Shown here: positions 1 to 40,358 of the stretch, piece by piece
Layout of the letters: every line of letters begins with the position of its first letter
How positions within the stretch are numbered: the first letter of the stretch is position 1
Source of the DNA: Gemmatimonadota bacterium
GTDB lineage: Bacteria; Gemmatimonadota; Gemmatimonadetes; Palauibacterales; KS3-K002
Assembly (NCBI GenBank): GCA_039589155.1
Contig: JBDHHX010000002.1
Location: 1 to 40,358, forward strand
Direction: 5' to 3'
DNA length: 40,358 bases
The notes under the pieces: generated by a model
What the model saw: only the letters and a program-made list of their open reading frames with translations
What the model was told of the DNA's origin: nothing
Databases searched by the model: none
Position numbers and translations under genes: made by a program

Positions 1-1
1 C

Positions 2-1279
2 GAGGGCACGATCACCCGATGGATGGCGAACATCGGCGATGAAGTGAAGCGCGACGAGTCGATCCTCGAGATCTCCACCGACAAGGTGGACGCCGATATC
101 CCGTCACCCGTAGCCGGAACGTTGATCGAGATCCTGGTCGACGAGGGCAACACGGTAGAGGTCGGGACCGTCATAGCGCGGATCGAGACCGAGGCTGACG
201 CCGCCGTATCGGCGGTGGAAACGGCGAAAACGTCCGCAGCCGCCGAGCCGGCCGCAGCGACTGCGGCGCCGGCACCGGCCGCCGCGGCCGTAGCCGCCGG
301 GCCGGCACCCACCAAGATCGACGGCGACGGGCCGGGCACCCGGGAAGGGCGGCTGCGGTCGCGCTCGACCCCCGTGGTACGGCGCATCGCCGCCGAACAC
401 GGCGTCGACATCTCACGGCTGACGGGTAGCGGGATCGCCGGCCGCGTCACCAAGAAGGACATCCTCGCGTTCATCGAAGGTGGCGGCGCGCTTCCCAGCG
501 GGATGCCGACCGGCGCGCCGGGCATGCTTTACGTCCCGATCCATGGCGATACGCTGGAGATCAAGATCCCCGACGTGATAGTCAGAGAGAACGACCGCGT
601 CGAAGAGATGAGCGTCATGCGGCAGCGAATCATGGAGCATATGCTCATGAGCCGCCGCATCAGCGCGCACGTCAGCTCTGTCTTCGAGATCGACTTCGAG
701 CGGGTAGGCGCCTTACGCAGAAAGCTCAAGCCGCGCTTCGAGCAAGATGGCGTGAAGCTGACCTACCTCGCGTTCATCGTGAAGGCGGTGCTCGAGAGCC
801 TGAAGGAATTCCCGGTGCTTAACGCCTCGGTCGTCGGCCGCAAGGTCGTCTATCACAGCGACTACAACGTCGGCATGGCCGTTGCGATGGACGCAGGCAG
901 CGGGCTGATCGTTCCCGTGATCAAGGGCGCCGACGAGCTCAGCTTGCTGGGCCTTGCCCGGCGCATCCAGGAACTGGGTGAGCGGGCCCGCACGCGCCAG
1001 CTCGACCCCGACGATGTGCAGGGTGGCACGTTCACGATTACCAACCCCGGCGTCTTCGGCTCGCTGTTCGGTACGCCGATCATCAACCAGCCGCAGGTGG
1101 GTATCCTCGGCATCGGCGCGATAGAGAAGAGGCCGGTCGTCATCGATGACATGATCGCGGTTCGTTTGCGCTCCTACTTCGGTCTCACGTTCGATCACCG
1201 GGTCGTCGACGGCGCTATGGGCGACTTCTTCATGAGCAAGGTCAAAGAAGTACTCGAGGATTTTCCCGAGGAATCGTAA
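2..1279 (+). CDS. 2-oxoacid dehydrogenase complex E2 (dihydrolipoamide acyltransferase), 5'-truncated at window edge
   Basis: The frame is open from nt 2 (EGTITRW precedes the listed Met). It shows the lipoyl-lysine motif EISTDKV, an Ala/Pro-rich linker, a peripheral-subunit-binding domain (PVVRRIAAEHGVDISRLTGSG..GRVTKKDI) and the catalytic motif FDHRVVDG near the C-terminus. Confidence 0.9.
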   Translation, partial: EGTITRWMANIGDEVKRDESILEISTDKVDADIPSPVAGTLIEILVDEGNTVEVGTVIARIETEADAAVSAVETAKTSAAAEPAAATAAPAPAAAAVAAGPAPTKIDGDGPGTREGRLRSRSTPVVRRIAAEHGVDISRLTGSGIAGRVTKKDILAFIEGGGALPSGMPTGAPGMLYVPIHGDTLEIKIPDVIVRENDRVEEMSVMRQRIMEHMLMSRRISAHVSSVFEIDFERVGALRRKLKPRFEQDGVKLTYLAFIVKAVLESLKEFPVLNASVVGRKVVYHSDYNVGMAVAMDAGSGLIVPVIKGADELSLLGLARRIQELGERARTRQLDPDDVQGGTFTITNPGVFGSLFGTPIINQPQVGILGIGAIEKRPVVIDDMIAVRLRSYFGLTFDHRVVDGAMGDFFMSKVKEVLEDFPEES

Positions 1280-1341
1280 CCACTCGGTGGACCGTCGACT
1301 CGACCGCCTACGGTTCACCGTCTACCGTCTACTGATCCCGA

Positions 1342-3318
1342 ATGCCGTACCTACGGCTCGTCGACCTACGCACTGGCTCGGCACTCGACTTCGATGCCGG
1401 TGAAGTACGCATCGGTCGCGATCCGCAGCTCGAGCTCACCATCTCCGGTTCCGGGGCCGAAGTCGTTTCCAGTCATCACGCGCGCTTCGTCTACCGCCAC
1501 CGCCGCTGGTGGATCGAGGACACCGACAGCCGCAACGGTACCTTTATCGGCGAACGCCGCCTGAGCCCGGGCGAGCAGGAGGCGGTCGCCCCCGGCAGTT
1601 GCGTTCGCTTCGGCAAGACAGGACCGCAGGTCAAGGTCGAAGCCGCGTCCAGCAAGCCGATGGACGCTACTCGGCTCGAGCGCGGCGACGATGCACCGCA
1701 ACAGCCGCCGACCCCTGTGCCCGACCCGCCGCCCGCTGAACCTGCGCACGCCGCCGTCATCAAGATCGTCCTTCAGGATGCCCGGGATGGTGAGCGGTAC
1801 GAGGCGGAAGCCGCAAGCATTCGCATAGGACGGGGACACGACTGCGAGGTCAGGCCGCTCTCCCACGACTACGAGTTGGTATCCCGAGTCCACGCCGAGA
1901 TCCTGCTGGAGCATGGCGGCCTCGTCGTTGTCCGCGATGCCGACAGCGTCAACGGCACCTTCCTGAACGGCGAGTTTCTCGAAACGCCCCGCGAGCTCCA
2001 GGAGGGAGACCAGATCGCGCTCGGCGAGGAAGCTCCGGTGCTCTTCGTTCGTAAATTGTCGGTCGGCTTGCCGGGTAAGGGAATCACGACGCTGATCGTT
2101 CGCCGCGTCGCCGAGGAAGTTTCGCGGGCAAGCGCACTGCGTCTCCGCAGGGTCGTTTGGTTCTTCGTCGCCTTGCTGGCCGTGGTCACAAGTGGCGTAT
2201 TCATGCTGAGCGAGAAGCGCGACCGCGAGACGGCGGCGGCGCTGGAATCGCAGCGGCAAGAACTGGAGCAACAAAGGCAGGTGCTGGACGATTACCGCAG
2301 CGCTCTGGCCGCGCAACAGGCGACCACCGACTCGATTCTGTGGGCGGCGACGGCGGAGAACGAGCGGTTGAGGAGCGAGTTGATGGCGGCGGTCGAGAGC
2401 TCGGCGCCTACCGCCGTGGTCGACAGCCTGCGCGACGCAGTGATCGCCGCCGACCGACGCACCCAGGCGGTGGAAGCCTCGCTCGCCCGCTCGCAGGCGG
2501 CGCTGACCCGCCAACTGGCGGCTGGTGACTCGCTACGCCGCGAAGCCTCCGCCGAAGTATCGCGACTGCGGTCAGAGCTGGAACAGGCGCGGGGAACACA
2601 GCTTTCCGCCGCTCTGGCCGACAGCCTGCGACAGGCCATTCAGGAAGCGGAGCAGCAGGCGGCCGACATCGGCGCCCAACTACGTGCGGTCAGCGGCGTC
2701 AACCTGGCGGCGCTGGCTCAGGCGAACCAGGACGCCGTCGGTCTGGTCACCGTCTTCCAGGGTCTCAATCTGTTTGATGGAACCGGCTTCGTCATCACGT
2801 CGTCCGGCTACTTCGTCACCAACCGTCACGTGGCGCAGCCCGACCTCAAGGACGCCGATTCCGTCTTCATCACCATGGCCGACGAGCGCTTCATGATCCC
2901 GGCCGAGGTGATCGCCATCGCCGGCGCCGGCCAACCCGACCTGGCCCTGCTCAAGATCCTAGATTACAGCGGACCTCATATCGAGGACGTTGATTGGGCC
3001 GGCGTTCGCGCCATGCAGGGCGAGCCCGCCGCGCTGATCGGGTTTCCCGCCGGGTTGGGTGCCGCGCTCGACCAGACACGCACCGTCCGCACGTCGATGA
3101 GTGCCGGAATATTTAGCAAGGTGACCGGTGAGCTGGTTCAGTTCGACGGCTTCACCGTCGAGGGGTCCAGCGGCAGCCCGGTCTTTAACGCCAGCGGTGA
3201 AGTCGTTGCCGTTCATCGGGGCAGCCTGCGTGGATCCAGCGGCCTGGGTTTCGGCGTTCCTATCAAGAAGCTGATCGATTTGCTGCCGCCCGAGGCAAGA
3301 GCGGAGCTTGGCATATAA
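1342..3318 (+). CDS. FHA-FHA / single TM / long coiled coil / trypsin-like (S1, DegP/HtrA-type fold) serine protease fusion protein
   Basis: There are two FHA-like cores (IGRD..SSHHARF..DSRNGTF and IGRG..VSRVHAEI..DSVNGTF) separated by a Pro-rich linker. A hydrophobic helix (VVWFFVALLAVVTSGVFML) follows, then an A/Q/E/R/L-rich heptad-like region of about 200 aa. The C-terminal protease carries a His (TNRHV), Asp (PDLALLKI) and Ser (GSSGSPVF) triad. Confidence 0.85.
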   Translation: MPYLRLVDLRTGSALDFDAGEVRIGRDPQLELTISGSGAEVVSSHHARFVYRHRRWWIEDTDSRNGTFIGERRLSPGEQEAVAPGSCVRFGKTGPQVKVEAASSKPMDATRLERGDDAPQQPPTPVPDPPPAEPAHAAVIKIVLQDARDGERYEAEAASIRIGRGHDCEVRPLSHDYELVSRVHAEILLEHGGLVVVRDADSVNGTFLNGEFLETPRELQEGDQIALGEEAPVLFVRKLSVGLPGKGITTLIVRRVAEEVSRASALRLRRVVWFFVALLAVVTSGVFMLSEKRDRETAAALESQRQELEQQRQVLDDYRSALAAQQATTDSILWAATAENERLRSELMAAVESSAPTAVVDSLRDAVIAADRRTQAVEASLARSQAALTRQLAAGDSLRREASAEVSRLRSELEQARGTQLSAALADSLRQAIQEAEQQAADIGAQLRAVSGVNLAALAQANQDAVGLVTVFQGLNLFDGTGFVITSSGYFVTNRHVAQPDLKDADSVFITMADERFMIPAEVIAIAGAGQPDLALLKILDYSGPHIEDVDWAGVRAMQGEPAALIGFPAGLGAALDQTRTVRTSMSAGIFSKVTGELVQFDGFTVEGSSGSPVFNASGEVVAVHRGSLRGSSGLGFGVPIKKLIDLLPPEARAELGI

Positions 3319-3335
3319 CGATCGAGGAGGGGTTA

Positions 3336-5681
3336 ATGGAGTCGACACAGCTGAGAGCTATCCCTTTCGCGGCCGCGCTGGCCATCGCCGTTTGGGTCGC
3401 ACCGGCCTGGCCGCAGGCGCCGGAGACCGCGGCGGACCCGGCCACCTCCGAGCTCACCGTCCCCTACATCATGCAGGGCCCGGAACTCGTAGGTACAGCG
3501 CCGTCACGCATACGCTGGTCGCCGGACGGCCGCTGGCTCTACTTCGTCTGGAAGCGACCGGGCGAGGATCGGCAAAGGGTGTACCGCGTGGAGCGCGGTG
3601 GCGGCGAGCCAGAGCTCGTCGATGACGACGAAGCGCGGCGGATCGAACCTCGTCTCTCAGCCGTGTTCAGCGATGATCGACGCTGGGCCGCCTTCGCCGA
3701 TGGCGGTGACCTCGTTCTCCTCGATGTGAGGGATGGAACCGAGCGAACCCTCGTCTCCGTCCCCGGCCGCCTCTCCTCCATCCGCATCGCACCGGACGGC
3801 AGCGCTGTCTACTTCGTTCGCAGCGACAACCTGTTCCGTGTCGATGCGGTCAGCGGGGCGTTGTCTCAGCTCACCGACATACGGCGCGGTAACGAGCCCA
3901 GGGATCCGAAGGAGGCAGAGGGACAGCGTCAGGTCCTGGAGGACGAACAGGCCGAGCTGCTTCGCGTCTTCCGTGAGGACTCGCTGAGTCGCGCCAATCG
4001 TTGGCCGCCGCCATCCGACCCGGAGGCGGCCGACACGCCGAAGGCGTACTACATCAAGAATGGCGAGCGGTTTAGCGGCTACTGGGTATCGCCGGATGGG
4101 AAGAAGATGGCCTTCCAGCTCTCCAGTGAGGCGGAGGACGCCCGGCTCGCCTGGGTCCCCGACTACGTCACCGAGGATGGCTACACCCAGCAGGCGCCGC
4201 GCAAGCGGACCAACGTGGGCGACGAGCAGGGCAGCTCGAAGCTGGGGATCATGGAGTTGACCACCGGCGCCGTGACCTGGGTCGATCACGGCCAGGAGGA
4301 CCGCGCGCTGCGGATGATGTTCCGCGGCTGGTCCGACGATTCCCGACGCCTGCTTGCCCTTGGGCTCGCCGACGACATGAAGGATCGCTGGCTGTTCGTC
4401 CTCGATCCGGCGACCGGCGAATCGCGCGTTCTCGACCAGCTCCACGACGACGCCTGGATCGGTGGTCCGGGATGGGCCAGCGCCGGATGGATGCCTGACG
4501 GCGACCATGTCTGGTACATATCGGAGGCCACCGGCTTCGCCCACCTCTACACCATGGCCGTCGGTGGCGGCGAGCCTCAGCCGCTCACCACCGGGCCGTG
4601 GGAAGTGCTGAGCGCCTGGCTCTCTCCCGACGAGAAGGAGTGGTACCTGATCACCAGCGAGGCCAGTCCGCACGAGCGCGGATTCTACCGCATGGGTCTG
4701 AACGGCAGCGACCGCGGCCTCGTCACCGGGCACGGTACTCTGCAAGGCGGCAACAATTCTATCTCCGTCTCGCCCGACGGCCGACGCCTCGCCGCCCGCT
4801 TCGGAACGATGAACCATCCGCCGGAGCTCTATCTCCAGGACAACAAGGAAGGCGCGCGGGCGCGGCAGATCACGGAATCGACGACACCCGATTTCCGCGC
4901 CCGCGACTGGATGGTGCCGGAGATCGTTTACTTCCCGGCTCGTGATGGTCTCGACGTGCCCGCGCGGCTCTACCGGCCCGAGATCGCGAACGGCGCCGCC
5001 GTGATCTTCGTACACGGCGCCGGATACCTGCAAAACGTTCATAGCTGGTGGAGCAGCTACTACCGGGAGTACATGTTCCACAACCTGCTGGTCGAGCGCG
5101 GCTTCACCGTGCTCGACATCGACTATCGCGGCTCCGCCGGTTACGGCCGCGACTGGCGGACGGCGATCCACAAGCACATGGGTGGAAAAGACCTCACGGA
5201 CCAGGTCGACGGCGCCGCCTTTCTGATCGATTCGCTGGGCGTCGATGCGGGCCGCATTGGCCTGTACGGCGGCAGCTACGGCGGATTCATCACGCTGATG
5301 GCGATGTTCATGGAGCCCGAGACGTTCGCCGCCGGCGCCGCCCTGCGACCGGTCACCGATTGGGCGTATTACAACCACTGGTACACGTCCCGCATCCTTG
5401 GGCTGCCACAGGACGATGTCGACGCCTACAGGCTGAGCTCGCCCATCTACTACGCCGACGGATTGGAAGGTGCGCTGCTCATCTGCCACGGCATGATCGA
5501 TCAGAACGTTCACTTCCAGGACACGGTGCGTCTTGCTGAGCGATTGATGGAGCTAGGAAAGGAGAATTGGGAGGTCGCGATCTACCCGAAGGAACAACAT
5601 GGCTTCACGCACGACTGGGCGTGGACGGACGAGTACAGACGGATACTGAAGCTATTCGAGGAGAATCTGCTAGAGGACTAG
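3336..5681 (+). CDS. S9 family serine peptidase (prolyl oligopeptidase / dipeptidyl-peptidase-like), secreted
   Basis: A GAGGAGGGG Shine-Dalgarno sequence lies upstream and the protein has an N-terminal signal peptide. The N-terminal half is beta-propeller-like (repeated SPDG/APDG..W motifs). The C-terminal alpha/beta hydrolase has a GGSYGG nucleophile elbow plus HGMIDQNV (Asp) and EQHGF (His). Confidence 0.9.
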   Translation: MESTQLRAIPFAAALAIAVWVAPAWPQAPETAADPATSELTVPYIMQGPELVGTAPSRIRWSPDGRWLYFVWKRPGEDRQRVYRVERGGGEPELVDDDEARRIEPRLSAVFSDDRRWAAFADGGDLVLLDVRDGTERTLVSVPGRLSSIRIAPDGSAVYFVRSDNLFRVDAVSGALSQLTDIRRGNEPRDPKEAEGQRQVLEDEQAELLRVFREDSLSRANRWPPPSDPEAADTPKAYYIKNGERFSGYWVSPDGKKMAFQLSSEAEDARLAWVPDYVTEDGYTQQAPRKRTNVGDEQGSSKLGIMELTTGAVTWVDHGQEDRALRMMFRGWSDDSRRLLALGLADDMKDRWLFVLDPATGESRVLDQLHDDAWIGGPGWASAGWMPDGDHVWYISEATGFAHLYTMAVGGGEPQPLTTGPWEVLSAWLSPDEKEWYLITSEASPHERGFYRMGLNGSDRGLVTGHGTLQGGNNSISVSPDGRRLAARFGTMNHPPELYLQDNKEGARARQITESTTPDFRARDWMVPEIVYFPARDGLDVPARLYRPEIANGAAVIFVHGAGYLQNVHSWWSSYYREYMFHNLLVERGFTVLDIDYRGSAGYGRDWRTAIHKHMGGKDLTDQVDGAAFLIDSLGVDAGRIGLYGGSYGGFITLMAMFMEPETFAAGAALRPVTDWAYYNHWYTSRILGLPQDDVDAYRLSSPIYYADGLEGALLICHGMIDQNVHFQDTVRLAERLMELGKENWEVAIYPKEQHGFTHDWAWTDEYRRILKLFEENLLED

Positions 5682-5783
5682 GACTACGATTGGACTACGA
5701 CTAGGACTGTGACTAGGAGACGACAACGATATCTTCCATTCCTAGTCCTAGTTGTAGTCCTAGTCTTATCGTAGTCGTAGTCC
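5681..5783. repeat. Imperfect palindrome built from GGACTAC/GACTAGG words (intercistronic, S9 peptidase to DinB)
   Basis: 5681-5689 ggactacga pairs with 5775-5783 tcgtagtcc. 5693-5709 ggactacgactaggact pairs with 5744-5760 agtcctagttgtagtcc with one mismatch. The repeated words allow several alternative pairing registers. Confidence 0.85.
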
Positions 5784-5800
5784 TTGAACGAGGTGATTCC

Positions 5801-6319
5801 ATGGCGGACCCGATAACAGAGTTCGAGGCCTACAGAGATGAACTGCTCGCCCTGCTCGGCGATGATGACCCCATCGAGGTTCTCGCCCACACGCCGGGTA
5901 TCATCGACGAAAGGCTCGCTGGGTTTGATGACGAGACGCTCGAGCGCCGACCGCGGGAAGGTGCCTGGTCGGTGAAGGAGATCCTCGGGCACCTCGGCGA
6001 TTCCGAGTGGGTCTACGGCTACCGAATGCGCATGATGCTCAGCCACGATGCGCCGGAGATCGCCGGGTACGACCAGGACATCATGGTCGCCGGGCTGGCA
6101 CACAACGAGCGACCGGCATTCATGCTGCTCGAAGGACTGCGCCGGCTACGCGGACTGAACATCGATCTCTACTTGCGGACGCGCGGCCCGGCCTGGGAGC
6201 GCTACGGGATCCACTCCGAGCGCGGGAGAGAAAGCGTCGATCTGTCGGTCCGACTGCTGGCGGGTCACGATCGCGTGCACATGCGCCAGATCGAACGAAC
6301 GCTGGGTTTGGTCCAGTGA
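5801..6319 (+). CDS. DinB-family (DinB_2-like) metal-dependent four-helix-bundle protein
   Basis: A GAGGTG Shine-Dalgarno sequence lies 5 nt upstream. His-containing motifs are spaced as in the DinB superfamily (EILGHLGDSE ... LLAGHDRVHMRQI). Size is about 170 aa. Confidence 0.7.
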   Translation: MADPITEFEAYRDELLALLGDDDPIEVLAHTPGIIDERLAGFDDETLERRPREGAWSVKEILGHLGDSEWVYGYRMRMMLSHDAPEIAGYDQDIMVAGLAHNERPAFMLLEGLRRLRGLNIDLYLRTRGPAWERYGIHSERGRESVDLSVRLLAGHDRVHMRQIERTLGLVQ

Positions 6320-6405
6320 GTGGTACGGGACACAGAGAGGCGGCGTTCGATGTTGCTGTTTCAATCTGCTGAGATACTGTCGCACGCTGCACCGCGGGAG
6401 AACGT

Positions 6406-7521
6406 ATGAAGAAGCAGGGACTCGATACACCCGCCCTTATCGTCGATTCGGGCACTCTCCGTCGCAACATCGAGTGGATGCAAAAGGTCGCCAACGGGTT
6501 TGGCGCCCGCTTACGCCCGCATACGAAGACACACAAGTCGCCGCACATCGCTCGACGCCAGATGGAAGCGGGCGCCAGCGGCGTCACGGTGGCGAAGGTC
6601 GGAGAAGCGCAGGTGATGGCTGATGCCGGGCTCGAGGACATCCTCATCGCCAACCAGGTGGTCGGTACGGCAAAGGTCCGCAGGCTCATCGATCTCGCGG
6701 CTCGCGTCCGCGTCGCCGTCCTCGTGGACAGCGCAGCTGGCGTCGAGATGCTGGAGAACGCGTTCGCCCAGGCCGGTGGCGAGCTCGACGTTCTCATCGA
6801 GGTAGACACGGGGAAGGGTCGTTGCGGGCTTTCGGACACCGAGCAGATCCTTGCCCTGGCGGATGAAGTGGAGCGAGCAGAGCATCTGCGGCTGCGTGGA
6901 GTCGAGACGCACGAGGGGCATGTGGCGGACGGAGCGACGAACGCGAAGCAGATCGAGGAGCGTGCGGTGGCCGCGGGAGAGCGCGTCGTCGAGGTTGCGG
7001 AAGCGCTGCGCCAGCGTGGGCACGCTGTGGAAGAAGTCAGCGTCGGATCCACGCCGGCGGCGCCGTACACCGCGTCGGTTCCCGGTATCACCGAGATGCG
7101 GCCCGGCACGTACGTCTTCAACGACGTGAACGAGATGGCACTCGGTCAGGCGTCGGCGGAGGAATGCGCGCTCAGTATTCTGGCAACGGTGATCAGCCGG
7201 CCCGTGCCCGCGCGGGCCGTGCTCGATGCCGGGAGCAAGTCGCTCTTCGCCGAGCGAGCCCGCAGCGGATTCGCGCTGGAGGGGTACGAGGGCTTCGGGT
7301 ACATCCGGGGGGCGCCCACTGCCAGGTTGGTCAGTCTGAGCGAGGAGCACGCCGTGGTGGAGCTACCCGCAGGATCGGAGTTCCCGGGCGTCGGCGGCGT
7401 GGTGGAGATCATACCGAACCACGTCTGTCCGGCGGTCAACCTGCACGAGGAGCTGCACATCGTTGATGGCGATGATCTGCTGGAGGTCTGGCCGATCGCC
7501 GCTCGCGGAAAGGTGCGCTAA
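6406..7521 (+). CDS. D-TA family PLP-dependent enzyme (D-threonine aldolase / D-serine dehydratase-like, alanine-racemase N-terminal fold)
   Basis: It carries the PLP-lysine motif RPHTKTHKSP characteristic of the DSD1/D-TA family, an alanine-racemase-like TIM-barrel pattern and the C-terminal IIPNHVC motif. Confidence 0.75.
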   Translation: MKKQGLDTPALIVDSGTLRRNIEWMQKVANGFGARLRPHTKTHKSPHIARRQMEAGASGVTVAKVGEAQVMADAGLEDILIANQVVGTAKVRRLIDLAARVRVAVLVDSAAGVEMLENAFAQAGGELDVLIEVDTGKGRCGLSDTEQILALADEVERAEHLRLRGVETHEGHVADGATNAKQIEERAVAAGERVVEVAEALRQRGHAVEEVSVGSTPAAPYTASVPGITEMRPGTYVFNDVNEMALGQASAEECALSILATVISRPVPARAVLDAGSKSLFAERARSGFALEGYEGFGYIRGAPTARLVSLSEEHAVVELPAGSEFPGVGGVVEIIPNHVCPAVNLHEELHIVDGDDLLEVWPIAARGKVR

Positions 7522-7528
7522 CCCGGCA

Positions 7529-8995
7529 TCAGTTGCGCGGCGCGCCTCCGACGATCCGTTTGAGCATGGTTCCAGCCGGTATCGTCGCTCCCTCCTCCAC
7601 GCCGTTGATGATCGCCAGAGTGGTGAGCGATATCGGTGAAGGGTAGCGTTCCGCGAATCGCTCGATCGTCATGGCGCGATTGATTCTCAACGTCTCGACC
7701 CGCATGGCCTCCACGCCAAGCACGGCCGGGTCGGTCACGCGGTCGAAGCTGCCCAGCGAACGCTGGAACACCTGGTCGTACTGCTGCAGTTTCTCCAGCG
7801 TCGTGTACCCGAGAAGCTGGAAGACCAGGCCCTTATATCTCACCCAGACGCCTAGACCGGCGAGCTGCGCGTCCTGCGTCTGTGCCACGAAGTAAGTTGA
7901 CCGTGCCGGAAGACCGTTCAACCGCGAGTTCGATACAGAGCCGCGCGGCCTGATTATCGAATCCGCCAGGAAGGCCTCGACCGCCTCGCGCGGCGTCTCC
8001 GCATCGGACAGCGTGAGCTGGACGATGGCATCGTTCTCCGGGCTGACGCCGGCCACGACCTGCTTCGTGTTCTGGGTTTGCCACTGCTTGGGGAACTCGA
8101 GCTGGAACGCCAGGTCGGGGTGCAAGAAGAGCTGACCCTCGAAGTAGCCTTCGCGCGGGTTCTGACCGAAGACCAGGCCATCGATTCGCTCTAGGTAGCG
8201 ACCGCGACCGACTTCGCCGGTGATCTCTACCCCGGTGCTCTCCAGCGAGTCGAGCGCCGCGTGCATGCGGGCGACCCGCTCGCCCGGGTCGGGGTGAGTC
8301 GACAGCCAGCCGGGCAGCGAGCTGCCGCCAGCCGCCTCGCTCACCCGGTCCAGCATGGTGAAAACGTCCACCGCCTCGCGCGGATTGTACTCGGCGCGGC
8401 CCATGTAGCGAAAACCGAGGTCGTCGGACTGACGCTCGTCGTCGCGCCCGAACTTGAGGAACATCAGACCCAGCCCTTGGCCTAGCACGCCGCGGTACCT
8501 GGCGATGTCGGAGGAGAGCACCGCGCCGACCTCGAGGCCCATGCCGGCCAAAGAGGCCCGGCTCATCTGCTCCGCCGAATGCCGCGCCGTCACGTGCCCG
8601 ATCTCGTGACCCAGCACCGCCGCCATCTCCGCTTCGGAGGTGAAGTAGGTCAGGATTCCACGCGTCATGAAGATCTGGCCGCCCGGCAGCGCGAAAGCGT
8701 TGACGATCGGATCGTCGACGACCTTGAAATGCCATGGCAGGTCGGGCTTCTCCGACTGCGCTGCCAGCTTCTGGCCGACCTCGTCCACGTAGGCCTGGAG
8801 ATCGGCGTCGTCATAGAGGCCGTAGATCTGCTCGACCTGCTGTGCCCCCTGCAGGCCCATCTGGATCTCCTGCTGCTCGCTGATCATGATCAGCTGGCGC
8901 TCGCCGGTGGCGGGGTTCACGGGGCAGCCGACCAGGGTCAGGGAATAGGCCAGTATGGCAGGCACGAATAGCCGGTGCTTCGATTGGGTATTCAT
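7529..8995 (-). CDS. M48 family zinc metalloprotease, lipoprotein (BepA/Ste24-like) with LysM-like C-terminus
   Basis: It has the HEIGH zinc motif (LGHEIGHVTARH). I chose the internal ATG at 8995 (MNTQSKHRLFVPAILAYSLTLVGC), which gives a signal peptide with a lipobox. The ORF is open to 9058, but that extension runs into GGGGAATTC repeat DNA. Confidence 0.85.
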   Translation of the reverse strand: MNTQSKHRLFVPAILAYSLTLVGCPVNPATGERQLIMISEQQEIQMGLQGAQQVEQIYGLYDDADLQAYVDEVGQKLAAQSEKPDLPWHFKVVDDPIVNAFALPGGQIFMTRGILTYFTSEAEMAAVLGHEIGHVTARHSAEQMSRASLAGMGLEVGAVLSSDIARYRGVLGQGLGLMFLKFGRDDERQSDDLGFRYMGRAEYNPREAVDVFTMLDRVSEAAGGSSLPGWLSTHPDPGERVARMHAALDSLESTGVEITGEVGRGRYLERIDGLVFGQNPREGYFEGQLFLHPDLAFQLEFPKQWQTQNTKQVVAGVSPENDAIVQLTLSDAETPREAVEAFLADSIIRPRGSVSNSRLNGLPARSTYFVAQTQDAQLAGLGVWVRYKGLVFQLLGYTTLEKLQQYDQVFQRSLGSFDRVTDPAVLGVEAMRVETLRINRAMTIERFAERYPSPISLTTLAIINGVEEGATIPAGTMLKRIVGGAPRN

Positions 8996-9072
8996 AAGTA
9001 GACGGGGCTTGGGGAATTCGGGTCTCGGACCTCTAATTGTGAGGGTAGTAAGGGGCAACTATCAAGTGGCTT

Positions 9073-9190
9073 GGGAATTCTCGAATAGGATTCAGCGAAT
9101 CGGGGATTCGGGGAATTCGGGAAGGCCGAGCGCCGTCACTTTCGTGATTCCCCAACTCCCCGACTCCCCGAGTCAGCTTCGAGAATTCCC
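9073..9190. repeat. Imperfect palindrome built from TCGGGGA(T/A)T words (divergent intergenic region, M48 / TM2)
   Basis: The outer arms are perfect 13-mers: gggaattctcgaa (9073-9085) and ttcgagaattccc (9178-9190). The inner arms tcggggattcggggaat (9100-9116) and attccccaactccccga (9147-9163) match at 15/17. A further ggggaattcggg copy lies at about 9011-9022. Confidence 0.85.
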
Positions 9191-9348
9191 GGCCCACCTT
9201 GAGCAGGCCGGCTGAGGGGTATAGCTTGAATGGCCCCTCCCATCCTCTGAAACCTCGGACGGCTGGATCCTCGTCATTGATGGTAGGAGCGGGCCGCGCG
9301 CGCGCCCCCGGGACCGGGCGGCCGCGCTAAACCACACGGCGGGCGGGC

Positions 9349-9837
9349 ATGGAGCAAGGCGAGAAGAAATTTAAGGAGGGCATAGCCTACGGGCTGTGGG
9401 CGGGCTGGTTGTTTGGCTTCGCCGGCCTCCACCGCCTGTATCTGGGCAAATGGGGCACGGGCTTTCTGTGGCTCTTCACCTGGGGGCTGTTCGGTGTGGG
9501 CCAGGTCGTCGACCTGATCACCCTGCGTCGCCAGGTGGAAGAGGCTAACCTGCTGGACGAGGTCCGGGCGATGAAGTCCAGCGGCAGCCACGGGAGACCG
9601 ACGCCCGAGCAGATGCTGCTTCGAGCCGCCATGAAAGAGGGCGGCAAGCTCACCGTCACCCAGGCCGCCATGATCACCGGGTTCTCCTTCGCCGAGGCTG
9701 AGGAGCTGCTGCGCGAGATGTGCAGGAGCGGCTATGTCGACGTGGGGAACGAGCCGGAGAGCGGCGTCATCGTCTACTATTTCCCGGAACTCAGAGGCCG
9801 GCGCCAACTCGGAGAGACCGACGCCCCCTACGGTTGA
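9349..9837 (+). CDS. TM2 domain-containing membrane protein with C-terminal winged-helix-like domain
   Basis: It shows the TM2 signature of two helices with a conserved motif (AYGLWAGWLFGFAGLHRLYLGKWGTGFLWLFTWGLFGVGQVVDLI). The soluble C-terminal part is about 80 aa. Confidence 0.75.
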   Translation: MEQGEKKFKEGIAYGLWAGWLFGFAGLHRLYLGKWGTGFLWLFTWGLFGVGQVVDLITLRRQVEEANLLDEVRAMKSSGSHGRPTPEQMLLRAAMKEGGKLTVTQAAMITGFSFAEAEELLREMCRSGYVDVGNEPESGVIVYYFPELRGRRQLGETDAPYG

Positions 9838-9853
9838 TGTTGGTAATGGGAAA

Positions 9854-10012
9854 TCGGAGTTAAGGATTCCGGATTGTAGAAGGCGATTCGGGGACTCGGG
9901 GATTCGGGGCGGTAGGGAACGGGGGAAGGGCGGCGGCCCTTCCCCCATTCGTTTTTGCCTAAATCCCTCAACCGCCGAACCGCGCTCTGAAATCCGGGAT
10001 CTGTAACTCCGA
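9854..10012. repeat. Long imperfect palindrome (TCGGGGA words) centred on a terminator hairpin, between convergent genes
   Basis: tcggagtta (9854-9862) pairs with taactccga (10004-10012). The symmetry centre near 9933 coincides with the centre of the perfect hairpin at 9921-9946. The arms contain gattcggggactcggggattcgggg and degenerate complements. Confidence 0.8.
9921..9957 (+). terminator. Rho-independent terminator downstream of the TM2 gene
   Basis: gggggaagggc (9921-9931) and gcccttccccc (9936-9946) form a perfect 11-bp GC-rich stem with a GGCG loop. The hairpin is followed by attcGTTTTTg. Confidence 0.8.
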
Positions 10013-10045
10013 GCTGCAATCCCAGATCCCGAACTCGGGAATTCC

Positions 10046-11800
10046 CTAATCCCGCTTCCCAAGAACAGCAGTCAGTTCGACGACTTCCCCTTCTCGTTTC
10101 ACCTTGATCTGCACCGTGTCTCCCGGCGCATGATCCCGTAGCGCGTAGGTATAGTCGTAAATGTTCACGACTTCCTTGCCGGCGAACTCGACCACCACGT
10201 CGCCGCCCTGCAGGCCCGCCGCTTCCGCCGGGCTACCGGCGCGCACGCCCGACAGCCGCAGGCCGCCGCCCTCGACCTCGCCGAAGTCCGGGATCGTTCC
10301 CAGGTAGGGGCCGTAGCCACCGCCGCCGCTGACCTGCGGCCGCTGCCGCTCGATCAACGTCAGCTCGCCGGGCCAGTTCGCCAGGTCGCTGATCAGGATG
10401 GCTGAGAAATCCGCGACCTGGGCCATACCCTCGGCGTTGATCAGCTCCCAATCGTCGTCTGGCCGGTGGTACTGCGTATGTGTACCGGTGAACATGTGGA
10501 GAACGGGGATCTTCTTGGCGTAAAACGAGGTCTGGTCGCTGGGCCCGTATCCGTCACCGACATAGCTGAGAGTCAGCGCGTCGTCATTCGCATCCAGCGT
10601 ATCGAGCAGCGTCTCGAACTCCTCAGCCGACTCGGTTCCGAACACCTGCATGTCCCCGTCGTCCTTCAGGCGGCCCACCATGTCGAAGTTCACCATGGCC
10701 GTCACCTGGTCGAGAGAGAACGGCGGGTTGTTGACGAAGTAGTCGGAGCCCAGGAGGCCCATCTCTTCGGCGCTGAAGGCGACGAAGACCAGGCTGCGCG
10801 CCGGGCGGGCGTCCGGTTGGGTGGCGAAGTACTCGGCCAGGCCCAACAGCACGGCGGTTCCCGAGCCGTTGTCGTCTGCGCCGTTGTGCGGGCTCACATC
10901 GTCGGGCGCCAACGAGCCGGGCCCGCCCATCCCCAGGTGGTCGTAGTGAGCGCCGACGACGACGATTTCGTCGGCCCGCGCGGGGTCGGAGCCCTCGAGC
11001 TTACCGACCACGTTGTGCGCCGTCACCTTCAGCGGCTCGACCTTGGCGTCCAGGGTGATTTTCAGCTCCTCATCGCTCAGCAGTTCCAGGATCTCAACGC
11101 TCTCGAGGATCTGGATCGCGGGGATCCCAACCGAGTGAGGCGGATCGCCGGCCTGCGGCAGGCGGAGCCTCTCCACCACTATGAAGACCGCCTCGGCGCC
11201 TTGCTCCCTGGCGGTCGTCACCTTACGACGGGGGCTTGGGTCGACGCCTGACCCGTGGGGATCGAAATCGTCCGGCGTGCCGCCCTGCAGCATGACGAGG
11301 GTGGGCGACTCGATGTCGGCGTAGGCGTCCGCGCTCAGGCCATAGCCACCACTGAACGGGCCGCCGCTCGCTGCACCGGCGCCGGAGAAGTTGAACGGCA
11401 TCCACTCCGTACCCAGCTCCAGCTCGCGTGTACCGCCCGACGTCTCTAGGACCAGGCGGCTATCGGTCGCCACCGTGATGGTTGTCGTGATCTCGAACGA
11501 TTGCAGATACATGTTCGTACTGCCCAGCGGTTCGAGCCCGTACGAGTCGAAGAACGTCGCGATGTAGGCAGCGGCGCTGTCGGCTCCCGGCTCGCCCGCC
11601 TCGCGGCCGGCCAGCTCGTCGCTGGCCAGGTACCTTACGTGGCCCAGCAGAACTTCGGGATCGATCGACTGAGAAAGCGCCAGCGTCGGCGCTGTGAGGA
11701 CGCACATCGCGCTCAGGGCCAGCCAGCGGGCCGCCCGGACGCGGAAAGGTCGCTCCCGGTTGCGCGGGTCGCGCGCAACTGTATGGATTGAGATCGTCAT
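10046..11800 (-). CDS. M28 family metallopeptidase with PA domain and C-terminal PDZ domain, secreted
   Basis: It has a signal peptide (RWLALSAMCVLTAPTLALSQS). The M28 metal ligands are present (HYDHLG, GADDNGSG, EEMGLLGS, NFDMVG, YHRPDD). A PDZ-like domain lies at the C-terminus (GLRLSGVRAGSPAEAAGLQGGDVVV). Confidence 0.9.
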   Translation of the reverse strand: MTISIHTVARDPRNRERPFRVRAARWLALSAMCVLTAPTLALSQSIDPEVLLGHVRYLASDELAGREAGEPGADSAAAYIATFFDSYGLEPLGSTNMYLQSFEITTTITVATDSRLVLETSGGTRELELGTEWMPFNFSGAGAASGGPFSGGYGLSADAYADIESPTLVMLQGGTPDDFDPHGSGVDPSPRRKVTTAREQGAEAVFIVVERLRLPQAGDPPHSVGIPAIQILESVEILELLSDEELKITLDAKVEPLKVTAHNVVGKLEGSDPARADEIVVVGAHYDHLGMGGPGSLAPDDVSPHNGADDNGSGTAVLLGLAEYFATQPDARPARSLVFVAFSAEEMGLLGSDYFVNNPPFSLDQVTAMVNFDMVGRLKDDGDMQVFGTESAEEFETLLDTLDANDDALTLSYVGDGYGPSDQTSFYAKKIPVLHMFTGTHTQYHRPDDDWELINAEGMAQVADFSAILISDLANWPGELTLIERQRPQVSGGGGYGPYLGTIPDFGEVEGGGLRLSGVRAGSPAEAAGLQGGDVVVEFAGKEVVNIYDYTYALRDHAPGDTVQIKVKREGEVVELTAVLGKRD

Positions 11801-11864
11801 GGCGACCCAAGTCTATCCGGGGAGCGGCTGGAATTCAACGGACGGAGCATTTGAGCGCGAAGTG

Positions 11865-12755
11865 ATGGCGACGGGAGAGAGCGTGGGCGGAGCGTGGCCC
11901 CAGGAGCGGCACTACGTGGCGGAAGGGCCGGGCGGCCCCCTGTTTGTACGCGAGCTGGGGGAAGGTCCTCCGCTTGTGGTTCTTCACGGCGGACCGGGCG
12001 CCCACCACGACTATCTGCTGCCCCACTTCGCGCCGTTGGCCGAGGAGCGCCGACTCTATTTCTACGACCAGCGCGGCGGCGGCCGCTCCCGGGTGGTGCG
12101 GCCCTCGGCCGTCGGCTGGCGCGACCACGTGGCCGATCTCGAGGCGCTCCGCCGGCTGTGGGGTCTCGATGGCTTGACCCTGCTTGGCTACTCGTGGGGT
12201 GGCCTGCTGGCGCTGCTCTACGCCGTCGAGCGGGCCGCAGATAGCGAGTCGGTGAAGGCGATGGTGCTCGTGGCGCCCGCCGCCGGCTGGGGCGACTACC
12301 ATCGACGGTTCCGAGCGGAATTCGCCCGGCGATCAGTCTCCGACGAGGTGAAACGAATGCGGGCGCAGCTCGAGGCGTCCGGGCTCGCAGATGACGATCC
12401 CGAAGCGTATCGGCAGCGCCGCTTCGACTTGAGCGTGGCCGGGTACTTCCGCGACCCCCGGGATGCCATCGACTCGACACCGTTCGTCGTCCAGGCGCAG
12501 GCCCAGCAGGCAACCTGGCTGAGCCTGAAGGACCACGGCCCTGAGCTCAAGCGCGGCGTCGAAAAGCTCGAGACGCCGGCGCTCATAATTCACGGGCGCC
12601 ACGACCCGATCCCGCTCGAGTGGGCCGAGGAACTGGTCGCCGCCATGCCCGCTGCCCGTCTTGTGGTCCTCGAGAACAGCGGGCACGTTCCGCACGTTGA
12701 GCAAGTGGATCGCACTTTGGCAGAGATACGCCGGTTCCTGAAGGAGCGTACATGA
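11865..12755 (+). CDS. Alpha/beta hydrolase, S33 proline-iminopeptidase-like
   Basis: It has the HGGPG oxyanion motif, a GYSWGG nucleophile elbow and a C-terminal GH (NSGHVPHVE). I preferred the start at ATG 11865 because its distance to HGGPG matches the family. The alternative ATG at 11799 would overlap the divergent M28 start codon within tCATGg. Confidence 0.8.
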   Translation: MATGESVGGAWPQERHYVAEGPGGPLFVRELGEGPPLVVLHGGPGAHHDYLLPHFAPLAEERRLYFYDQRGGGRSRVVRPSAVGWRDHVADLEALRRLWGLDGLTLLGYSWGGLLALLYAVERAADSESVKAMVLVAPAAGWGDYHRRFRAEFARRSVSDEVKRMRAQLEASGLADDDPEAYRQRRFDLSVAGYFRDPRDAIDSTPFVVQAQAQQATWLSLKDHGPELKRGVEKLETPALIIHGRHDPIPLEWAEELVAAMPAARLVVLENSGHVPHVEQVDRTLAEIRRFLKERT

Positions 12756-13594
12756 CACGCCGCTACCACATGGAAACGCAGGAGCTGGCCGCGGCGGAGG
12801 CCGCCGGTCCGGACCGGGCGCCTCCCACGCCGAGGCCGGCCGCGGGAGTCATCCTCGCTCGGGACTCGGACGAAGGACCTGAAGTGCTGCTTGTGCGGCG
12901 CCGCGCTGACGTCGGCTTCGCCGCCGGCGCCTACGTGTTTCCCGGCGGCACACTCGATGCCGCCGATGCCGATTCCGCTTGGGACGACTGGCTGGTACCG
13001 CCAGCAGCTGATGCCGTGACCGGCGCCGGTGATTCGGAAGGGCCCTCCGCACGCGTCTTCGTCATCGCTGCGCTGCGCGAGCTGTTCGAGGAGACCGGTG
13101 TACTGCTGGCCGAAGGCGCGGAGCCCGGCCGCGACCGTTTGGGGGCCGCCCGGGACGAACTGGTGGCCGGACGCAAATTGTTCATCGACATCGTGTCGGG
13201 ACTGGGCGTGCGGTTGGCCGGCGATCGCCTGGTGCTCGGCGCTCGCTGGATCACACCGGAGTCGCTTTCGCGCCGTTACGATGCACGCTTCTTCCTGGCG
13301 GAGGCGCCGCCAGACGTCGAGGTTAGCGCCGAGTTGGGCGAACTTGTCGAACACGTTTGGATCGCGCCCGGCGCAGCGCTCGAGCGCTACTTCGATTACG
13401 ACTTCCGCATGCTGTTTCCGACAGCCCGTACCCTCGGCTGGCTGGAAGAGGGCGGCAGCGTCGCCGAGTGGCGCGACCGATTCCTACGCACCGAGATGTC
13501 GCCGATCCTGCCGCGACTTCGCCGCATCGAAGGCGAAGTCGTTCCACTCATGCCCGGCGAGCCGGGCTACGACGAGCGCGACGGCGATGGCTGA
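12752..13594 (+). CDS. NUDIX hydrolase
   Basis: An ATGA start/stop overlap couples it to the upstream hydrolase. It has a NUDIX box (GGTLD...ALRELFEETGVLL). Confidence 0.8.
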   Translation: MTRRYHMETQELAAAEAAGPDRAPPTPRPAAGVILARDSDEGPEVLLVRRRADVGFAAGAYVFPGGTLDAADADSAWDDWLVPPAADAVTGAGDSEGPSARVFVIAALRELFEETGVLLAEGAEPGRDRLGAARDELVAGRKLFIDIVSGLGVRLAGDRLVLGARWITPESLSRRYDARFFLAEAPPDVEVSAELGELVEHVWIAPGAALERYFDYDFRMLFPTARTLGWLEEGGSVAEWRDRFLRTEMSPILPRLRRIEGEVVPLMPGEPGYDERDGDG

Positions 13595-14405
13595 GGGACG
13601 TCGCTGGCTGAAGACGGTGGTCGCTGCCAACCCGGGGCCGTTGACCCTGGACGGAACGCGTAGCTTCGTGCTGGGCATCGATCCCTGCGTCGTCATCGAT
13701 CCCGGGCCTGCCCTCGCCGACCACCTCGATGCCATCGAGGTGAACCTGGGCGATCTGGAAGTCGCGGCGATCTGCATCACTCACTACCACCCCGATCACG
13801 CGGCCGGCGCCGCCGAGCTGGCTCTGCGGCTGGCAGCGCCATTGGCCGCCACGCCCGAATCGGCTCAGCTGGCAGAGCTGGAGCCGCCGGAGATTCCCCT
13901 GTCGCCGGGTTCGACCGTGGGCTTCGGCGGCGGCCGGTTGGAGGTCGTGGCGACACCGGGACACTGCGCCGATCACGTCTGCTACTACTGGCCGGAAGCG
14001 AAGGCGCTGTTCGCCGGCGATGTGATACTCGGTGAGGGCACTTCGATGATCGCGCCGCCGGAAGGTGACATGGCGGCTTACATGAAGACGCTGGACCGTT
14101 TGGTCGGTCTCGATTTGGACGTGATCTATCCGGGGCATGGGCCGCCCATAGACCAGCCGGCCGAGAAGCTGGAGGAGTACGTGCAGCACCGCCTCGAGCG
14201 GGAGCGACAGGTGCTCGGTGCGCTCGCCGCCGGCGCAGCAACACCTCCCGAGATCAGGGCCATGGTTTATGAAGAGCTGGACCCTCGGCTTTACTGGGCC
14301 GCGGAAGGCTCGGTGCTAGCGCACCTGCAGAAGTTGGTGGACGAAGGAAGAGCCCGTTTGATCGGGCGGGAATTGTTCAGTCACATTAGTGGAATCGGGG
14401 AGTAG
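13587..14405 (+). CDS. MBL-fold metallo-hydrolase (glyoxalase II-like) with C-terminal winged-helix
   Basis: It has the HxHxDH motif (ITHYHPDHAAG), plus TPGH and GHG. I chose the in-frame ATG at 13587 (MAEGRRWLKTVVAANPGPLTLDG), which overlaps the NUDIX stop by 8 nt. The upstream part of ORF 13029.. lies out of frame within the NUDIX gene. Confidence 0.85.
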   Translation: MAEGRRWLKTVVAANPGPLTLDGTRSFVLGIDPCVVIDPGPALADHLDAIEVNLGDLEVAAICITHYHPDHAAGAAELALRLAAPLAATPESAQLAELEPPEIPLSPGSTVGFGGGRLEVVATPGHCADHVCYYWPEAKALFAGDVILGEGTSMIAPPEGDMAAYMKTLDRLVGLDLDVIYPGHGPPIDQPAEKLEEYVQHRLERERQVLGALAAGAATPPEIRAMVYEELDPRLYWAAEGSVLAHLQKLVDEGRARLIGRELFSHISGIGE

Positions 14406-14415
14406 TTCCACTAAT
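14385..14415 (+). other. Perfect 10-bp hairpin straddling the MBL stop codon (possible operon-end structure, no U-tract)
   Basis: attagtggaa (14385-14394) pairs with ttccactaat (14406-14415). The 11-nt loop tcggggagtag contains the TAG stop. Confidence 0.5.
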
Positions 14416-14488
14416 CTGATTCCAGACTTCCCAACTGTTCCGCACCATCTACCGTCTGCTGCCCACTTATGCTAGACTCCCGCTTCCC

Positions 14489-15724
14489 TTGGAACGGAGG
14501 CGACGGTTGTCCCGGCTGACGATCATCTTCCTGACCATCTTCATTGATCTCATCGGGTTCGGGATCGTCCTGCCCCTACTGCCGTTCTACGCCCAGGACC
14601 TCGGGGCGACGCCGTTCGTCATCGGCCTCATCGTCGGTATTCACCCGGGGATGCAGTTCTTGTTCGGTCCGATCTGGGGTCGCCTTTCCGATCGGATCGG
14701 CCGTCGCCCGATCCTGCTGCTCGGGCTCTTGGGATCGGCGGCATCGTACCTGATCTTCGCATTCGCTACCGACCTCTGGTGGCTGTTCGCCTCCCGCATG
14801 ATGGCCGGGATCGCCGGCGCTAACATCCCCGTCGCCCAGGCCTACATCGCCGACTCGACTGACGTGGAGAACCGCACCCGCGGGATGGGTCTTGTGGGTG
14901 CCGCCTTCGGTCTTGGCTTCATCGCCGGGCCGGCCATCGGCGGCACGCTGGTGAAGTTCGGCTACGCTATGCCCGGTTTCTTCGCCGCCGCCCTTTCCTT
15001 CGCCAACGCCGTCGCCGCCTACTTCTACCTCCCGGAATCGCTTAGCGGCGAGGTCCGGGCCCGATCCGTCGCACGAAAGGCCGAGGGACTGCTGGGGAGG
15101 ATGAGAGAGACCGTCAGGTTGGCCCGGCAGCCGACGATCCGGACGCTGATGTGGATCTACGTCATCGCCACCTTCGTCTTCGCCGTCTTCACCACGATCT
15201 TCCCGCTCTGGCTCGGCGTCGAGCTCGCCTACGACGCCCAGCACGCCGGATACCTGATGGCCTACTTGGGATTGCTCATGGCGATCGTGCAGGGGCGCAT
15301 GATCGGACCGCTTGCCCGCTACTTCAGCGAGCGGCGTCTGCTGGTCTTCGGCACGTCGATTCTGGTGGGCGCCTACTTCTTCCTGCCGCTGGCCCCAGGG
15401 CTACTGATGATTTGTATCGTGATGGTGCCCATAGCACTGGGGTCGGGTATCAACTGGCCGACTCTGACCAGCCTGTTGTCGCAGTACACGGATGAGGGCC
15501 GCCAGGGCACGGTGCTCGGTGTCATGCAGTCGTTGTCGGCTCTCGCGCGCTTGCTCGGCGCCGCTTGGGCGGGCTGGGTCTTCGGAACCTTTACGCCAGC
15601 GACGCCGTTCGTTTGGAACTCGATCCTGATGAGTCTTGCGGCGGCCTTCGCCATAGTGTTTATGATTAAGGCGCCAACACGACTGGCAGCCGGTGCGGGA
15701 CAGACCGCTGGCGGCTCGGATTGA
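14489..15724 (+). CDS. MFS transporter (DHA1/tetracycline-efflux-like)
   Basis: It uses a TTG start and has about 12 hydrophobic segments. The MFS motif A is present (GRLSDRIGRRPILL). Confidence 0.85.
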   Translation: MERRRRLSRLTIIFLTIFIDLIGFGIVLPLLPFYAQDLGATPFVIGLIVGIHPGMQFLFGPIWGRLSDRIGRRPILLLGLLGSAASYLIFAFATDLWWLFASRMMAGIAGANIPVAQAYIADSTDVENRTRGMGLVGAAFGLGFIAGPAIGGTLVKFGYAMPGFFAAALSFANAVAAYFYLPESLSGEVRARSVARKAEGLLGRMRETVRLARQPTIRTLMWIYVIATFVFAVFTTIFPLWLGVELAYDAQHAGYLMAYLGLLMAIVQGRMIGPLARYFSERRLLVFGTSILVGAYFFLPLAPGLLMICIVMVPIALGSGINWPTLTSLLSQYTDEGRQGTVLGVMQSLSALARLLGAAWAGWVFGTFTPATPFVWNSILMSLAAAFAIVFMIKAPTRLAAGAGQTAGGSD

Positions 15725-15904
15725 ACATTGAACATTGGACATCCGACATTGAACGTTGAGTCACTGCTGAGCGATGGAACGTTGGACATCGCACATCTGA
15801 CTTTGAACACGAGAGGATGTTCGATGTTCGATGTTCGATGTCCGATCCTCGAAGTTCGGCAGTGATCTCGATGTTCAATGTCGGATGTCCAATGTTCAAT
15901 GTTC
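15723..15904. repeat. 182-bp palindrome built from GAACATT/GGACATC/CGACATT words, with perfect 32-bp terminal arms
   Basis: 15723-15754 gaacattgaacattggacatccgacattgaac is the exact reverse complement of 15873-15904. The inner arms continue imperfectly (gagtcactgc / gcagtgatctc). The centre carries gatgttc x3. The left arm overlaps the MFS TGA stop. Confidence 0.95.
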
Positions 15905-15930
15905 GACTAGACAATAACAGAGCAAGGTGA

Positions 15931-17406
15931 ATGATGCCTCAGCCGCTACCCAGGACGCTTGGAGAGCTGAAGAAGTCCGGCTACTGTCCGCGTTCCGTGA
16001 AGGAGGAGATGCGGACCAACCTCATCGGAAAGCTCGAGGCCGGCGACGAGCTGTTCCCTGGCATTCTCGGTTACGAGGATTCCGTCGTGCCGCAATTGGT
16101 GAACGCCGTGCTGGCGCGTCACAACTTCATCCTGCTCGGGCTTCGCGGACAGGCGAAGAGCCGAATCCTGCGAGACCTGGTTCAGTTCCTGGATGAGACG
16201 ATCCCGATCATCGCCGGTTCGGAGGTGAATGACGACCCGTTCCACCCAATCAGCAAGCACGGGCGACTCACGGTGGAGGAGAATGGCGACGACACACCGC
16301 TCGACTGGGTGCCACGTGAGCAGCGATACGTAGAGAAACTGGCCACGCCGGACGTGACCATCGCCGACATAATCGGCGACCTCGATCCGATCCGCGCCGC
16401 GCGCGGCGGCCACGTCCTCTCTGACGAGCTGACCATCCACTACGGATTACTGCCTCGGGCGAACCGCGGGATCTTCGCCGTGAACGAGCTGCCTGACCTT
16501 GCGGGCAAGATCCAGGTCGGCCTCTTCAACATCATGCAGGAGGGCGACGTCCAGATTAAGGGCTATCCCATCCGGCTTGCCCTCGACGCGCTCCTGGTAT
16601 TCACCGCCAACCCGGAGGACTACACGGCCCGCGGCAAGATCATCACTCCGCTCAAGGACCGGATCGGCGCCGAGATCATGACCCACTACCCGGAGGAGCT
16701 CGAATACGGGATCCAGATCACCGAGCAGGAGGCGTGGATCGAACGCAGCGAGCGACCCATCCAGGTCCCGCGGATGATCAAGGAGATCGTCGAGCGCGTC
16801 GCCTTCGAGGCCCGGGAAGATCAGCGGGTCGACCGTCGCTCAGGCGTCTCGCAGCGCCTGCCCATCTCGGTTATGGAGAGCGTCGTCTCCAACGCCGAGC
16901 GCCGGGCGATCGCCAACGGCGAGGCGCTGGTCGTGCCCTGGGTATCTGACATCTACGCATCACTTCCAGCCATCACAGGCAAGCTCGAGCTCGAGTACGA
17001 GGGCGAGCTGGAAGGCGGCGGAAAGATCGCCCGCGACTTGATCTCCAGAGCCGCAGGCGCCACGTTCGACGAGTATTTCGTCGAAGAAGACGCGATGCCC
17101 GTCGTCGAGTACTTCGACACGGGTGGCGCGCTCCAGGTCGCCGAGCTCTCCAGCGCCGAGGCTTGTCTCAAGGGTTTTGGCACCGTGCCCGGGCTGGTCG
17201 AACTCGCCAAGACTGCCGCGCCCGCCGAGCCCGGTATCGACGACAGCTCCGGTCTCGTCGTCGCCAGCGAGGTCGTCCTCGAGGGCTTGGTCGCCAAGCG
17301 GAAGATCAGCCGCAGCGAGGCCGGCAGCTATTCGCGCGGCAGAGATCGCCCGCGGCCCTCGCAGGGCGGTGGGCCGGGAGGCTCCAATTGGCCACACGAG
17401 ATATAA
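15931..17406 (+). CDS. ChlI/MoxR-like AAA+ ATPase (Mg-chelatase subunit-I-like family, often annotated sigma-54-interaction-domain protein)
   Basis: An AAGGTGA Shine-Dalgarno sequence lies upstream. It has a Walker A-like motif (LLGLRGQAKS), a Walker B region (GIFAVNELPDL) and an N-terminal PRTLGELKKSGY..SVKEEMR motif that I recall from this family. Confidence 0.75.
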   Translation: MMPQPLPRTLGELKKSGYCPRSVKEEMRTNLIGKLEAGDELFPGILGYEDSVVPQLVNAVLARHNFILLGLRGQAKSRILRDLVQFLDETIPIIAGSEVNDDPFHPISKHGRLTVEENGDDTPLDWVPREQRYVEKLATPDVTIADIIGDLDPIRAARGGHVLSDELTIHYGLLPRANRGIFAVNELPDLAGKIQVGLFNIMQEGDVQIKGYPIRLALDALLVFTANPEDYTARGKIITPLKDRIGAEIMTHYPEELEYGIQITEQEAWIERSERPIQVPRMIKEIVERVAFEAREDQRVDRRSGVSQRLPISVMESVVSNAERRAIANGEALVVPWVSDIYASLPAITGKLELEYEGELEGGGKIARDLISRAAGATFDEYFVEEDAMPVVEYFDTGGALQVAELSSAEACLKGFGTVPGLVELAKTAAPAEPGIDDSSGLVVASEVVLEGLVAKRKISRSEAGSYSRGRDRPRPSQGGGPGGSNWPHEI

Positions 17407-17777
17407 CGGTTCACCACCACCACCTTTCGGCGGGCCGCCATCTCTACCCGGGCCTCATCGTCGCACGCTTCCTCCACACCTTCGAGGACTACGTCGGCGG
17501 CTACAAGGACCTCTCGCCCCTCTCCTCCCTGCCGCCCGAGTTCTTCGTCCTCTTCCACCTGGCGATTCTGATCCTGCTGGCTGCGGCGACCCCGTCCGTC
17601 GCCGCCGGCCGCCGCTGGGCCCTCCGCCTGGCCAAGGCCTGGGCCATTCTCGAGATCCTCAACGGGACCAGCCACATCATGATCGCCCTCCTCGAGTGGA
17701 GCTATTACCCCGGCCTCTGGACTTCGCCCCTGCTCGTACTCTTCGGCGCGACGCTCGGTCGCAGCGTGCGCCGCTGA
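17388..17777 (+). CDS. Small integral membrane protein, HXXEE-domain-like (hypothetical)
   Basis: It has an HTFED motif followed by 3-4 hydrophobic helices (FFVLFHLAILILLAAA, AWAILEILNGTSHIMIALL, LWTSPLLVLFGATL). The start is uncertain. I proposed TTG at 17388, which overlaps the AAA+ gene end, because the longer ORF from 17163 lies out of frame inside the AAA+ gene. Confidence 0.45.
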   Translation: MATRDITVHHHHLSAGRHLYPGLIVARFLHTFEDYVGGYKDLSPLSSLPPEFFVLFHLAILILLAAATPSVAAGRRWALRLAKAWAILEILNGTSHIMIALLEWSYYPGLWTSPLLVLFGATLGRSVRR

Positions 17778-17884
17778 CACTTCCACGGCCGTAACTCGTT
17801 GTCTGACAACAACGTGACACAGTTCGTGCGGCCTGGTCTTCTGGGACCGGGCGGGGGCCAGGTGGCCCCTCGCTCCATGTCGTG

Positions 17885-17986
17885 GGTCGGGGCCGGGGGG
17901 ACCGCTCGCTCCGGCCTCCCCGGCGCTCAGCTGCGCGGAGCGCCGGGTCGCTAAAACCAGCTCCGCTCGGCGGTCCCCCCGACCCC
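17885..17986 (+). repeat. GC-rich nested-hairpin repeat, copy A of element E1
   Basis: It is nearly identical to 39566-39667. The outer stem is cggggccggggggaccgc / gcggtccccccgaccccg with one mismatch. The inner 10-bp stem is cccggcgctc / gagcgccggg around a 9-nt loop. Confidence 0.85.
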
Positions 17987-18155
17987 GCCCGCCGGCGGTG
18001 CCAGATGGGCCCCCTGGCCCCCGCCCTACAAGTGGTCCCCGAGGTACGCCGATGTCTATCGGCACGACATCGCACTGCAGAGGGAAAGTGCGGCGCAGGC
18101 CACGGCTCTCCGACCGGTAGGTGAGGCCGCTCAACGTGCCTCCACACGCAGTCCT

Positions 18156-18283
18156 TTGACGCGATAGGGCGGGCGCGGCTGGGGCCGCGAGCGGACTTTG
18201 GAGCGCGGCCGCCCGTCCCCGATGCGTGCCCGTCCGGCGCGATATGAAGCGAGGGCCCCAGCCGCGCCCGCCCGTCCCCGAGA
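18156..18283 (+). repeat. Structured repeat E2, copy A: conserved 67-nt core closed by a copy-specific perfect 20-bp stem
   Basis: The stem 18167-18186 gggcgggcgcggctggggcc is the exact reverse complement of 18254-18273. The core 18187-18253 and the flanks (ttgacgc.atag upstream; g.ccccgaga downstream) are shared with 39684-39811. Confidence 0.85.
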
Positions 18284-18506
18284 GAGACAAGTTGATTCCA
18301 GGCCAGTCCGACGAATCGGATAACGAGTCTTAGTTGCAGTTCTGCCTGCCGCGGCGCATATTTCCCGGTTACCCAACCATCTTGGCCAGGAGGAGATCTC
18401 GTGCGTACGCTCTGTTTCCGATCCGTGTCCCGAACCCGGGGCATGCCAGTTTTCCGCGGCGATCTCAATCCGCTTTCTCGTCCAGGACCGCGACCGAGGT
18501 AGAACG

Positions 18507-21134
18507 ATGGCCGGGCCGGAAGCCTCGTCACGTCCCCGGACGAGCCGAAGGAGAACGGGCCTGCTGCGGCGGCAGGCCGCGCTGCTGCGTCTCAGCACGG
18601 CGATCGGGAGTGCCGAGACGGAGGGCACGATCTGCGGGGCCGTGGTGGACGGTCTGTACGACGAGGCGTTGGGCTACGATTTCGTGGCGCTGTTGTTGGT
18701 GGACGAGGCGACGGGCGAGCGTGTGGTAGTGGCGAGCGTGGGTTGGGCGGACGCTCCGGAAGGCCTGCGAGTGCAGCCGGGCCGGGGGTTGAGCGAGCGG
18801 CCGCTGCTGGACGGTCGCCTTCACTACACGGCGGAGGTGACTCAGGATACCCGCTACCTGCCGACGCGGAACGAGGGCTCGGAAGTCGACGTGCCGATTC
18901 AAATCAACAACGAGCTGGTCGGTGTCCTGGTCGTCGAGAGCAACCGCCCGGATGCGTTCGGGCCGGACGACTTCGAGATCCTGAGGGCGGCCGCCAACCA
19001 GGCTGGGATCGCCATCGGTCGGGCGCGGCTGCTGGCGGCGGAGCGCGAGCGGGCCGACGAGCAAGAGGCGTTGTTGGCCACGCTGGCCGACCTATCGGCG
19101 CAGCTCGAGCTGTCCACGCTGCTGCAGGCGGTGTTGGACCGGGCGGTCGCGCTGCTACGTGTGAGCCACGGTGAACTGGCGATCTACGAACCGGAGCGCG
19201 AGGAGTTGGTGATTGTCGCCAGCCACAACGTCGGCAAGCAGGACACCACTGGCACGCGCCTGGCCGTGGGCGAAGGGGCCATGGGACAGGTGGCGCGGAC
19301 CAGGGAACCGCTGCTCATCCCGAACTACCGGGAGTGGTCGGGCCGCTCGGCGCAGTACGAGCAGGTCGAGTTCCATGCCGTGATGGTCGCCCCCCTGATG
19401 ATGGGCGGCCAGCTGGTGGGCGCCATCGCCGTGATGGACAAGCACGCGGACCGCGAGTTCGGTGGCGTCGACTTGCGGCGGCTGACGATGTTCGCGCCCC
19501 AGGCGGCGGTGGCCATCGAGAACGCGAGACTGTTCGACGCCGAGCGCCGTCGTGCGGAAGAGCAGAAGGCGTTGCTCGACACGATGAAGGATCTGTCCGG
19601 CGAGCTGGAGCTCTCGAAGGTCCTCCACGGCGTGCTGGAGCGTGCGGTATCCTTGCTGAGCGTCACCGGCGGCGAGCTGGCCACGTTCGACGAGTTGGCC
19701 CGCGACCTGGTCATCGTCGCCAGCCACAACATGGGGACGAACGCGGTGGGTCAGCGGATGGCGCTCGGCGAAGGCGCCATGGGCCACGTGGCCGAGAGCC
19801 GCGAGGCGCTGATCATCCCGCGCTACCAGGAATGGCTGGGTCGGTCGGCGAAGTACACCCAGGACACGGTCCAGACGGTGATGGTGGCGCCGCTGATGAT
19901 CGGCAGCCGTTTGGTGGGCGCGATCGCCGCGGTGCACTCCGACCCGTCACGGGAGTTCGGGTCGGAGGAATTACGGTTGCTGCAGCTCTTCGCGCCGCAG
20001 GCCGCCATCGCCATCGAGAACGCGCGCCTCTACACGGCGGCCCGCCAGCAGAAGCAGTACTTCGAGGAGCTGGTGCGCAACAGCCCGGTGGCGATCGTCA
20101 CGCTCGACACGGATCACAATGCCGTCTCCTGCAACCCGGCCTTCGAGAAACTCTACGGCTACAAGCAGGAGGAAGTGGTCGGCCGCAACCTTGACGACCT
20201 GATCACGACCGAGGCCACGAGGCTGGAGGCCGTCACCTACACGGAGATGGCGCTCGAGCACCGTACGGTCAACGTGATCAGCCAGCGGCGTCGGAAGGAC
20301 GGGAGCTTCGTCGATGTCGAGGTGCTCGGTGTACCCGTCGTCGTTGACGGGCAACGACTCGGTCTGATGGCGCTCTATCACGACATCACCGAGCTGCTGG
20401 AGGCGCGTCGCGATGCCGAGGCGGCCAACAGCGCAAAGAGCCAGTTCCTCGCCAGCATGAGCCACGAGCTGCGCACTCCGCTCAACGCGATCCTCGGCTA
20501 TAGCGAGATGCTCGTGGAAGACGCGGAAGACAAGGGCCAGCCGAAGTTCGTGCCCGATCTGCAGAAAATCCACTCTGCCGGCAGCCACCTGCTGACGCTG
20601 ATCAACGACGTCCTTGACCTGTCGAAGATCGAGGCCGGCAAGATGGAGCTTACGCCGGAAACGTTCGACGTGAAGGCGACCATCGACGAAGTCGCGACCA
20701 CGGTCCGGCCGCTCGTCGAGCGGAACGCGAACGAACTGGTCGTCCGCCGTGACGGCGAGTTGGGCGACATGTACTCCGACCTGACCCGTACCCGGCAGGT
20801 GCTGCTCAACCTGCTGTCGAACGCCGCAAAGTTCACCGAGAACGGGACCATCACGCTGACGGCGCAACGCACGCAAGGCAACGACGGTGGCGAGGTGGTC
20901 GTGTTCAGCGTCAGCGACACGGGGATCGGCATGACGCCGGAGCAAGCGGCGAAACTGTTCGAGCCCTTTTCTCAGGCGGAAGCGACGACCGCCAACAAGT
21001 ATGGAGGTACCGGGCTCGGCCTGGCGATATCGCGCAGCTTCTGCCGGATGATGGGCGGCGAGGTCAGCCTTGAAAGCGAGGCCGGCGTTGGCTCCACCTT
21101 CACCGTTCGGTTGCCGACGGCAGTACCGAACTAG
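18507..21134 (+). CDS. Soluble sensor histidine kinase: GAF(A)-GAF(B)x2-PAS-HisKA-HATPase_c
   Basis: A GAGGT Shine-Dalgarno sequence lies 6 nt upstream. It has three GAF-like modules, a PAS domain ([20 protein letters not shown]), an H-box ([18 protein letters not shown]), an N-box ([12 protein letters not shown]), G1 (DTGIGM) and G2 ([11 protein letters not shown]). No hydrophobic helices are present. Confidence 0.9.
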
Positions 21135-27094
<5,960 letters not shown>

Positions 27095-27121
27095 AACCTG
27101 ATAGTCGGGAGTCGAGAAACG

Positions 27122-27487
27122 ATGTCAAAGATTCTCCTGGTCGAGGACAATGAGATGAACCGCGACATGCTGTCGCGACGACTCGAGCGGAAGGGCTACG
27201 AGGTCACCATGGCGATCGATGGTCGCGAAGGGGTCGAGATGGCCCAGGCCGGTGGCTACGATCTCATCCTGATGGACATGAGCCTACCGGAGATCGATGG
27301 CTGGGAGGCGACTCGCCAGCTACGCGCCGTAGCCGAGACCGAGAGCGTACCGATCATAGCACTCACCGCGCACGCGATGGCCGGCGACCGTGAGAAGGCG
27401 CTGGAGGCGGGCTGCGACGACTACGACACCAAGCCGATCGAACTGGAGCGGTTGCTCTCCAAGATGGAGGCTCTGCTGAACAAGTGA
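27122..27487 (+). CDS. Single-domain response regulator (CheY-like receiver)
   Basis: The protein is 121 aa. It has KILLVEDNEMN, a phospho-acceptor context (LILMDMSLPEIDG), LTAHA and a conserved Lys (DYDTKP). Confidence 0.9.
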   Translation: MSKILLVEDNEMNRDMLSRRLERKGYEVTMAIDGREGVEMAQAGGYDLILMDMSLPEIDGWEATRQLRAVAETESVPIIALTAHAMAGDREKALEAGCDDYDTKPIELERLLSKMEALLNK

Positions 27488-29427
27488 CAGCCAACGACTC
27501 GAAGTTGACGCCGGAAGAAATCGCAGGGCTGCGGCACGATCTGCGCACGCCGATCAATCACATCGTCGGTTACGCGCAGATGTTGCTTGAAGACATACCG
27601 GACACGGATCAGGCCGGGCATCGCGACGCACTCGAGCAGACGCTGGTGGTGGCGAAGGGCGCGCTCGATCTCATCAACAGCACACTCGCTGGGAGCGCCA
27701 ACGGGATCGCGACGGGTGAGCTCATCTCGTTGTACGATGCACTCCGCGAGCCGCAGAAGAGAATCGTCGACAGCGTCGCCCCGCTGCTGGCCAGCACCGC
27801 GGCCAGCGAGGAGGAGCTGGTCGGCGACCTGCGCCGCATCCTCACAGCGGCGGAGAAGCTGGTTCCGGAAGAAGGCGCGGAAGCTGGAGAGGCGGGTCCC
27901 GACGCTGACACGCATGCGGGCACGGGTCTGGCCGATGAGACCGAAGGCTCGGAGACGGGGCCGGCCCGGGTCCTGGTGGTCGACGATGTTGAAGCGAACC
28001 GCGATCTGCTGCGCAGACGCCTGGAGCGCGAGGGCCACGCCGTCGAGTGCGCCGAGAACGGTGGGCGGGCGCTGGAGACGATCAGGAAGCGCCCGTTCGA
28101 CCTTGTGCTGCTTGACGTGATGATGCCGGAGATCGACGGCTACGAGGTGTTGGGCCAGCTGAAAGACGACCCGGCTACCCGTGACATACCGGTGATCATG
28201 ATATCGGCGCTGGACGACATGGAGAGCGTCGTTCGCTGCATCGAGGCCGGGGCCGAAGACTACCTGCCCAAACCGTTCGACCCGGTCCTGCTGCGCGCCC
28301 GGATAAACGCCTCGCTCGAAAAGAAGCGGCTGCGTGACCATGAAGTAGAGTACCTGCGCCAGGTCGATCGGGTGATCGAAGCGGCTAGCGCCGTGGAGGC
28401 GGGTAACTACGAAGCGGGAGCGCTGGCCGACGTCGGCGCCCGCGACGACCAGCTGGGCAAGCTGGCCCGCGTGTTCGACGGTATGGTGGCCGAGGTACGG
28501 GCGCGGGAGCGACGGCTCACGGACCAGGTGCGCGACCTCAAGGCCGAGATCGATGCGGCCCGCCGCGCGACACGTCCCTCGGACGAGCCCGGTCTCGACT
28601 TCGCCAGTCTGTCGATCGGCGAGCGGTTCGCCGACCGCTACGAGATCGAGGGCGCCATCGGCGGCGGCGGCATGGGGATGGTCTACCGGGCGCGGGACCT
28701 GGAGCTGGACGAAGAGATCGCCATCAAGACGTTGCGGCCGGAGCTTGTCAGCGACGCCGCGCTGGTCGAACGTTTCAAGACGGAGATCAGGCTGGCTCGC
28801 AAGATCTCGCATCGAAACGTCGTCCGTACCCACGACTTCGGCGAATGCTCGGGCGTCTATTACCTGACCATGGAATTCGTGGAGGGGATCACGCTGCGCG
28901 AGCTGATCGATAGCCGCGGGCAGATCGGAGTCTCGTCCACGCTGGCAATCGGCAGCCAGCTGGCCGAATCGATGGAGGTCGCCCACGAGCAGGGTGTGGT
29001 CCATCGCGACATCAAGCCGCAGAACCTGCTGCTCGATGCCGACGGCGTGCTTAAGGTGATGGACTTCGGCGTCGCGCGACTGGCCGAGCGCACCAGCTCG
29101 TTGACCGAGGCGGGACTGATTGTGGGAACGCCGGCCTACATGTCGCCGGAGCAGCTACTCGCCGAAGCAACCGAAGCGAGCAGCGACCTCTACGCCGCTG
29201 GCGTCGTCCTCTACGAATGCCTGACGGGGAGGCTCCCCTTCGAGGCCGAGTCGACGGTCTCGCTCATCGGCAAAGTGCTCAACCTGCAGCCCTCTCCGCC
29301 GGCCGAGATCAACGCCGACATCGCGCCCGCGCTGTCGACGCTCATTCTCGAACTGCTCGCCAAGAGGCCGGAGGAGCGTTTGGGCAGTGCGAAGGAGTTA
29401 CGCGAACGGCTGTCGCAGATCGGTTAG
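27484..29427 (+). CDS. Fusion protein: HisKA-like H-box domain (no ATPase domain) - REC - helical linker - Ser/Thr protein kinase
   Basis: A GTGA overlap couples it to the CheY gene. The N-terminal H-box (LRHDLRTPINHIVGYAQML) has no N/G1/G2 boxes after it. The receiver shows VLVVDDVEAN..VLLDVMMPEIDG..LPKP. A helical linker follows (LGKLARVFDGMVAEVRARERRL). The Hanks kinase motifs are present: GGGGMGMVY, IAIKTL, HRDIKPQN, DFGVAR and GTPAYMSPEQ. Confidence 0.9.
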   Translation: MTANDSKLTPEEIAGLRHDLRTPINHIVGYAQMLLEDIPDTDQAGHRDALEQTLVVAKGALDLINSTLAGSANGIATGELISLYDALREPQKRIVDSVAPLLASTAASEEELVGDLRRILTAAEKLVPEEGAEAGEAGPDADTHAGTGLADETEGSETGPARVLVVDDVEANRDLLRRRLEREGHAVECAENGGRALETIRKRPFDLVLLDVMMPEIDGYEVLGQLKDDPATRDIPVIMISALDDMESVVRCIEAGAEDYLPKPFDPVLLRARINASLEKKRLRDHEVEYLRQVDRVIEAASAVEAGNYEAGALADVGARDDQLGKLARVFDGMVAEVRARERRLTDQVRDLKAEIDAARRATRPSDEPGLDFASLSIGERFADRYEIEGAIGGGGMGMVYRARDLELDEEIAIKTLRPELVSDAALVERFKTEIRLARKISHRNVVRTHDFGECSGVYYLTMEFVEGITLRELIDSRGQIGVSSTLAIGSQLAESMEVAHEQGVVHRDIKPQNLLLDADGVLKVMDFGVARLAERTSSLTEAGLIVGTPAYMSPEQLLAEATEASSDLYAAGVVLYECLTGRLPFEAESTVSLIGKVLNLQPSPPAEINADIAPALSTLILELLAKRPEERLGSAKELRERLSQIG

Positions 29428-30644
29428 AGGCGGTCCGGCTTGATGAGCGAGTAAAGTCGAATTCGCTCGATGCCCATATCATCGCGATGCCGGCCGAGCA
29501 GGAAATCGCGGCCGATCTGGAAAGGCAGGACTCCCTCGGGCGTTTCCACGGCACCCAGCCACCGCCCATCAGGGTCGAAGATCTCCCACCTGGAAGTCTC
29601 CCACGGAAGCCGATAGCGCTCCACCCAGAGATAGCCTTCGTCATCTACCAGTAGACCTTGGAAGACCGGTAGGTACTCGGGGACCGGAAGATCCAGCTCG
29701 AGGAACGGCGTGTAGGCTTGCCGCGTGCGCTCGGACATCGTCTCGAGAGATTCCGCTTTGTAACGATCGTAGACTTCGTCGCTGCGACGACGCTCACGGT
29801 CCGACCAGCGGATGATCGAGTTGAGGGTGCCGTCCAATCGTCTGCGCTCGACTTCCGCTGCCGCACCGCCACCGGCAAATAGCCAGAAGGCGTCCGCCGT
29901 AACCGACGCTTCGACATGGAGCGGAACGAACGGATAGTGCGTGTTCTCTCCCGCGGTGTGCCTGTATCGCGGTCGGCCCGGGAAACTCACGAGCTGGTCG
30001 CCCGGTGTCCCGTCAGCGTTGTAGCGGAAGTATCGAAGCGTGTCGGGTTCCAGCGGACCGGTGGGGCCGCGGCTAAACAAGATACTTCCCGTGACAGCGA
30101 GCGATGAGCCGTCTCCAAATCCTCCTATCAATCCGGGCACGCTCCAACCGGGAAGCGGCTCGATTCGGTACGAGTTGATGAACTCGCCACTGGGGCGGAA
30201 GAGATTCACGCGTGCGTTGCCGTCATCGGTCACGACGAGCCCGGCGCGCGAAGCCCAGATTCGCATCGACGAAAACTCGCCGAACTCGCCCGGGCCCTGC
30301 CCCTGACGTCCGACGCTGTACAGGAAGCCGCCCTGGGGATCGAAGAAGCGAATCTCTCCGCTTCCCGCGTTGCTGACGATGATCCGCCCATCGTTCAGGC
30401 GAAGCGCATCGAAGACCCGGAAGAAGATATATGGATCTTCACCTTCTTCGGCGCCGATCTCTACAGTCGGTTCGGCGGCGACGCGCCAGGCGACCTCCGG
30501 CCCCCACGCCGGCTGCAGGTTCTCGACGACCCGCACATCGGCGCTGTCCCGAACCAGCCACGCCGGACTTTCCTCGGGCCCCGCACAGCCAAGGACGAGC
30601 GGCAGCAGCGCCAGGGGCATCCAACCTGCGAATCTCGTAGCCAC
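29424..30644 (-). CDS. Lipoprotein, 6-bladed beta-propeller-like (function unknown)
   Basis: The GTG start directly follows the mutY TAA. It has a signal peptide with a lipobox (LLPLVLGC). Repeated short beta-strand/Gly motifs are present (DGRIIVSNAGSGEIRFFDPQGGF, LVVTDDGNARVNLFRPSGEF, LLVDDEGYLWVERY, EIFDPDGRWLG). Confidence 0.65.
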   Translation of the reverse strand: MATRFAGWMPLALLPLVLGCAGPEESPAWLVRDSADVRVVENLQPAWGPEVAWRVAAEPTVEIGAEEGEDPYIFFRVFDALRLNDGRIIVSNAGSGEIRFFDPQGGFLYSVGRQGQGPGEFGEFSSMRIWASRAGLVVTDDGNARVNLFRPSGEFINSYRIEPLPGWSVPGLIGGFGDGSSLAVTGSILFSRGPTGPLEPDTLRYFRYNADGTPGDQLVSFPGRPRYRHTAGENTHYPFVPLHVEASVTADAFWLFAGGGAAAEVERRRLDGTLNSIIRWSDRERRRSDEVYDRYKAESLETMSERTRQAYTPFLELDLPVPEYLPVFQGLLVDDEGYLWVERYRLPWETSRWEIFDPDGRWLGAVETPEGVLPFQIGRDFLLGRHRDDMGIERIRLYSLIKPDRL

Positions 30645-31712
30645 TTATTCTCCTGATCGCCGAATCGATTCCAGCACCCGCCTGTTCGCGGCGGGAAAGG
30701 CGTAGCTCTCCAGTTGGTCCGCCCTCACCCATGCGTATTCCTGGCAGCCGAGCGGTTTCGGCGTGCCGGTTCGGTAGCGGCAGCGGAAGGCGTGCAGCGT
30801 GATCTCGAAGTGGCTGTAGGCGTGATCGATCGCCGCGATCTTGTCGCCGGTCTCCACCTCGATGTCCAGCTCTTCCGCTACCTCACGGACCACCGCCGCT
30901 TCCGGCGCCTCGCCCGGCTCGACCTTGCCGCCGGGAAACTCCCACAGGCCGCCCAGCAATCCATCGGGCATCCGCCTGGCGATCAAGATCTCATCGTCGC
31001 GCCAGACGACACCGACGGCGATGTCATAGTGCGGCCGCCGCTTCGCCGGCCGGCGGCCGGGTCGCTCGGCAACCGTACCGCGGGCGCGCGCCTTGCACAG
31101 GCTCGCCAGCGGGCAATCACTGCAGCGCGGCGAACGCGGCGTGCAGACCCCGGCGCCGAGATCCATAAGCGCCTGATTCACATCGCCAGGTCGTTCCGCG
31201 ACCAGCGGTCCGCCGTGCTCGAGCAGCGGAGCCGGTGTCGGGTCCGGCAGATCGTGAAGCCGGCTCAGCACGCGGCGAATGTTGCCGTCCAACGCCAGCG
31301 CCGACTGGCCGAACGCGATACTGCCGATGGCCGCCGCTATGTACGGTCCCACGCCGGGTAGCGCACGCAGTGCCTCGGCATCGGCTGGCAGCCGACCTCC
31401 GTGCTTCTCGACCACGATGGCCGCCGCTTTATGGAGGTTGCGGGCGCGCGCGTAGTAGCCGAGCCCCTCCCATGACTTCAACACCTGGTCCAGGCTGGCC
31501 GTGGCAAGCGATCGTACGTCTGGGAATCGTTCCAGGAATCTTATGTAGTAGGGGATGGCGGTGTCGACCTGGGTTTGGACCAGCATGACCTCGGCCACCC
31601 AGATGCAGTAAGGGTCAGCGGTGTGCCGCCACGGCAAGTCGCGCCGCTCGGCATCGTACCATCCGAGCAGCCGGTCGCGAACCTCATTGGCTCGCGCCCC
31701 CTCCAAAGTCAC
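30645..31712 (-). CDS. mutY: A/G-specific adenine DNA glycosylase MutY
   Basis: It has RDLPWR..DPY.IWV.EVMLVQTQV, an HhH-GPD motif (LPGVGPYIAAAI), 4Fe-4S cysteines (CTPRSPRCSDCPLASLC) and a C-terminal NUDIX-like domain (WEFPGGKVE). I chose the GTG start at 31712. The ORF extension to 31865 only translates the intergenic palindrome and the dapF 3' end. Confidence 0.85.
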   Translation of the reverse strand: MTLEGARANEVRDRLLGWYDAERRDLPWRHTADPYCIWVAEVMLVQTQVDTAIPYYIRFLERFPDVRSLATASLDQVLKSWEGLGYYARARNLHKAAAIVVEKHGGRLPADAEALRALPGVGPYIAAAIGSIAFGQSALALDGNIRRVLSRLHDLPDPTPAPLLEHGGPLVAERPGDVNQALMDLGAGVCTPRSPRCSDCPLASLCKARARGTVAERPGRRPAKRRPHYDIAVGVVWRDDEILIARRMPDGLLGGLWEFPGGKVEPGEAPEAAVVREVAEELDIEVETGDKIAAIDHAYSHFEITLHAFRCRYRTGTPKPLGCQEYAWVRADQLESYAFPAANRRVLESIRRSGE

Positions 31713-31785
31713 CTCTTCATCCTCATTTTCATCGTCATCGCATCGCTTTGCCGATGACGATGAGGATGACGATGAGAATGAGGAG
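31713..31785. repeat. Imperfect palindrome built from CATCGT/CATCCT words (intercistronic, dapF to mutY)
   Basis: tcatcgtcatcg (31729-31740) pairs with cgatgacgatga (31752-31763). cctcatt (31721-31727) pairs with aatgagg (31777-31783). Alternative registers are possible. Confidence 0.8.
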
Positions 31786-31788
31786 CGT

Positions 31789-32622
31789 TCACGGGAGCGG
31801 GACGTGGCCCGTGAATATCGGTCGGGCAGGGCCTTCGAGTTCCAACAGGGTGAAGCCGCCGTCATCCCGTCGCTCGAATCGAATCGTCAGAACGTCGCCG
31901 CTGCGGGTCTCTACCGCTACGGGCGACGTGACATGTCCGGCGGCGCAAAGCGCCACCGCCGACGACATCGACCCGCTGCCACAGGCCAGCGTCTCGGCCT
32001 CAACGCCCCGCTCGTAGGAGCGAATACGAATGGCGTGGTCGTCGACGACCTCGACCAGGTGCACGTTGGCGCCGGCAGGATCCAGCTCCGGCGCATGGCG
32101 CAGCGGACGGCACTCGGACTCGATCGGTCCCTCGGGTAGGCGCTCTAGTTGGATGACGAAGTGGGAGTTGCCGATCTCCACCCGGTGGCCGCTGCGCGGA
32201 CCCTGCGGCCCGGTCACGGCCGCGTCCAGCTCCACGGTCGGTTCAGCGCTGTAGCGCAACGTGACCGTCGCGCCTGAAACTCGGGCGGCGATATGACCGC
32301 CCAAGGTGTCGATCACCATCTCATCCGACGTGAGCTTCTCGAGGGCGGCGAAGCGGGCGGCGCAGCGGGTGCCGTTCCCGCATGTCGACACCTCCTCGCC
32401 GTCGGGATTCCAAAAGCGTACGCGGACGTCCGCTCCGCAGGCGCTCACCGGTTCGACCAGGATCAGCCCATCGGCGCCCACCGACGTCCGCCGCGCACAG
32501 ACCGCGGCAGCCAGTGCGCTCAGGTCGGGCACAACTTCCAGCGCCGCGCCGTTCAACAAGATGAAGTCGTTGCCAGCACCCTCCATCTTGGAGAAGCGAA
32601 GCACGGGTACGCTCTCAGCCAC
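31789..32622 (-). CDS. dapF: Diaminopimelate epimerase
   Basis: It has FSKMEGAGNDFILL, a first catalytic Cys motif (NPDGEEVSTCGNGTRCAARF) and a second Cys motif (TLACGSGS). The GTG start shares 1 nt with the upstream TAG. Confidence 0.9.
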   Translation of the reverse strand: MAESVPVLRFSKMEGAGNDFILLNGAALEVVPDLSALAAAVCARRTSVGADGLILVEPVSACGADVRVRFWNPDGEEVSTCGNGTRCAARFAALEKLTSDEMVIDTLGGHIAARVSGATVTLRYSAEPTVELDAAVTGPQGPRSGHRVEIGNSHFVIQLERLPEGPIESECRPLRHAPELDPAGANVHLVEVVDDHAIRIRSYERGVEAETLACGSGSMSSAVALCAAGHVTSPVAVETRSGDVLTIRFERRDDGGFTLLELEGPARPIFTGHVPLP

Positions 32623-32963
32623 TAGGCTCCGATCTCCTCCTCGTCCTTGATCTCCGCTTCCACGACCTCGGCCGGCGCCTCCAGCGCGGTCTCGACTCCG
32701 GCGGCGATCTCCTTGGCGGTCTCCTCAGCGACTCCCTTCGCTTCGCGCCGGGCGGTGGCTCGCCGGACTGCCTCGAGCCAGATGGCCGTGCCGCCGCCCA
32801 CCAGCAGGCCGGCCAGCAGCGGTATCAGGACCAACAGCGAGACGCTGGCCTCGAAGTGCCAGACGAGGAGGGCGACCGGCACGGTGTGAAGGTTCTGCAG
32901 CGCGAAGAAAATCATCGCTGCGGTCAGAAAGACCAGGGCAAATGACTGAATCCTGTTCTTCAT
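32622..32963 (-). CDS. LapA-domain (DUF1049) inner-membrane protein
   Basis: It has two TM helices with the LapA-domain pattern (FALVFLTAAMIFFALQN...VSLLVLIPLLAGLLVGG). ATG 32963 is preceded by a GGTGGGGGA Shine-Dalgarno sequence. A GTG at 32975 is an alternative start. Confidence 0.7.
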   Translation of the reverse strand: MKNRIQSFALVFLTAAMIFFALQNLHTVPVALLVWHFEASVSLLVLIPLLAGLLVGGGTAIWLEAVRRATARREAKGVAEETAKEIAAGVETALEAPAEVVEAEIKDEEEIGA

Positions 32964-33054
32964 CGAGTCCCCCACCGTGTGCGGTCGATTTGGCTGTCGA
33001 GGCTCCGATAAGCTAACTTGGGCGGACGCTCGGCAACAATACTGCGATTAGCCT

Positions 33055-34335
33055 ATGAGATTCACGAACTACGCCAAGTACTCCGGGCATCTACTGGAGT
33101 CCGTCAACCTCCAGGCGCTGCTCGACCAGCTCGCCGACTTCCTCCTGCAAAGCGGGTTCGCCGGTGGCCCGTACTACCACCCCTACTGGGGCGAGTTCGG
33201 GACCGACGAGCCGCAGGACAGCTTCGACGCTCTCAAGGAGGCCATCCTCCAGAAACTGCTCGAGATGGGCGAGGTCACGCCTGAGATGCTCAAGGCGTTG
33301 GCCGAGGAGCCGGACGAGGAAGGCGCCCGCCAGTTGGCGGAACTGCTGGACGAGATCGTCGAGAAGATGATCGAGGAAGGCTACCTATCGGCCGAGCAGG
33401 CTCCACAAATGCCGGGCGAGGGCCAACCGGTGACCGGCCCCGGCAGCCTGGGGCAGGGCGCCAGTCGGTCGATCAAGTTCAACCTGACGCAGAAGAGCCT
33501 CGACTTTCTCGGCTACAAGACGCTCAAGCATCTGCTTGGCTCGATCGGCAAGTCGAGCTTCGGCGCACACGAAACGGCGGAGCTCTCCACCGGCGTCGAG
33601 GCGGAGGCAGCGTCGAAGGAGTACGAGTTCGGCGACACGCTGAACCTGGACGTCCCGGCGACGCTGAAGAAGGCGATCGAGCGTGAAGGGCTGGGCGTCC
33701 CGATCAATCTCGAATACGGCGACCTGCACGTGCACCAGTCGGAGTACCGATCATCGTGCGCCACCGTGTTGATGCTCGACTGCTCTCACTCGATGATCCT
33801 CTACGGCGAAGACCGCTTCACGCCGGCGAAGAAGGTGGCGTTGGCTTTGGCCCACCTGATTCGCACTCAGTATGCGGGCGACACCCTGCGCGTCGTGCTA
33901 TTCCACGACAGCGCCGAAGAGATTCCGCTGGGCGAGCTCGCCCGCGCCCAGGTCGGACCCTACCACACCAACACGGCGGAGGGATTCCGCCTCGCTCGTC
34001 GGATCCTCATGGCGCAGAAGAAGGACATGCGGCAGATCATCATGATCACCGACGGCAAGCCATCGGCGATCACCGTGGCGCCGGGTCAGATCTATAAGAA
34101 CCCCATGGGTCTGGACGGCAGGATTCTGAAGGAGACGTTCCGCGAGGTGGGCCTCTGCCGACGCGCCGGAATACAGATCAACACCTTCATGCTGGCCCAG
34201 GACTATGCGCTGGTCGACTTCGTCAAGAGGATAACCGCATTGTGCCGCGGCAAAGCCTACTTCACATCGACGGTCACTCTCGGGCAGTACATCATGATGG
34301 ACTTCCTGCGCCGCAAGGTAAGGAAGGTGAAGTAG
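33055..34335 (+). CDS. VWA domain-containing protein (partner type of ChlI/MoxR-like ATPases)
   Basis: It has a MIDAS DxSxS motif (LMLDCSHSM), followed by RVVLFHD, TNTAEG and IIMITDGKPS. The N-terminal region is helical and acidic. Confidence 0.8.
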   Translation: MRFTNYAKYSGHLLESVNLQALLDQLADFLLQSGFAGGPYYHPYWGEFGTDEPQDSFDALKEAILQKLLEMGEVTPEMLKALAEEPDEEGARQLAELLDEIVEKMIEEGYLSAEQAPQMPGEGQPVTGPGSLGQGASRSIKFNLTQKSLDFLGYKTLKHLLGSIGKSSFGAHETAELSTGVEAEAASKEYEFGDTLNLDVPATLKKAIEREGLGVPINLEYGDLHVHQSEYRSSCATVLMLDCSHSMILYGEDRFTPAKKVALALAHLIRTQYAGDTLRVVLFHDSAEEIPLGELARAQVGPYHTNTAEGFRLARRILMAQKKDMRQIIMITDGKPSAITVAPGQIYKNPMGLDGRILKETFREVGLCRRAGIQINTFMLAQDYALVDFVKRITALCRGKAYFTSTVTLGQYIMMDFLRRKVRKVK

Positions 34336-34339
34336 AGCC

Positions 34340-34573
34340 GTGGCCGCCCGCCTTGCCGTCAGGGTACAGCCGCGAGCGTCGCGTACCGAGGTCGTCGGGG
34401 CTCACGGCGACGCTATCAAGATCCGTCTCGCAGCGCCGCCGGTCGACGGTGCGGCGAACGAGGAACTGATCGCTTTCCTGTCTAAGAAGCTGGGCGTCTC
34501 AAAGTCGGCGGTTCGGATTGTGAAGGGTGACCAGGGGCGTGACAAGCTCGTCGAGATCTCGGCGGAGATGTGA
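34340..34573 (+). CDS. yggU: DUF167 / YggU family protein
   Basis: The GTG start lies 4 nt after the VWA stop. The family pattern is present (VRVQPRASR..IKIRLAAPPVDGAANEELIAFLSKKLGVSKSAVRIVKG..GRDK). Confidence 0.8.
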   Translation: MAARLAVRVQPRASRTEVVGAHGDAIKIRLAAPPVDGAANEELIAFLSKKLGVSKSAVRIVKGDQGRDKLVEISAEM

Positions 34574-35280
34574 CGCCCCGTGCCGATCTCGAACTTGTGG
34601 GCCGACCGGCTGATGCGTGCCACCATGGCTTCGCGCTGTCCGCCCGACAGGTTGGACACGATTCGGCACTTCTCTATGTCGAGGATGTAGGCTTGCGGCT
34701 CGCCAGCGGGATCCGCGATCAGGATGTTCTTGAGATTGAGGTCGGGGTGCAGCACGCCGGTTCGGTGCAACGCGCCGATCAGGCGACCTGCGGCGGCCAG
34801 GGCGGAAGCGCGCTGCAGTGGATCGAGGTCGGGTTCGGCGAACAGGCAGTCCGCCAGATCGCGAGCGTTCCCAACCTCTTCCCGGGCCATTTCGCCGTGG
34901 TACGAAAAGCGAGAGGAATAGACAACGGCGGCGACCACGTTGGGCGTCAGGATTCCGAGCTGTTGGAGCTTTACCGATAGTTGTAGCTCGTTGAGCGGCC
35001 GCGGCTTGCCGCTCCTGAAGAAGCGCTTGCCGGTTATCGGCGCCAGCAAACCGCCATGGCTCAATTGGCGCACCACCCAACGCGGCGAGCCGGGGCCAGG
35101 AATGATGTACAGCTTTTGCCGACCCTGGATCGTCTCCGCATCGGGATGTCGCCTGGCGAAGTTGTACAGCGTACCCGCTGACTCGATCGCGTCTTGCACG
35201 AAAGCGACGGCGTCTTCACGGGCGACGACTCGGGCATCGCCGACTTGCGCGCTGCGGTATCCCTCCGGAACGGTCGTCAC
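34402..35280 (-). CDS. Lipopolysaccharide kinase family protein (Kdo kinase KdkA / WaaP-like)
   Basis: It has a catalytic loop (LHRTGVLHPDLNLKNILI) followed by ILDIEK. A GTGA overlap couples it to the upstream glycosyltransferase. The last ~57 codons run antisense through yggU and may be a non-functional tail. Confidence 0.7.
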   Translation of the reverse strand: MTTVPEGYRSAQVGDARVVAREDAVAFVQDAIESAGTLYNFARRHPDAETIQGRQKLYIIPGPGSPRWVVRQLSHGGLLAPITGKRFFRSGKPRPLNELQLSVKLQQLGILTPNVVAAVVYSSRFSYHGEMAREEVGNARDLADCLFAEPDLDPLQRASALAAAGRLIGALHRTGVLHPDLNLKNILIADPAGEPQAYILDIEKCRIVSNLSGGQREAMVARISRSAHKFEIGTGRHISAEISTSLSRPWSPFTIRTADFETPSFLDRKAISSSFAAPSTGGAARRILIASP

Positions 35281-36188
35281 TGTGAACGCTCCGCTCCCGT
35301 CCGCCAGGCGCCCGAATAACGCAGGGAGGATGTGAGAGTCCCGCCATCCAGGGTGGCAAGCTCCTGCTCACCATCTTTGCTCCACAACGTAAGGTGCAGA
35401 ATCCCGATGTCCCGATGCGGAAGGTAGGGCTCTACGAGTCGTTTTCGTGACGCGTCGTACTTGGGCGTGGCGCGGTGGGCCACCCAGTTGCAGGTGGCGG
35501 GTAGCAGCTCGACCGGCAGCCCCAGGCCGTGCGTGATGTATTCGAGAGTCAACTGGTCGAGGCCGCCGCGACGCGATCGCTGCAGCGCGAGCCCGTACTG
35601 TTCGCGCCAGACACTCCAGTGCGGCGCATCCGCCGCCAGCGCGAAGACACCGCCGTTCAGAGTCGGCGTGTCGATCAGCCGGTCGGCGACGTCCTTGCCG
35701 TAGATGTCCCTGTAGCGGCGCCAGCCGCCGGACGATATACGGTAGGGGATGCCCAGCACTCGCTCCACCTTGAGCTTCGTGTCGAAGGCGGGGTAGGCGC
35801 GATCCACCTCGGGCACCACGGCCAGCGCGCCCGTCGTCGCCGCCCGCACGAGAAGCTCGACGGCCGACCAGTCCTGCACCCAAGCGTCGGCGTCGATGTG
35901 AACGTAGACGTCATAGCCGGGGAAGTGATCCGGAAGGAAAGGCCGGCTGCGTAAGCCCTTCTTGTGTTCGGGCTCTTCGATCTCACCGGGCCGCCGAATA
36001 TCCCAGTCGGGCTTCACGATCGAAGCCGCGAACGGCGCCAGCCAACTCTTGTCTTCGTCAGAGAGCCCGACGTCGAGGATGCACAGGTCTACGCCCTCCG
36101 ACTCCGGCTTGTCGCGGATCGACTGTACCAGCTCCTGCAGGTACTCGAAGAAGCCGGAATCGGCGCTGGAAACGATGCATGTTCTCAT
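35277..36188 (-). CDS. Nucleotide-diphospho-sugar glycosyltransferase, GT8-like (LPS core hexosyltransferase-like)
   Basis: The pattern resembles GT8: CIVSSADSGFFEYLQELVQSI, LCILDVGLSDEDKSWL and a DxD-type motif (YVHIDADAWV). Confidence 0.55.
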   Translation of the reverse strand: MRTCIVSSADSGFFEYLQELVQSIRDKPESEGVDLCILDVGLSDEDKSWLAPFAASIVKPDWDIRRPGEIEEPEHKKGLRSRPFLPDHFPGYDVYVHIDADAWVQDWSAVELLVRAATTGALAVVPEVDRAYPAFDTKLKVERVLGIPYRISSGGWRRYRDIYGKDVADRLIDTPTLNGGVFALAADAPHWSVWREQYGLALQRSRRGGLDQLTLEYITHGLGLPVELLPATCNWVAHRATPKYDASRKRLVEPYLPHRDIGILHLTLWSKDGEQELATLDGGTLTSSLRYSGAWRTGAERSQ

Positions 36189-36275
36189 AGCTGGTCAGCC
36201 GGAAGCTAGGCCGACCTGTGGTGAGCGGCAATCTTCTTGCCGTTCTTCGATGCCCCGATCTACGTTAGTGGGGCC

Positions 36276-37250
36276 ATGCACTTTCGAAAGATCCTCGGGA
36301 TCAAGCTGCGCGAGATCGGAGATGCGGTGATTTGGACATCAGCGCTACAGTCTCTTCGTAGCGCGTTTCCGGATGCCAGTATCGATGTGCTCGTCAGAGA
36401 CAGCGTTGAGCCTGTTCTCGATCGCCAGCCATGGATCGATCGAGTTCACACCGTATCCCGCGAGACCTTTCCACTGGCGCGGCGGTTGCTTGCACTCAGG
36501 GCAGAGAAGTACGATCTGGCGCTGGGTTTCAGCGCCACCAACACGCTCTGTCGGCTCATTCCGCTACTCGGCGCTCCCCATCGCGTTTTGTACCACGTGA
36601 AGCGGAGCGGCGACCCGCGCTTCTCGACTTTCCCGCTGCCGGAGCTGCGGCAGAATGCCAACGCGATCGATCACGATCACCGTGTTGTACGCGCCCTTGG
36701 CGTCGAGGGAGAGCCGCCGCCGCCGACTCTCGTGCTGAGTGACGGCGAGCGAGTGAGCGCGCGCGACCGCTTGCTCTCTTTCTTTCCCGACCTCGGGTCG
36801 AGAGACATTGCACTCGTCGGGCTGCTTCCGGGCGCCAGGGCCGATGACAAAATTTACCCGAAGGATCTGTGGCTGCGCGTGCTCGACGGTATCGTCGAAG
36901 CGCGGCCCCGGGTCCCGGTGGCGGTACTCGTCGATCGGGACCTCTCGACTCTCTGGAACATGCGCCAGCTTTGCGAAGAGAGAAACGTCCCTCTCTTCGA
37001 TGACCTTGGCCTCCGCGAGCTCATGGAGATGTTGAGCTGGATGAGCGTCGTCGTCTGCAACGATTCCGGGCCCAAGCACATCGCGGTCGCTTTGGGCGCC
37101 CGGTCCGTGACGCTGTACGGCCCCACGAAAGTCGAGGAATGGCACCCCTACGACCTGACGCTTCACCCTGTCTTCAGGGAAACTGACATGCGCCAGATCG
37201 ATCCGGAGCAGGTGTGGCGAGTGACGAGCGAGCTGCTGGGCGGCATATGA
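36276..37250 (+). CDS. Glycosyltransferase family 9 (LPS heptosyltransferase-like)
   Basis: It has an N-terminal ILGIKLREIGDAVIWTSALQSLRSAFP motif and a C-terminal VVCNDSGPKHIAVALGARSVTLYGPT motif. I chose the start at ATG 36276; the ORF is open from 36237. Confidence 0.8.
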   Translation: MHFRKILGIKLREIGDAVIWTSALQSLRSAFPDASIDVLVRDSVEPVLDRQPWIDRVHTVSRETFPLARRLLALRAEKYDLALGFSATNTLCRLIPLLGAPHRVLYHVKRSGDPRFSTFPLPELRQNANAIDHDHRVVRALGVEGEPPPPTLVLSDGERVSARDRLLSFFPDLGSRDIALVGLLPGARADDKIYPKDLWLRVLDGIVEARPRVPVAVLVDRDLSTLWNMRQLCEERNVPLFDDLGLRELMEMLSWMSVVVCNDSGPKHIAVALGARSVTLYGPTKVEEWHPYDLTLHPVFRETDMRQIDPEQVWRVTSELLGGI

Positions 37251-38497
37251 CTGCACGAGTGCGTGACAGACGCTTATTGGTCTTTGCCATCGCAGCGCTC
37301 GTGATCGGAACGGCGCTACGACTGTCCTATCCCGCCGACATTGAATACAAGAGCGACGAGCGCTGGATGTTCGAGATGACGCAGCGGGTTGCCGCCGGTG
37401 AGGCATGGCCGGCCGTCGGCATGATCTCGTCCGAGAGAGTGGCGAACCCCGGGTTGAGCGTCTGGCTGTTCATCGGTTTGCAGAAACTCTCCGGTGCGGA
37501 GACGCCGGTGGGATTGGCGCGTGGCGTTCAACTGGTCAACATCCTTGCCCTCGCTCTTCTCTTTCTGTTCGTCTGGTGGGCAGTACCGGAAGGCGAGAGG
37601 CGGGGTTGGACGTGGGGTGCGTCGCTCGCCTGCGTCAGTCCCATTTCCGTGATCTTTCATCGCAAGATCTGGGCGCAATCACTCCTGCCGGTCTTCGGGA
37701 TGGTCTTCTTGATCGGCTGGTGGTACCGAGGTAGACATCGGTCCGCCGCCTTTGTCTGGGGGCTTGCCGGGGCGTTGCTCGGCCAGATCCACATGGCCGG
37801 CTTCTTCCTGACGGCCGCGGTTCTGGCGTGGACCGTGCTGTTCGATTCTAACAGGAAGAAGATCTCGTGGCCGTCATGGGTGCTGGGATCTGCAGCCGGC
37901 GCGGTCACGCTGATCCCGTGGCTGATCCAGGCGAGCGCCAGGTTGGGCGCGGCGCGGCCGGCCTACGATGTGTCATCCTGGTATCTCTTCAAGTGGTGGA
38001 ACTACTGGGTCAGCAACGCCGCCGGCCTCGTTCTGCAATCGCCGCTACGTGGCGCCTTCGCGTCGTTTCTCGAGTATCCCATCATCGGCGGCCGGCCGAC
38101 TTATTTGGTGGCGGCGTTGCACTTGATCCTTGTGGCGTGCGCTCTCTACGTGCCTTGGCTTCTCATCGGCGGCATCGCGAATAAGCGTGGAAGCTGGTTG
38201 ACGCTGTTCATTGGGAAGTCGTCCGACTCGTCGCTTCTGATGAGCTCCTACCTGTGGGGATGTGGTTTCTTGATGATGGTCGTGGGCGTCATAGCCGATC
38301 GCCACTACCTTCTTGTGGCTTTCCCGCTCGTCTACGTCTGGTTCGCTCGTGTCCTGGCCAGCGATTCACGGTGGGGAACGCGGGTATACGGCATCGCGTG
38401 GTCGGCCCAACTGCTCGTGACAGCACTGTTTCTCTATTACGTCCACGTCAACGGGGGCGTCCTGCTCGGCACCTATCGGGCCGCCTTCCCCCAGTGA
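37247..38497 (+). CDS. Polytopic membrane protein, GT-C-fold glycosyltransferase-like (ArnT/PMT-like) or polymerase/ligase-like
   Basis: An ATGA overlap couples it to the GT9 stop. It has at least 10 hydrophobic segments. An acidic motif (YKSDERWMFE) follows the first helix, as in GT-C enzymes. Confidence 0.5.
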   Translation: MTARVRDRRLLVFAIAALVIGTALRLSYPADIEYKSDERWMFEMTQRVAAGEAWPAVGMISSERVANPGLSVWLFIGLQKLSGAETPVGLARGVQLVNILALALLFLFVWWAVPEGERRGWTWGASLACVSPISVIFHRKIWAQSLLPVFGMVFLIGWWYRGRHRSAAFVWGLAGALLGQIHMAGFFLTAAVLAWTVLFDSNRKKISWPSWVLGSAAGAVTLIPWLIQASARLGAARPAYDVSSWYLFKWWNYWVSNAAGLVLQSPLRGAFASFLEYPIIGGRPTYLVAALHLILVACALYVPWLLIGGIANKRGSWLTLFIGKSSDSSLLMSSYLWGCGFLMMVVGVIADRHYLLVAFPLVYVWFARVLASDSRWGTRVYGIAWSAQLLVTALFLYYVHVNGGVLLGTYRAAFPQ

Positions 38498-39541
38498 GTG
38501 CTATCCGTGACGACTGATAGAATCATCGTCAGCAGGACCGATGCGATCGGCGACGTGGTGTTGACGCTGCCGATGCTCGGGAAGCTGCGGCAGCGCTATC
38601 CGTCATCGGAAATTCTGTTTCTCGGTCGCTCGTACACGCGGCCCATCGTCGAGTGCTGCGAGCACGTTGACGGGTTCTTGGTCTGGGATGAGGTGGCGGA
38701 GTCCGACAGGCGGACGCGCTCGGACTTCTTGAGAGCCCGCAACGCCGACGTCATCGTCCACGTCTATCCCCGTCACGCCATAGCCGCTGCAGCCCGGCGG
38801 GCGCGCATACCCAACCGCATCGGAACGTCTCATCGCTTCTACCATCTTTGGACCTGCAACCGGCTCGTCGGCTTGTCGCGGAGAAAGTCTCCGCTTCACG
38901 AGTCGCAGCTGAACGTGAAGTTGCTCGAGCCGCTTGGCTTGGAGACGATCCCCGGGTTGGACGAGATCCCGGCGCTCTATGGTCTCACGAGAGTCCCGAC
39001 GTTGCGGCCCGAGCTCGCCGCGCTGCTCGCCAATGACAGGCTGAACCTGATCGTCCATCCGATGACCGGCGGCAGCTCGAAGCGTTGGAGCTTGGAGAAC
39101 TACGATCGCTTGATACGGGCGTTGCCGCTGGAGAAGTGCGCGATCTTTGTGACCGGCACCGAGGCCGATGGAGAAGCTATCGCCGATGCGTTGCCGCTCG
39201 AGAAGTCGAACGTCACGTCACTGGTCGGCCGACTCGCGTTGTCGGACCTGGTCAGCTTCATCGGCTCCGCGGATGCCCTCGTCTGTGGCTCGACGGGGCC
39301 GCTCCACGTTGCCGCCGCCCTGGGCAAGTGCGCCATCGGGTTCTACATGCCGATCGGGATCGCGCATCCGCGCCGCTATGGCCCGGTGGGCGCAGATGTG
39401 CACCCGCTTCTCTACGATCCAGACTGCCACAGGTGCCGTGACGGTCTCGACTGTGGTTGCCTGCAGAGCATACCTACCTCCGCAGTCCTCGAGATACTGG
39501 AACCGCTCGCCGACTCAATCACCAGCTCACGGCGCGGCTAG
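38498..39541 (+). CDS. Glycosyltransferase family 9 (LPS heptosyltransferase-like), second copy
   Basis: The GTG directly abuts the upstream TGA. It has IIVSRTDAIGDVVLTLPMLGKLRQRYP and VCGSTGPLHVAAALGKCAIGFY motifs. Confidence 0.8.
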   Translation: MLSVTTDRIIVSRTDAIGDVVLTLPMLGKLRQRYPSSEILFLGRSYTRPIVECCEHVDGFLVWDEVAESDRRTRSDFLRARNADVIVHVYPRHAIAAAARRARIPNRIGTSHRFYHLWTCNRLVGLSRRKSPLHESQLNVKLLEPLGLETIPGLDEIPALYGLTRVPTLRPELAALLANDRLNLIVHPMTGGSSKRWSLENYDRLIRALPLEKCAIFVTGTEADGEAIADALPLEKSNVTSLVGRLALSDLVSFIGSADALVCGSTGPLHVAAALGKCAIGFYMPIGIAHPRRYGPVGADVHPLLYDPDCHRCRDGLDCGCLQSIPTSAVLEILEPLADSITSSRRG

Positions 39542-39565
39542 CTAGCGCTCCACCCCGTCGTCGTT

Positions 39566-39667
39566 GGTCGGGGTCGGGGGGACCGCTCGCTCCGGCCTCC
39601 CCGGCGCTCAACTTCGTAGAGCGCCGGGTCGCTAAAACCAGCTCCGCTCGGCGGTCCCCCCGACCCC
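39566..39667 (+). repeat. GC-rich nested-hairpin repeat, copy B of element E1
   Basis: It is the same sequence as 17885-17986 apart from the 9-nt apical loop (aacttcgta vs agctgcgcg) and a few stem-edge positions. The outer stem is fully paired in this copy. Confidence 0.85.
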
Positions 39668-39683
39668 TCCCTGTCGATGTGTG

Positions 39684-39811
39684 TTGACGCTATAGGTCGG
39701 GCACAACAGGGCCCTTGAGCGGACTTTGGAGCGCGGCTGCCCGTCCCCGCTGCCTGCCTGTCCCGCGCGATATGAAGCGAAGGGCCCTGTTGTGCCCGAC
39801 CGGCCCCGAGA
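39684..39811 (+). repeat. Structured repeat E2, copy B
   Basis: The stem 39695-39714 ggtcgggcacaacagggccc is the exact reverse complement of 39782-39801. The 67-nt core 39715-39781 is nearly identical to 18187-18253. An extra partial core end (gatatgaagcgagggcccc) recurs at 39810-39828. Confidence 0.85.
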
Positions 39812-39943
39812 TATGAAGCGAGGGCCCCACTCGTTACCGACCGGCCCCGCGGCGAGGCCCCCAATCGCACCCGACCGAAACCGCGCCATGGTCACGTTCG
39901 AAGTTGCGCGCGCGGGCTAGCCTTACGACAATACGACGCCACT

Positions 39944-40358
39944 ATGGCCACCAACGAGACCGCTACCCGAGCCAGTTTCGCCCGTGACCTGGGCCTGTTC
40001 GACGCCACGATGCTTGGCGTCGGCGCCATGATCGGTGCCGGGATCTTCGTCCTCACGGGCATCGCAGCCGGTGAGGCCGGTCCGGCCTCGATCTTGGCGT
40101 TCGCGCTCAACGGTGTGGTCACGCTGCTTACCGCCTTCGCCTACGTGGAGCTGGCGGCAGCCATGCCCGAGGCGGGCGGCGGCTACGCATTCGTTCGCCG
40201 CGCCTTCCCCGGCCTCGTCGGCTTCATCGCCGGCTGGATGCTGTGGTTCGCCTACACCGTCGCTTGCAGCCTCTACGCGCTCGGCTTCGCTGGCTACTTC
40301 TGGGAGTTCTTCCTCAAGTACATACCCGGGTTCGCAGGCGTCGCCTTCGGTTTGCTTG
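39944..40358 (+). CDS. APC-family amino acid permease, 3'-truncated at window edge
   Basis: An open frame runs from ATG 39944 to the window end and is absent from the ORF track because it has no stop. It reads MATNETATRASFARDLGLFDATMLGVGAMIGAGIFVLTG...AMPEAGGGYAFV, the typical APC N-terminal signature. Confidence 0.8.
   Translation, partial: MATNETATRASFARDLGLFDATMLGVGAMIGAGIFVLTGIAAGEAGPASILAFALNGVVTLLTAFAYVELAAAMPEAGGGYAFVRRAFPGLVGFIAGWMLWFAYTVACSLYALGFAGYFWEFFLKYIPGFAGVAFGLL

Follow-up and report, generated by a model that had tools for sequence, protein, structure and literature searches.

Hairpin-forming intergenic repeats of the REP/REPIN, BIME and MITE kinds are known mainly from Proteobacteria, and in the literature searched we found no description of such repeats in Gemmatimonadota. 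REPINs are REP doublets that form hairpins and are mobilized by the RAYT tyrosine transposases (PMC3116915). The REP units themselves have stems of 5-13 bp and loops of 2-20 nt, and occur as head-to-head dimers with conserved spacers of 20-100 bp (PMC3733652). We report a small, previously undescribed family of intergenic hairpin repeats of about 128 nt, which comprises two kinds of element, E2 and E1, and belongs to one uncultured lineage of Gemmatimonadota. E2 looks more like a selfish or duplicative DNA element resembling REPINs and MITEs than like a stand-alone RNA gene.

The stretch of DNA analyzed here, henceforth the window, is one entire metagenome contig of 40,358 nt from a Gemmatimonadota bacterium, with 65% G+C. 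The first of its two E2 copies (copy A) lies inside a 730-nt gap that is non-coding as judged by third-codon-position G+C, bounded on its left by a small HXXEE-like gene that ends at 17777 and on its right by a GAF/PAS histidine kinase gene, one of three paralogs and the first in order, whose start is at 18507. The second (copy B) lies between a heptosyltransferase gene, which ends at 39541, and an amino-acid permease gene, which starts at 39944. The approximately 30 ORFs of the window are housekeeping genes; none encodes a transposase, reverse transcriptase, Cas or Y1/HUH protein, in line with the preliminary description of this DNA, which had noted no gene of the first three kinds nearby. 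The same locus is present in two independent assemblies of the same strain, the NCBI MAG GCA_039591015.1 (L020) and one from the JGI sample 3300041078 (L027), and because it is reproduced in both the E2 locus is not an assembly artefact.

The E2 hairpin and its inverted relative E1

The two E2 copies of the window have the following parts (CM, covariance model):

18156-18283, + strand: E2 copy A, complete element, from the sequence and the CM (132.5 bits on + versus 25 on -)
18156-18166, + strand: 5' tail of copy A, ttgacgcgata
18167-18186, + strand: 5' arm of copy A, gggcgggcgcggctggggcc
18187-18253, + strand: core or loop of copy A, 67 nt
18254-18273, + strand: 3' arm of copy A, ggccccagccgcgcccgccc, pairing perfectly over 20 bp with the 5' arm
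18274-18283, + strand: 3' tail of copy A
39684-39811, + strand: E2 copy B, complete element, from the sequence and the CM (138.2 bits on + versus 37.6 on -)
39684-39694, + strand: 5' tail of copy B
39695-39716, + strand: 5' arm of copy B, forming a perfect 22-bp stem with 39780-39801
39717-39779, + strand: core or loop of copy B
39780-39801, + strand: 3' arm of copy B
39802-39811, + strand: 3' tail of copy B

The perfect 20-bp reverse-complement stems attributed to both copies in the preliminary description can be read directly from the DNA, and in copy B the pairing extends beyond the perfect 20-bp frame (39695-39714 / 39782-39801) to 22 bp. Its estimate of about eight differences between the two stems is correct for the 5' arms over the 22 aligned stem columns, although only six of these fall within the 20-bp frame; all differences between the arms of A and B are compensated by a complementary change in the 3' arm. 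Both stems enclose 67 nt, and the near-identity claimed for these loops holds, 59 of 64 aligned columns (92%) being the same, as against only 64-67% identity between the arms. The conserved outer flanks, ttgacgc.atag on the 5' side and g.ccccgaga on the 3' side, were likewise recovered in both copies. Three observations show that the repeat is not a product of chance. A 21-nt block of the core occurs exactly twice in the window versus 0 expected from 100 shuffles. The folding z-scores of the E2 copies are -3.9 and -6.2 for RNA, and -3.9 and -6.9 for DNA. When perfect hairpins with stems of 12 bp or more were counted, every GG-type hairpin of the window had a loop of 63-68 nt.

A model built from E2 only also matches, on the opposite strand only, a second kind of element, E1, for which the plus strand gives about 11 bits or nothing. 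The E1 copies and the incomplete modules that accompany both kinds of element are as follows:

17875-18001, - strand: E1 copy A (E1A), from the E2-only CM (23.4 bits, E about 0.001-0.003), alignment and fold
39556-39682, - strand: E1 copy B (E1B), from the CM (40.5 bits on - versus 11.3 on +)
17849-17883, - strand: outer E2-type 3' arm (17849-17869) with a fragment of the 3' end of the core (17870-17883, reverse complement of acgacatggagcga), an inverted repeat
18007-18026, - strand: outer E2-type 5' arm, reverse complement GGGCGGGGGCCAGGGGGCCC, pairing with 17849-17869
39810-39842, + strand: truncated module after E2 copy B, consisting of the last 13 nt of the core, gatatgaagcgag (39810-39822), and an unpaired 3'-arm-like unit, ggccccactcgttaccgacc (39823-39842)
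39857-39876, + strand: second unpaired 3'-arm-like unit, gcccccaatcgcacccgacc, close to the commonest arm of the family, ..GCGATTGGGG..

The stem of E1A pairs 17884-17905 with 17970-17991 and bears on its sense strand a loop of 64 nt, GAGCGGA...GGAGCGAG. E1B, whose stem pairs 39570-39586 with 39651-39667, is 94% identical to E1A and lies head-to-head with E2 copy B, 23 nt from the 5' arm of the latter. E1A is nested within the outer pair of E2-type arms, and a single long hairpin is predicted for 17845-18030 as a whole (z = -6.9). E1 and E2 are alike in stem style, loop length and loop ends, and differ in the interior of the loop; E1 is a diverged relative of E2 on the opposite strand.

Further copies, stem covariation and the probable active strand

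A scan of 185,579 representative genomes with the pattern CGGACTTTGGAG-N30-60-ATATGAAGCG recovered three true copies of E2, all of them in a single Gemmatimonadota MAG, BHB10-26_Bin_292, and a covariance model made from the five copies then at hand added two more from the same MAG (L003a and L003b). E2 is thus represented by seven copies, two in the window and five in the loci L003 and L004 of BHB10-26_Bin_292. The only other matches among the representative genomes were in Qipengyuania and Chitinophaga and were taken as chance without inspection. In the JGI metagenome contigs, a collection that does not include the window's own contig, the pattern gave one match, a chance occurrence in AT-rich coding DNA; three scans of viral contigs gave chance matches that the model did not support, or nothing; and a BLAST search of plasmids gave no match. 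Approximately 173 kb of loci from relatives (L017-L019, L021-L028) contain no E2 besides the known copy A in L027. The sample as a whole comprises the seven E2 copies, two complete E1 copies and a partial E1 (in L026), and comes from two MAGs of one study. The MAG of the window and Bin_292 may belong to the same species, which is possible because the genome of the window is not among the representatives scanned. The count of three exact-pattern matches in the Bin_292 MAG has to be read with the facts that the pattern catches five of the seven known copies, exact-match scans missing diverged members, that MAGs are incomplete and that contigs break near repeats: in one case a contig breaks off within an E1 copy, and in another a contig begins 84 nt past E2 copy A.

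Across these copies the element is intergenic and consists of a short 5' tail, a stem of 16-22 bp, a loop and a short 3' tail. The foot of the stem (GGTCGGGC/GCCCGACC; GGTCGG/CCGACC) and its top (GGGGCC/GGCCCC) are conserved, and 6-8 bp in the middle are variable. The arms are all variants of approximately GGTCGGGCGCGATTGGGGYC and descend from one common sequence; between copies they are 55-100% identical, with the changes compensated. The loop is asymmetric, about 63-68 nt long, and has fixed ends, GAGCGGA...GAAGCGAG, starting in E2 with GAGCGGACTTTGGAGCGC and ending with GCGCGATATGAAGCGAG. The five copies that fit the pattern show no differences in the blocks GAGCGGACTTTGGAGCGC and GCGCGATATGAAGCG, and L003a and L003b, which were found by the model, depart from them at only 1-3 positions. 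The conserved stretches of about 15-18 nt that run across all seven copies fall in the loop and not in the arms. The loop also contains direct repeats, GCCCGT...GCCCG with a spacing of 18 nt and AGCG three times, and the core both opens and closes with AGCG. A 5' tail of the form ..CG[AT]TAG precedes four of the seven copies, and 3' tails are common within subfamilies.

In a model-based alignment of the seven copies, 13 of the 21 pairs of the outer helix have changed on both sides, and 95.9% of the cells are paired. None of 500 shuffles reached the observed values, a statistic that is inflated by the relatedness of the copies, and when the partner strand was slid by 1-3 columns pairing dropped to 31-47%. 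The preliminary description had concluded from the compensated changes of two copies that there is selection for pairing within a strand, of RNA or DNA, and had held that unpaired stems in further copies, or copies always sitting at the ends of a larger mobile element, would speak against this; the stems of the five additional copies stay paired, E2 copies are not the ends of a larger element, and the conclusion is strengthened accordingly. The inner helices and the loop show no convincing covariation among the seven copies, and the conservation of the loop is therefore one of sequence and not of helices.

In all four adjacent pairs (those at copy A and copy B of the window, and those in L003 and L004) the order is (-,+) with the 5' ends facing. 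Modules that join an unpaired 3' arm to the 13-16 nt at the end of the core are seen after copy B of the window (twice) and after L003b, and also beside E1A, and an extra 5' arm is present ahead of L004m; the second unpaired unit after copy B was compared with the arms of L004m and L003b. The histories of stem and loop are discordant: copies A and B of the window have similar loops and different arms, whereas L003a and L004p, which come from different loci, have an identical 22-bp stem and 3' tail with loops that are 81% identical. Patchy gene conversion or uneven constraint could account for this discordance.

The discordance is also what would be expected if, as the preliminary description had offered for consideration, a small element had inserted into the loops of pre-existing hairpins. 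The mobile unit would then be only the core of about 63-67 nt, precisely inserted at the apex of REP-like hairpins, and the diversity of the stems would reflect different targets rather than compensatory evolution. IS1397 and ISKpn1, which insert into the loops of palindromic units, provide an analogy, and the occurrence of the same tetranucleotide, AGCG, at both ends of the core, as well as the existence of arm-like units without a full core, are in its favor. However, 53 kb of E2-bearing sequence contain no short-loop hairpin with E2-type arms, all loops being of 63-68 nt, and each unpaired 3'-side arm is accompanied by 13-16 nt from the end of the core, as would suit a truncated element and not a naive target. 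Beyond the stem, the conserved tails on both sides belong to the repeat and move along with it, and E1, despite its different loop interior, has the same loop ends and style of stem. Furthermore, the paired arms of L003b have changed from TT to CC on one side and from AA to GG on the other, while the adjoining unpaired extra arm keeps the L004m-type sequence, and such compensated changes fit co-evolution in situ. We accordingly regard insertion of the core as quite unlikely; the lack of core-less hairpins, the arms with core pieces, the tails and the compensation in L003b point to the whole hairpin as the evolving unit.

The additional copies are not all perfectly paired, and their imperfections bear on the strand. 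Three of them (L003b, L003c and L004m) have a tandem G.A/A.G mismatch near the stem foot, GGGAGG opposite CCGACC, as has E1B, and a G.T pair is present in one (L003b) as well as in E1A. These two kinds account for every stem position that is not Watson-Crick. They are tolerable only on the sense strand, their complements being C.T or C.A, and this restriction suggests that the hairpin forms in single-stranded RNA or ssDNA of one particular strand. We favor ssDNA as the active molecule, inferring this from the orientation of the elements, the lack of room for divergent promoters and the absence of promoter- and terminator-like signals. E1 in the window is antisense to both flanking genes and lies 23 nt from E2 copy B, and L003a and L003b lie between convergent genes. 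No sigma-70-like promoter was predicted at either locus and no intrinsic terminator within the elements. A lone terminator-like match (18558-18578) falls within the kinase gene.

That E1 and E2 might instead be genes or modules of a structured non-coding RNA, either an sRNA family or a 3' or 5' element of mRNAs, is a reading we consider unlikely. In such a case the closing stem would be kept by selection at the RNA level, with the function carried by the 67-nt loop, which would bind a protein or another RNA. The strong covariation of the closing helix, the RNA-friendly nature of the sense-strand non-canonical pairs (tandem sheared G.A, G.U) and the near-invariance of GAGCGGACTTTGGAGCGC and GCGCGATATGAAGCG over seven copies would all agree with this, and the apparently low copy number is easier to reconcile with a family of sRNAs than with REPs. 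Against it, the loop does not covary, the elements contain no promoter- or terminator-like signal, the placement of E1 leaves no room for divergent promoters, and RNA genes would not be expected to occur as truncated, tandem or nested modules. Nor is there any known RNA family to which they could be assigned: the window has 0 matches at the gathering thresholds of Rfam release 15, in keeping with the preliminary description, in which no family was recognized, and permissive scans of both loci (E<=10) returned nothing relevant, the best sub-threshold matches, on E1 or the flanks, having E = 0.086, far below the cut-offs. A riboswitch or 5'-UTR element was rejected on account of placement: copies are flanked by convergent genes or run antisense to their neighbors, and the orthologous genes of relatives have none upstream.

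Distribution in relatives and a possible mode of spread

At the kinase locus three relatives (L021/L022, L023 and L025) are syntenic with the window, having the genes for an MFS protein, a 491-aa protein, the HXXEE protein and the kinases, the last of which are 82-87% identical to those of the window. All three keep an operator-like palindrome, GTTGTCnGACAAC, and a promoter-like TTGC..-N17-CATATT, but E1 and E2 are absent from the intergenic region, which has a different filler in each; we therefore take E1 and E2 to be lineage-specific insertions or acquisitions. Absence of the elements from regions that retain the flanking regulatory motifs also speaks against an RNA gene. At the heptosyltransferase locus the relative L026, with 86% nucleotide identity, has E1 directly following the stop codon, an arrangement that the window shows too. 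The L026 contig breaks off within E1, and the 37 loop nucleotides that are visible are 100% identical to those of the window, versus 86% for the adjacent gene, which would also be consistent with an RNA function; its visible arm carries the GGGGAACCGCG change. More distant relatives (73% and 69% amino-acid identity) have a real gene at the position of E1. Elements can thus persist and stay conserved once they have been acquired. No excision or empty-site pair was found at the level of strains, the elements being present in 3/3 same-strain assemblies.

The preliminary description had overlooked four points: the kinship of E2 with the inverted and diverged E1, the occurrence of the elements as head-to-head pairs with truncated and nested modules, their absence from the orthologous intergenic regions of close relatives and their inconsistent orientation to genes. 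Taken together, these points make a DNA repeat that duplicates or moves more likely than an RNA gene. Our preferred reading is that the family is a new low-copy, non-autonomous, strand-specific hairpin repeat that works like REPINs, BIMEs or MITEs without qualifying as any one of them, and we put the chances of its being right at about even. The observations on which a mobile repeat is based are the multiple copies, the orthologous sites that lack them, the modules, the head-to-head pairs, the covarying stems and the sense-only non-canonical pairs. Counting against it are the lack of a candidate mobilizing enzyme or transposase among the approximately 38 ORFs of the window, L003 and L004, all of which are housekeeping genes, the lack of a target-site duplication and the apparently low copy number, as well as the higher conservation of loops than of arms, the identity of the L026 loop and the lack of a strain-level empty site.

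In this preferred reading, the non-autonomous DNA repeat is copied or moved around the genome, and its active form would be a strand-specific single-stranded hairpin, most likely of ssDNA. By analogy with the handling of REPINs by RAYTs and of the ends of IS200/IS605 elements by Y1/HUH transposases, the hairpin would be handled in trans by an unlinked enzyme, which might recognize the conserved foot and top of the stem and the ends of the loop. The stems would be kept complementary either by selection on the stability of the hairpin or by hairpin-templated correction between the arms.

The conservation of the L026 loop, along with the higher identity of loops than of arms, suggests a function at the level of sequence and long vertical persistence rather than simple parasitism. 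This raises the possibility, to which we assign a low probability, that E1 and E2 are domesticated, vertically inherited, strand-specific hairpins, which either act as RNA or have a dedicated host protein that reads the stem foot and the invariant ends of the loop. If this were true, they might serve, for example, as single-strand recombination, replication or regulatory sites, with the head-to-head pair as the functional unit, and the conservation of the loop beyond that of coding DNA, the low copy number and the pairing of the stem on one strand would be explained.

A very unlikely variant on service to the host is a DNA site acting as a platform for a nucleoid, topoisomerase or recombination protein, comparable to BIME-1/RIP elements, the linker of which binds IHF, and to the binding of gyrase by BIMEs. 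Selection would then act on double-stranded sequence together with the potential to form a cruciform, and the site would have been multiplied by occasional duplication only. The direct repeats of the loop (GCCCGT...GCCCG and the three AGCG) resemble protein sites more than helices, the loop is conserved beyond the flanking coding DNA, and the copies are few and intergenic. However, strand-asymmetric G.A and G.T mismatches are not expected of a double-stranded site, truncated and nested copies exist, and close relatives with the same genes lack the elements; a regular-expression search for the IHF consensus, WATCARNNNNTTR, gave 0 matches on both strands of all nine elements.

Comparison with known hairpin elements

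The elements resemble REPINs in being intergenic, about 110-130 nt long and composed of two inverted arms of about 20 nt placed about 70 nt apart, with no transposase inside. A long hairpin is predicted in ssDNA or RNA in both cases and compensatory changes are common (in the E2 stems of 16-22 bp both partners have changed at 13 of the 21 pairs), and both occur as singlets, truncated remnants and ordered tandem clusters. They differ in that the ends of REPINs are invariant (16-mers) and the spacer is less conserved, whereas in E2 the ends of the loop are invariant and the middle of the stem varies. The REPIN spacer pairs with itself, while the E2 loop is asymmetric and does not covary. There is no GTAG/CGTC tag at both ends of E2; ATAG or TTAG stands before the 5' arm in four of the seven copies, with no complementary tag on the 3' side. 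REPINs number tens to hundreds per genome, and E2 apparently only single digits, as counted with a pattern that catches five of seven. REPIN systems have a cognate, single-copy RAYT (Y1 transposase) gene with the repeats on its flanks; among the approximately 38 ORFs near the copies of E2 there is no RAYT.

With BIME-1/RIP the family shares inverted arms around a conserved oriented center, tandem arm-plus-linker modules and the predominance of head-to-head dimers, but REP units are small stem-loops whereas the arms of E2 do not fold on themselves, and there is no sequence similarity. MITEs of the Correia/NEMIS, ERIC and RUP types, which have structured transcripts, are similarly intergenic, 100-150 bp long and non-coding, form a long hairpin from terminal inverted repeats and vary in presence between related genomes. 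Their terminal repeats are, however, conserved between copies, unlike the arms of E2, and compensated arm changes are not expected in MITEs because the transposase reads the terminal repeats as duplex DNA. MITEs also have target-site duplications and a parent IS, neither of which is seen for E2 in the loci examined: in a search with offsets of 0-20 nt and k = 3-9, no offset was common to more than two of the nine elements, and no consistent boundary emerged.

The subterminal hairpins of IS200/IS605 elements and of their miniature derivatives, the PATEs, are likewise recognized as strand-specific ssDNA hairpins; they tolerate non-canonical pairs on the active strand alone, and there is no duplication of the target. 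In contrast to E2, they use two different hairpins, at the left and right ends, in the same orientation, with a fixed target of 4-5 nt; E2 is a single large hairpin with no flanking tetranucleotide common to all copies, TAG preceding the stem in four of seven. The attC sites of integrons, imperfect palindromes about 60-140 nt long, are similar in that the structure is conserved and not the stem sequence, and in that they act as a single-stranded hairpin of one strand. They have R''/R' boxes (RYYYAAC/GTTRRRY), a variable center and a place in cassette arrays next to an integrase, whereas E2 has GGTCGG/CCGACC feet and a conserved center, and is scattered among housekeeping genes with no integrase nearby. 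CRISPR, retron and attC were ruled out by architecture and by missing partner genes.

The repeats break metagenome assemblies and draw spurious ORF calls, and hence their recognition improves the annotation of MAGs. Two such calls lie over elements, P0121 and a 246-aa gene called in L027, and P0121, from the same strain, is the sole match when six-frame translations of five copies are compared by profile search against 5.8 billion proteins. The family also offers a handle for finding the protein that reads the hairpin. Given the few copies, its significance is probably moderate. The E2 family is a new variant inside the broad class of hairpin-forming intergenic repeats, one in which the usual pattern is inverted, the asymmetric loop being conserved and the stem free to covary; together with the sense-only non-canonical pairs, this makes it a clear instance in nature of selection acting on a hairpin in single-stranded form.

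Sequence around the histidine-kinase cluster

At the kinase locus the block formed by E2, the hairpin repeat of about 128 nt, and its diverged minus-strand relative E1 is positioned between an operator-like palindrome and a promoter-like motif, both of which lie upstream of a histidine-kinase cluster:

17793-17820, operator-like palindrome AACTCGTTGTCTGACAACAACGTGACAC
18334-18362, promoter-like motif TTGCAG-N17-CATATT
18507-27094, a row of three multi-GAF/PAS histidine kinase paralogues (875, 1274 and 712 aa)

The three paralogous kinase genes explain the large direct-repeat families D1-D6; a response regulator and a receiver-Ser/Thr kinase fusion come after them. The cluster is kept in relatives, and both upstream motifs are likewise kept in the syntenic loci L021, L023 and L025, with no conservation of the sequence between them. 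The L023 locus contains N runs at 9862-9879 and 12648-12728 (masked sequence or scaffold gaps), one of which falls within the compared intergenic region, so that a short element might be hidden there.

Synteny and assembly breaks at E1 and E2

Comparison of window positions 34402-39541 with the related loci L017, L018 and L019 reveals a rearranged gene order around the genes for an LPS-core glycosyltransferase, Kdo kinase, DapF and MutY. One rearrangement breakpoint, between the heptosyltransferase and an amino-acid permease, is the site of the E1B/E2B pair, and synteny with L018 and L019 ends at the site of the E1A/E2A pair. Assembly breaks also fall within or just beside E1 and E2: the L024 contig starts 84 nt past E2A (its position 1 corresponds to window 18367), and the L026 contig ends inside E1 (at the equivalent of window 39610). 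Furthermore, gene callers have placed spurious ORFs over the repeats, namely a 255-aa "protein" (P0121) in L020, another assembly of the same strain, a 23-aa stub, and a 246-aa ORF in L027. L027 is a further assembly of this strain, and the position there is:

L027 120-860, spurious 246-aa ORF over the repeats

A second class of intergenic palindromes

Besides E1 and E2, this genome and its relatives contain long intergenic palindromes of a second class. One arm consists of short tandem-like units (GAACATT, GGGGATTC, GGACTAC, GTAGACA and others) and the other of their complement; the unit sequence differs at every locus, and the same intergenic spots in relatives are occupied by different palindromes of this class:

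5680-5784, I6
9066-9197, I2
15723-15904, I3
31701-31785, I10, which may lie in coding sequence
L021 9650-9750, palindrome in a relative
L023 9455-9585, palindrome in a relative

At the loci compared in L021 and L023 the entire I3 element is missing, and at its site the 491-aa gene lies 28 and 0 nt, respectively, from the MFS gene. I3 is also polymorphic between the window and L020 (GCA_039591015.1), assemblies that are otherwise 99.9% identical: 47 nt of the palindrome (window 15742-15788), bounded by the direct repeat TTGGACAT, are missing from L020 (reverse strand, about position 3690).

Follow-up and report, generated by a model that had tools for sequence, protein, structure and literature searches.

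The question raised by this locus is how five adjacent signalling genes, whose only enzymatic output appears to be a Ser/Thr kinase, could act together. In the window, by which we mean the whole 40,358-nt stretch of the Gemmatimonadota contig JBDHHX010000002.1 that was analysed, the open reading frame check yielded five intact genes, P1 to P5, all on the + strand between positions 18507 and 29427, with third-position GC values of 0.81-0.88 that are typical for coding sequence in this genome. The junctions read from the sequence exactly match those given in the preliminary description, which also placed all five genes on one strand: P1 and P2 abut (TAG followed by ATG, 0 nt), P2 and P3 share an ATGA overlap, P3 and P4 are separated by 27 nt, and P4 and P5 share a 4-nt GTGA overlap. 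No promoter or terminator signals were readable at the operon by sequence inspection, the genome being GC-rich. Four H-box histidines (P1 H653, P2 H780, P3 H480 and P5 H18) and four receivers whose active sites are complete (P2 D1076, P2 D1196, P4 D52 and P5 D211) were counted, in agreement with the at least four phospho-acceptor histidines and four receivers described before, and the kinases likewise retain their ATP-binding boxes, and the Ser/Thr kinase its full set of catalytic motifs. A Pfam search of P1-P5 found no DNA-binding, cyclase or chemotaxis domains, as the preliminary description had stated.

The three upstream genes encode soluble sensor kinases. Pfam assigned GAF(N-type)-GAF-GAF-PAS-HisKA(H653)-HATPase_c to P1 (875 aa, 18507-21134), which has N, G1, F and G2 boxes; four GAF domains, the first truncated, followed by PAS-HisKA(H780)-HATPase_c-REC1(D1076)-REC2(D1196) to the hybrid kinase P2 (1274 aa, 21135-24959); and GAF(N-type)-GAF-PAS-HisKA(H480)-HATPase_c to P3 (712 aa, 24956-27094), so that the two to four GAF modules plus one PAS domain per kinase proposed earlier correspond to three, four and two GAF domains, respectively. 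The highest 19-residue Kyte-Doolittle mean (1.93) falls in a beta-strand motif, and since this motif recurs in every GAF module, a membrane helix at the peak was ruled out, leaving the kinases without membrane segments, as first described. Pairwise identities of 54-63% (63% for P1 and P2, 57% for P1 and P3) indicate that the three are close paralogues; the description of three soluble multi-GAF kinases was thus correct but had overlooked their paralogy. P1 is an extra paralogue: none of the Gemmatimonadota loci examined besides this one has a matching gene.

P4 (121 aa, 27122-27487) consists of a Pfam REC domain alone, with E8/D9, D52, T82 and K104 as its active-site residues. The label CheY, under which it was first listed, was rejected, P4 being a generic single-domain receiver and not a CheY orthologue. 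A structure-database sequence match placed hybrid-kinase receivers, PleD REC1 and DivK (E = 1e-24) nearest to it, receivers that act in relays or bind DHp domains; the closest of the solved structures is the PA1611 receiver (7c1j), which we take to belong to a hybrid kinase of the HptB network. With 66-92% identity across orthologues, P4 is the most conserved part of the operon, and we propose that it serves as the phosphoryl shuttle (D1).

P5 (647 aa, 27484-29427) reads, from Pfam and the structural model, as HisKA-REC-HAMP-Hanks-type Ser/Thr kinase, a predicted terminal response regulator whose output is a protein kinase; the preliminary description had the order HisKA-REC-Ser/Thr kinase right and missed the HAMP linker. 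Its HisKA-type relay domain of four helices (residues 10-126, 27511-27861) carries the H-box LRHDLRTPINHIVGY with His18 and scored 32.9 bits against a Pfam cut-off of 26.9, while P5 gave no Pfam match to HATPase_c. The AlphaFold model (pLDDT 90.9, pTM 0.83) shows four helices, a disordered linker (130-157) and then the receiver, although as a single-chain prediction its monomeric four-helix bundle may hide a DHp-type dimer. The helical N-terminus could be aligned with the HK853 and ShkA DHp domains, and a fold search with the bundle returned generic bundles alone (best E about 0.08). The N-terminus is probably a histidine phosphotransfer module: a HisKA domain without an ATPase would probably provide the second histidine (H2) of a relay of four steps in which P4 is the shuttle. 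P5 alone is predicted to be incapable of autophosphorylation, and proteins of its type, lacking the ATPase, would therefore be charged in trans.

The P5 receiver (residues 163-274, 27970-28305; Pfam Response_reg E = 1.6e-30) has D167/D168, D211, S241 and K263, and D211 is the proposed terminal acceptor (D2). The segment that follows (residues ~290-350, 28351-28533) matched Pfam HAMP with 18.2 bits, below the 25-bit cut-off; precomputed HAMP matches exist for several P5-family members, and the model places helices at 267-306 and 323-361, with HAMP running on from receiver helix alpha5, which together indicate a true HAMP linker. A sister family (L010-L017) has the layout TM-sensor-TM-HAMP-STK, with a canonical TM-HAMP homologous to the P5 linker and a HAMP and kinase 42-53% identical to P5 over residues ~292-647. 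Both thus use a homologous HAMP-plus-kinase output module, but the sister kinases take input from a periplasmic sensor and P5 from a relay domain and receiver; the existence of such membrane receptors shows the HAMP-to-STK coupling to be ancestral. The kinase domain (residues 386-637, 28639-29394; Pfam Pkinase E = 8.5e-52) has a Gly loop (393-398), K415, E434, H507-R508-D509, N514, D527-F528-G529, the activation-loop T541 and SPE (554-556), all invariant or nearly so in the family alignment A1. Across 120 P5-family sequences of 60-99% identity, His18, D211, K263, the HAMP core, K415, HRD and DFG are likewise invariant or nearly so; the whole H-box is kept with His18, and the receiver active-site residues are invariant.

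The reading we favour, to which we give roughly an even chance on the basis of sequence, models and analogy, is that the five genes form one operon encoding a multi-input, four-step His-Asp-His-Asp phosphorelay that ends in Ser/Thr phosphorylation. P1, P2 and P3 would each use a GAF array and PAS domain to detect a ligand or state inside the cell, autophosphorylate at their own H-box histidine and then phosphorylate P4 on Asp52, P4 being a common shuttle comparable to Spo0F or MrrA. P4~P would then charge His18 in the ATPase-less bundle of P5, a built-in histidine phosphotransferase (compare Spo0B, ChpT and PhyK), from which the group would move to Asp211 in P5's own receiver; its phosphorylation would be relayed by helix alpha5 and the coiled coil of HAMP to a dimeric Hanks-type kinase domain, whose activity would switch. 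The two fused receivers of P2 may provide a second entry to His18 or a phosphate sink, and the relay would therefore be branched. Helix-1 positions His+7, +11 and +12, which we take from the EnvZ/Skerker work to be specificity-setting, are occupied by N, G and Y in each of P1, P2, P3 and P5, and this identity fits docking of all four to the same receiver. The earlier proposal of a multi-input phosphorelay from His-Asp to Ser/Thr signalling is thereby supported in silico, with intact active sites and conserved synteny, and remains the best reading.

Conservation outside this genome, which the preliminary description had named as a test, was found in other Gemmatimonadota with unrelated flanks (L001-L009) and on many metagenomic contigs. 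The Gemmatimonadota order is an optional hybrid GAF-PAS-HK-REC-REC, a GAF-GAF-PAS-HK, a receiver of ~122 aa and a HisKA-REC-HAMP-Ser/Thr kinase, and the core of kinase, small receiver and HisKA-REC-output protein is retained down to about 50% identity. In L001, L002, L005, L006 and L008 the small receiver is preceded by an HK-REC-REC gene, and in 41 of 80 metagenomic loci the two are immediate neighbours in that order, while P3 orthologues (~714 aa) stand directly 5' of the receiver in L001-L003, L005, L006, L008 and L009, making P3 the kinase that most constantly adjoins the receiver in Gemmatimonadota operons. The 4-nt P4/P5 overlap is retained in L001-L009 and present in 38/55 metagenomic cassettes. 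Wherever a P5-family gene keeps its H-box intact and its upstream region could be read (13 genes), a P4-type receiver directly precedes it, these cases being few and phylogenetically non-independent; P0126 and P0137, which have lost the histidine, are orphans without adjoining P4 and kinases, and P0129, with a degraded H-box, directly follows a hybrid kinase with no P4-type receiver between.

The three-gene set made up of a hybrid kinase, a small receiver and a HisKA-REC-output protein without an ATPase also recurs across phyla. Of the 45 receiver proteins that could be read 3' of a P4-type receiver, 39 begin with the same H-box. The outputs on those proteins comprise cyclase (15), HAMP-STK (7), PP2C (6), HK (4) and sigma-54 (1), and since the same H-box precedes such varied outputs, H-box plus REC would constitute an input module. 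The other six lack the H-box (e.g. the REC-cyclases in L123, L142 and L160) yet follow a P4-type receiver, so P4 is not strictly dependent on an adjacent H2 domain. Judged from these sequences, a relay cassette wider than this operon spans phyla, and the operon is its version with a Ser/Thr kinase as output, a membership that the earlier phosphorelay reading, otherwise upheld, had overlooked; the cassette is predicted to combine a two-receiver hybrid kinase of the multi-GAF type with a small receiver and a HisKA-REC protein lacking the ATPase, and the output on the latter may be of the cyclase, PP2C phosphatase, sigma-54 activator, histidine kinase or Ser/Thr kinase type.

The six receiver proteins without an H-box also fit a shorter path, possible but rather doubtful in our view, in which the kinases phosphorylate D211 directly, P4 is a parallel phosphate sink or competitor, and the P5 HisKA domain is a dimerisation/docking module or a phosphatase acting on P4~P or on P5's own receiver. 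P0126 and P0137, divergent P5 relatives, keep the helical N-terminus without the histidine, which implies some His-independent function of the domain; moreover, LovK-LovR is a documented phosphate sink within the MrrA network (PMC5964349). A separate point against the favoured relay is that the hybrid kinase's own receivers could be the real D1, leaving P4 as sink or modulator. A conserved H-box is compatible with a phosphatase role, because HisKA phosphatases also use a conserved H-[E/D]-x-x-T motif, but the histidine itself is non-essential for that activity and cannot be bypassed in phosphotransfer (PMC12632262). The invariance of His18 hence favours transfer. The two-step path does not account for a His18 and H-box kept in 120 family members, for the H-box in 39/45 cassettes with other outputs, or for His-less members that also lack P4 and kinases, and a sink leaves unexplained that, among the partners of P5, P4 is the best conserved and the one coupled to it in translation.

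An allosteric arrangement resembling DivK-DivL, in which P4~P binds the P5 bundle without transfer and modulates the kinase in parallel with direct D211 phosphorylation, seems improbable to us. DivK is among the closest solved P4 relatives (E = 1e-24), a repurposed kinase that reads a receiver's phosphorylation state is documented (PMC4211667), and the conserved 4-nt P4/P5 coupling suggests a stoichiometric complex. In DivL the histidine is replaced by tyrosine; P5, however, keeps its histidine and the catalytic H-[D/E]-x-R-T-P motif, and mere binding needs neither. We see only a very slim chance that there is no dedicated wiring, the GAF kinases having been duplicated in tandem beside an unrelated receiver-kinase gene and signalling to regulators elsewhere: P1-P3 are recent paralogues, kinase number varies from 1 to 3 across genomes and P1 has no counterpart among the other loci examined, but the core order persists to about 50% identity between unrelated flanks, other phyla show the identical order with different outputs, and the stop/start codon overlaps are conserved. 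Reverse flow, in which the Ser/Thr kinase takes the histidine kinases, P4 or the P5 receiver as its targets, draws on known crosstalk from PrkC to WalR and Stk1 to CovR (PMC6213207, PMC4478028). We hold it to be highly unlikely, as the P5 receiver lies N-terminal to HAMP and kinase in the position of an input domain, where the sister family places its membrane sensor, and the H-box-REC module also precedes cyclase, PP2C and sigma-54 outputs; such feedback would in any case be compatible with a forward relay and is a non-exclusive rival.

As in the preliminary description, which recognised no characterised system, our literature search, covering few subscription-journal papers, found no equivalent, and the operon most likely represents a conserved, uncharacterised phosphorelay. 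In the Bacillus subtilis sporulation relay, KinA-E, some of them soluble with PAS inputs, phosphorylate Spo0F, followed by Spo0B and Spo0A. There, as proposed here for P4, several kinases converge on a single-domain receiver, which passes the group through a helical-bundle phosphotransferase without kinase activity to a receiver fused to the output (Spo0F and Spo0B are mentioned in PMC9981736). The differences are that the P5 phosphotransferase is of the HisKA family, fused to the terminal regulator and without the Spo0B C-terminal alpha/beta domain, that a Hanks-type kinase behind HAMP replaces the DNA-binding output, that the sensors are GAF arrays, and that all relay parts lie in one operon. 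The Caulobacter MrrA network also has a single-domain receiver hub, phosphorylated by at least six kinases, which passes phosphate to PhyK, a HisKA-type phosphotransferase and not a kinase, and on to the terminal regulator PhyR, and it includes the LovK-LovR sink branch (PMC5964349). However, PhyK is a separate, full-length, kinase-like protein, whereas in P5 the His module has no ATPase and forms one polypeptide with the terminal receiver; P4 has ALTAHAMAGD in place of the FATGUY motif of MrrA, and PhyR controls a sigma factor through a partner switch, in contrast to the Ser/Thr kinase output of P5. The CckA-ChpT-CtrA/CpdR relay shares a hybrid kinase receiver as intermediate and a dimeric, DHp-like phosphotransferase that resembles a histidine kinase (PMC9981736, PMC3433190). 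ChpT, though, is a separate protein retaining a degenerate CA-like domain, and the CckA relay takes input from a single kinase, which reaches the phosphotransferase without a small shuttle receiver in between.

A further known system is CyaC, a cyanobacterial adenylate cyclase (REC-HK-REC-cyclase) activated by intramolecular His-to-Asp transfer, in which a His domain and receiver also precede an enzymatic output in one polypeptide; the cyclase-output cassettes L100, L124 and L156 look like relatives of this logic, but CyaC has its own ATPase and autophosphorylates, unlike the ATPase-less proteins here. Hanks-type kinases are also linked to two-component proteins in PrkC-WalR, Stk1-CovR and PknH-DosR, where the direction is opposite and the kinase phosphorylates the response regulator (PMC6213207, PMC4478028). 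In contrast to what is proposed for P5, PrkC, Stk1 and PknH are under no receiver-domain control of their own. Two-component control of Ser/Thr phosphorylation through partner-switch modules is found in Pseudomonas aeruginosa HptB-HsbR-HsbA and Bacillus cereus RsbK-RsbY, where, as predicted for P5, a receiver-fused enzyme alters Ser/Thr phosphorylation in response to a His-Asp signal. Their enzymes are PP2C phosphatases, an output also present within the wider family (L111, L113 and L168), and GHKL-type anti-sigma kinases, which share one STAS protein as target, whereas the kinase of P5 is of the Hanks type.

The preliminary description had placed five genes on one strand at 18507-29427, and the open reading frames, all on the + strand, bore out these coordinates exactly. 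By Pfam, they encode P1 (18507-21134, 875 aa; three GAF domains, PAS, HisKA and HATPase_c), P2 (21135-24959, 1274 aa; four GAF domains with the first truncated, PAS, HisKA, HATPase_c and two REC domains), P3 (24956-27094, 712 aa; two GAF domains, PAS, HisKA and HATPase_c), P4 (27122-27487, 121 aa; one REC) and P5 (27484-29427, 647 aa; HisKA without HATPase_c, REC and Pkinase), so that the proposed arrays of two to four GAF modules plus one PAS per kinase were recovered as well. The junctions read from the sequence were also as claimed (TAG directly followed by ATG, an ATGA overlap, 27 nt and a GTGA overlap), and the unit is closed by a convergent gene that extends over the stop codon of P5. 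With the genome at 65% GC, promoter and terminator scans produced nothing usable, and it is therefore the gene spacing by itself that points to co-transcription. Third-position GC of P1-P5 (0.81-0.88) matched that of the remaining genes of the window (GC ~65%), an Rfam scan of the window found no family, and the genes on either side have unrelated housekeeping functions (MutY, DapF, LapA, peptidases, an MFS transporter and LPS core genes). Upstream, a 491-aa ORF (15931-17406, +) had coding-like composition and no Pfam match, and the ~1.1 kb between it and the P1 start (within 15931-18506) held no convincing gene; this stretch may be the operon promoter region or an unrecognised small gene. The product of a further gene at 1342-3318 (+) has a trypsin-like protease domain preceded by two FHA domains and, because FHA domains read phospho-threonine, could be a client of a Ser/Thr kinase; as a linked substrate it was rejected, since a gene of this kind is absent from the vicinity of the operon in three orthologous loci (L001-L003).

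We then considered the three sensor kinases as sources of phosphate. HisKA and HATPase_c both scored above the Pfam cut-offs in P1, P2 and P3, the N, G1, F and G2 motifs were present in all three, and their H-box histidines (H653, H780 and H480, respectively) are the candidate first relay site (H1); with H18 of P5 they account for the at least four phospho-acceptor histidines of the preliminary description. P2, which carries HisKA, HATPase_c and two Response_reg stretches in one polypeptide, is by definition a hybrid histidine kinase. The active sites of its REC1 (D1076) and REC2 (D1196) were complete, as they were in all four of the receivers that had been expected and were found. The absence of membrane segments from the kinases was confirmed: the top 19-mers reached 1.93 (Kyte-Doolittle) and sat within a strand motif of every GAF repeat, for which reason we regard the proteins as soluble. 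P1, P2 and P3 are 54-63% identical across their whole length and share two GAF types, an N-terminal type that is 47-61% identical between proteins and a repeated type whose copies are 59-83% identical, and these identities argue for expansion of the arrays by recent duplication of genes and modules. The N-terminal GAF is full in P1 and P3, unlike in P2, where only the last ~47 residues of the first GAF (21135-21600) match GAF profiles. The closest solved GAF domains (cGMP phosphodiesterase, HD-GYP, PtsP, CyaB2 and DevS) matched at E 1e-8 or weaker, so no ligand could be assigned. In the orthologous locus L003 (7460-9636), the P3 counterpart was called as two genes, a 440-aa sensor and a 271-aa kinase core, with the frame change inside the PAS domain, which may reflect a frameshift, a fault in the assembly or a kinase truly divided in two. 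GAF arrays were very variable among hybrid kinases of related metagenomic loci (L156 1-5600, with up to six GAF matches; L162; L090, with three kinases in tandem as in the window), and the copy number of GAF modules and kinases seems quick to evolve.

The protein at the other end of the operon, P5, was matched to HisKA at residues 10-126, with His18 invariant, and a Pfam search for HATPase_c in P5 gave no match. In the AlphaFold model (mean pLDDT 79), helices 10-37 (carrying His18), 44-69, 77-104 and 110-126 are followed by a disordered linker (130-157) and then the receiver, whose helix alpha5 runs on into the predicted HAMP helices 267-306 and 323-361 and then the kinase. Modelled alone, the N-terminal 135 residues formed a compact four-helix unit (pLDDT 90.9, pTM 0.83) that aligns by sequence with the DHp domains of HK853 and ShkA via the H-box. 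A candidate second histidine (H2) is present at the level of sequence and model. A fold search with this domain returned only generic four-helix bundles (best E ~0.08), which leave an Hpt-like monomer and a DHp dimer unseparated, and neither a Pfam match to Hpt (PF01627) in P5 nor an Hpt entry in the top 50 of the fold search was obtained. The module thus reads as a HisKA domain and not an Hpt domain, and may function like the latter. P5 has no alpha/beta domain between its helices and its receiver, and the module forms part of the regulator itself; the likeness to Spo0B and ChpT is functional only. The receiver, with D211 as the candidate terminal aspartate (D2), is followed by the predicted HAMP and by Pkinase.

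Assignment of the HAMP segment required comparison with relatives, as PF00672 scored 18.2 bits on P5 (residues ~290-350) against a gathering cut-off of 25 bits. Because several P5 orthologues carry precomputed PF00672 matches, two related metagenomic proteins pass the cut-off (L108 and L152, 28.8 and 32.7 bits) and the linker is homologous to the canonical TM-HAMP of a sister family, we regard it as a probable HAMP. The Pkinase match (E=8.5e-52) came with GGGGMG 393-398, K415, E434, HRD 507-509, N514, DFG 527-529 and SPE 554-556, all invariant in the P5-family alignment (A1), which makes it an ordinary Hanks-type kinase by every motif criterion; it is an RD kinase and has a conserved activation-loop threonine (T541). 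By analogy with PknB-type kinases, activation would proceed through dimer geometry and autophosphorylation of the loop. The nearest non-orthologous relatives of the kinase domain, L010-L017 from Gemmatimonadales, Acidobacteriota, Thermoanaerobaculia and Vicinamibacteria, consist of a TM helix, a periplasmic domain of ~300 aa, a second TM helix, a canonical HAMP and the kinase, and for this reason P5 has the appearance of a HAMP-kinase output in which an ATPase-less HisKA plus a receiver have taken the place of the membrane sensor.

Between the sensors and P5 lies the small receiver P4, which is the best-conserved component of the operon (66-92% identity among orthologues), with E8/D9, D52, T82 and K104 invariant in nine orthologues and D52 as the candidate first aspartate (D1). 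The preliminary description had called it a CheY; it is indeed a single-domain receiver, but neither the window nor L001-L003 contains che genes, and a chemotaxis role was rejected. Among solved structures it comes closest to hybrid-kinase receivers, PleD REC1 and DivK, with CheY ranking far lower, and the FATGUY motif is absent from P4. We found no general sequence rule in the literature for relay versus terminal receivers, and the relay-type assignment of P4 was accordingly judged by its nearest solved relatives and not by a general sequence signature. The helix-1 positions His+7, +11 and +12, which are said, from the EnvZ/Skerker work, to set specificity, are N, G and Y in P1-P3 and P5 alike, which fits one receiver docking on all four.

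Gene-neighbourhood searches, the proposed check on conservation, found the arrangement again in other Gemmatimonadota genomes with different flanks. Loci were mapped with domain probes in three genomes with wholly different flanks (L001-L003) and in six GTDB species representatives (L004-L009); the latter came from a profile scan of genome contigs with the full P5 alignment, which yielded at least six true orthologous loci and which, its search patterns being generic kinase motifs, says nothing on cultured Gemmatimonas species. The order throughout was an optional hybrid GAFn-PAS-HK-REC-REC, a GAF-GAF-PAS-HK, a 121-126-aa receiver and a HisKA-REC-HAMP-kinase, with a 4-nt overlap of the receiver and kinase genes at every locus where both were called, and with sensor kinases numbering from one (L003, L009) to three (window). 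Full-length P5 homologues formed more than 100 90%-identity clusters at 60-84% identity, with one architecture throughout, and all named members were from Gemmatimonadota. In 120 homologues, the H-box with His18, D167/D168, D211, K263, the HAMP core, K415, HRD, N514, DFG and T541 were invariant or nearly so. When 1.84 billion cluster representatives were searched exhaustively, only ~7 gave end-to-end matches, so that proteins with the whole architecture make up a narrow family; 'two-stretch' matches past the ~10 family clusters were rejected as REC-plus-kinase relatives, being tandem double kinases by Pfam.

The small receiver has a far wider distribution. Searching metagenomes with the P4-orthologue alignment, we obtained 80 loci whose receivers are 69-86% identical to P4 of the window across phyla and outputs (71% in the Burkholderiales-like cyclase locus L156), an identity unusually high for a receiver domain that suggests either constraint from many interactions at once or a cassette that has spread laterally. 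The gene 3' of the receiver was readable in 74 of the 80 loci and opened with an H-box (LRH[DE]LRTP.N.I.GY) in at least 55 of these 74, overlapping the receiver gene by 4 nt in 38 of the 55. An H-box preceding a receiver with no ATPase between them was found in 39 of 45 downstream receiver proteins with a length of 250 aa or more, L136 included although its H-box escaped the pattern. Among 35 complete downstream proteins, the output was a class III cyclase in 15, a HAMP-Ser/Thr kinase in 7, a PP2C (SpoIIE) domain in 6, a complete second histidine kinase in 4 and a sigma-54 activator in 1, and the remaining 2 were short HAMP-terminated forms; L131, which also has a Ser/Thr-kinase output but carries a variant H-box and gave no HAMP match, was not caught by the pattern and stands outside this count. 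A kinase ending in two receivers, often with a multi-GAF array, lay directly upstream of the small receiver in 41 of the 80 loci. The cyclase version was 95% identical to proteins of Burkholderiales MAGs and occurred also in Steroidobacteraceae and other Gammaproteobacteria, annotated merely as 'response regulator' or 'adenylate cyclase'. Since the P4-type receiver and the H-box-REC recur with other outputs across phyla, the window operon would be the Ser/Thr-kinase member of a modular, phylum-spanning relay cassette.

Some variants depart from this plan. In L128 (1288-1728), a P4-type receiver overlaps by 4 nt a gene for a 146-aa RsbW-like anti-sigma Ser kinase (HATPase_c_2) instead of an H-box-REC, and may be linked directly to a partner-switch module. 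L108 (2974-4227) encodes a 417-aa protein with two consecutive HisKA H-boxes, a receiver and HAMP but no output domain, and L152 a similar HisKA-REC-HAMP protein of 347 aa; these may be adaptors or truncated forms.

Collectively, the residues present, their conservation and the order of the genes make a four-step His-Asp-His-Asp relay the best-supported reading, in keeping with the multi-input phosphorelay into Ser/Thr phosphorylation that the preliminary description had proposed, with each transfer step inferred. P1, P2 and P3 would autophosphorylate and charge Asp52 of P4, which would pass phosphate to His18 of P5 and thence to Asp211, and from the receiver the signal would reach the kinase domains by way of helix alpha5 and a HAMP coiled coil. 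As the two receivers of P2 could serve as an alternative D1 or as a sink, the relay is probably branched. The serious rival has two steps only, with P4 as a sink and the HisKA-like domain acting as phosphatase or dimeriser. The comparative finding that argues most against P4-to-His transfer as an obligatory step is that 6 of 45 downstream receiver proteins lack an H-box, mostly REC-cyclases (L123, L127, L142 and L160, also L134 and L151), so that the small receiver at times occurs without an adjacent second histidine, and a receiver sink is known in LovK-LovR within the MrrA network (PMC5964349). The four-step relay is favored, on the other side, because P5 cannot charge its own histidine and yet keeps it invariant, and because the HisKA histidine is not bypassable for phosphotransfer but dispensable for phosphatase activity (PMC12632262). 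Such logic has an experimental precedent, as at least six kinases charge MrrA, whose phosphate then passes to PhyK, the phosphotransferase for PhyR (PMC5964349).

P4~P might alternatively bind P5 allosterically, in the manner of DivK and DivL, or there might be no dedicated wiring at all; DivK is among the nearest solved relatives of P4. These relatives and the helix-1 residues common to P1-P3 and P5 support the relay. The most divergent P5 relatives (48-58% identity) bear on P4-to-His18 transfer. P0123, P0125 and P0127 have an intact H-box and a P4-type receiver directly upstream with a 4-nt overlap, while P0126 (His to Gln) and P0137 (no His) stand alone as orphans, neither a receiver nor a kinase gene being in their neighbourhood, and P0129, with a degraded H-box, lies directly downstream of a hybrid kinase whose receiver has a FATGUY-like motif. 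With the window and L001-L009, which all retain the histidine, a P4 gene was adjacent to 13 of 13 intact H-boxes versus 0 of 3 degraded ones, in few and phylogenetically non-independent cases, and this co-occurrence appears to run in the direction predicted by P4-to-His18 transfer. Reverse or feedback flow out of the Ser/Thr kinase is the remaining alternative; our literature search and the main review of bacterial Hanks kinases yielded only a link from Ser/Thr kinase to response regulator, and that review never mentions a receiver domain (PMC6213207). If receiver phosphorylation controls the P5 kinase, as the four-step relay would have it, the opposite link, from a His-Asp relay to Ser/Thr phosphorylation, would be defined.

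Bacterial Hanks-type Ser/Thr kinases are usually under the control of their own extracellular or ligand-binding domains, and in our literature search no HisKA-REC-Pkinase and no Hanks kinase under receiver control turned up as a characterised protein, although the bare REC-kinase combination may already stand in response-regulator censuses. What appears to be new is an output formed by a Hanks kinase with predicted gating by receiver and HAMP, a putative second histidine in the form of a HisKA domain that has lost its ATPase and joined the terminal regulator in one polypeptide, and the recognition of a reusable cassette. We tentatively propose, at somewhat less than even confidence, that this is a widespread and so far unrecognised plug-in cassette, made up of a hybrid multi-GAF kinase with two receivers, a shuttle receiver (~70% identical between phyla) and an ATPase-less HisKA phosphotransferase fused before a terminal receiver, with at least five outputs (Hanks Ser/Thr kinase, class III cyclase, PP2C phosphatase, sigma-54 activator and second histidine kinase), of which the Gemmatimonadota version would be the first defined His-Asp relay to switch a Hanks kinase directly. 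If receiver control of the P5 kinase holds, the operon would offer a tractable, soluble, single-operon system for the gating of a protein kinase by receiver and HAMP, and the fused HisKA would show a new way to build the second histidine of a phosphorelay. Such proteins are currently annotated as 'response regulator', 'CheY-like' or 'protein kinase'; as in several phyla the cassette has cyclases, PP2C phosphatases, sigma-54 activators and further kinases as its outputs, insight into a single member would aid the annotation of many and provide modular parts for synthetic signalling. To our knowledge, signalling is almost unstudied in the Gemmatimonadota, which are abundant soil bacteria. The P5 module falls outside the Hpt family, having no Hpt profile or fold, and outside the Spo0B and ChpT families, having no CA-like domain, whereas in its working the operon system would be alike to the Spo0 and MrrA-PhyK-PhyR relays.

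Follow-up and report, generated by a model that had tools for sequence, protein, structure and literature searches.

A candidate phosphorelay ending in a receiver-linked Hanks-type Ser/Thr kinase in Gemmatimonadota

Several described signalling systems offer close comparisons for the locus considered here. In the sporulation relay of Bacillus subtilis (KinA-E, Spo0F, Spo0B, Spo0A), several kinases act through a single-domain receiver and a DHp-type histidine bundle on a terminal receiver, and the output is a transcription factor. Spo0B is a homodimer with two histidines and a C-terminal CA-like domain; it aligns to HisKA (PMC2267735). In the Caulobacter CckA-ChpT-CtrA/CpdR system, the phosphotransferase that stands between the intermediate and terminal receivers is likewise derived from the DHp of a histidine kinase (HK); ChpT is a dimeric, HK-like phosphotransferase (PMC3433190, PMC9981736), made as a separate protein with a degenerate CA-like domain, and in this system the kinase itself carries the intermediate receiver. 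The histidine phosphotransfer (HPt) domains, whether part of ArcB, BarA and TorS or stand-alone, are four-helix bundles that present one histidine between two receivers.

The window (the whole stretch of DNA analysed, 40,358 nucleotides) contains five same-strand genes between positions 18507 and 29427, with intergenic gaps of 0, -4, 27 and -4 nt and a Ser/Thr kinase gene last. They are so tightly packed that they look like one operon, which begins with the following four genes.

18507..21134, + strand: HK1, first gene of the apparent operon, a cytoplasmic sensor HK with three GAF domains, PAS, HisKA and HATPase_c (Pfam)
21135..24959, + strand: HK2, a hybrid HK with GAF domains, PAS, HisKA, HATPase_c and two receivers (REC, REC) (Pfam)
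24956..27094, + strand: HK3, a sensor HK with two GAF domains, PAS, HisKA and HATPase_c (Pfam; NCBIfam)
27122..27487, + strand: a stand-alone receiver (solo REC) of 121 aa, with E8/D9, D52, T82, Y101 and K104 (Pfam Response_reg, 99.7 bits)

The HK1 stop abuts the HK2 start, the HK2 stop and the HK3 start share 4 nt, and the GTG start of the kinase gene (27484-29427) overlaps the TGA of the receiver gene upstream (GTGA), an overlapping stop and start through which the solo REC and the kinase are likely to be translationally coupled. This operon context, with three HKs and a solo REC overlapping the kinase start, was absent from the original prediction.

We suggest, with a probability of about 0.55, that these genes encode a His-Asp-His-Asp relay in which the HKs signal through the solo REC to a histidine (H18) and then an aspartate (D211) of the last protein, and from there through a HAMP domain to its kinase domain. 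The operon context favours this relay reading.

Domain architecture of the 647-residue protein

The original prediction was of one polypeptide in which an H-box domain is followed by a complete receiver, then by a helical linker and last by a complete Ser/Thr kinase with intact catalytic motifs. The open reading frame exists as claimed, and together with the Pfam matches it bears out that order: the H-box domain has no ATPase domain, the receiver is complete, the linker is helical, and the kinase is intact and PknB-like.

27484..29427, + strand: the 647-aa protein (ORF, GTGA start overlap, homologue clusters)
27511..27690, + strand: DHp hairpin 1, aa 10-69, with the H-box LRHDLRTPINH; H18 codon at 27535-27537 (Pfam HisKA; hhalign P = 5.6e-25 against HK DHp)
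27712..27861, + strand: DHp hairpin 2, aa 77-126, degenerate (hhalign; AlphaFold2)
27862..27963, + strand: disordered tether of variable length, aa 127-160 (pLDDT 28-45; alignment)
27964..28350, + strand: receiver, aa 161-277 (D211 codon at 28114-28116), with an alpha-5 extension to aa 289 (Pfam; conserved residues)
28351..28566, + strand: HAMP domain, aa ~290-340, then a coiled coil to aa ~361 (Pfam HAMP, PDB profile matches, AlphaFold2)
28567..28638, + strand: flexible linker to the kinase, aa 362-385 (pLDDT <50 at 363-373; variable in the alignment)
28639..29427, + strand: Hanks-type Ser/Thr kinase domain, aa 386-647, an RD kinase (Pfam Pkinase E 8.5e-52; PknB match)

More than 120 clusters at 90% identity consist of full-length homologues that likewise have HisKA, Response_reg and Pkinase, so the architecture is not a product of chance. 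A tblastn search of species-representative genomes returned at least 574 confirmed stretches, each matching one or other of two short motifs, from the kinase or the receiver; we kept 80 loci, of which 65 match the N-terminal region as well and serve as the informative loci below. The receiver-kinase family is thus widespread in Gemmatimonadota. Receiver-gated Ser/Thr kinases had been called rare and poorly characterised; the first description does not fit a Gemmatimonadota-wide family, and the second stands in that a published characterisation was not found. The Gemmatimonadota set is highly conserved, with identities of at least 50-60%, which makes it uninformative for covariation between bundle and receivers.

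The kinase domain matches Pfam Pkinase over aa 386-637 (176.6 bits, E 8.5e-52) and is closest to PknB (E 2.8e-57), with T541 of its activation loop aligning with PknB T171. Across the 204 relatives that we aligned (the totals vary by position, with 195 at H18 and 199 at D211), K415, H507-R508-D509, N514, D527-F528-G529, E556, D568 and R632 are conserved in essentially 100%, and the invariant set also takes in G393/G395/G398, E434 and P555 of the SPE motif (P555-E556). Every motif of the class is present, and we predict an active Hanks-type Ser/Thr kinase; a pseudokinase is rejected by the sequence, in which the catalytic residues are all invariant.

The internal receiver is equally complete. 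Response_reg matches aa 163-274 with 106 bits, the conserved quintet (D167/D168, D211, S241, Y260, K263) is nearly invariant in the 204 sequences, and D211 is kept in 197 of 199 relatives. The closest solved receiver is PleD REC1. The last helix of the internal receiver continues into an alpha-5 extension, ASLEKKRLRDHE, that is conserved and is common to relatives with every type of output domain.

Beyond this extension, the linker of the 647-aa protein taken alone reaches only 19.7 bits against Pfam HAMP (PF00672; E 0.0011, below the cutoff of 25), and by phmmer it has zero matches in the PDB. At the level of the family, 18 of 20 linkers match Pfam HAMP, with a best E of 1.9e-7, and the best PDB profile matches, which are weak, are the HAMP domains of HtrII and NarQ. 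AlphaFold2 places helices at 267-306 and 323-361. We read the segment as a HAMP domain, cytoplasmic here, that leads into a coiled coil. The original prediction likened this linker to that of receiver-coupled adenylate cyclases; what the protein has in common with them is the entire N-terminal cassette of bundle and receiver together with the post-receiver helix ASLEKKRLRDxE, and not the HAMP segment. Homology of the entire linker to the cyclase linker is rejected, because the common part is the alpha-5 extension only; in the cyclase relatives, LERKRLRDRE is followed at once by a short coiled coil and then by the cyclase domain.

The N-terminal histidine bundle

Pfam recognises HisKA (PF00512) at aa 12-68 with 32.9 bits against a cutoff of 26.9, which identifies a DHp domain, and finds no match to HATPase_c or Hpt (PF01627) anywhere in the 647-aa protein at E <= 1. 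AlphaFold2 predicts helices at residues 10-37, 44-69, 77-104 and 110-126 and gives a pLDDT <50 for residues 130-157, so that the interval between the H-box and the receiver holds two further helices and a disordered tether of ~35 aa; the length and sequence of the tether (aa 127-160) vary across the alignment. An interval that is helical or disordered leaves no room for an alpha/beta ATPase domain of ~110 aa, and a cryptic HATPase_c between H-box and receiver is thereby ruled out. The protein therefore has no CA domain after its DHp and is not itself a functional sensor histidine kinase. It had been proposed that this H-box domain carries no N, G1 or G2 box and cannot autophosphorylate; the profile searches and the model agree on the first point, and the missing ATP-binding domain supports the second for the domain acting alone.

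The H-box is not a lone one, however, as had been supposed, but part of a tandem duplication of the DHp hairpin. By hhalign, hairpin 2 aligns in register with genuine HK DHp domains (P = 5.8e-10); its comparison with hairpin 1 gives P = 1.3e-9 when ~170 sequences are used and is weak (P = 0.006) with a shallow alignment. In hairpin 2, D85 occupies the phospho-histidine position, and among relatives this equivalent of H18 varies freely between D, E, A, T and Q. H18 itself is kept in 190 of 195 relatives, and R17, T22, P23 and N25 beside it are nearly invariant, though the N-terminal domains are only ~50% identical overall. To judge from these profiles, the N-terminal domain consists of two tandem DHp hairpins, of which the second lacks its histidine, leaving H18 as the single one. 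AlphaFold2, run on the monomer, returns a four-helix bundle with a pLDDT of 91.9 and a pTM of 0.84, and we accordingly describe it as a predicted monomeric single-chain bundle, to which a domain-swapped dimer is the alternative. When the bundle is compared with the PDB by Foldseek, the matches are generic four-helix bundles only (best E 0.13), which says nothing about kinship with HPt or Spo0B; the absence of both among the 50 matches listed counts against the relay reading.

Hairpin 1 resembles the DHp domains of histidine kinases in sequence. Against those of the operon HKs it gives P = 5.6e-25 (hhalign), with 36% identity to the HK3 DHp, and in the PDB its sequence matches come from the DHp domains of HK853, RetS and an unnamed histidine kinase (7n0e). 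Such resemblances would suit a non-catalytic docking or decoy bundle in which H18 itself is never phosphorylated, and which binds either the phosphorylated solo REC, relieving autoinhibition of the kinase, or the DHp of an upstream HK, as RetS does with GacS. The conserved adjacency of the solo REC described below also fits a binding partnership of this kind. We nevertheless consider docking quite unlikely, since hairpin 2 is predicted to fill the surface that a partner DHp would need, and since the retention of H18 together with conserved neighbours of catalytic type exceeds what a docking surface usually requires, while the equivalent position in hairpin 2 has been free to drift.

The motif H-[D/E]-x-x-T, formed by H18, D/E19 and T22, is invariant in the family, and in HisKA kinases it supports phosphatase activity; the isolated DHp domain of EnvZ reportedly keeps its phosphatase activity without the CA domain. 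The bundle might then be a dedicated phosphatase or reset module, tethered in cis and acting like the DHp of a bifunctional HK to set the lifetime of the kinase-activating signal, with the HKs phosphorylating the internal receiver, the solo REC or both directly. Two similarities make direct transfer from the HKs to D211 conceivable. The solo REC and the internal receiver have the alpha-1 motif NRDxLxRRLE in common, and hairpin 1 agrees with HK1-3 in three residues that follow the histidine, by alignment count N at +7, G at +11 and Y at +12, which would correspond to DHp specificity positions reported from EnvZ work. The same similarities make it plausible that the bundle docks receivers in the manner of an HK. 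At the level of the motif, H-[D/E]-x-x-T fits a phosphatase as well as it fits a relay, which weighs against the relay reading, but the motif is found in all ordinary H-boxes and does not discriminate between the two. We regard a pure phosphatase as unlikely because it leaves unexplained both the conserved adjoining solo REC, ~70% identical across phyla and outputs and present in nearly every context examined, and the tandem arrays of three or four histidine-bearing units in some relatives.

Synteny and recurrence of the bundle-receiver cassette

A solo REC gene lies directly upstream of the kinase gene in 61 of the 65 informative species loci, nearly all of them Gemmatimonadota, and in 56 of those the two genes share an in-frame NTGA start/stop overlap. 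GAF/PAS HKs, typically one to three, usually precede the solo REC. The HK, intermediate receiver, histidine module and terminal receiver of a multi-step relay are thus all present and linked, both in the operon and by the synteny. Within the operon, the solo REC differs from the two receivers of HK2 and has as its best NCBIfam matches the receivers of the hybrid HKs BarA, PRK15347 and HrmK, and the transmitter core of HK3 comes closest to those of TorS, LuxQ, BarA and ArcB, all hybrid kinases (NCBIfam). The resemblance of the solo REC and the HK cores to hybrid, relay-type kinases would favour the relay reading, as does the lack of a canonical Hpt domain in HK1-3, the solo REC or the 647-aa protein by Pfam. 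Counting against it are three bundle-bearing loci in which an adjacent solo REC is missing.

Two further loci, L066 and L068, encode REC-HAMP-kinase proteins with no bundle, and their existence implies that the output part can work without it. The bundle could accordingly be an evolutionary remnant with a structural or oligomerisation role only, the REC-HAMP-kinase being phosphorylated directly by the HKs and the solo REC acting as a sink or branch. We judge this very improbable. The bundle is strongly conserved, its histidine selectively so, and the bundle and receiver recur together, joined to at least six different outputs. Moreover, both exceptional loci lack the conserved solo REC too (L068 has zero solo REC and L066 only a 41%-identical receiver), and the joint absence suggests that bundle and solo REC are interdependent.

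The reuse is apparent from searches with the 131-aa N-terminal domain, for which a word-indexed search gave 9 short proteins and an exhaustive profile search was needed. The representative hits at E <= 1e-10 number 1,397. Among 57 long hits, the bundle-plus-receiver cassette is joined to Guanylate_cyc in 20, HisKA-HATPase_c in 19, Pkinase in 4, SpoIIE in 3, HD_5 in 1 and Sigma54 in 1. The cassette, found in at least four phyla, is therefore reused with adenylate cyclase, histidine-kinase core, PP2C, HD-GYP and sigma-54 outputs. A stand-alone receiver gene (122-124 aa) sits directly upstream in 4 of the 5 other-output relatives examined; the relative with the PP2C output lacks one, again to the detriment of the relay reading. 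Three such receivers that we aligned, from in front of cyclase or HK outputs, are ~70% identical to the 121-aa solo REC, and where an HK precedes such a receiver, its transmitter core is 50-63% identical to those of HK1/HK3, with different sensor domains. Two cyclase relatives have three or four bundle units instead of one, with a solo REC upstream. In the literature searched, the coverage of which is incomplete, we came upon neither a receiver-HAMP-Ser/Thr kinase nor this cassette, nor any account of signalling in Gemmatimonadota, and we found no experimental study of the cassette proteins.

These observations invite a broader proposal, which we advance tentatively and hold to be possible rather than probable. 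The bundle may represent a class of histidine phosphotransfer module that has gone unrecognised: a pseudo-dimeric DHp in a single chain, which would have arisen by hairpin duplication with loss of one histidine and of the ATPase domain. Together with its dedicated solo REC and a related HK core, it might form a portable His-Asp-His-Asp cassette serving six outputs (Ser/Thr kinase, adenylate cyclase, histidine-kinase, PP2C, HD-GYP and sigma-54) in at least four phyla, and might provide the main direct link from two-component to Ser/Thr signalling in Gemmatimonadota.

The proposed relay and its relation to known systems

From the tight gene packing, the synteny, the recurrence of the cassette, the near invariance of H18 and its flanking residues, the duplicated DHp that is predicted to fold alone with high confidence, and a receiver, HAMP domain and kinase that all appear intact, we infer the phosphotransfer steps, their direction, the dimeric state and the regulation of the kinase as follows. 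The 647-aa protein would stand at the end of a multi-step phosphorelay in the cytoplasm. One or more of the GAF/PAS kinases HK1-3 would autophosphorylate and pass the phosphoryl group to D52 of the 121-aa solo REC, which would take the role of Spo0F. The solo REC would transfer it to H18 of the pseudo-dimeric bundle, and this module, without an ATPase domain and with one of two histidines, would work like an HPt or Spo0B module and hand the phosphoryl group across the flexible tether to D211. Phosphorylation of D211 would be felt through the continuous alpha-5 helix in a dimeric HAMP domain and coiled coil, and the resulting change in the arrangement of two PknB-like kinase domains may control autophosphorylation of T541 and phosphorylation of substrates. 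The ~20 flexible residues between coiled coil and kinase make the mechanism of this last coupling uncertain.

If the relay reading is true, a Hanks-type kinase is here under the direct control of a His-Asp phosphorelay, by way of a receiver and HAMP domain. To our knowledge, and as far as the literature searched shows, the two main bacterial phosphorylation systems have been linked mostly by cross-phosphorylation between separate proteins, not by a fixed fusion of the present kind. The relay would also mean that histidine phosphotransfer modules have evolved by a third route, beside HPt and Spo0B/ChpT. Its interchangeable sensors and outputs would help to annotate entries now named 'protein kinase' or 'adenylate cyclase domain-containing protein', and the cassette would be attractive for the design of synthetic signalling. 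Gemmatimonadota are abundant soil bacteria in which, as far as we know, signalling is almost unstudied.

The comparison with described systems brings out what is distinct about this one. On the output side, the kinase resembles the PknB family (M. tuberculosis PknB, S. pneumoniae StkP) as an RD kinase with conserved activation-loop Thr and catalytic motifs; in contrast to PknB and StkP, the protein is fully cytoplasmic, with no transmembrane segment or PASTA domain and with a receiver-HAMP input at its N-terminal side. The HAMP domain has the helix-connector-helix form, the DExG-L-x-x-F-x-x-M signature and the output coiled coil of the NarQ and HtrII converters, but it is cytoplasmic, is fed by receiver alpha-5 and not by a transmembrane helix, and delivers to a Hanks kinase. 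Receiver-coupled class III adenylate/guanylate cyclases with N-terminal HisKA repeats (for example in Beggiatoa alba, Thioflexithrix and Pseudaminobacter), which are uncharacterised and have generic names in the databases, carry the same cassette and the SLE[KR]KRLRD helix, and reach their output through a short coiled coil with the HAMP domain absent.

On the input side, the bundle is like HPt domains in its predicted monomeric four-helix form, with one histidine between two receivers, yet it has no Pfam Hpt match and by sequence would be a duplicated HisKA of independent origin. As in Spo0B, the histidine would sit on a four-helix bundle of DHp type that lacks a functional ATPase, and the likeness of the bundle to the Spo0B/ChpT type, as a DHp derivative without a kinase core, is one of sequence only; it is not a homodimer with a C-terminal CA-like domain, hairpin 2 being supplied in cis and the alpha/beta domain being absent. 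Whereas the Caulobacter intermediate receiver is part of CckA and ChpT is a separate homodimer, here the receiver stands alone and the single-chain bundle is fused to its target. Thus the scheme predicted from these genes parallels the sporulation relay in its sequence of components and departs from it in fusing the histidine module, two hairpins in one chain with one histidine, to a terminal regulator whose output is a Ser/Thr kinase.

Operon context and domains of the kinase protein

The kinase protein is encoded by the last of five co-directional genes, behind three GAF/PAS histidine kinases (HK1 to HK3) and a stand-alone receiver (solo REC):

18507-21134 (+): HK1; three GAF domains, PAS, HisKA and HATPase_c
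21135-24959 (+): HK2; GAF domains, PAS, HisKA, HATPase_c and two receivers
24956-27094 (+): HK3; two GAF domains, PAS, HisKA and HATPase_c
27122-27487 (+): solo REC; stand-alone receiver, 121 aa
27484-29427 (+): kinase protein; 647 aa, GTG start

The gaps between these genes are 0, -4, 27 and -4 nt, and the gene downstream of the kinase gene is convergent. The kinase gene begins at a GTG that shares bases with the TGA closing the solo REC gene (GTGA); GGAGG lies 13 nt 5' of this start. Pfam identifies HisKA (aa 12-68; 32.9 bits against a cutoff of 26.9), Response_reg (aa 163-274; 106 bits) and Pkinase (aa 386-637; E 8.5e-52) in the kinase protein, with no HATPase_c or Hpt match even at E <= 1. 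The original prediction of an H-box-only HisKA domain joined to a receiver and a Ser/Thr kinase therefore describes the sequence correctly, with no cryptic HATPase_c domain. Its interpretation, that the N-terminal domain would serve as an Hpt-like relay or as a phosphatase or dimerization module, holds in part and is substantially extended by the operon and cassette context described below.

AlphaFold2 predicts four N-terminal helices (10-37, 44-69, 77-104 and 110-124/126) followed by a disordered tether (~127-160); modelled alone from 54 sequences, the domain reaches pLDDT 91.9 and pTM 0.84. We compared profiles of its two hairpins, built from ~170 family sequences, with 108 DHp domains from neighbouring kinases. 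By this comparison hairpin 1 is a genuine DHp (P = 5.6e-25), and hairpin 2 is homologous both to DHp domains (P = 5.8e-10, probability 96.6%) and to hairpin 1 (P = 1.3e-9). The in-register alignment sets LYDALREPQKRIV opposite LRHDLRTPINHIV, so that D85 occupies the position of the phospho-accepting His. This homology, together with two Pfam HisKA stretches still visible before the receiver in more distant relatives, identifies the domain as a DHp hairpin in tandem duplicate with one His retained. Judging from topology, a DHp-like pseudo-two-fold bundle could accommodate the 7-residue connection between helices 2 and 3. In a Foldseek search of the PDB, all matches were four-helix bundles of a generic kind (best E 0.13, TM 0.5-0.6); one of these, the dimeric ROP protein in single-chain form, is an apt analogy, not evidence. 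The His at position 18 (H18) is kept by 190 of 195 sequences, and R17, T22, P23 and N25 are fixed to a similar degree, while the hairpin 2 counterpart of H18 varies among D, E, A, T and Q. Short proteins consisting of the bundle alone also occur: P0128 (128 aa) may be a genuine stand-alone version because its contig is 504 kb long, and P0121-P0124 (122-160 aa), whose contigs are shorter than 2 kb or not on record, may be fragments.

The internal receiver was claimed to be complete, and it carries the full quintet (D167/D168, D211, S241, Y260, K263), nearly invariant in the family. Of the receivers with solved structures, PleD REC1 is the nearest to it. The alpha-5 helix of the internal receiver is predicted by AlphaFold2 to run unbroken (267-306) into the linker. 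This linker is a HAMP domain: Pfam HAMP is matched by the isolated segment (E 0.0011) and by 18 of 20 family linkers (best 1.9e-7), and in the PDB the family profile scores best, though weakly, against the HAMP domains of HtrII and NarQ. A coiled coil extends to about residue 361, and after it come some 20 flexible residues (pLDDT below 50). For the kinase domain, the match to M. tuberculosis PknB has E 2.8e-57, with T541 opposite the PknB activation-loop residue T171. Every catalytic motif is present, as originally stated, and invariant across the family, and judged by its sequence this is an active RD kinase.

Distribution and neighbouring genes

The HisKA, Response_reg and Pkinase architecture recurs in all of the more than 120 clusters (90% identity) of full-length homologues found by protein search, which are 60-99% identical and 630-660 aa long. 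Source records give them no name other than 'protein kinase [Gemmatimonadota/Gemmatimonadales bacterium]' or 'CheY-like chemotaxis protein'. Among species-representative genomes, a scan confirmed at least 574 relatives; the best 80 loci are mostly from Gemmatimonadota, with a few in bins labelled Acidobacteriota, Rokubacteria or Deltaproteobacteria, and the closest named organism among the matches listed is Candidatus Kutchimonas denitrificans (78% identity). The family is common and conserved, and the kinase protein is thus no oddity of one genome, though it is uncharacterised.

In the 65 species loci whose upstream sequence is long enough, the solo REC gene lies directly upstream in 61, with an in-frame NTGA start/stop overlap in 56 of these 61; before it there are usually one to three GAF/PAS kinases. 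In NCBIfam, solo REC best matches the receivers of BarA, PRK15347 and HrmK, all hybrid kinases, and the HK3 core best matches TorS, LuxQ, BarA and ArcB; histidine kinase and solo REC thus look like a split hybrid kinase, for which a histidine phosphotransfer partner would ordinarily be required. Pfam finds no Hpt match in HK1 to HK3, solo REC or the kinase protein. Two family variants that begin at the receiver (REC-HAMP-kinase), L066 (4673-6151) and L068 (2058-3752), lack both the bundle and the conserved solo REC (the upstream receiver of L066 is only 41% identical; L068 has none), which hints that bundle and solo REC are mutually dependent.

The convergent gene (29424-30644, -) encodes a DUF5128-like six-bladed propeller and overlaps the kinase gene 3' end by 4 nt; next is a MutY-like glycosylase with a NUDIX domain (30645-31865, -), and the same pair follows the Ca. 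Kutchimonas orthologue (L039). At the propeller gene's position, the Gemmatimonadota loci L005, L010, L011, L015, L021, L027 and L031 have a second, longer Ser/Thr-kinase gene on the same strand (740-910 aa; kinase domain 30-41% identical; within ~2.2 kb downstream), which overlaps the orthologue's end in L015 and L027. A 658-aa ORF 24 kb from the kinase gene (1342-3318, +) combines two FHA domains with a trypsin-like peptidase domain and could belong to a Ser/Thr-kinase pathway, since phospho-threonine is what FHA domains read. No Pfam match was obtained, at the thresholds used, for ORFs 15931-17406 (+; 491 aa, just upstream of the operon), 35277-36188 (-; 303 aa) and 37214-38497 (+; 427 aa).

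A cassette with several outputs

An exhaustive profile search of 1.84 billion representative proteins with the N-terminal domain gave 1,397 matches at E <= 1e-10. A receiver is also present in 56 of the 57 matches of at least 400 aa, whose C-terminal outputs include Guanylate_cyc (20), HATPase_c (19, in the order bundle, REC, HisKA, HATPase_c), Pkinase (4), SpoIIE/PP2C (3), HD_5 (1) and a Sigma54 activator (1). All output types conserve the receiver and its 'SLEKKRLRDxE' extension.

The solo receiver travels with this cassette. Solo receivers of 122-124 aa, ~70% identical to that of the window, lie immediately upstream of P0153 (histidine kinase output; same 4-nt overlap, with a histidine kinase before it), P0130 (cyclase output) and P0135 (cyclase output; preceded by a histidine kinase with a periplasmic phosphonate-binding sensor). 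In the associated histidine kinases, the transmitter cores share 50-63% identity with HK1 and HK3, though the sensor domains are unrelated. The PP2C-output relative (L086) has no adjacent solo REC; nearby are an RsbW-like kinase and STAS protein and, beside them, an HK2-like hybrid kinase (9392-12088), 57% identical to HK2 over 500 aa including both C-terminal receivers, which in HK2 are unlike solo REC.

Cyclase-output proteins, always generically named, occur in Beggiatoa, Thioflexithrix, Thiotrichaceae, Pyrinomonadaceae and Pseudaminobacter, and probably account for the likeness that the original prediction drew to the linker of receiver-modulated cyclases. The alpha-5 extension is indeed common to both, but in the cyclase proteins it leads into a short coiled coil with no HAMP segment. 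P0130 (906 aa; L083-L085) and P0135 (833 aa; L087) contain three or four tandem units of a degenerate hairpin plus an H-box hairpin, and thus several potential phospho-His before one receiver.

A proposed phosphorelay and its relation to known systems

We suggest a His-Asp-His-Asp relay, in which a phosphoryl group from HK1-3 would pass to D52 of solo REC, then to H18 of the bundle and on to D211 of the internal receiver, which would act through the HAMP domain and coiled coil on the kinase. This is the best-supported model, and we put it at slightly better than even odds; each transfer step and its direction, and the way in which the kinase is controlled, are inferred. In its favour, the parts list of a relay is complete without a canonical HPt, solo REC is linked to the cassette across outputs and phyla, and the flexible tether would let the bundle reach the receiver. 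The selective conservation of H18 also argues for a relay. Further support comes from shared surfaces: counted from the His, positions +7, +11 and +12 have the same residues in hairpin 1 and the histidine kinase DHp domains, and the alpha-1 motif NRDxLxRRLE is common to both receivers. Because these alpha-1 helices are similar, the histidine kinases could possibly phosphorylate D211 directly.

There are three rival readings. DHp domains on their own can have phosphatase activity, and the bundle, which keeps the H-[D/E]-x-x-T motif, might be a cis-tethered phosphatase. Alternatively, it might be a RetS-like non-catalytic docking or decoy domain, as the RetS DHp is among the PDB sequence matches of hairpin 1. 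Lastly, it might be a structural remnant. The cassette view yields a prediction that is both concrete and testable.

Response-regulator censuses reportedly list rare receiver-protein-kinase fusions; in the literature searched, the coverage of which is incomplete, we found no description of this kinase architecture or of the cassette. The system would work like the Spo0F-Spo0B-Spo0A and CckA-ChpT-CtrA relays (for the latter, PMC3433190; PMC9981736). In contrast to these relays, however, its His module is a single chain with one His, no CA-like domain and no Pfam Hpt match, is fused to the terminal regulator, and serves a PknB-like kinase output through a cytoplasmic HAMP domain. Multi-step phosphorelays are a known kind of system; this one would add an apparently undescribed type of His-transfer module and a Ser/Thr-kinase output.
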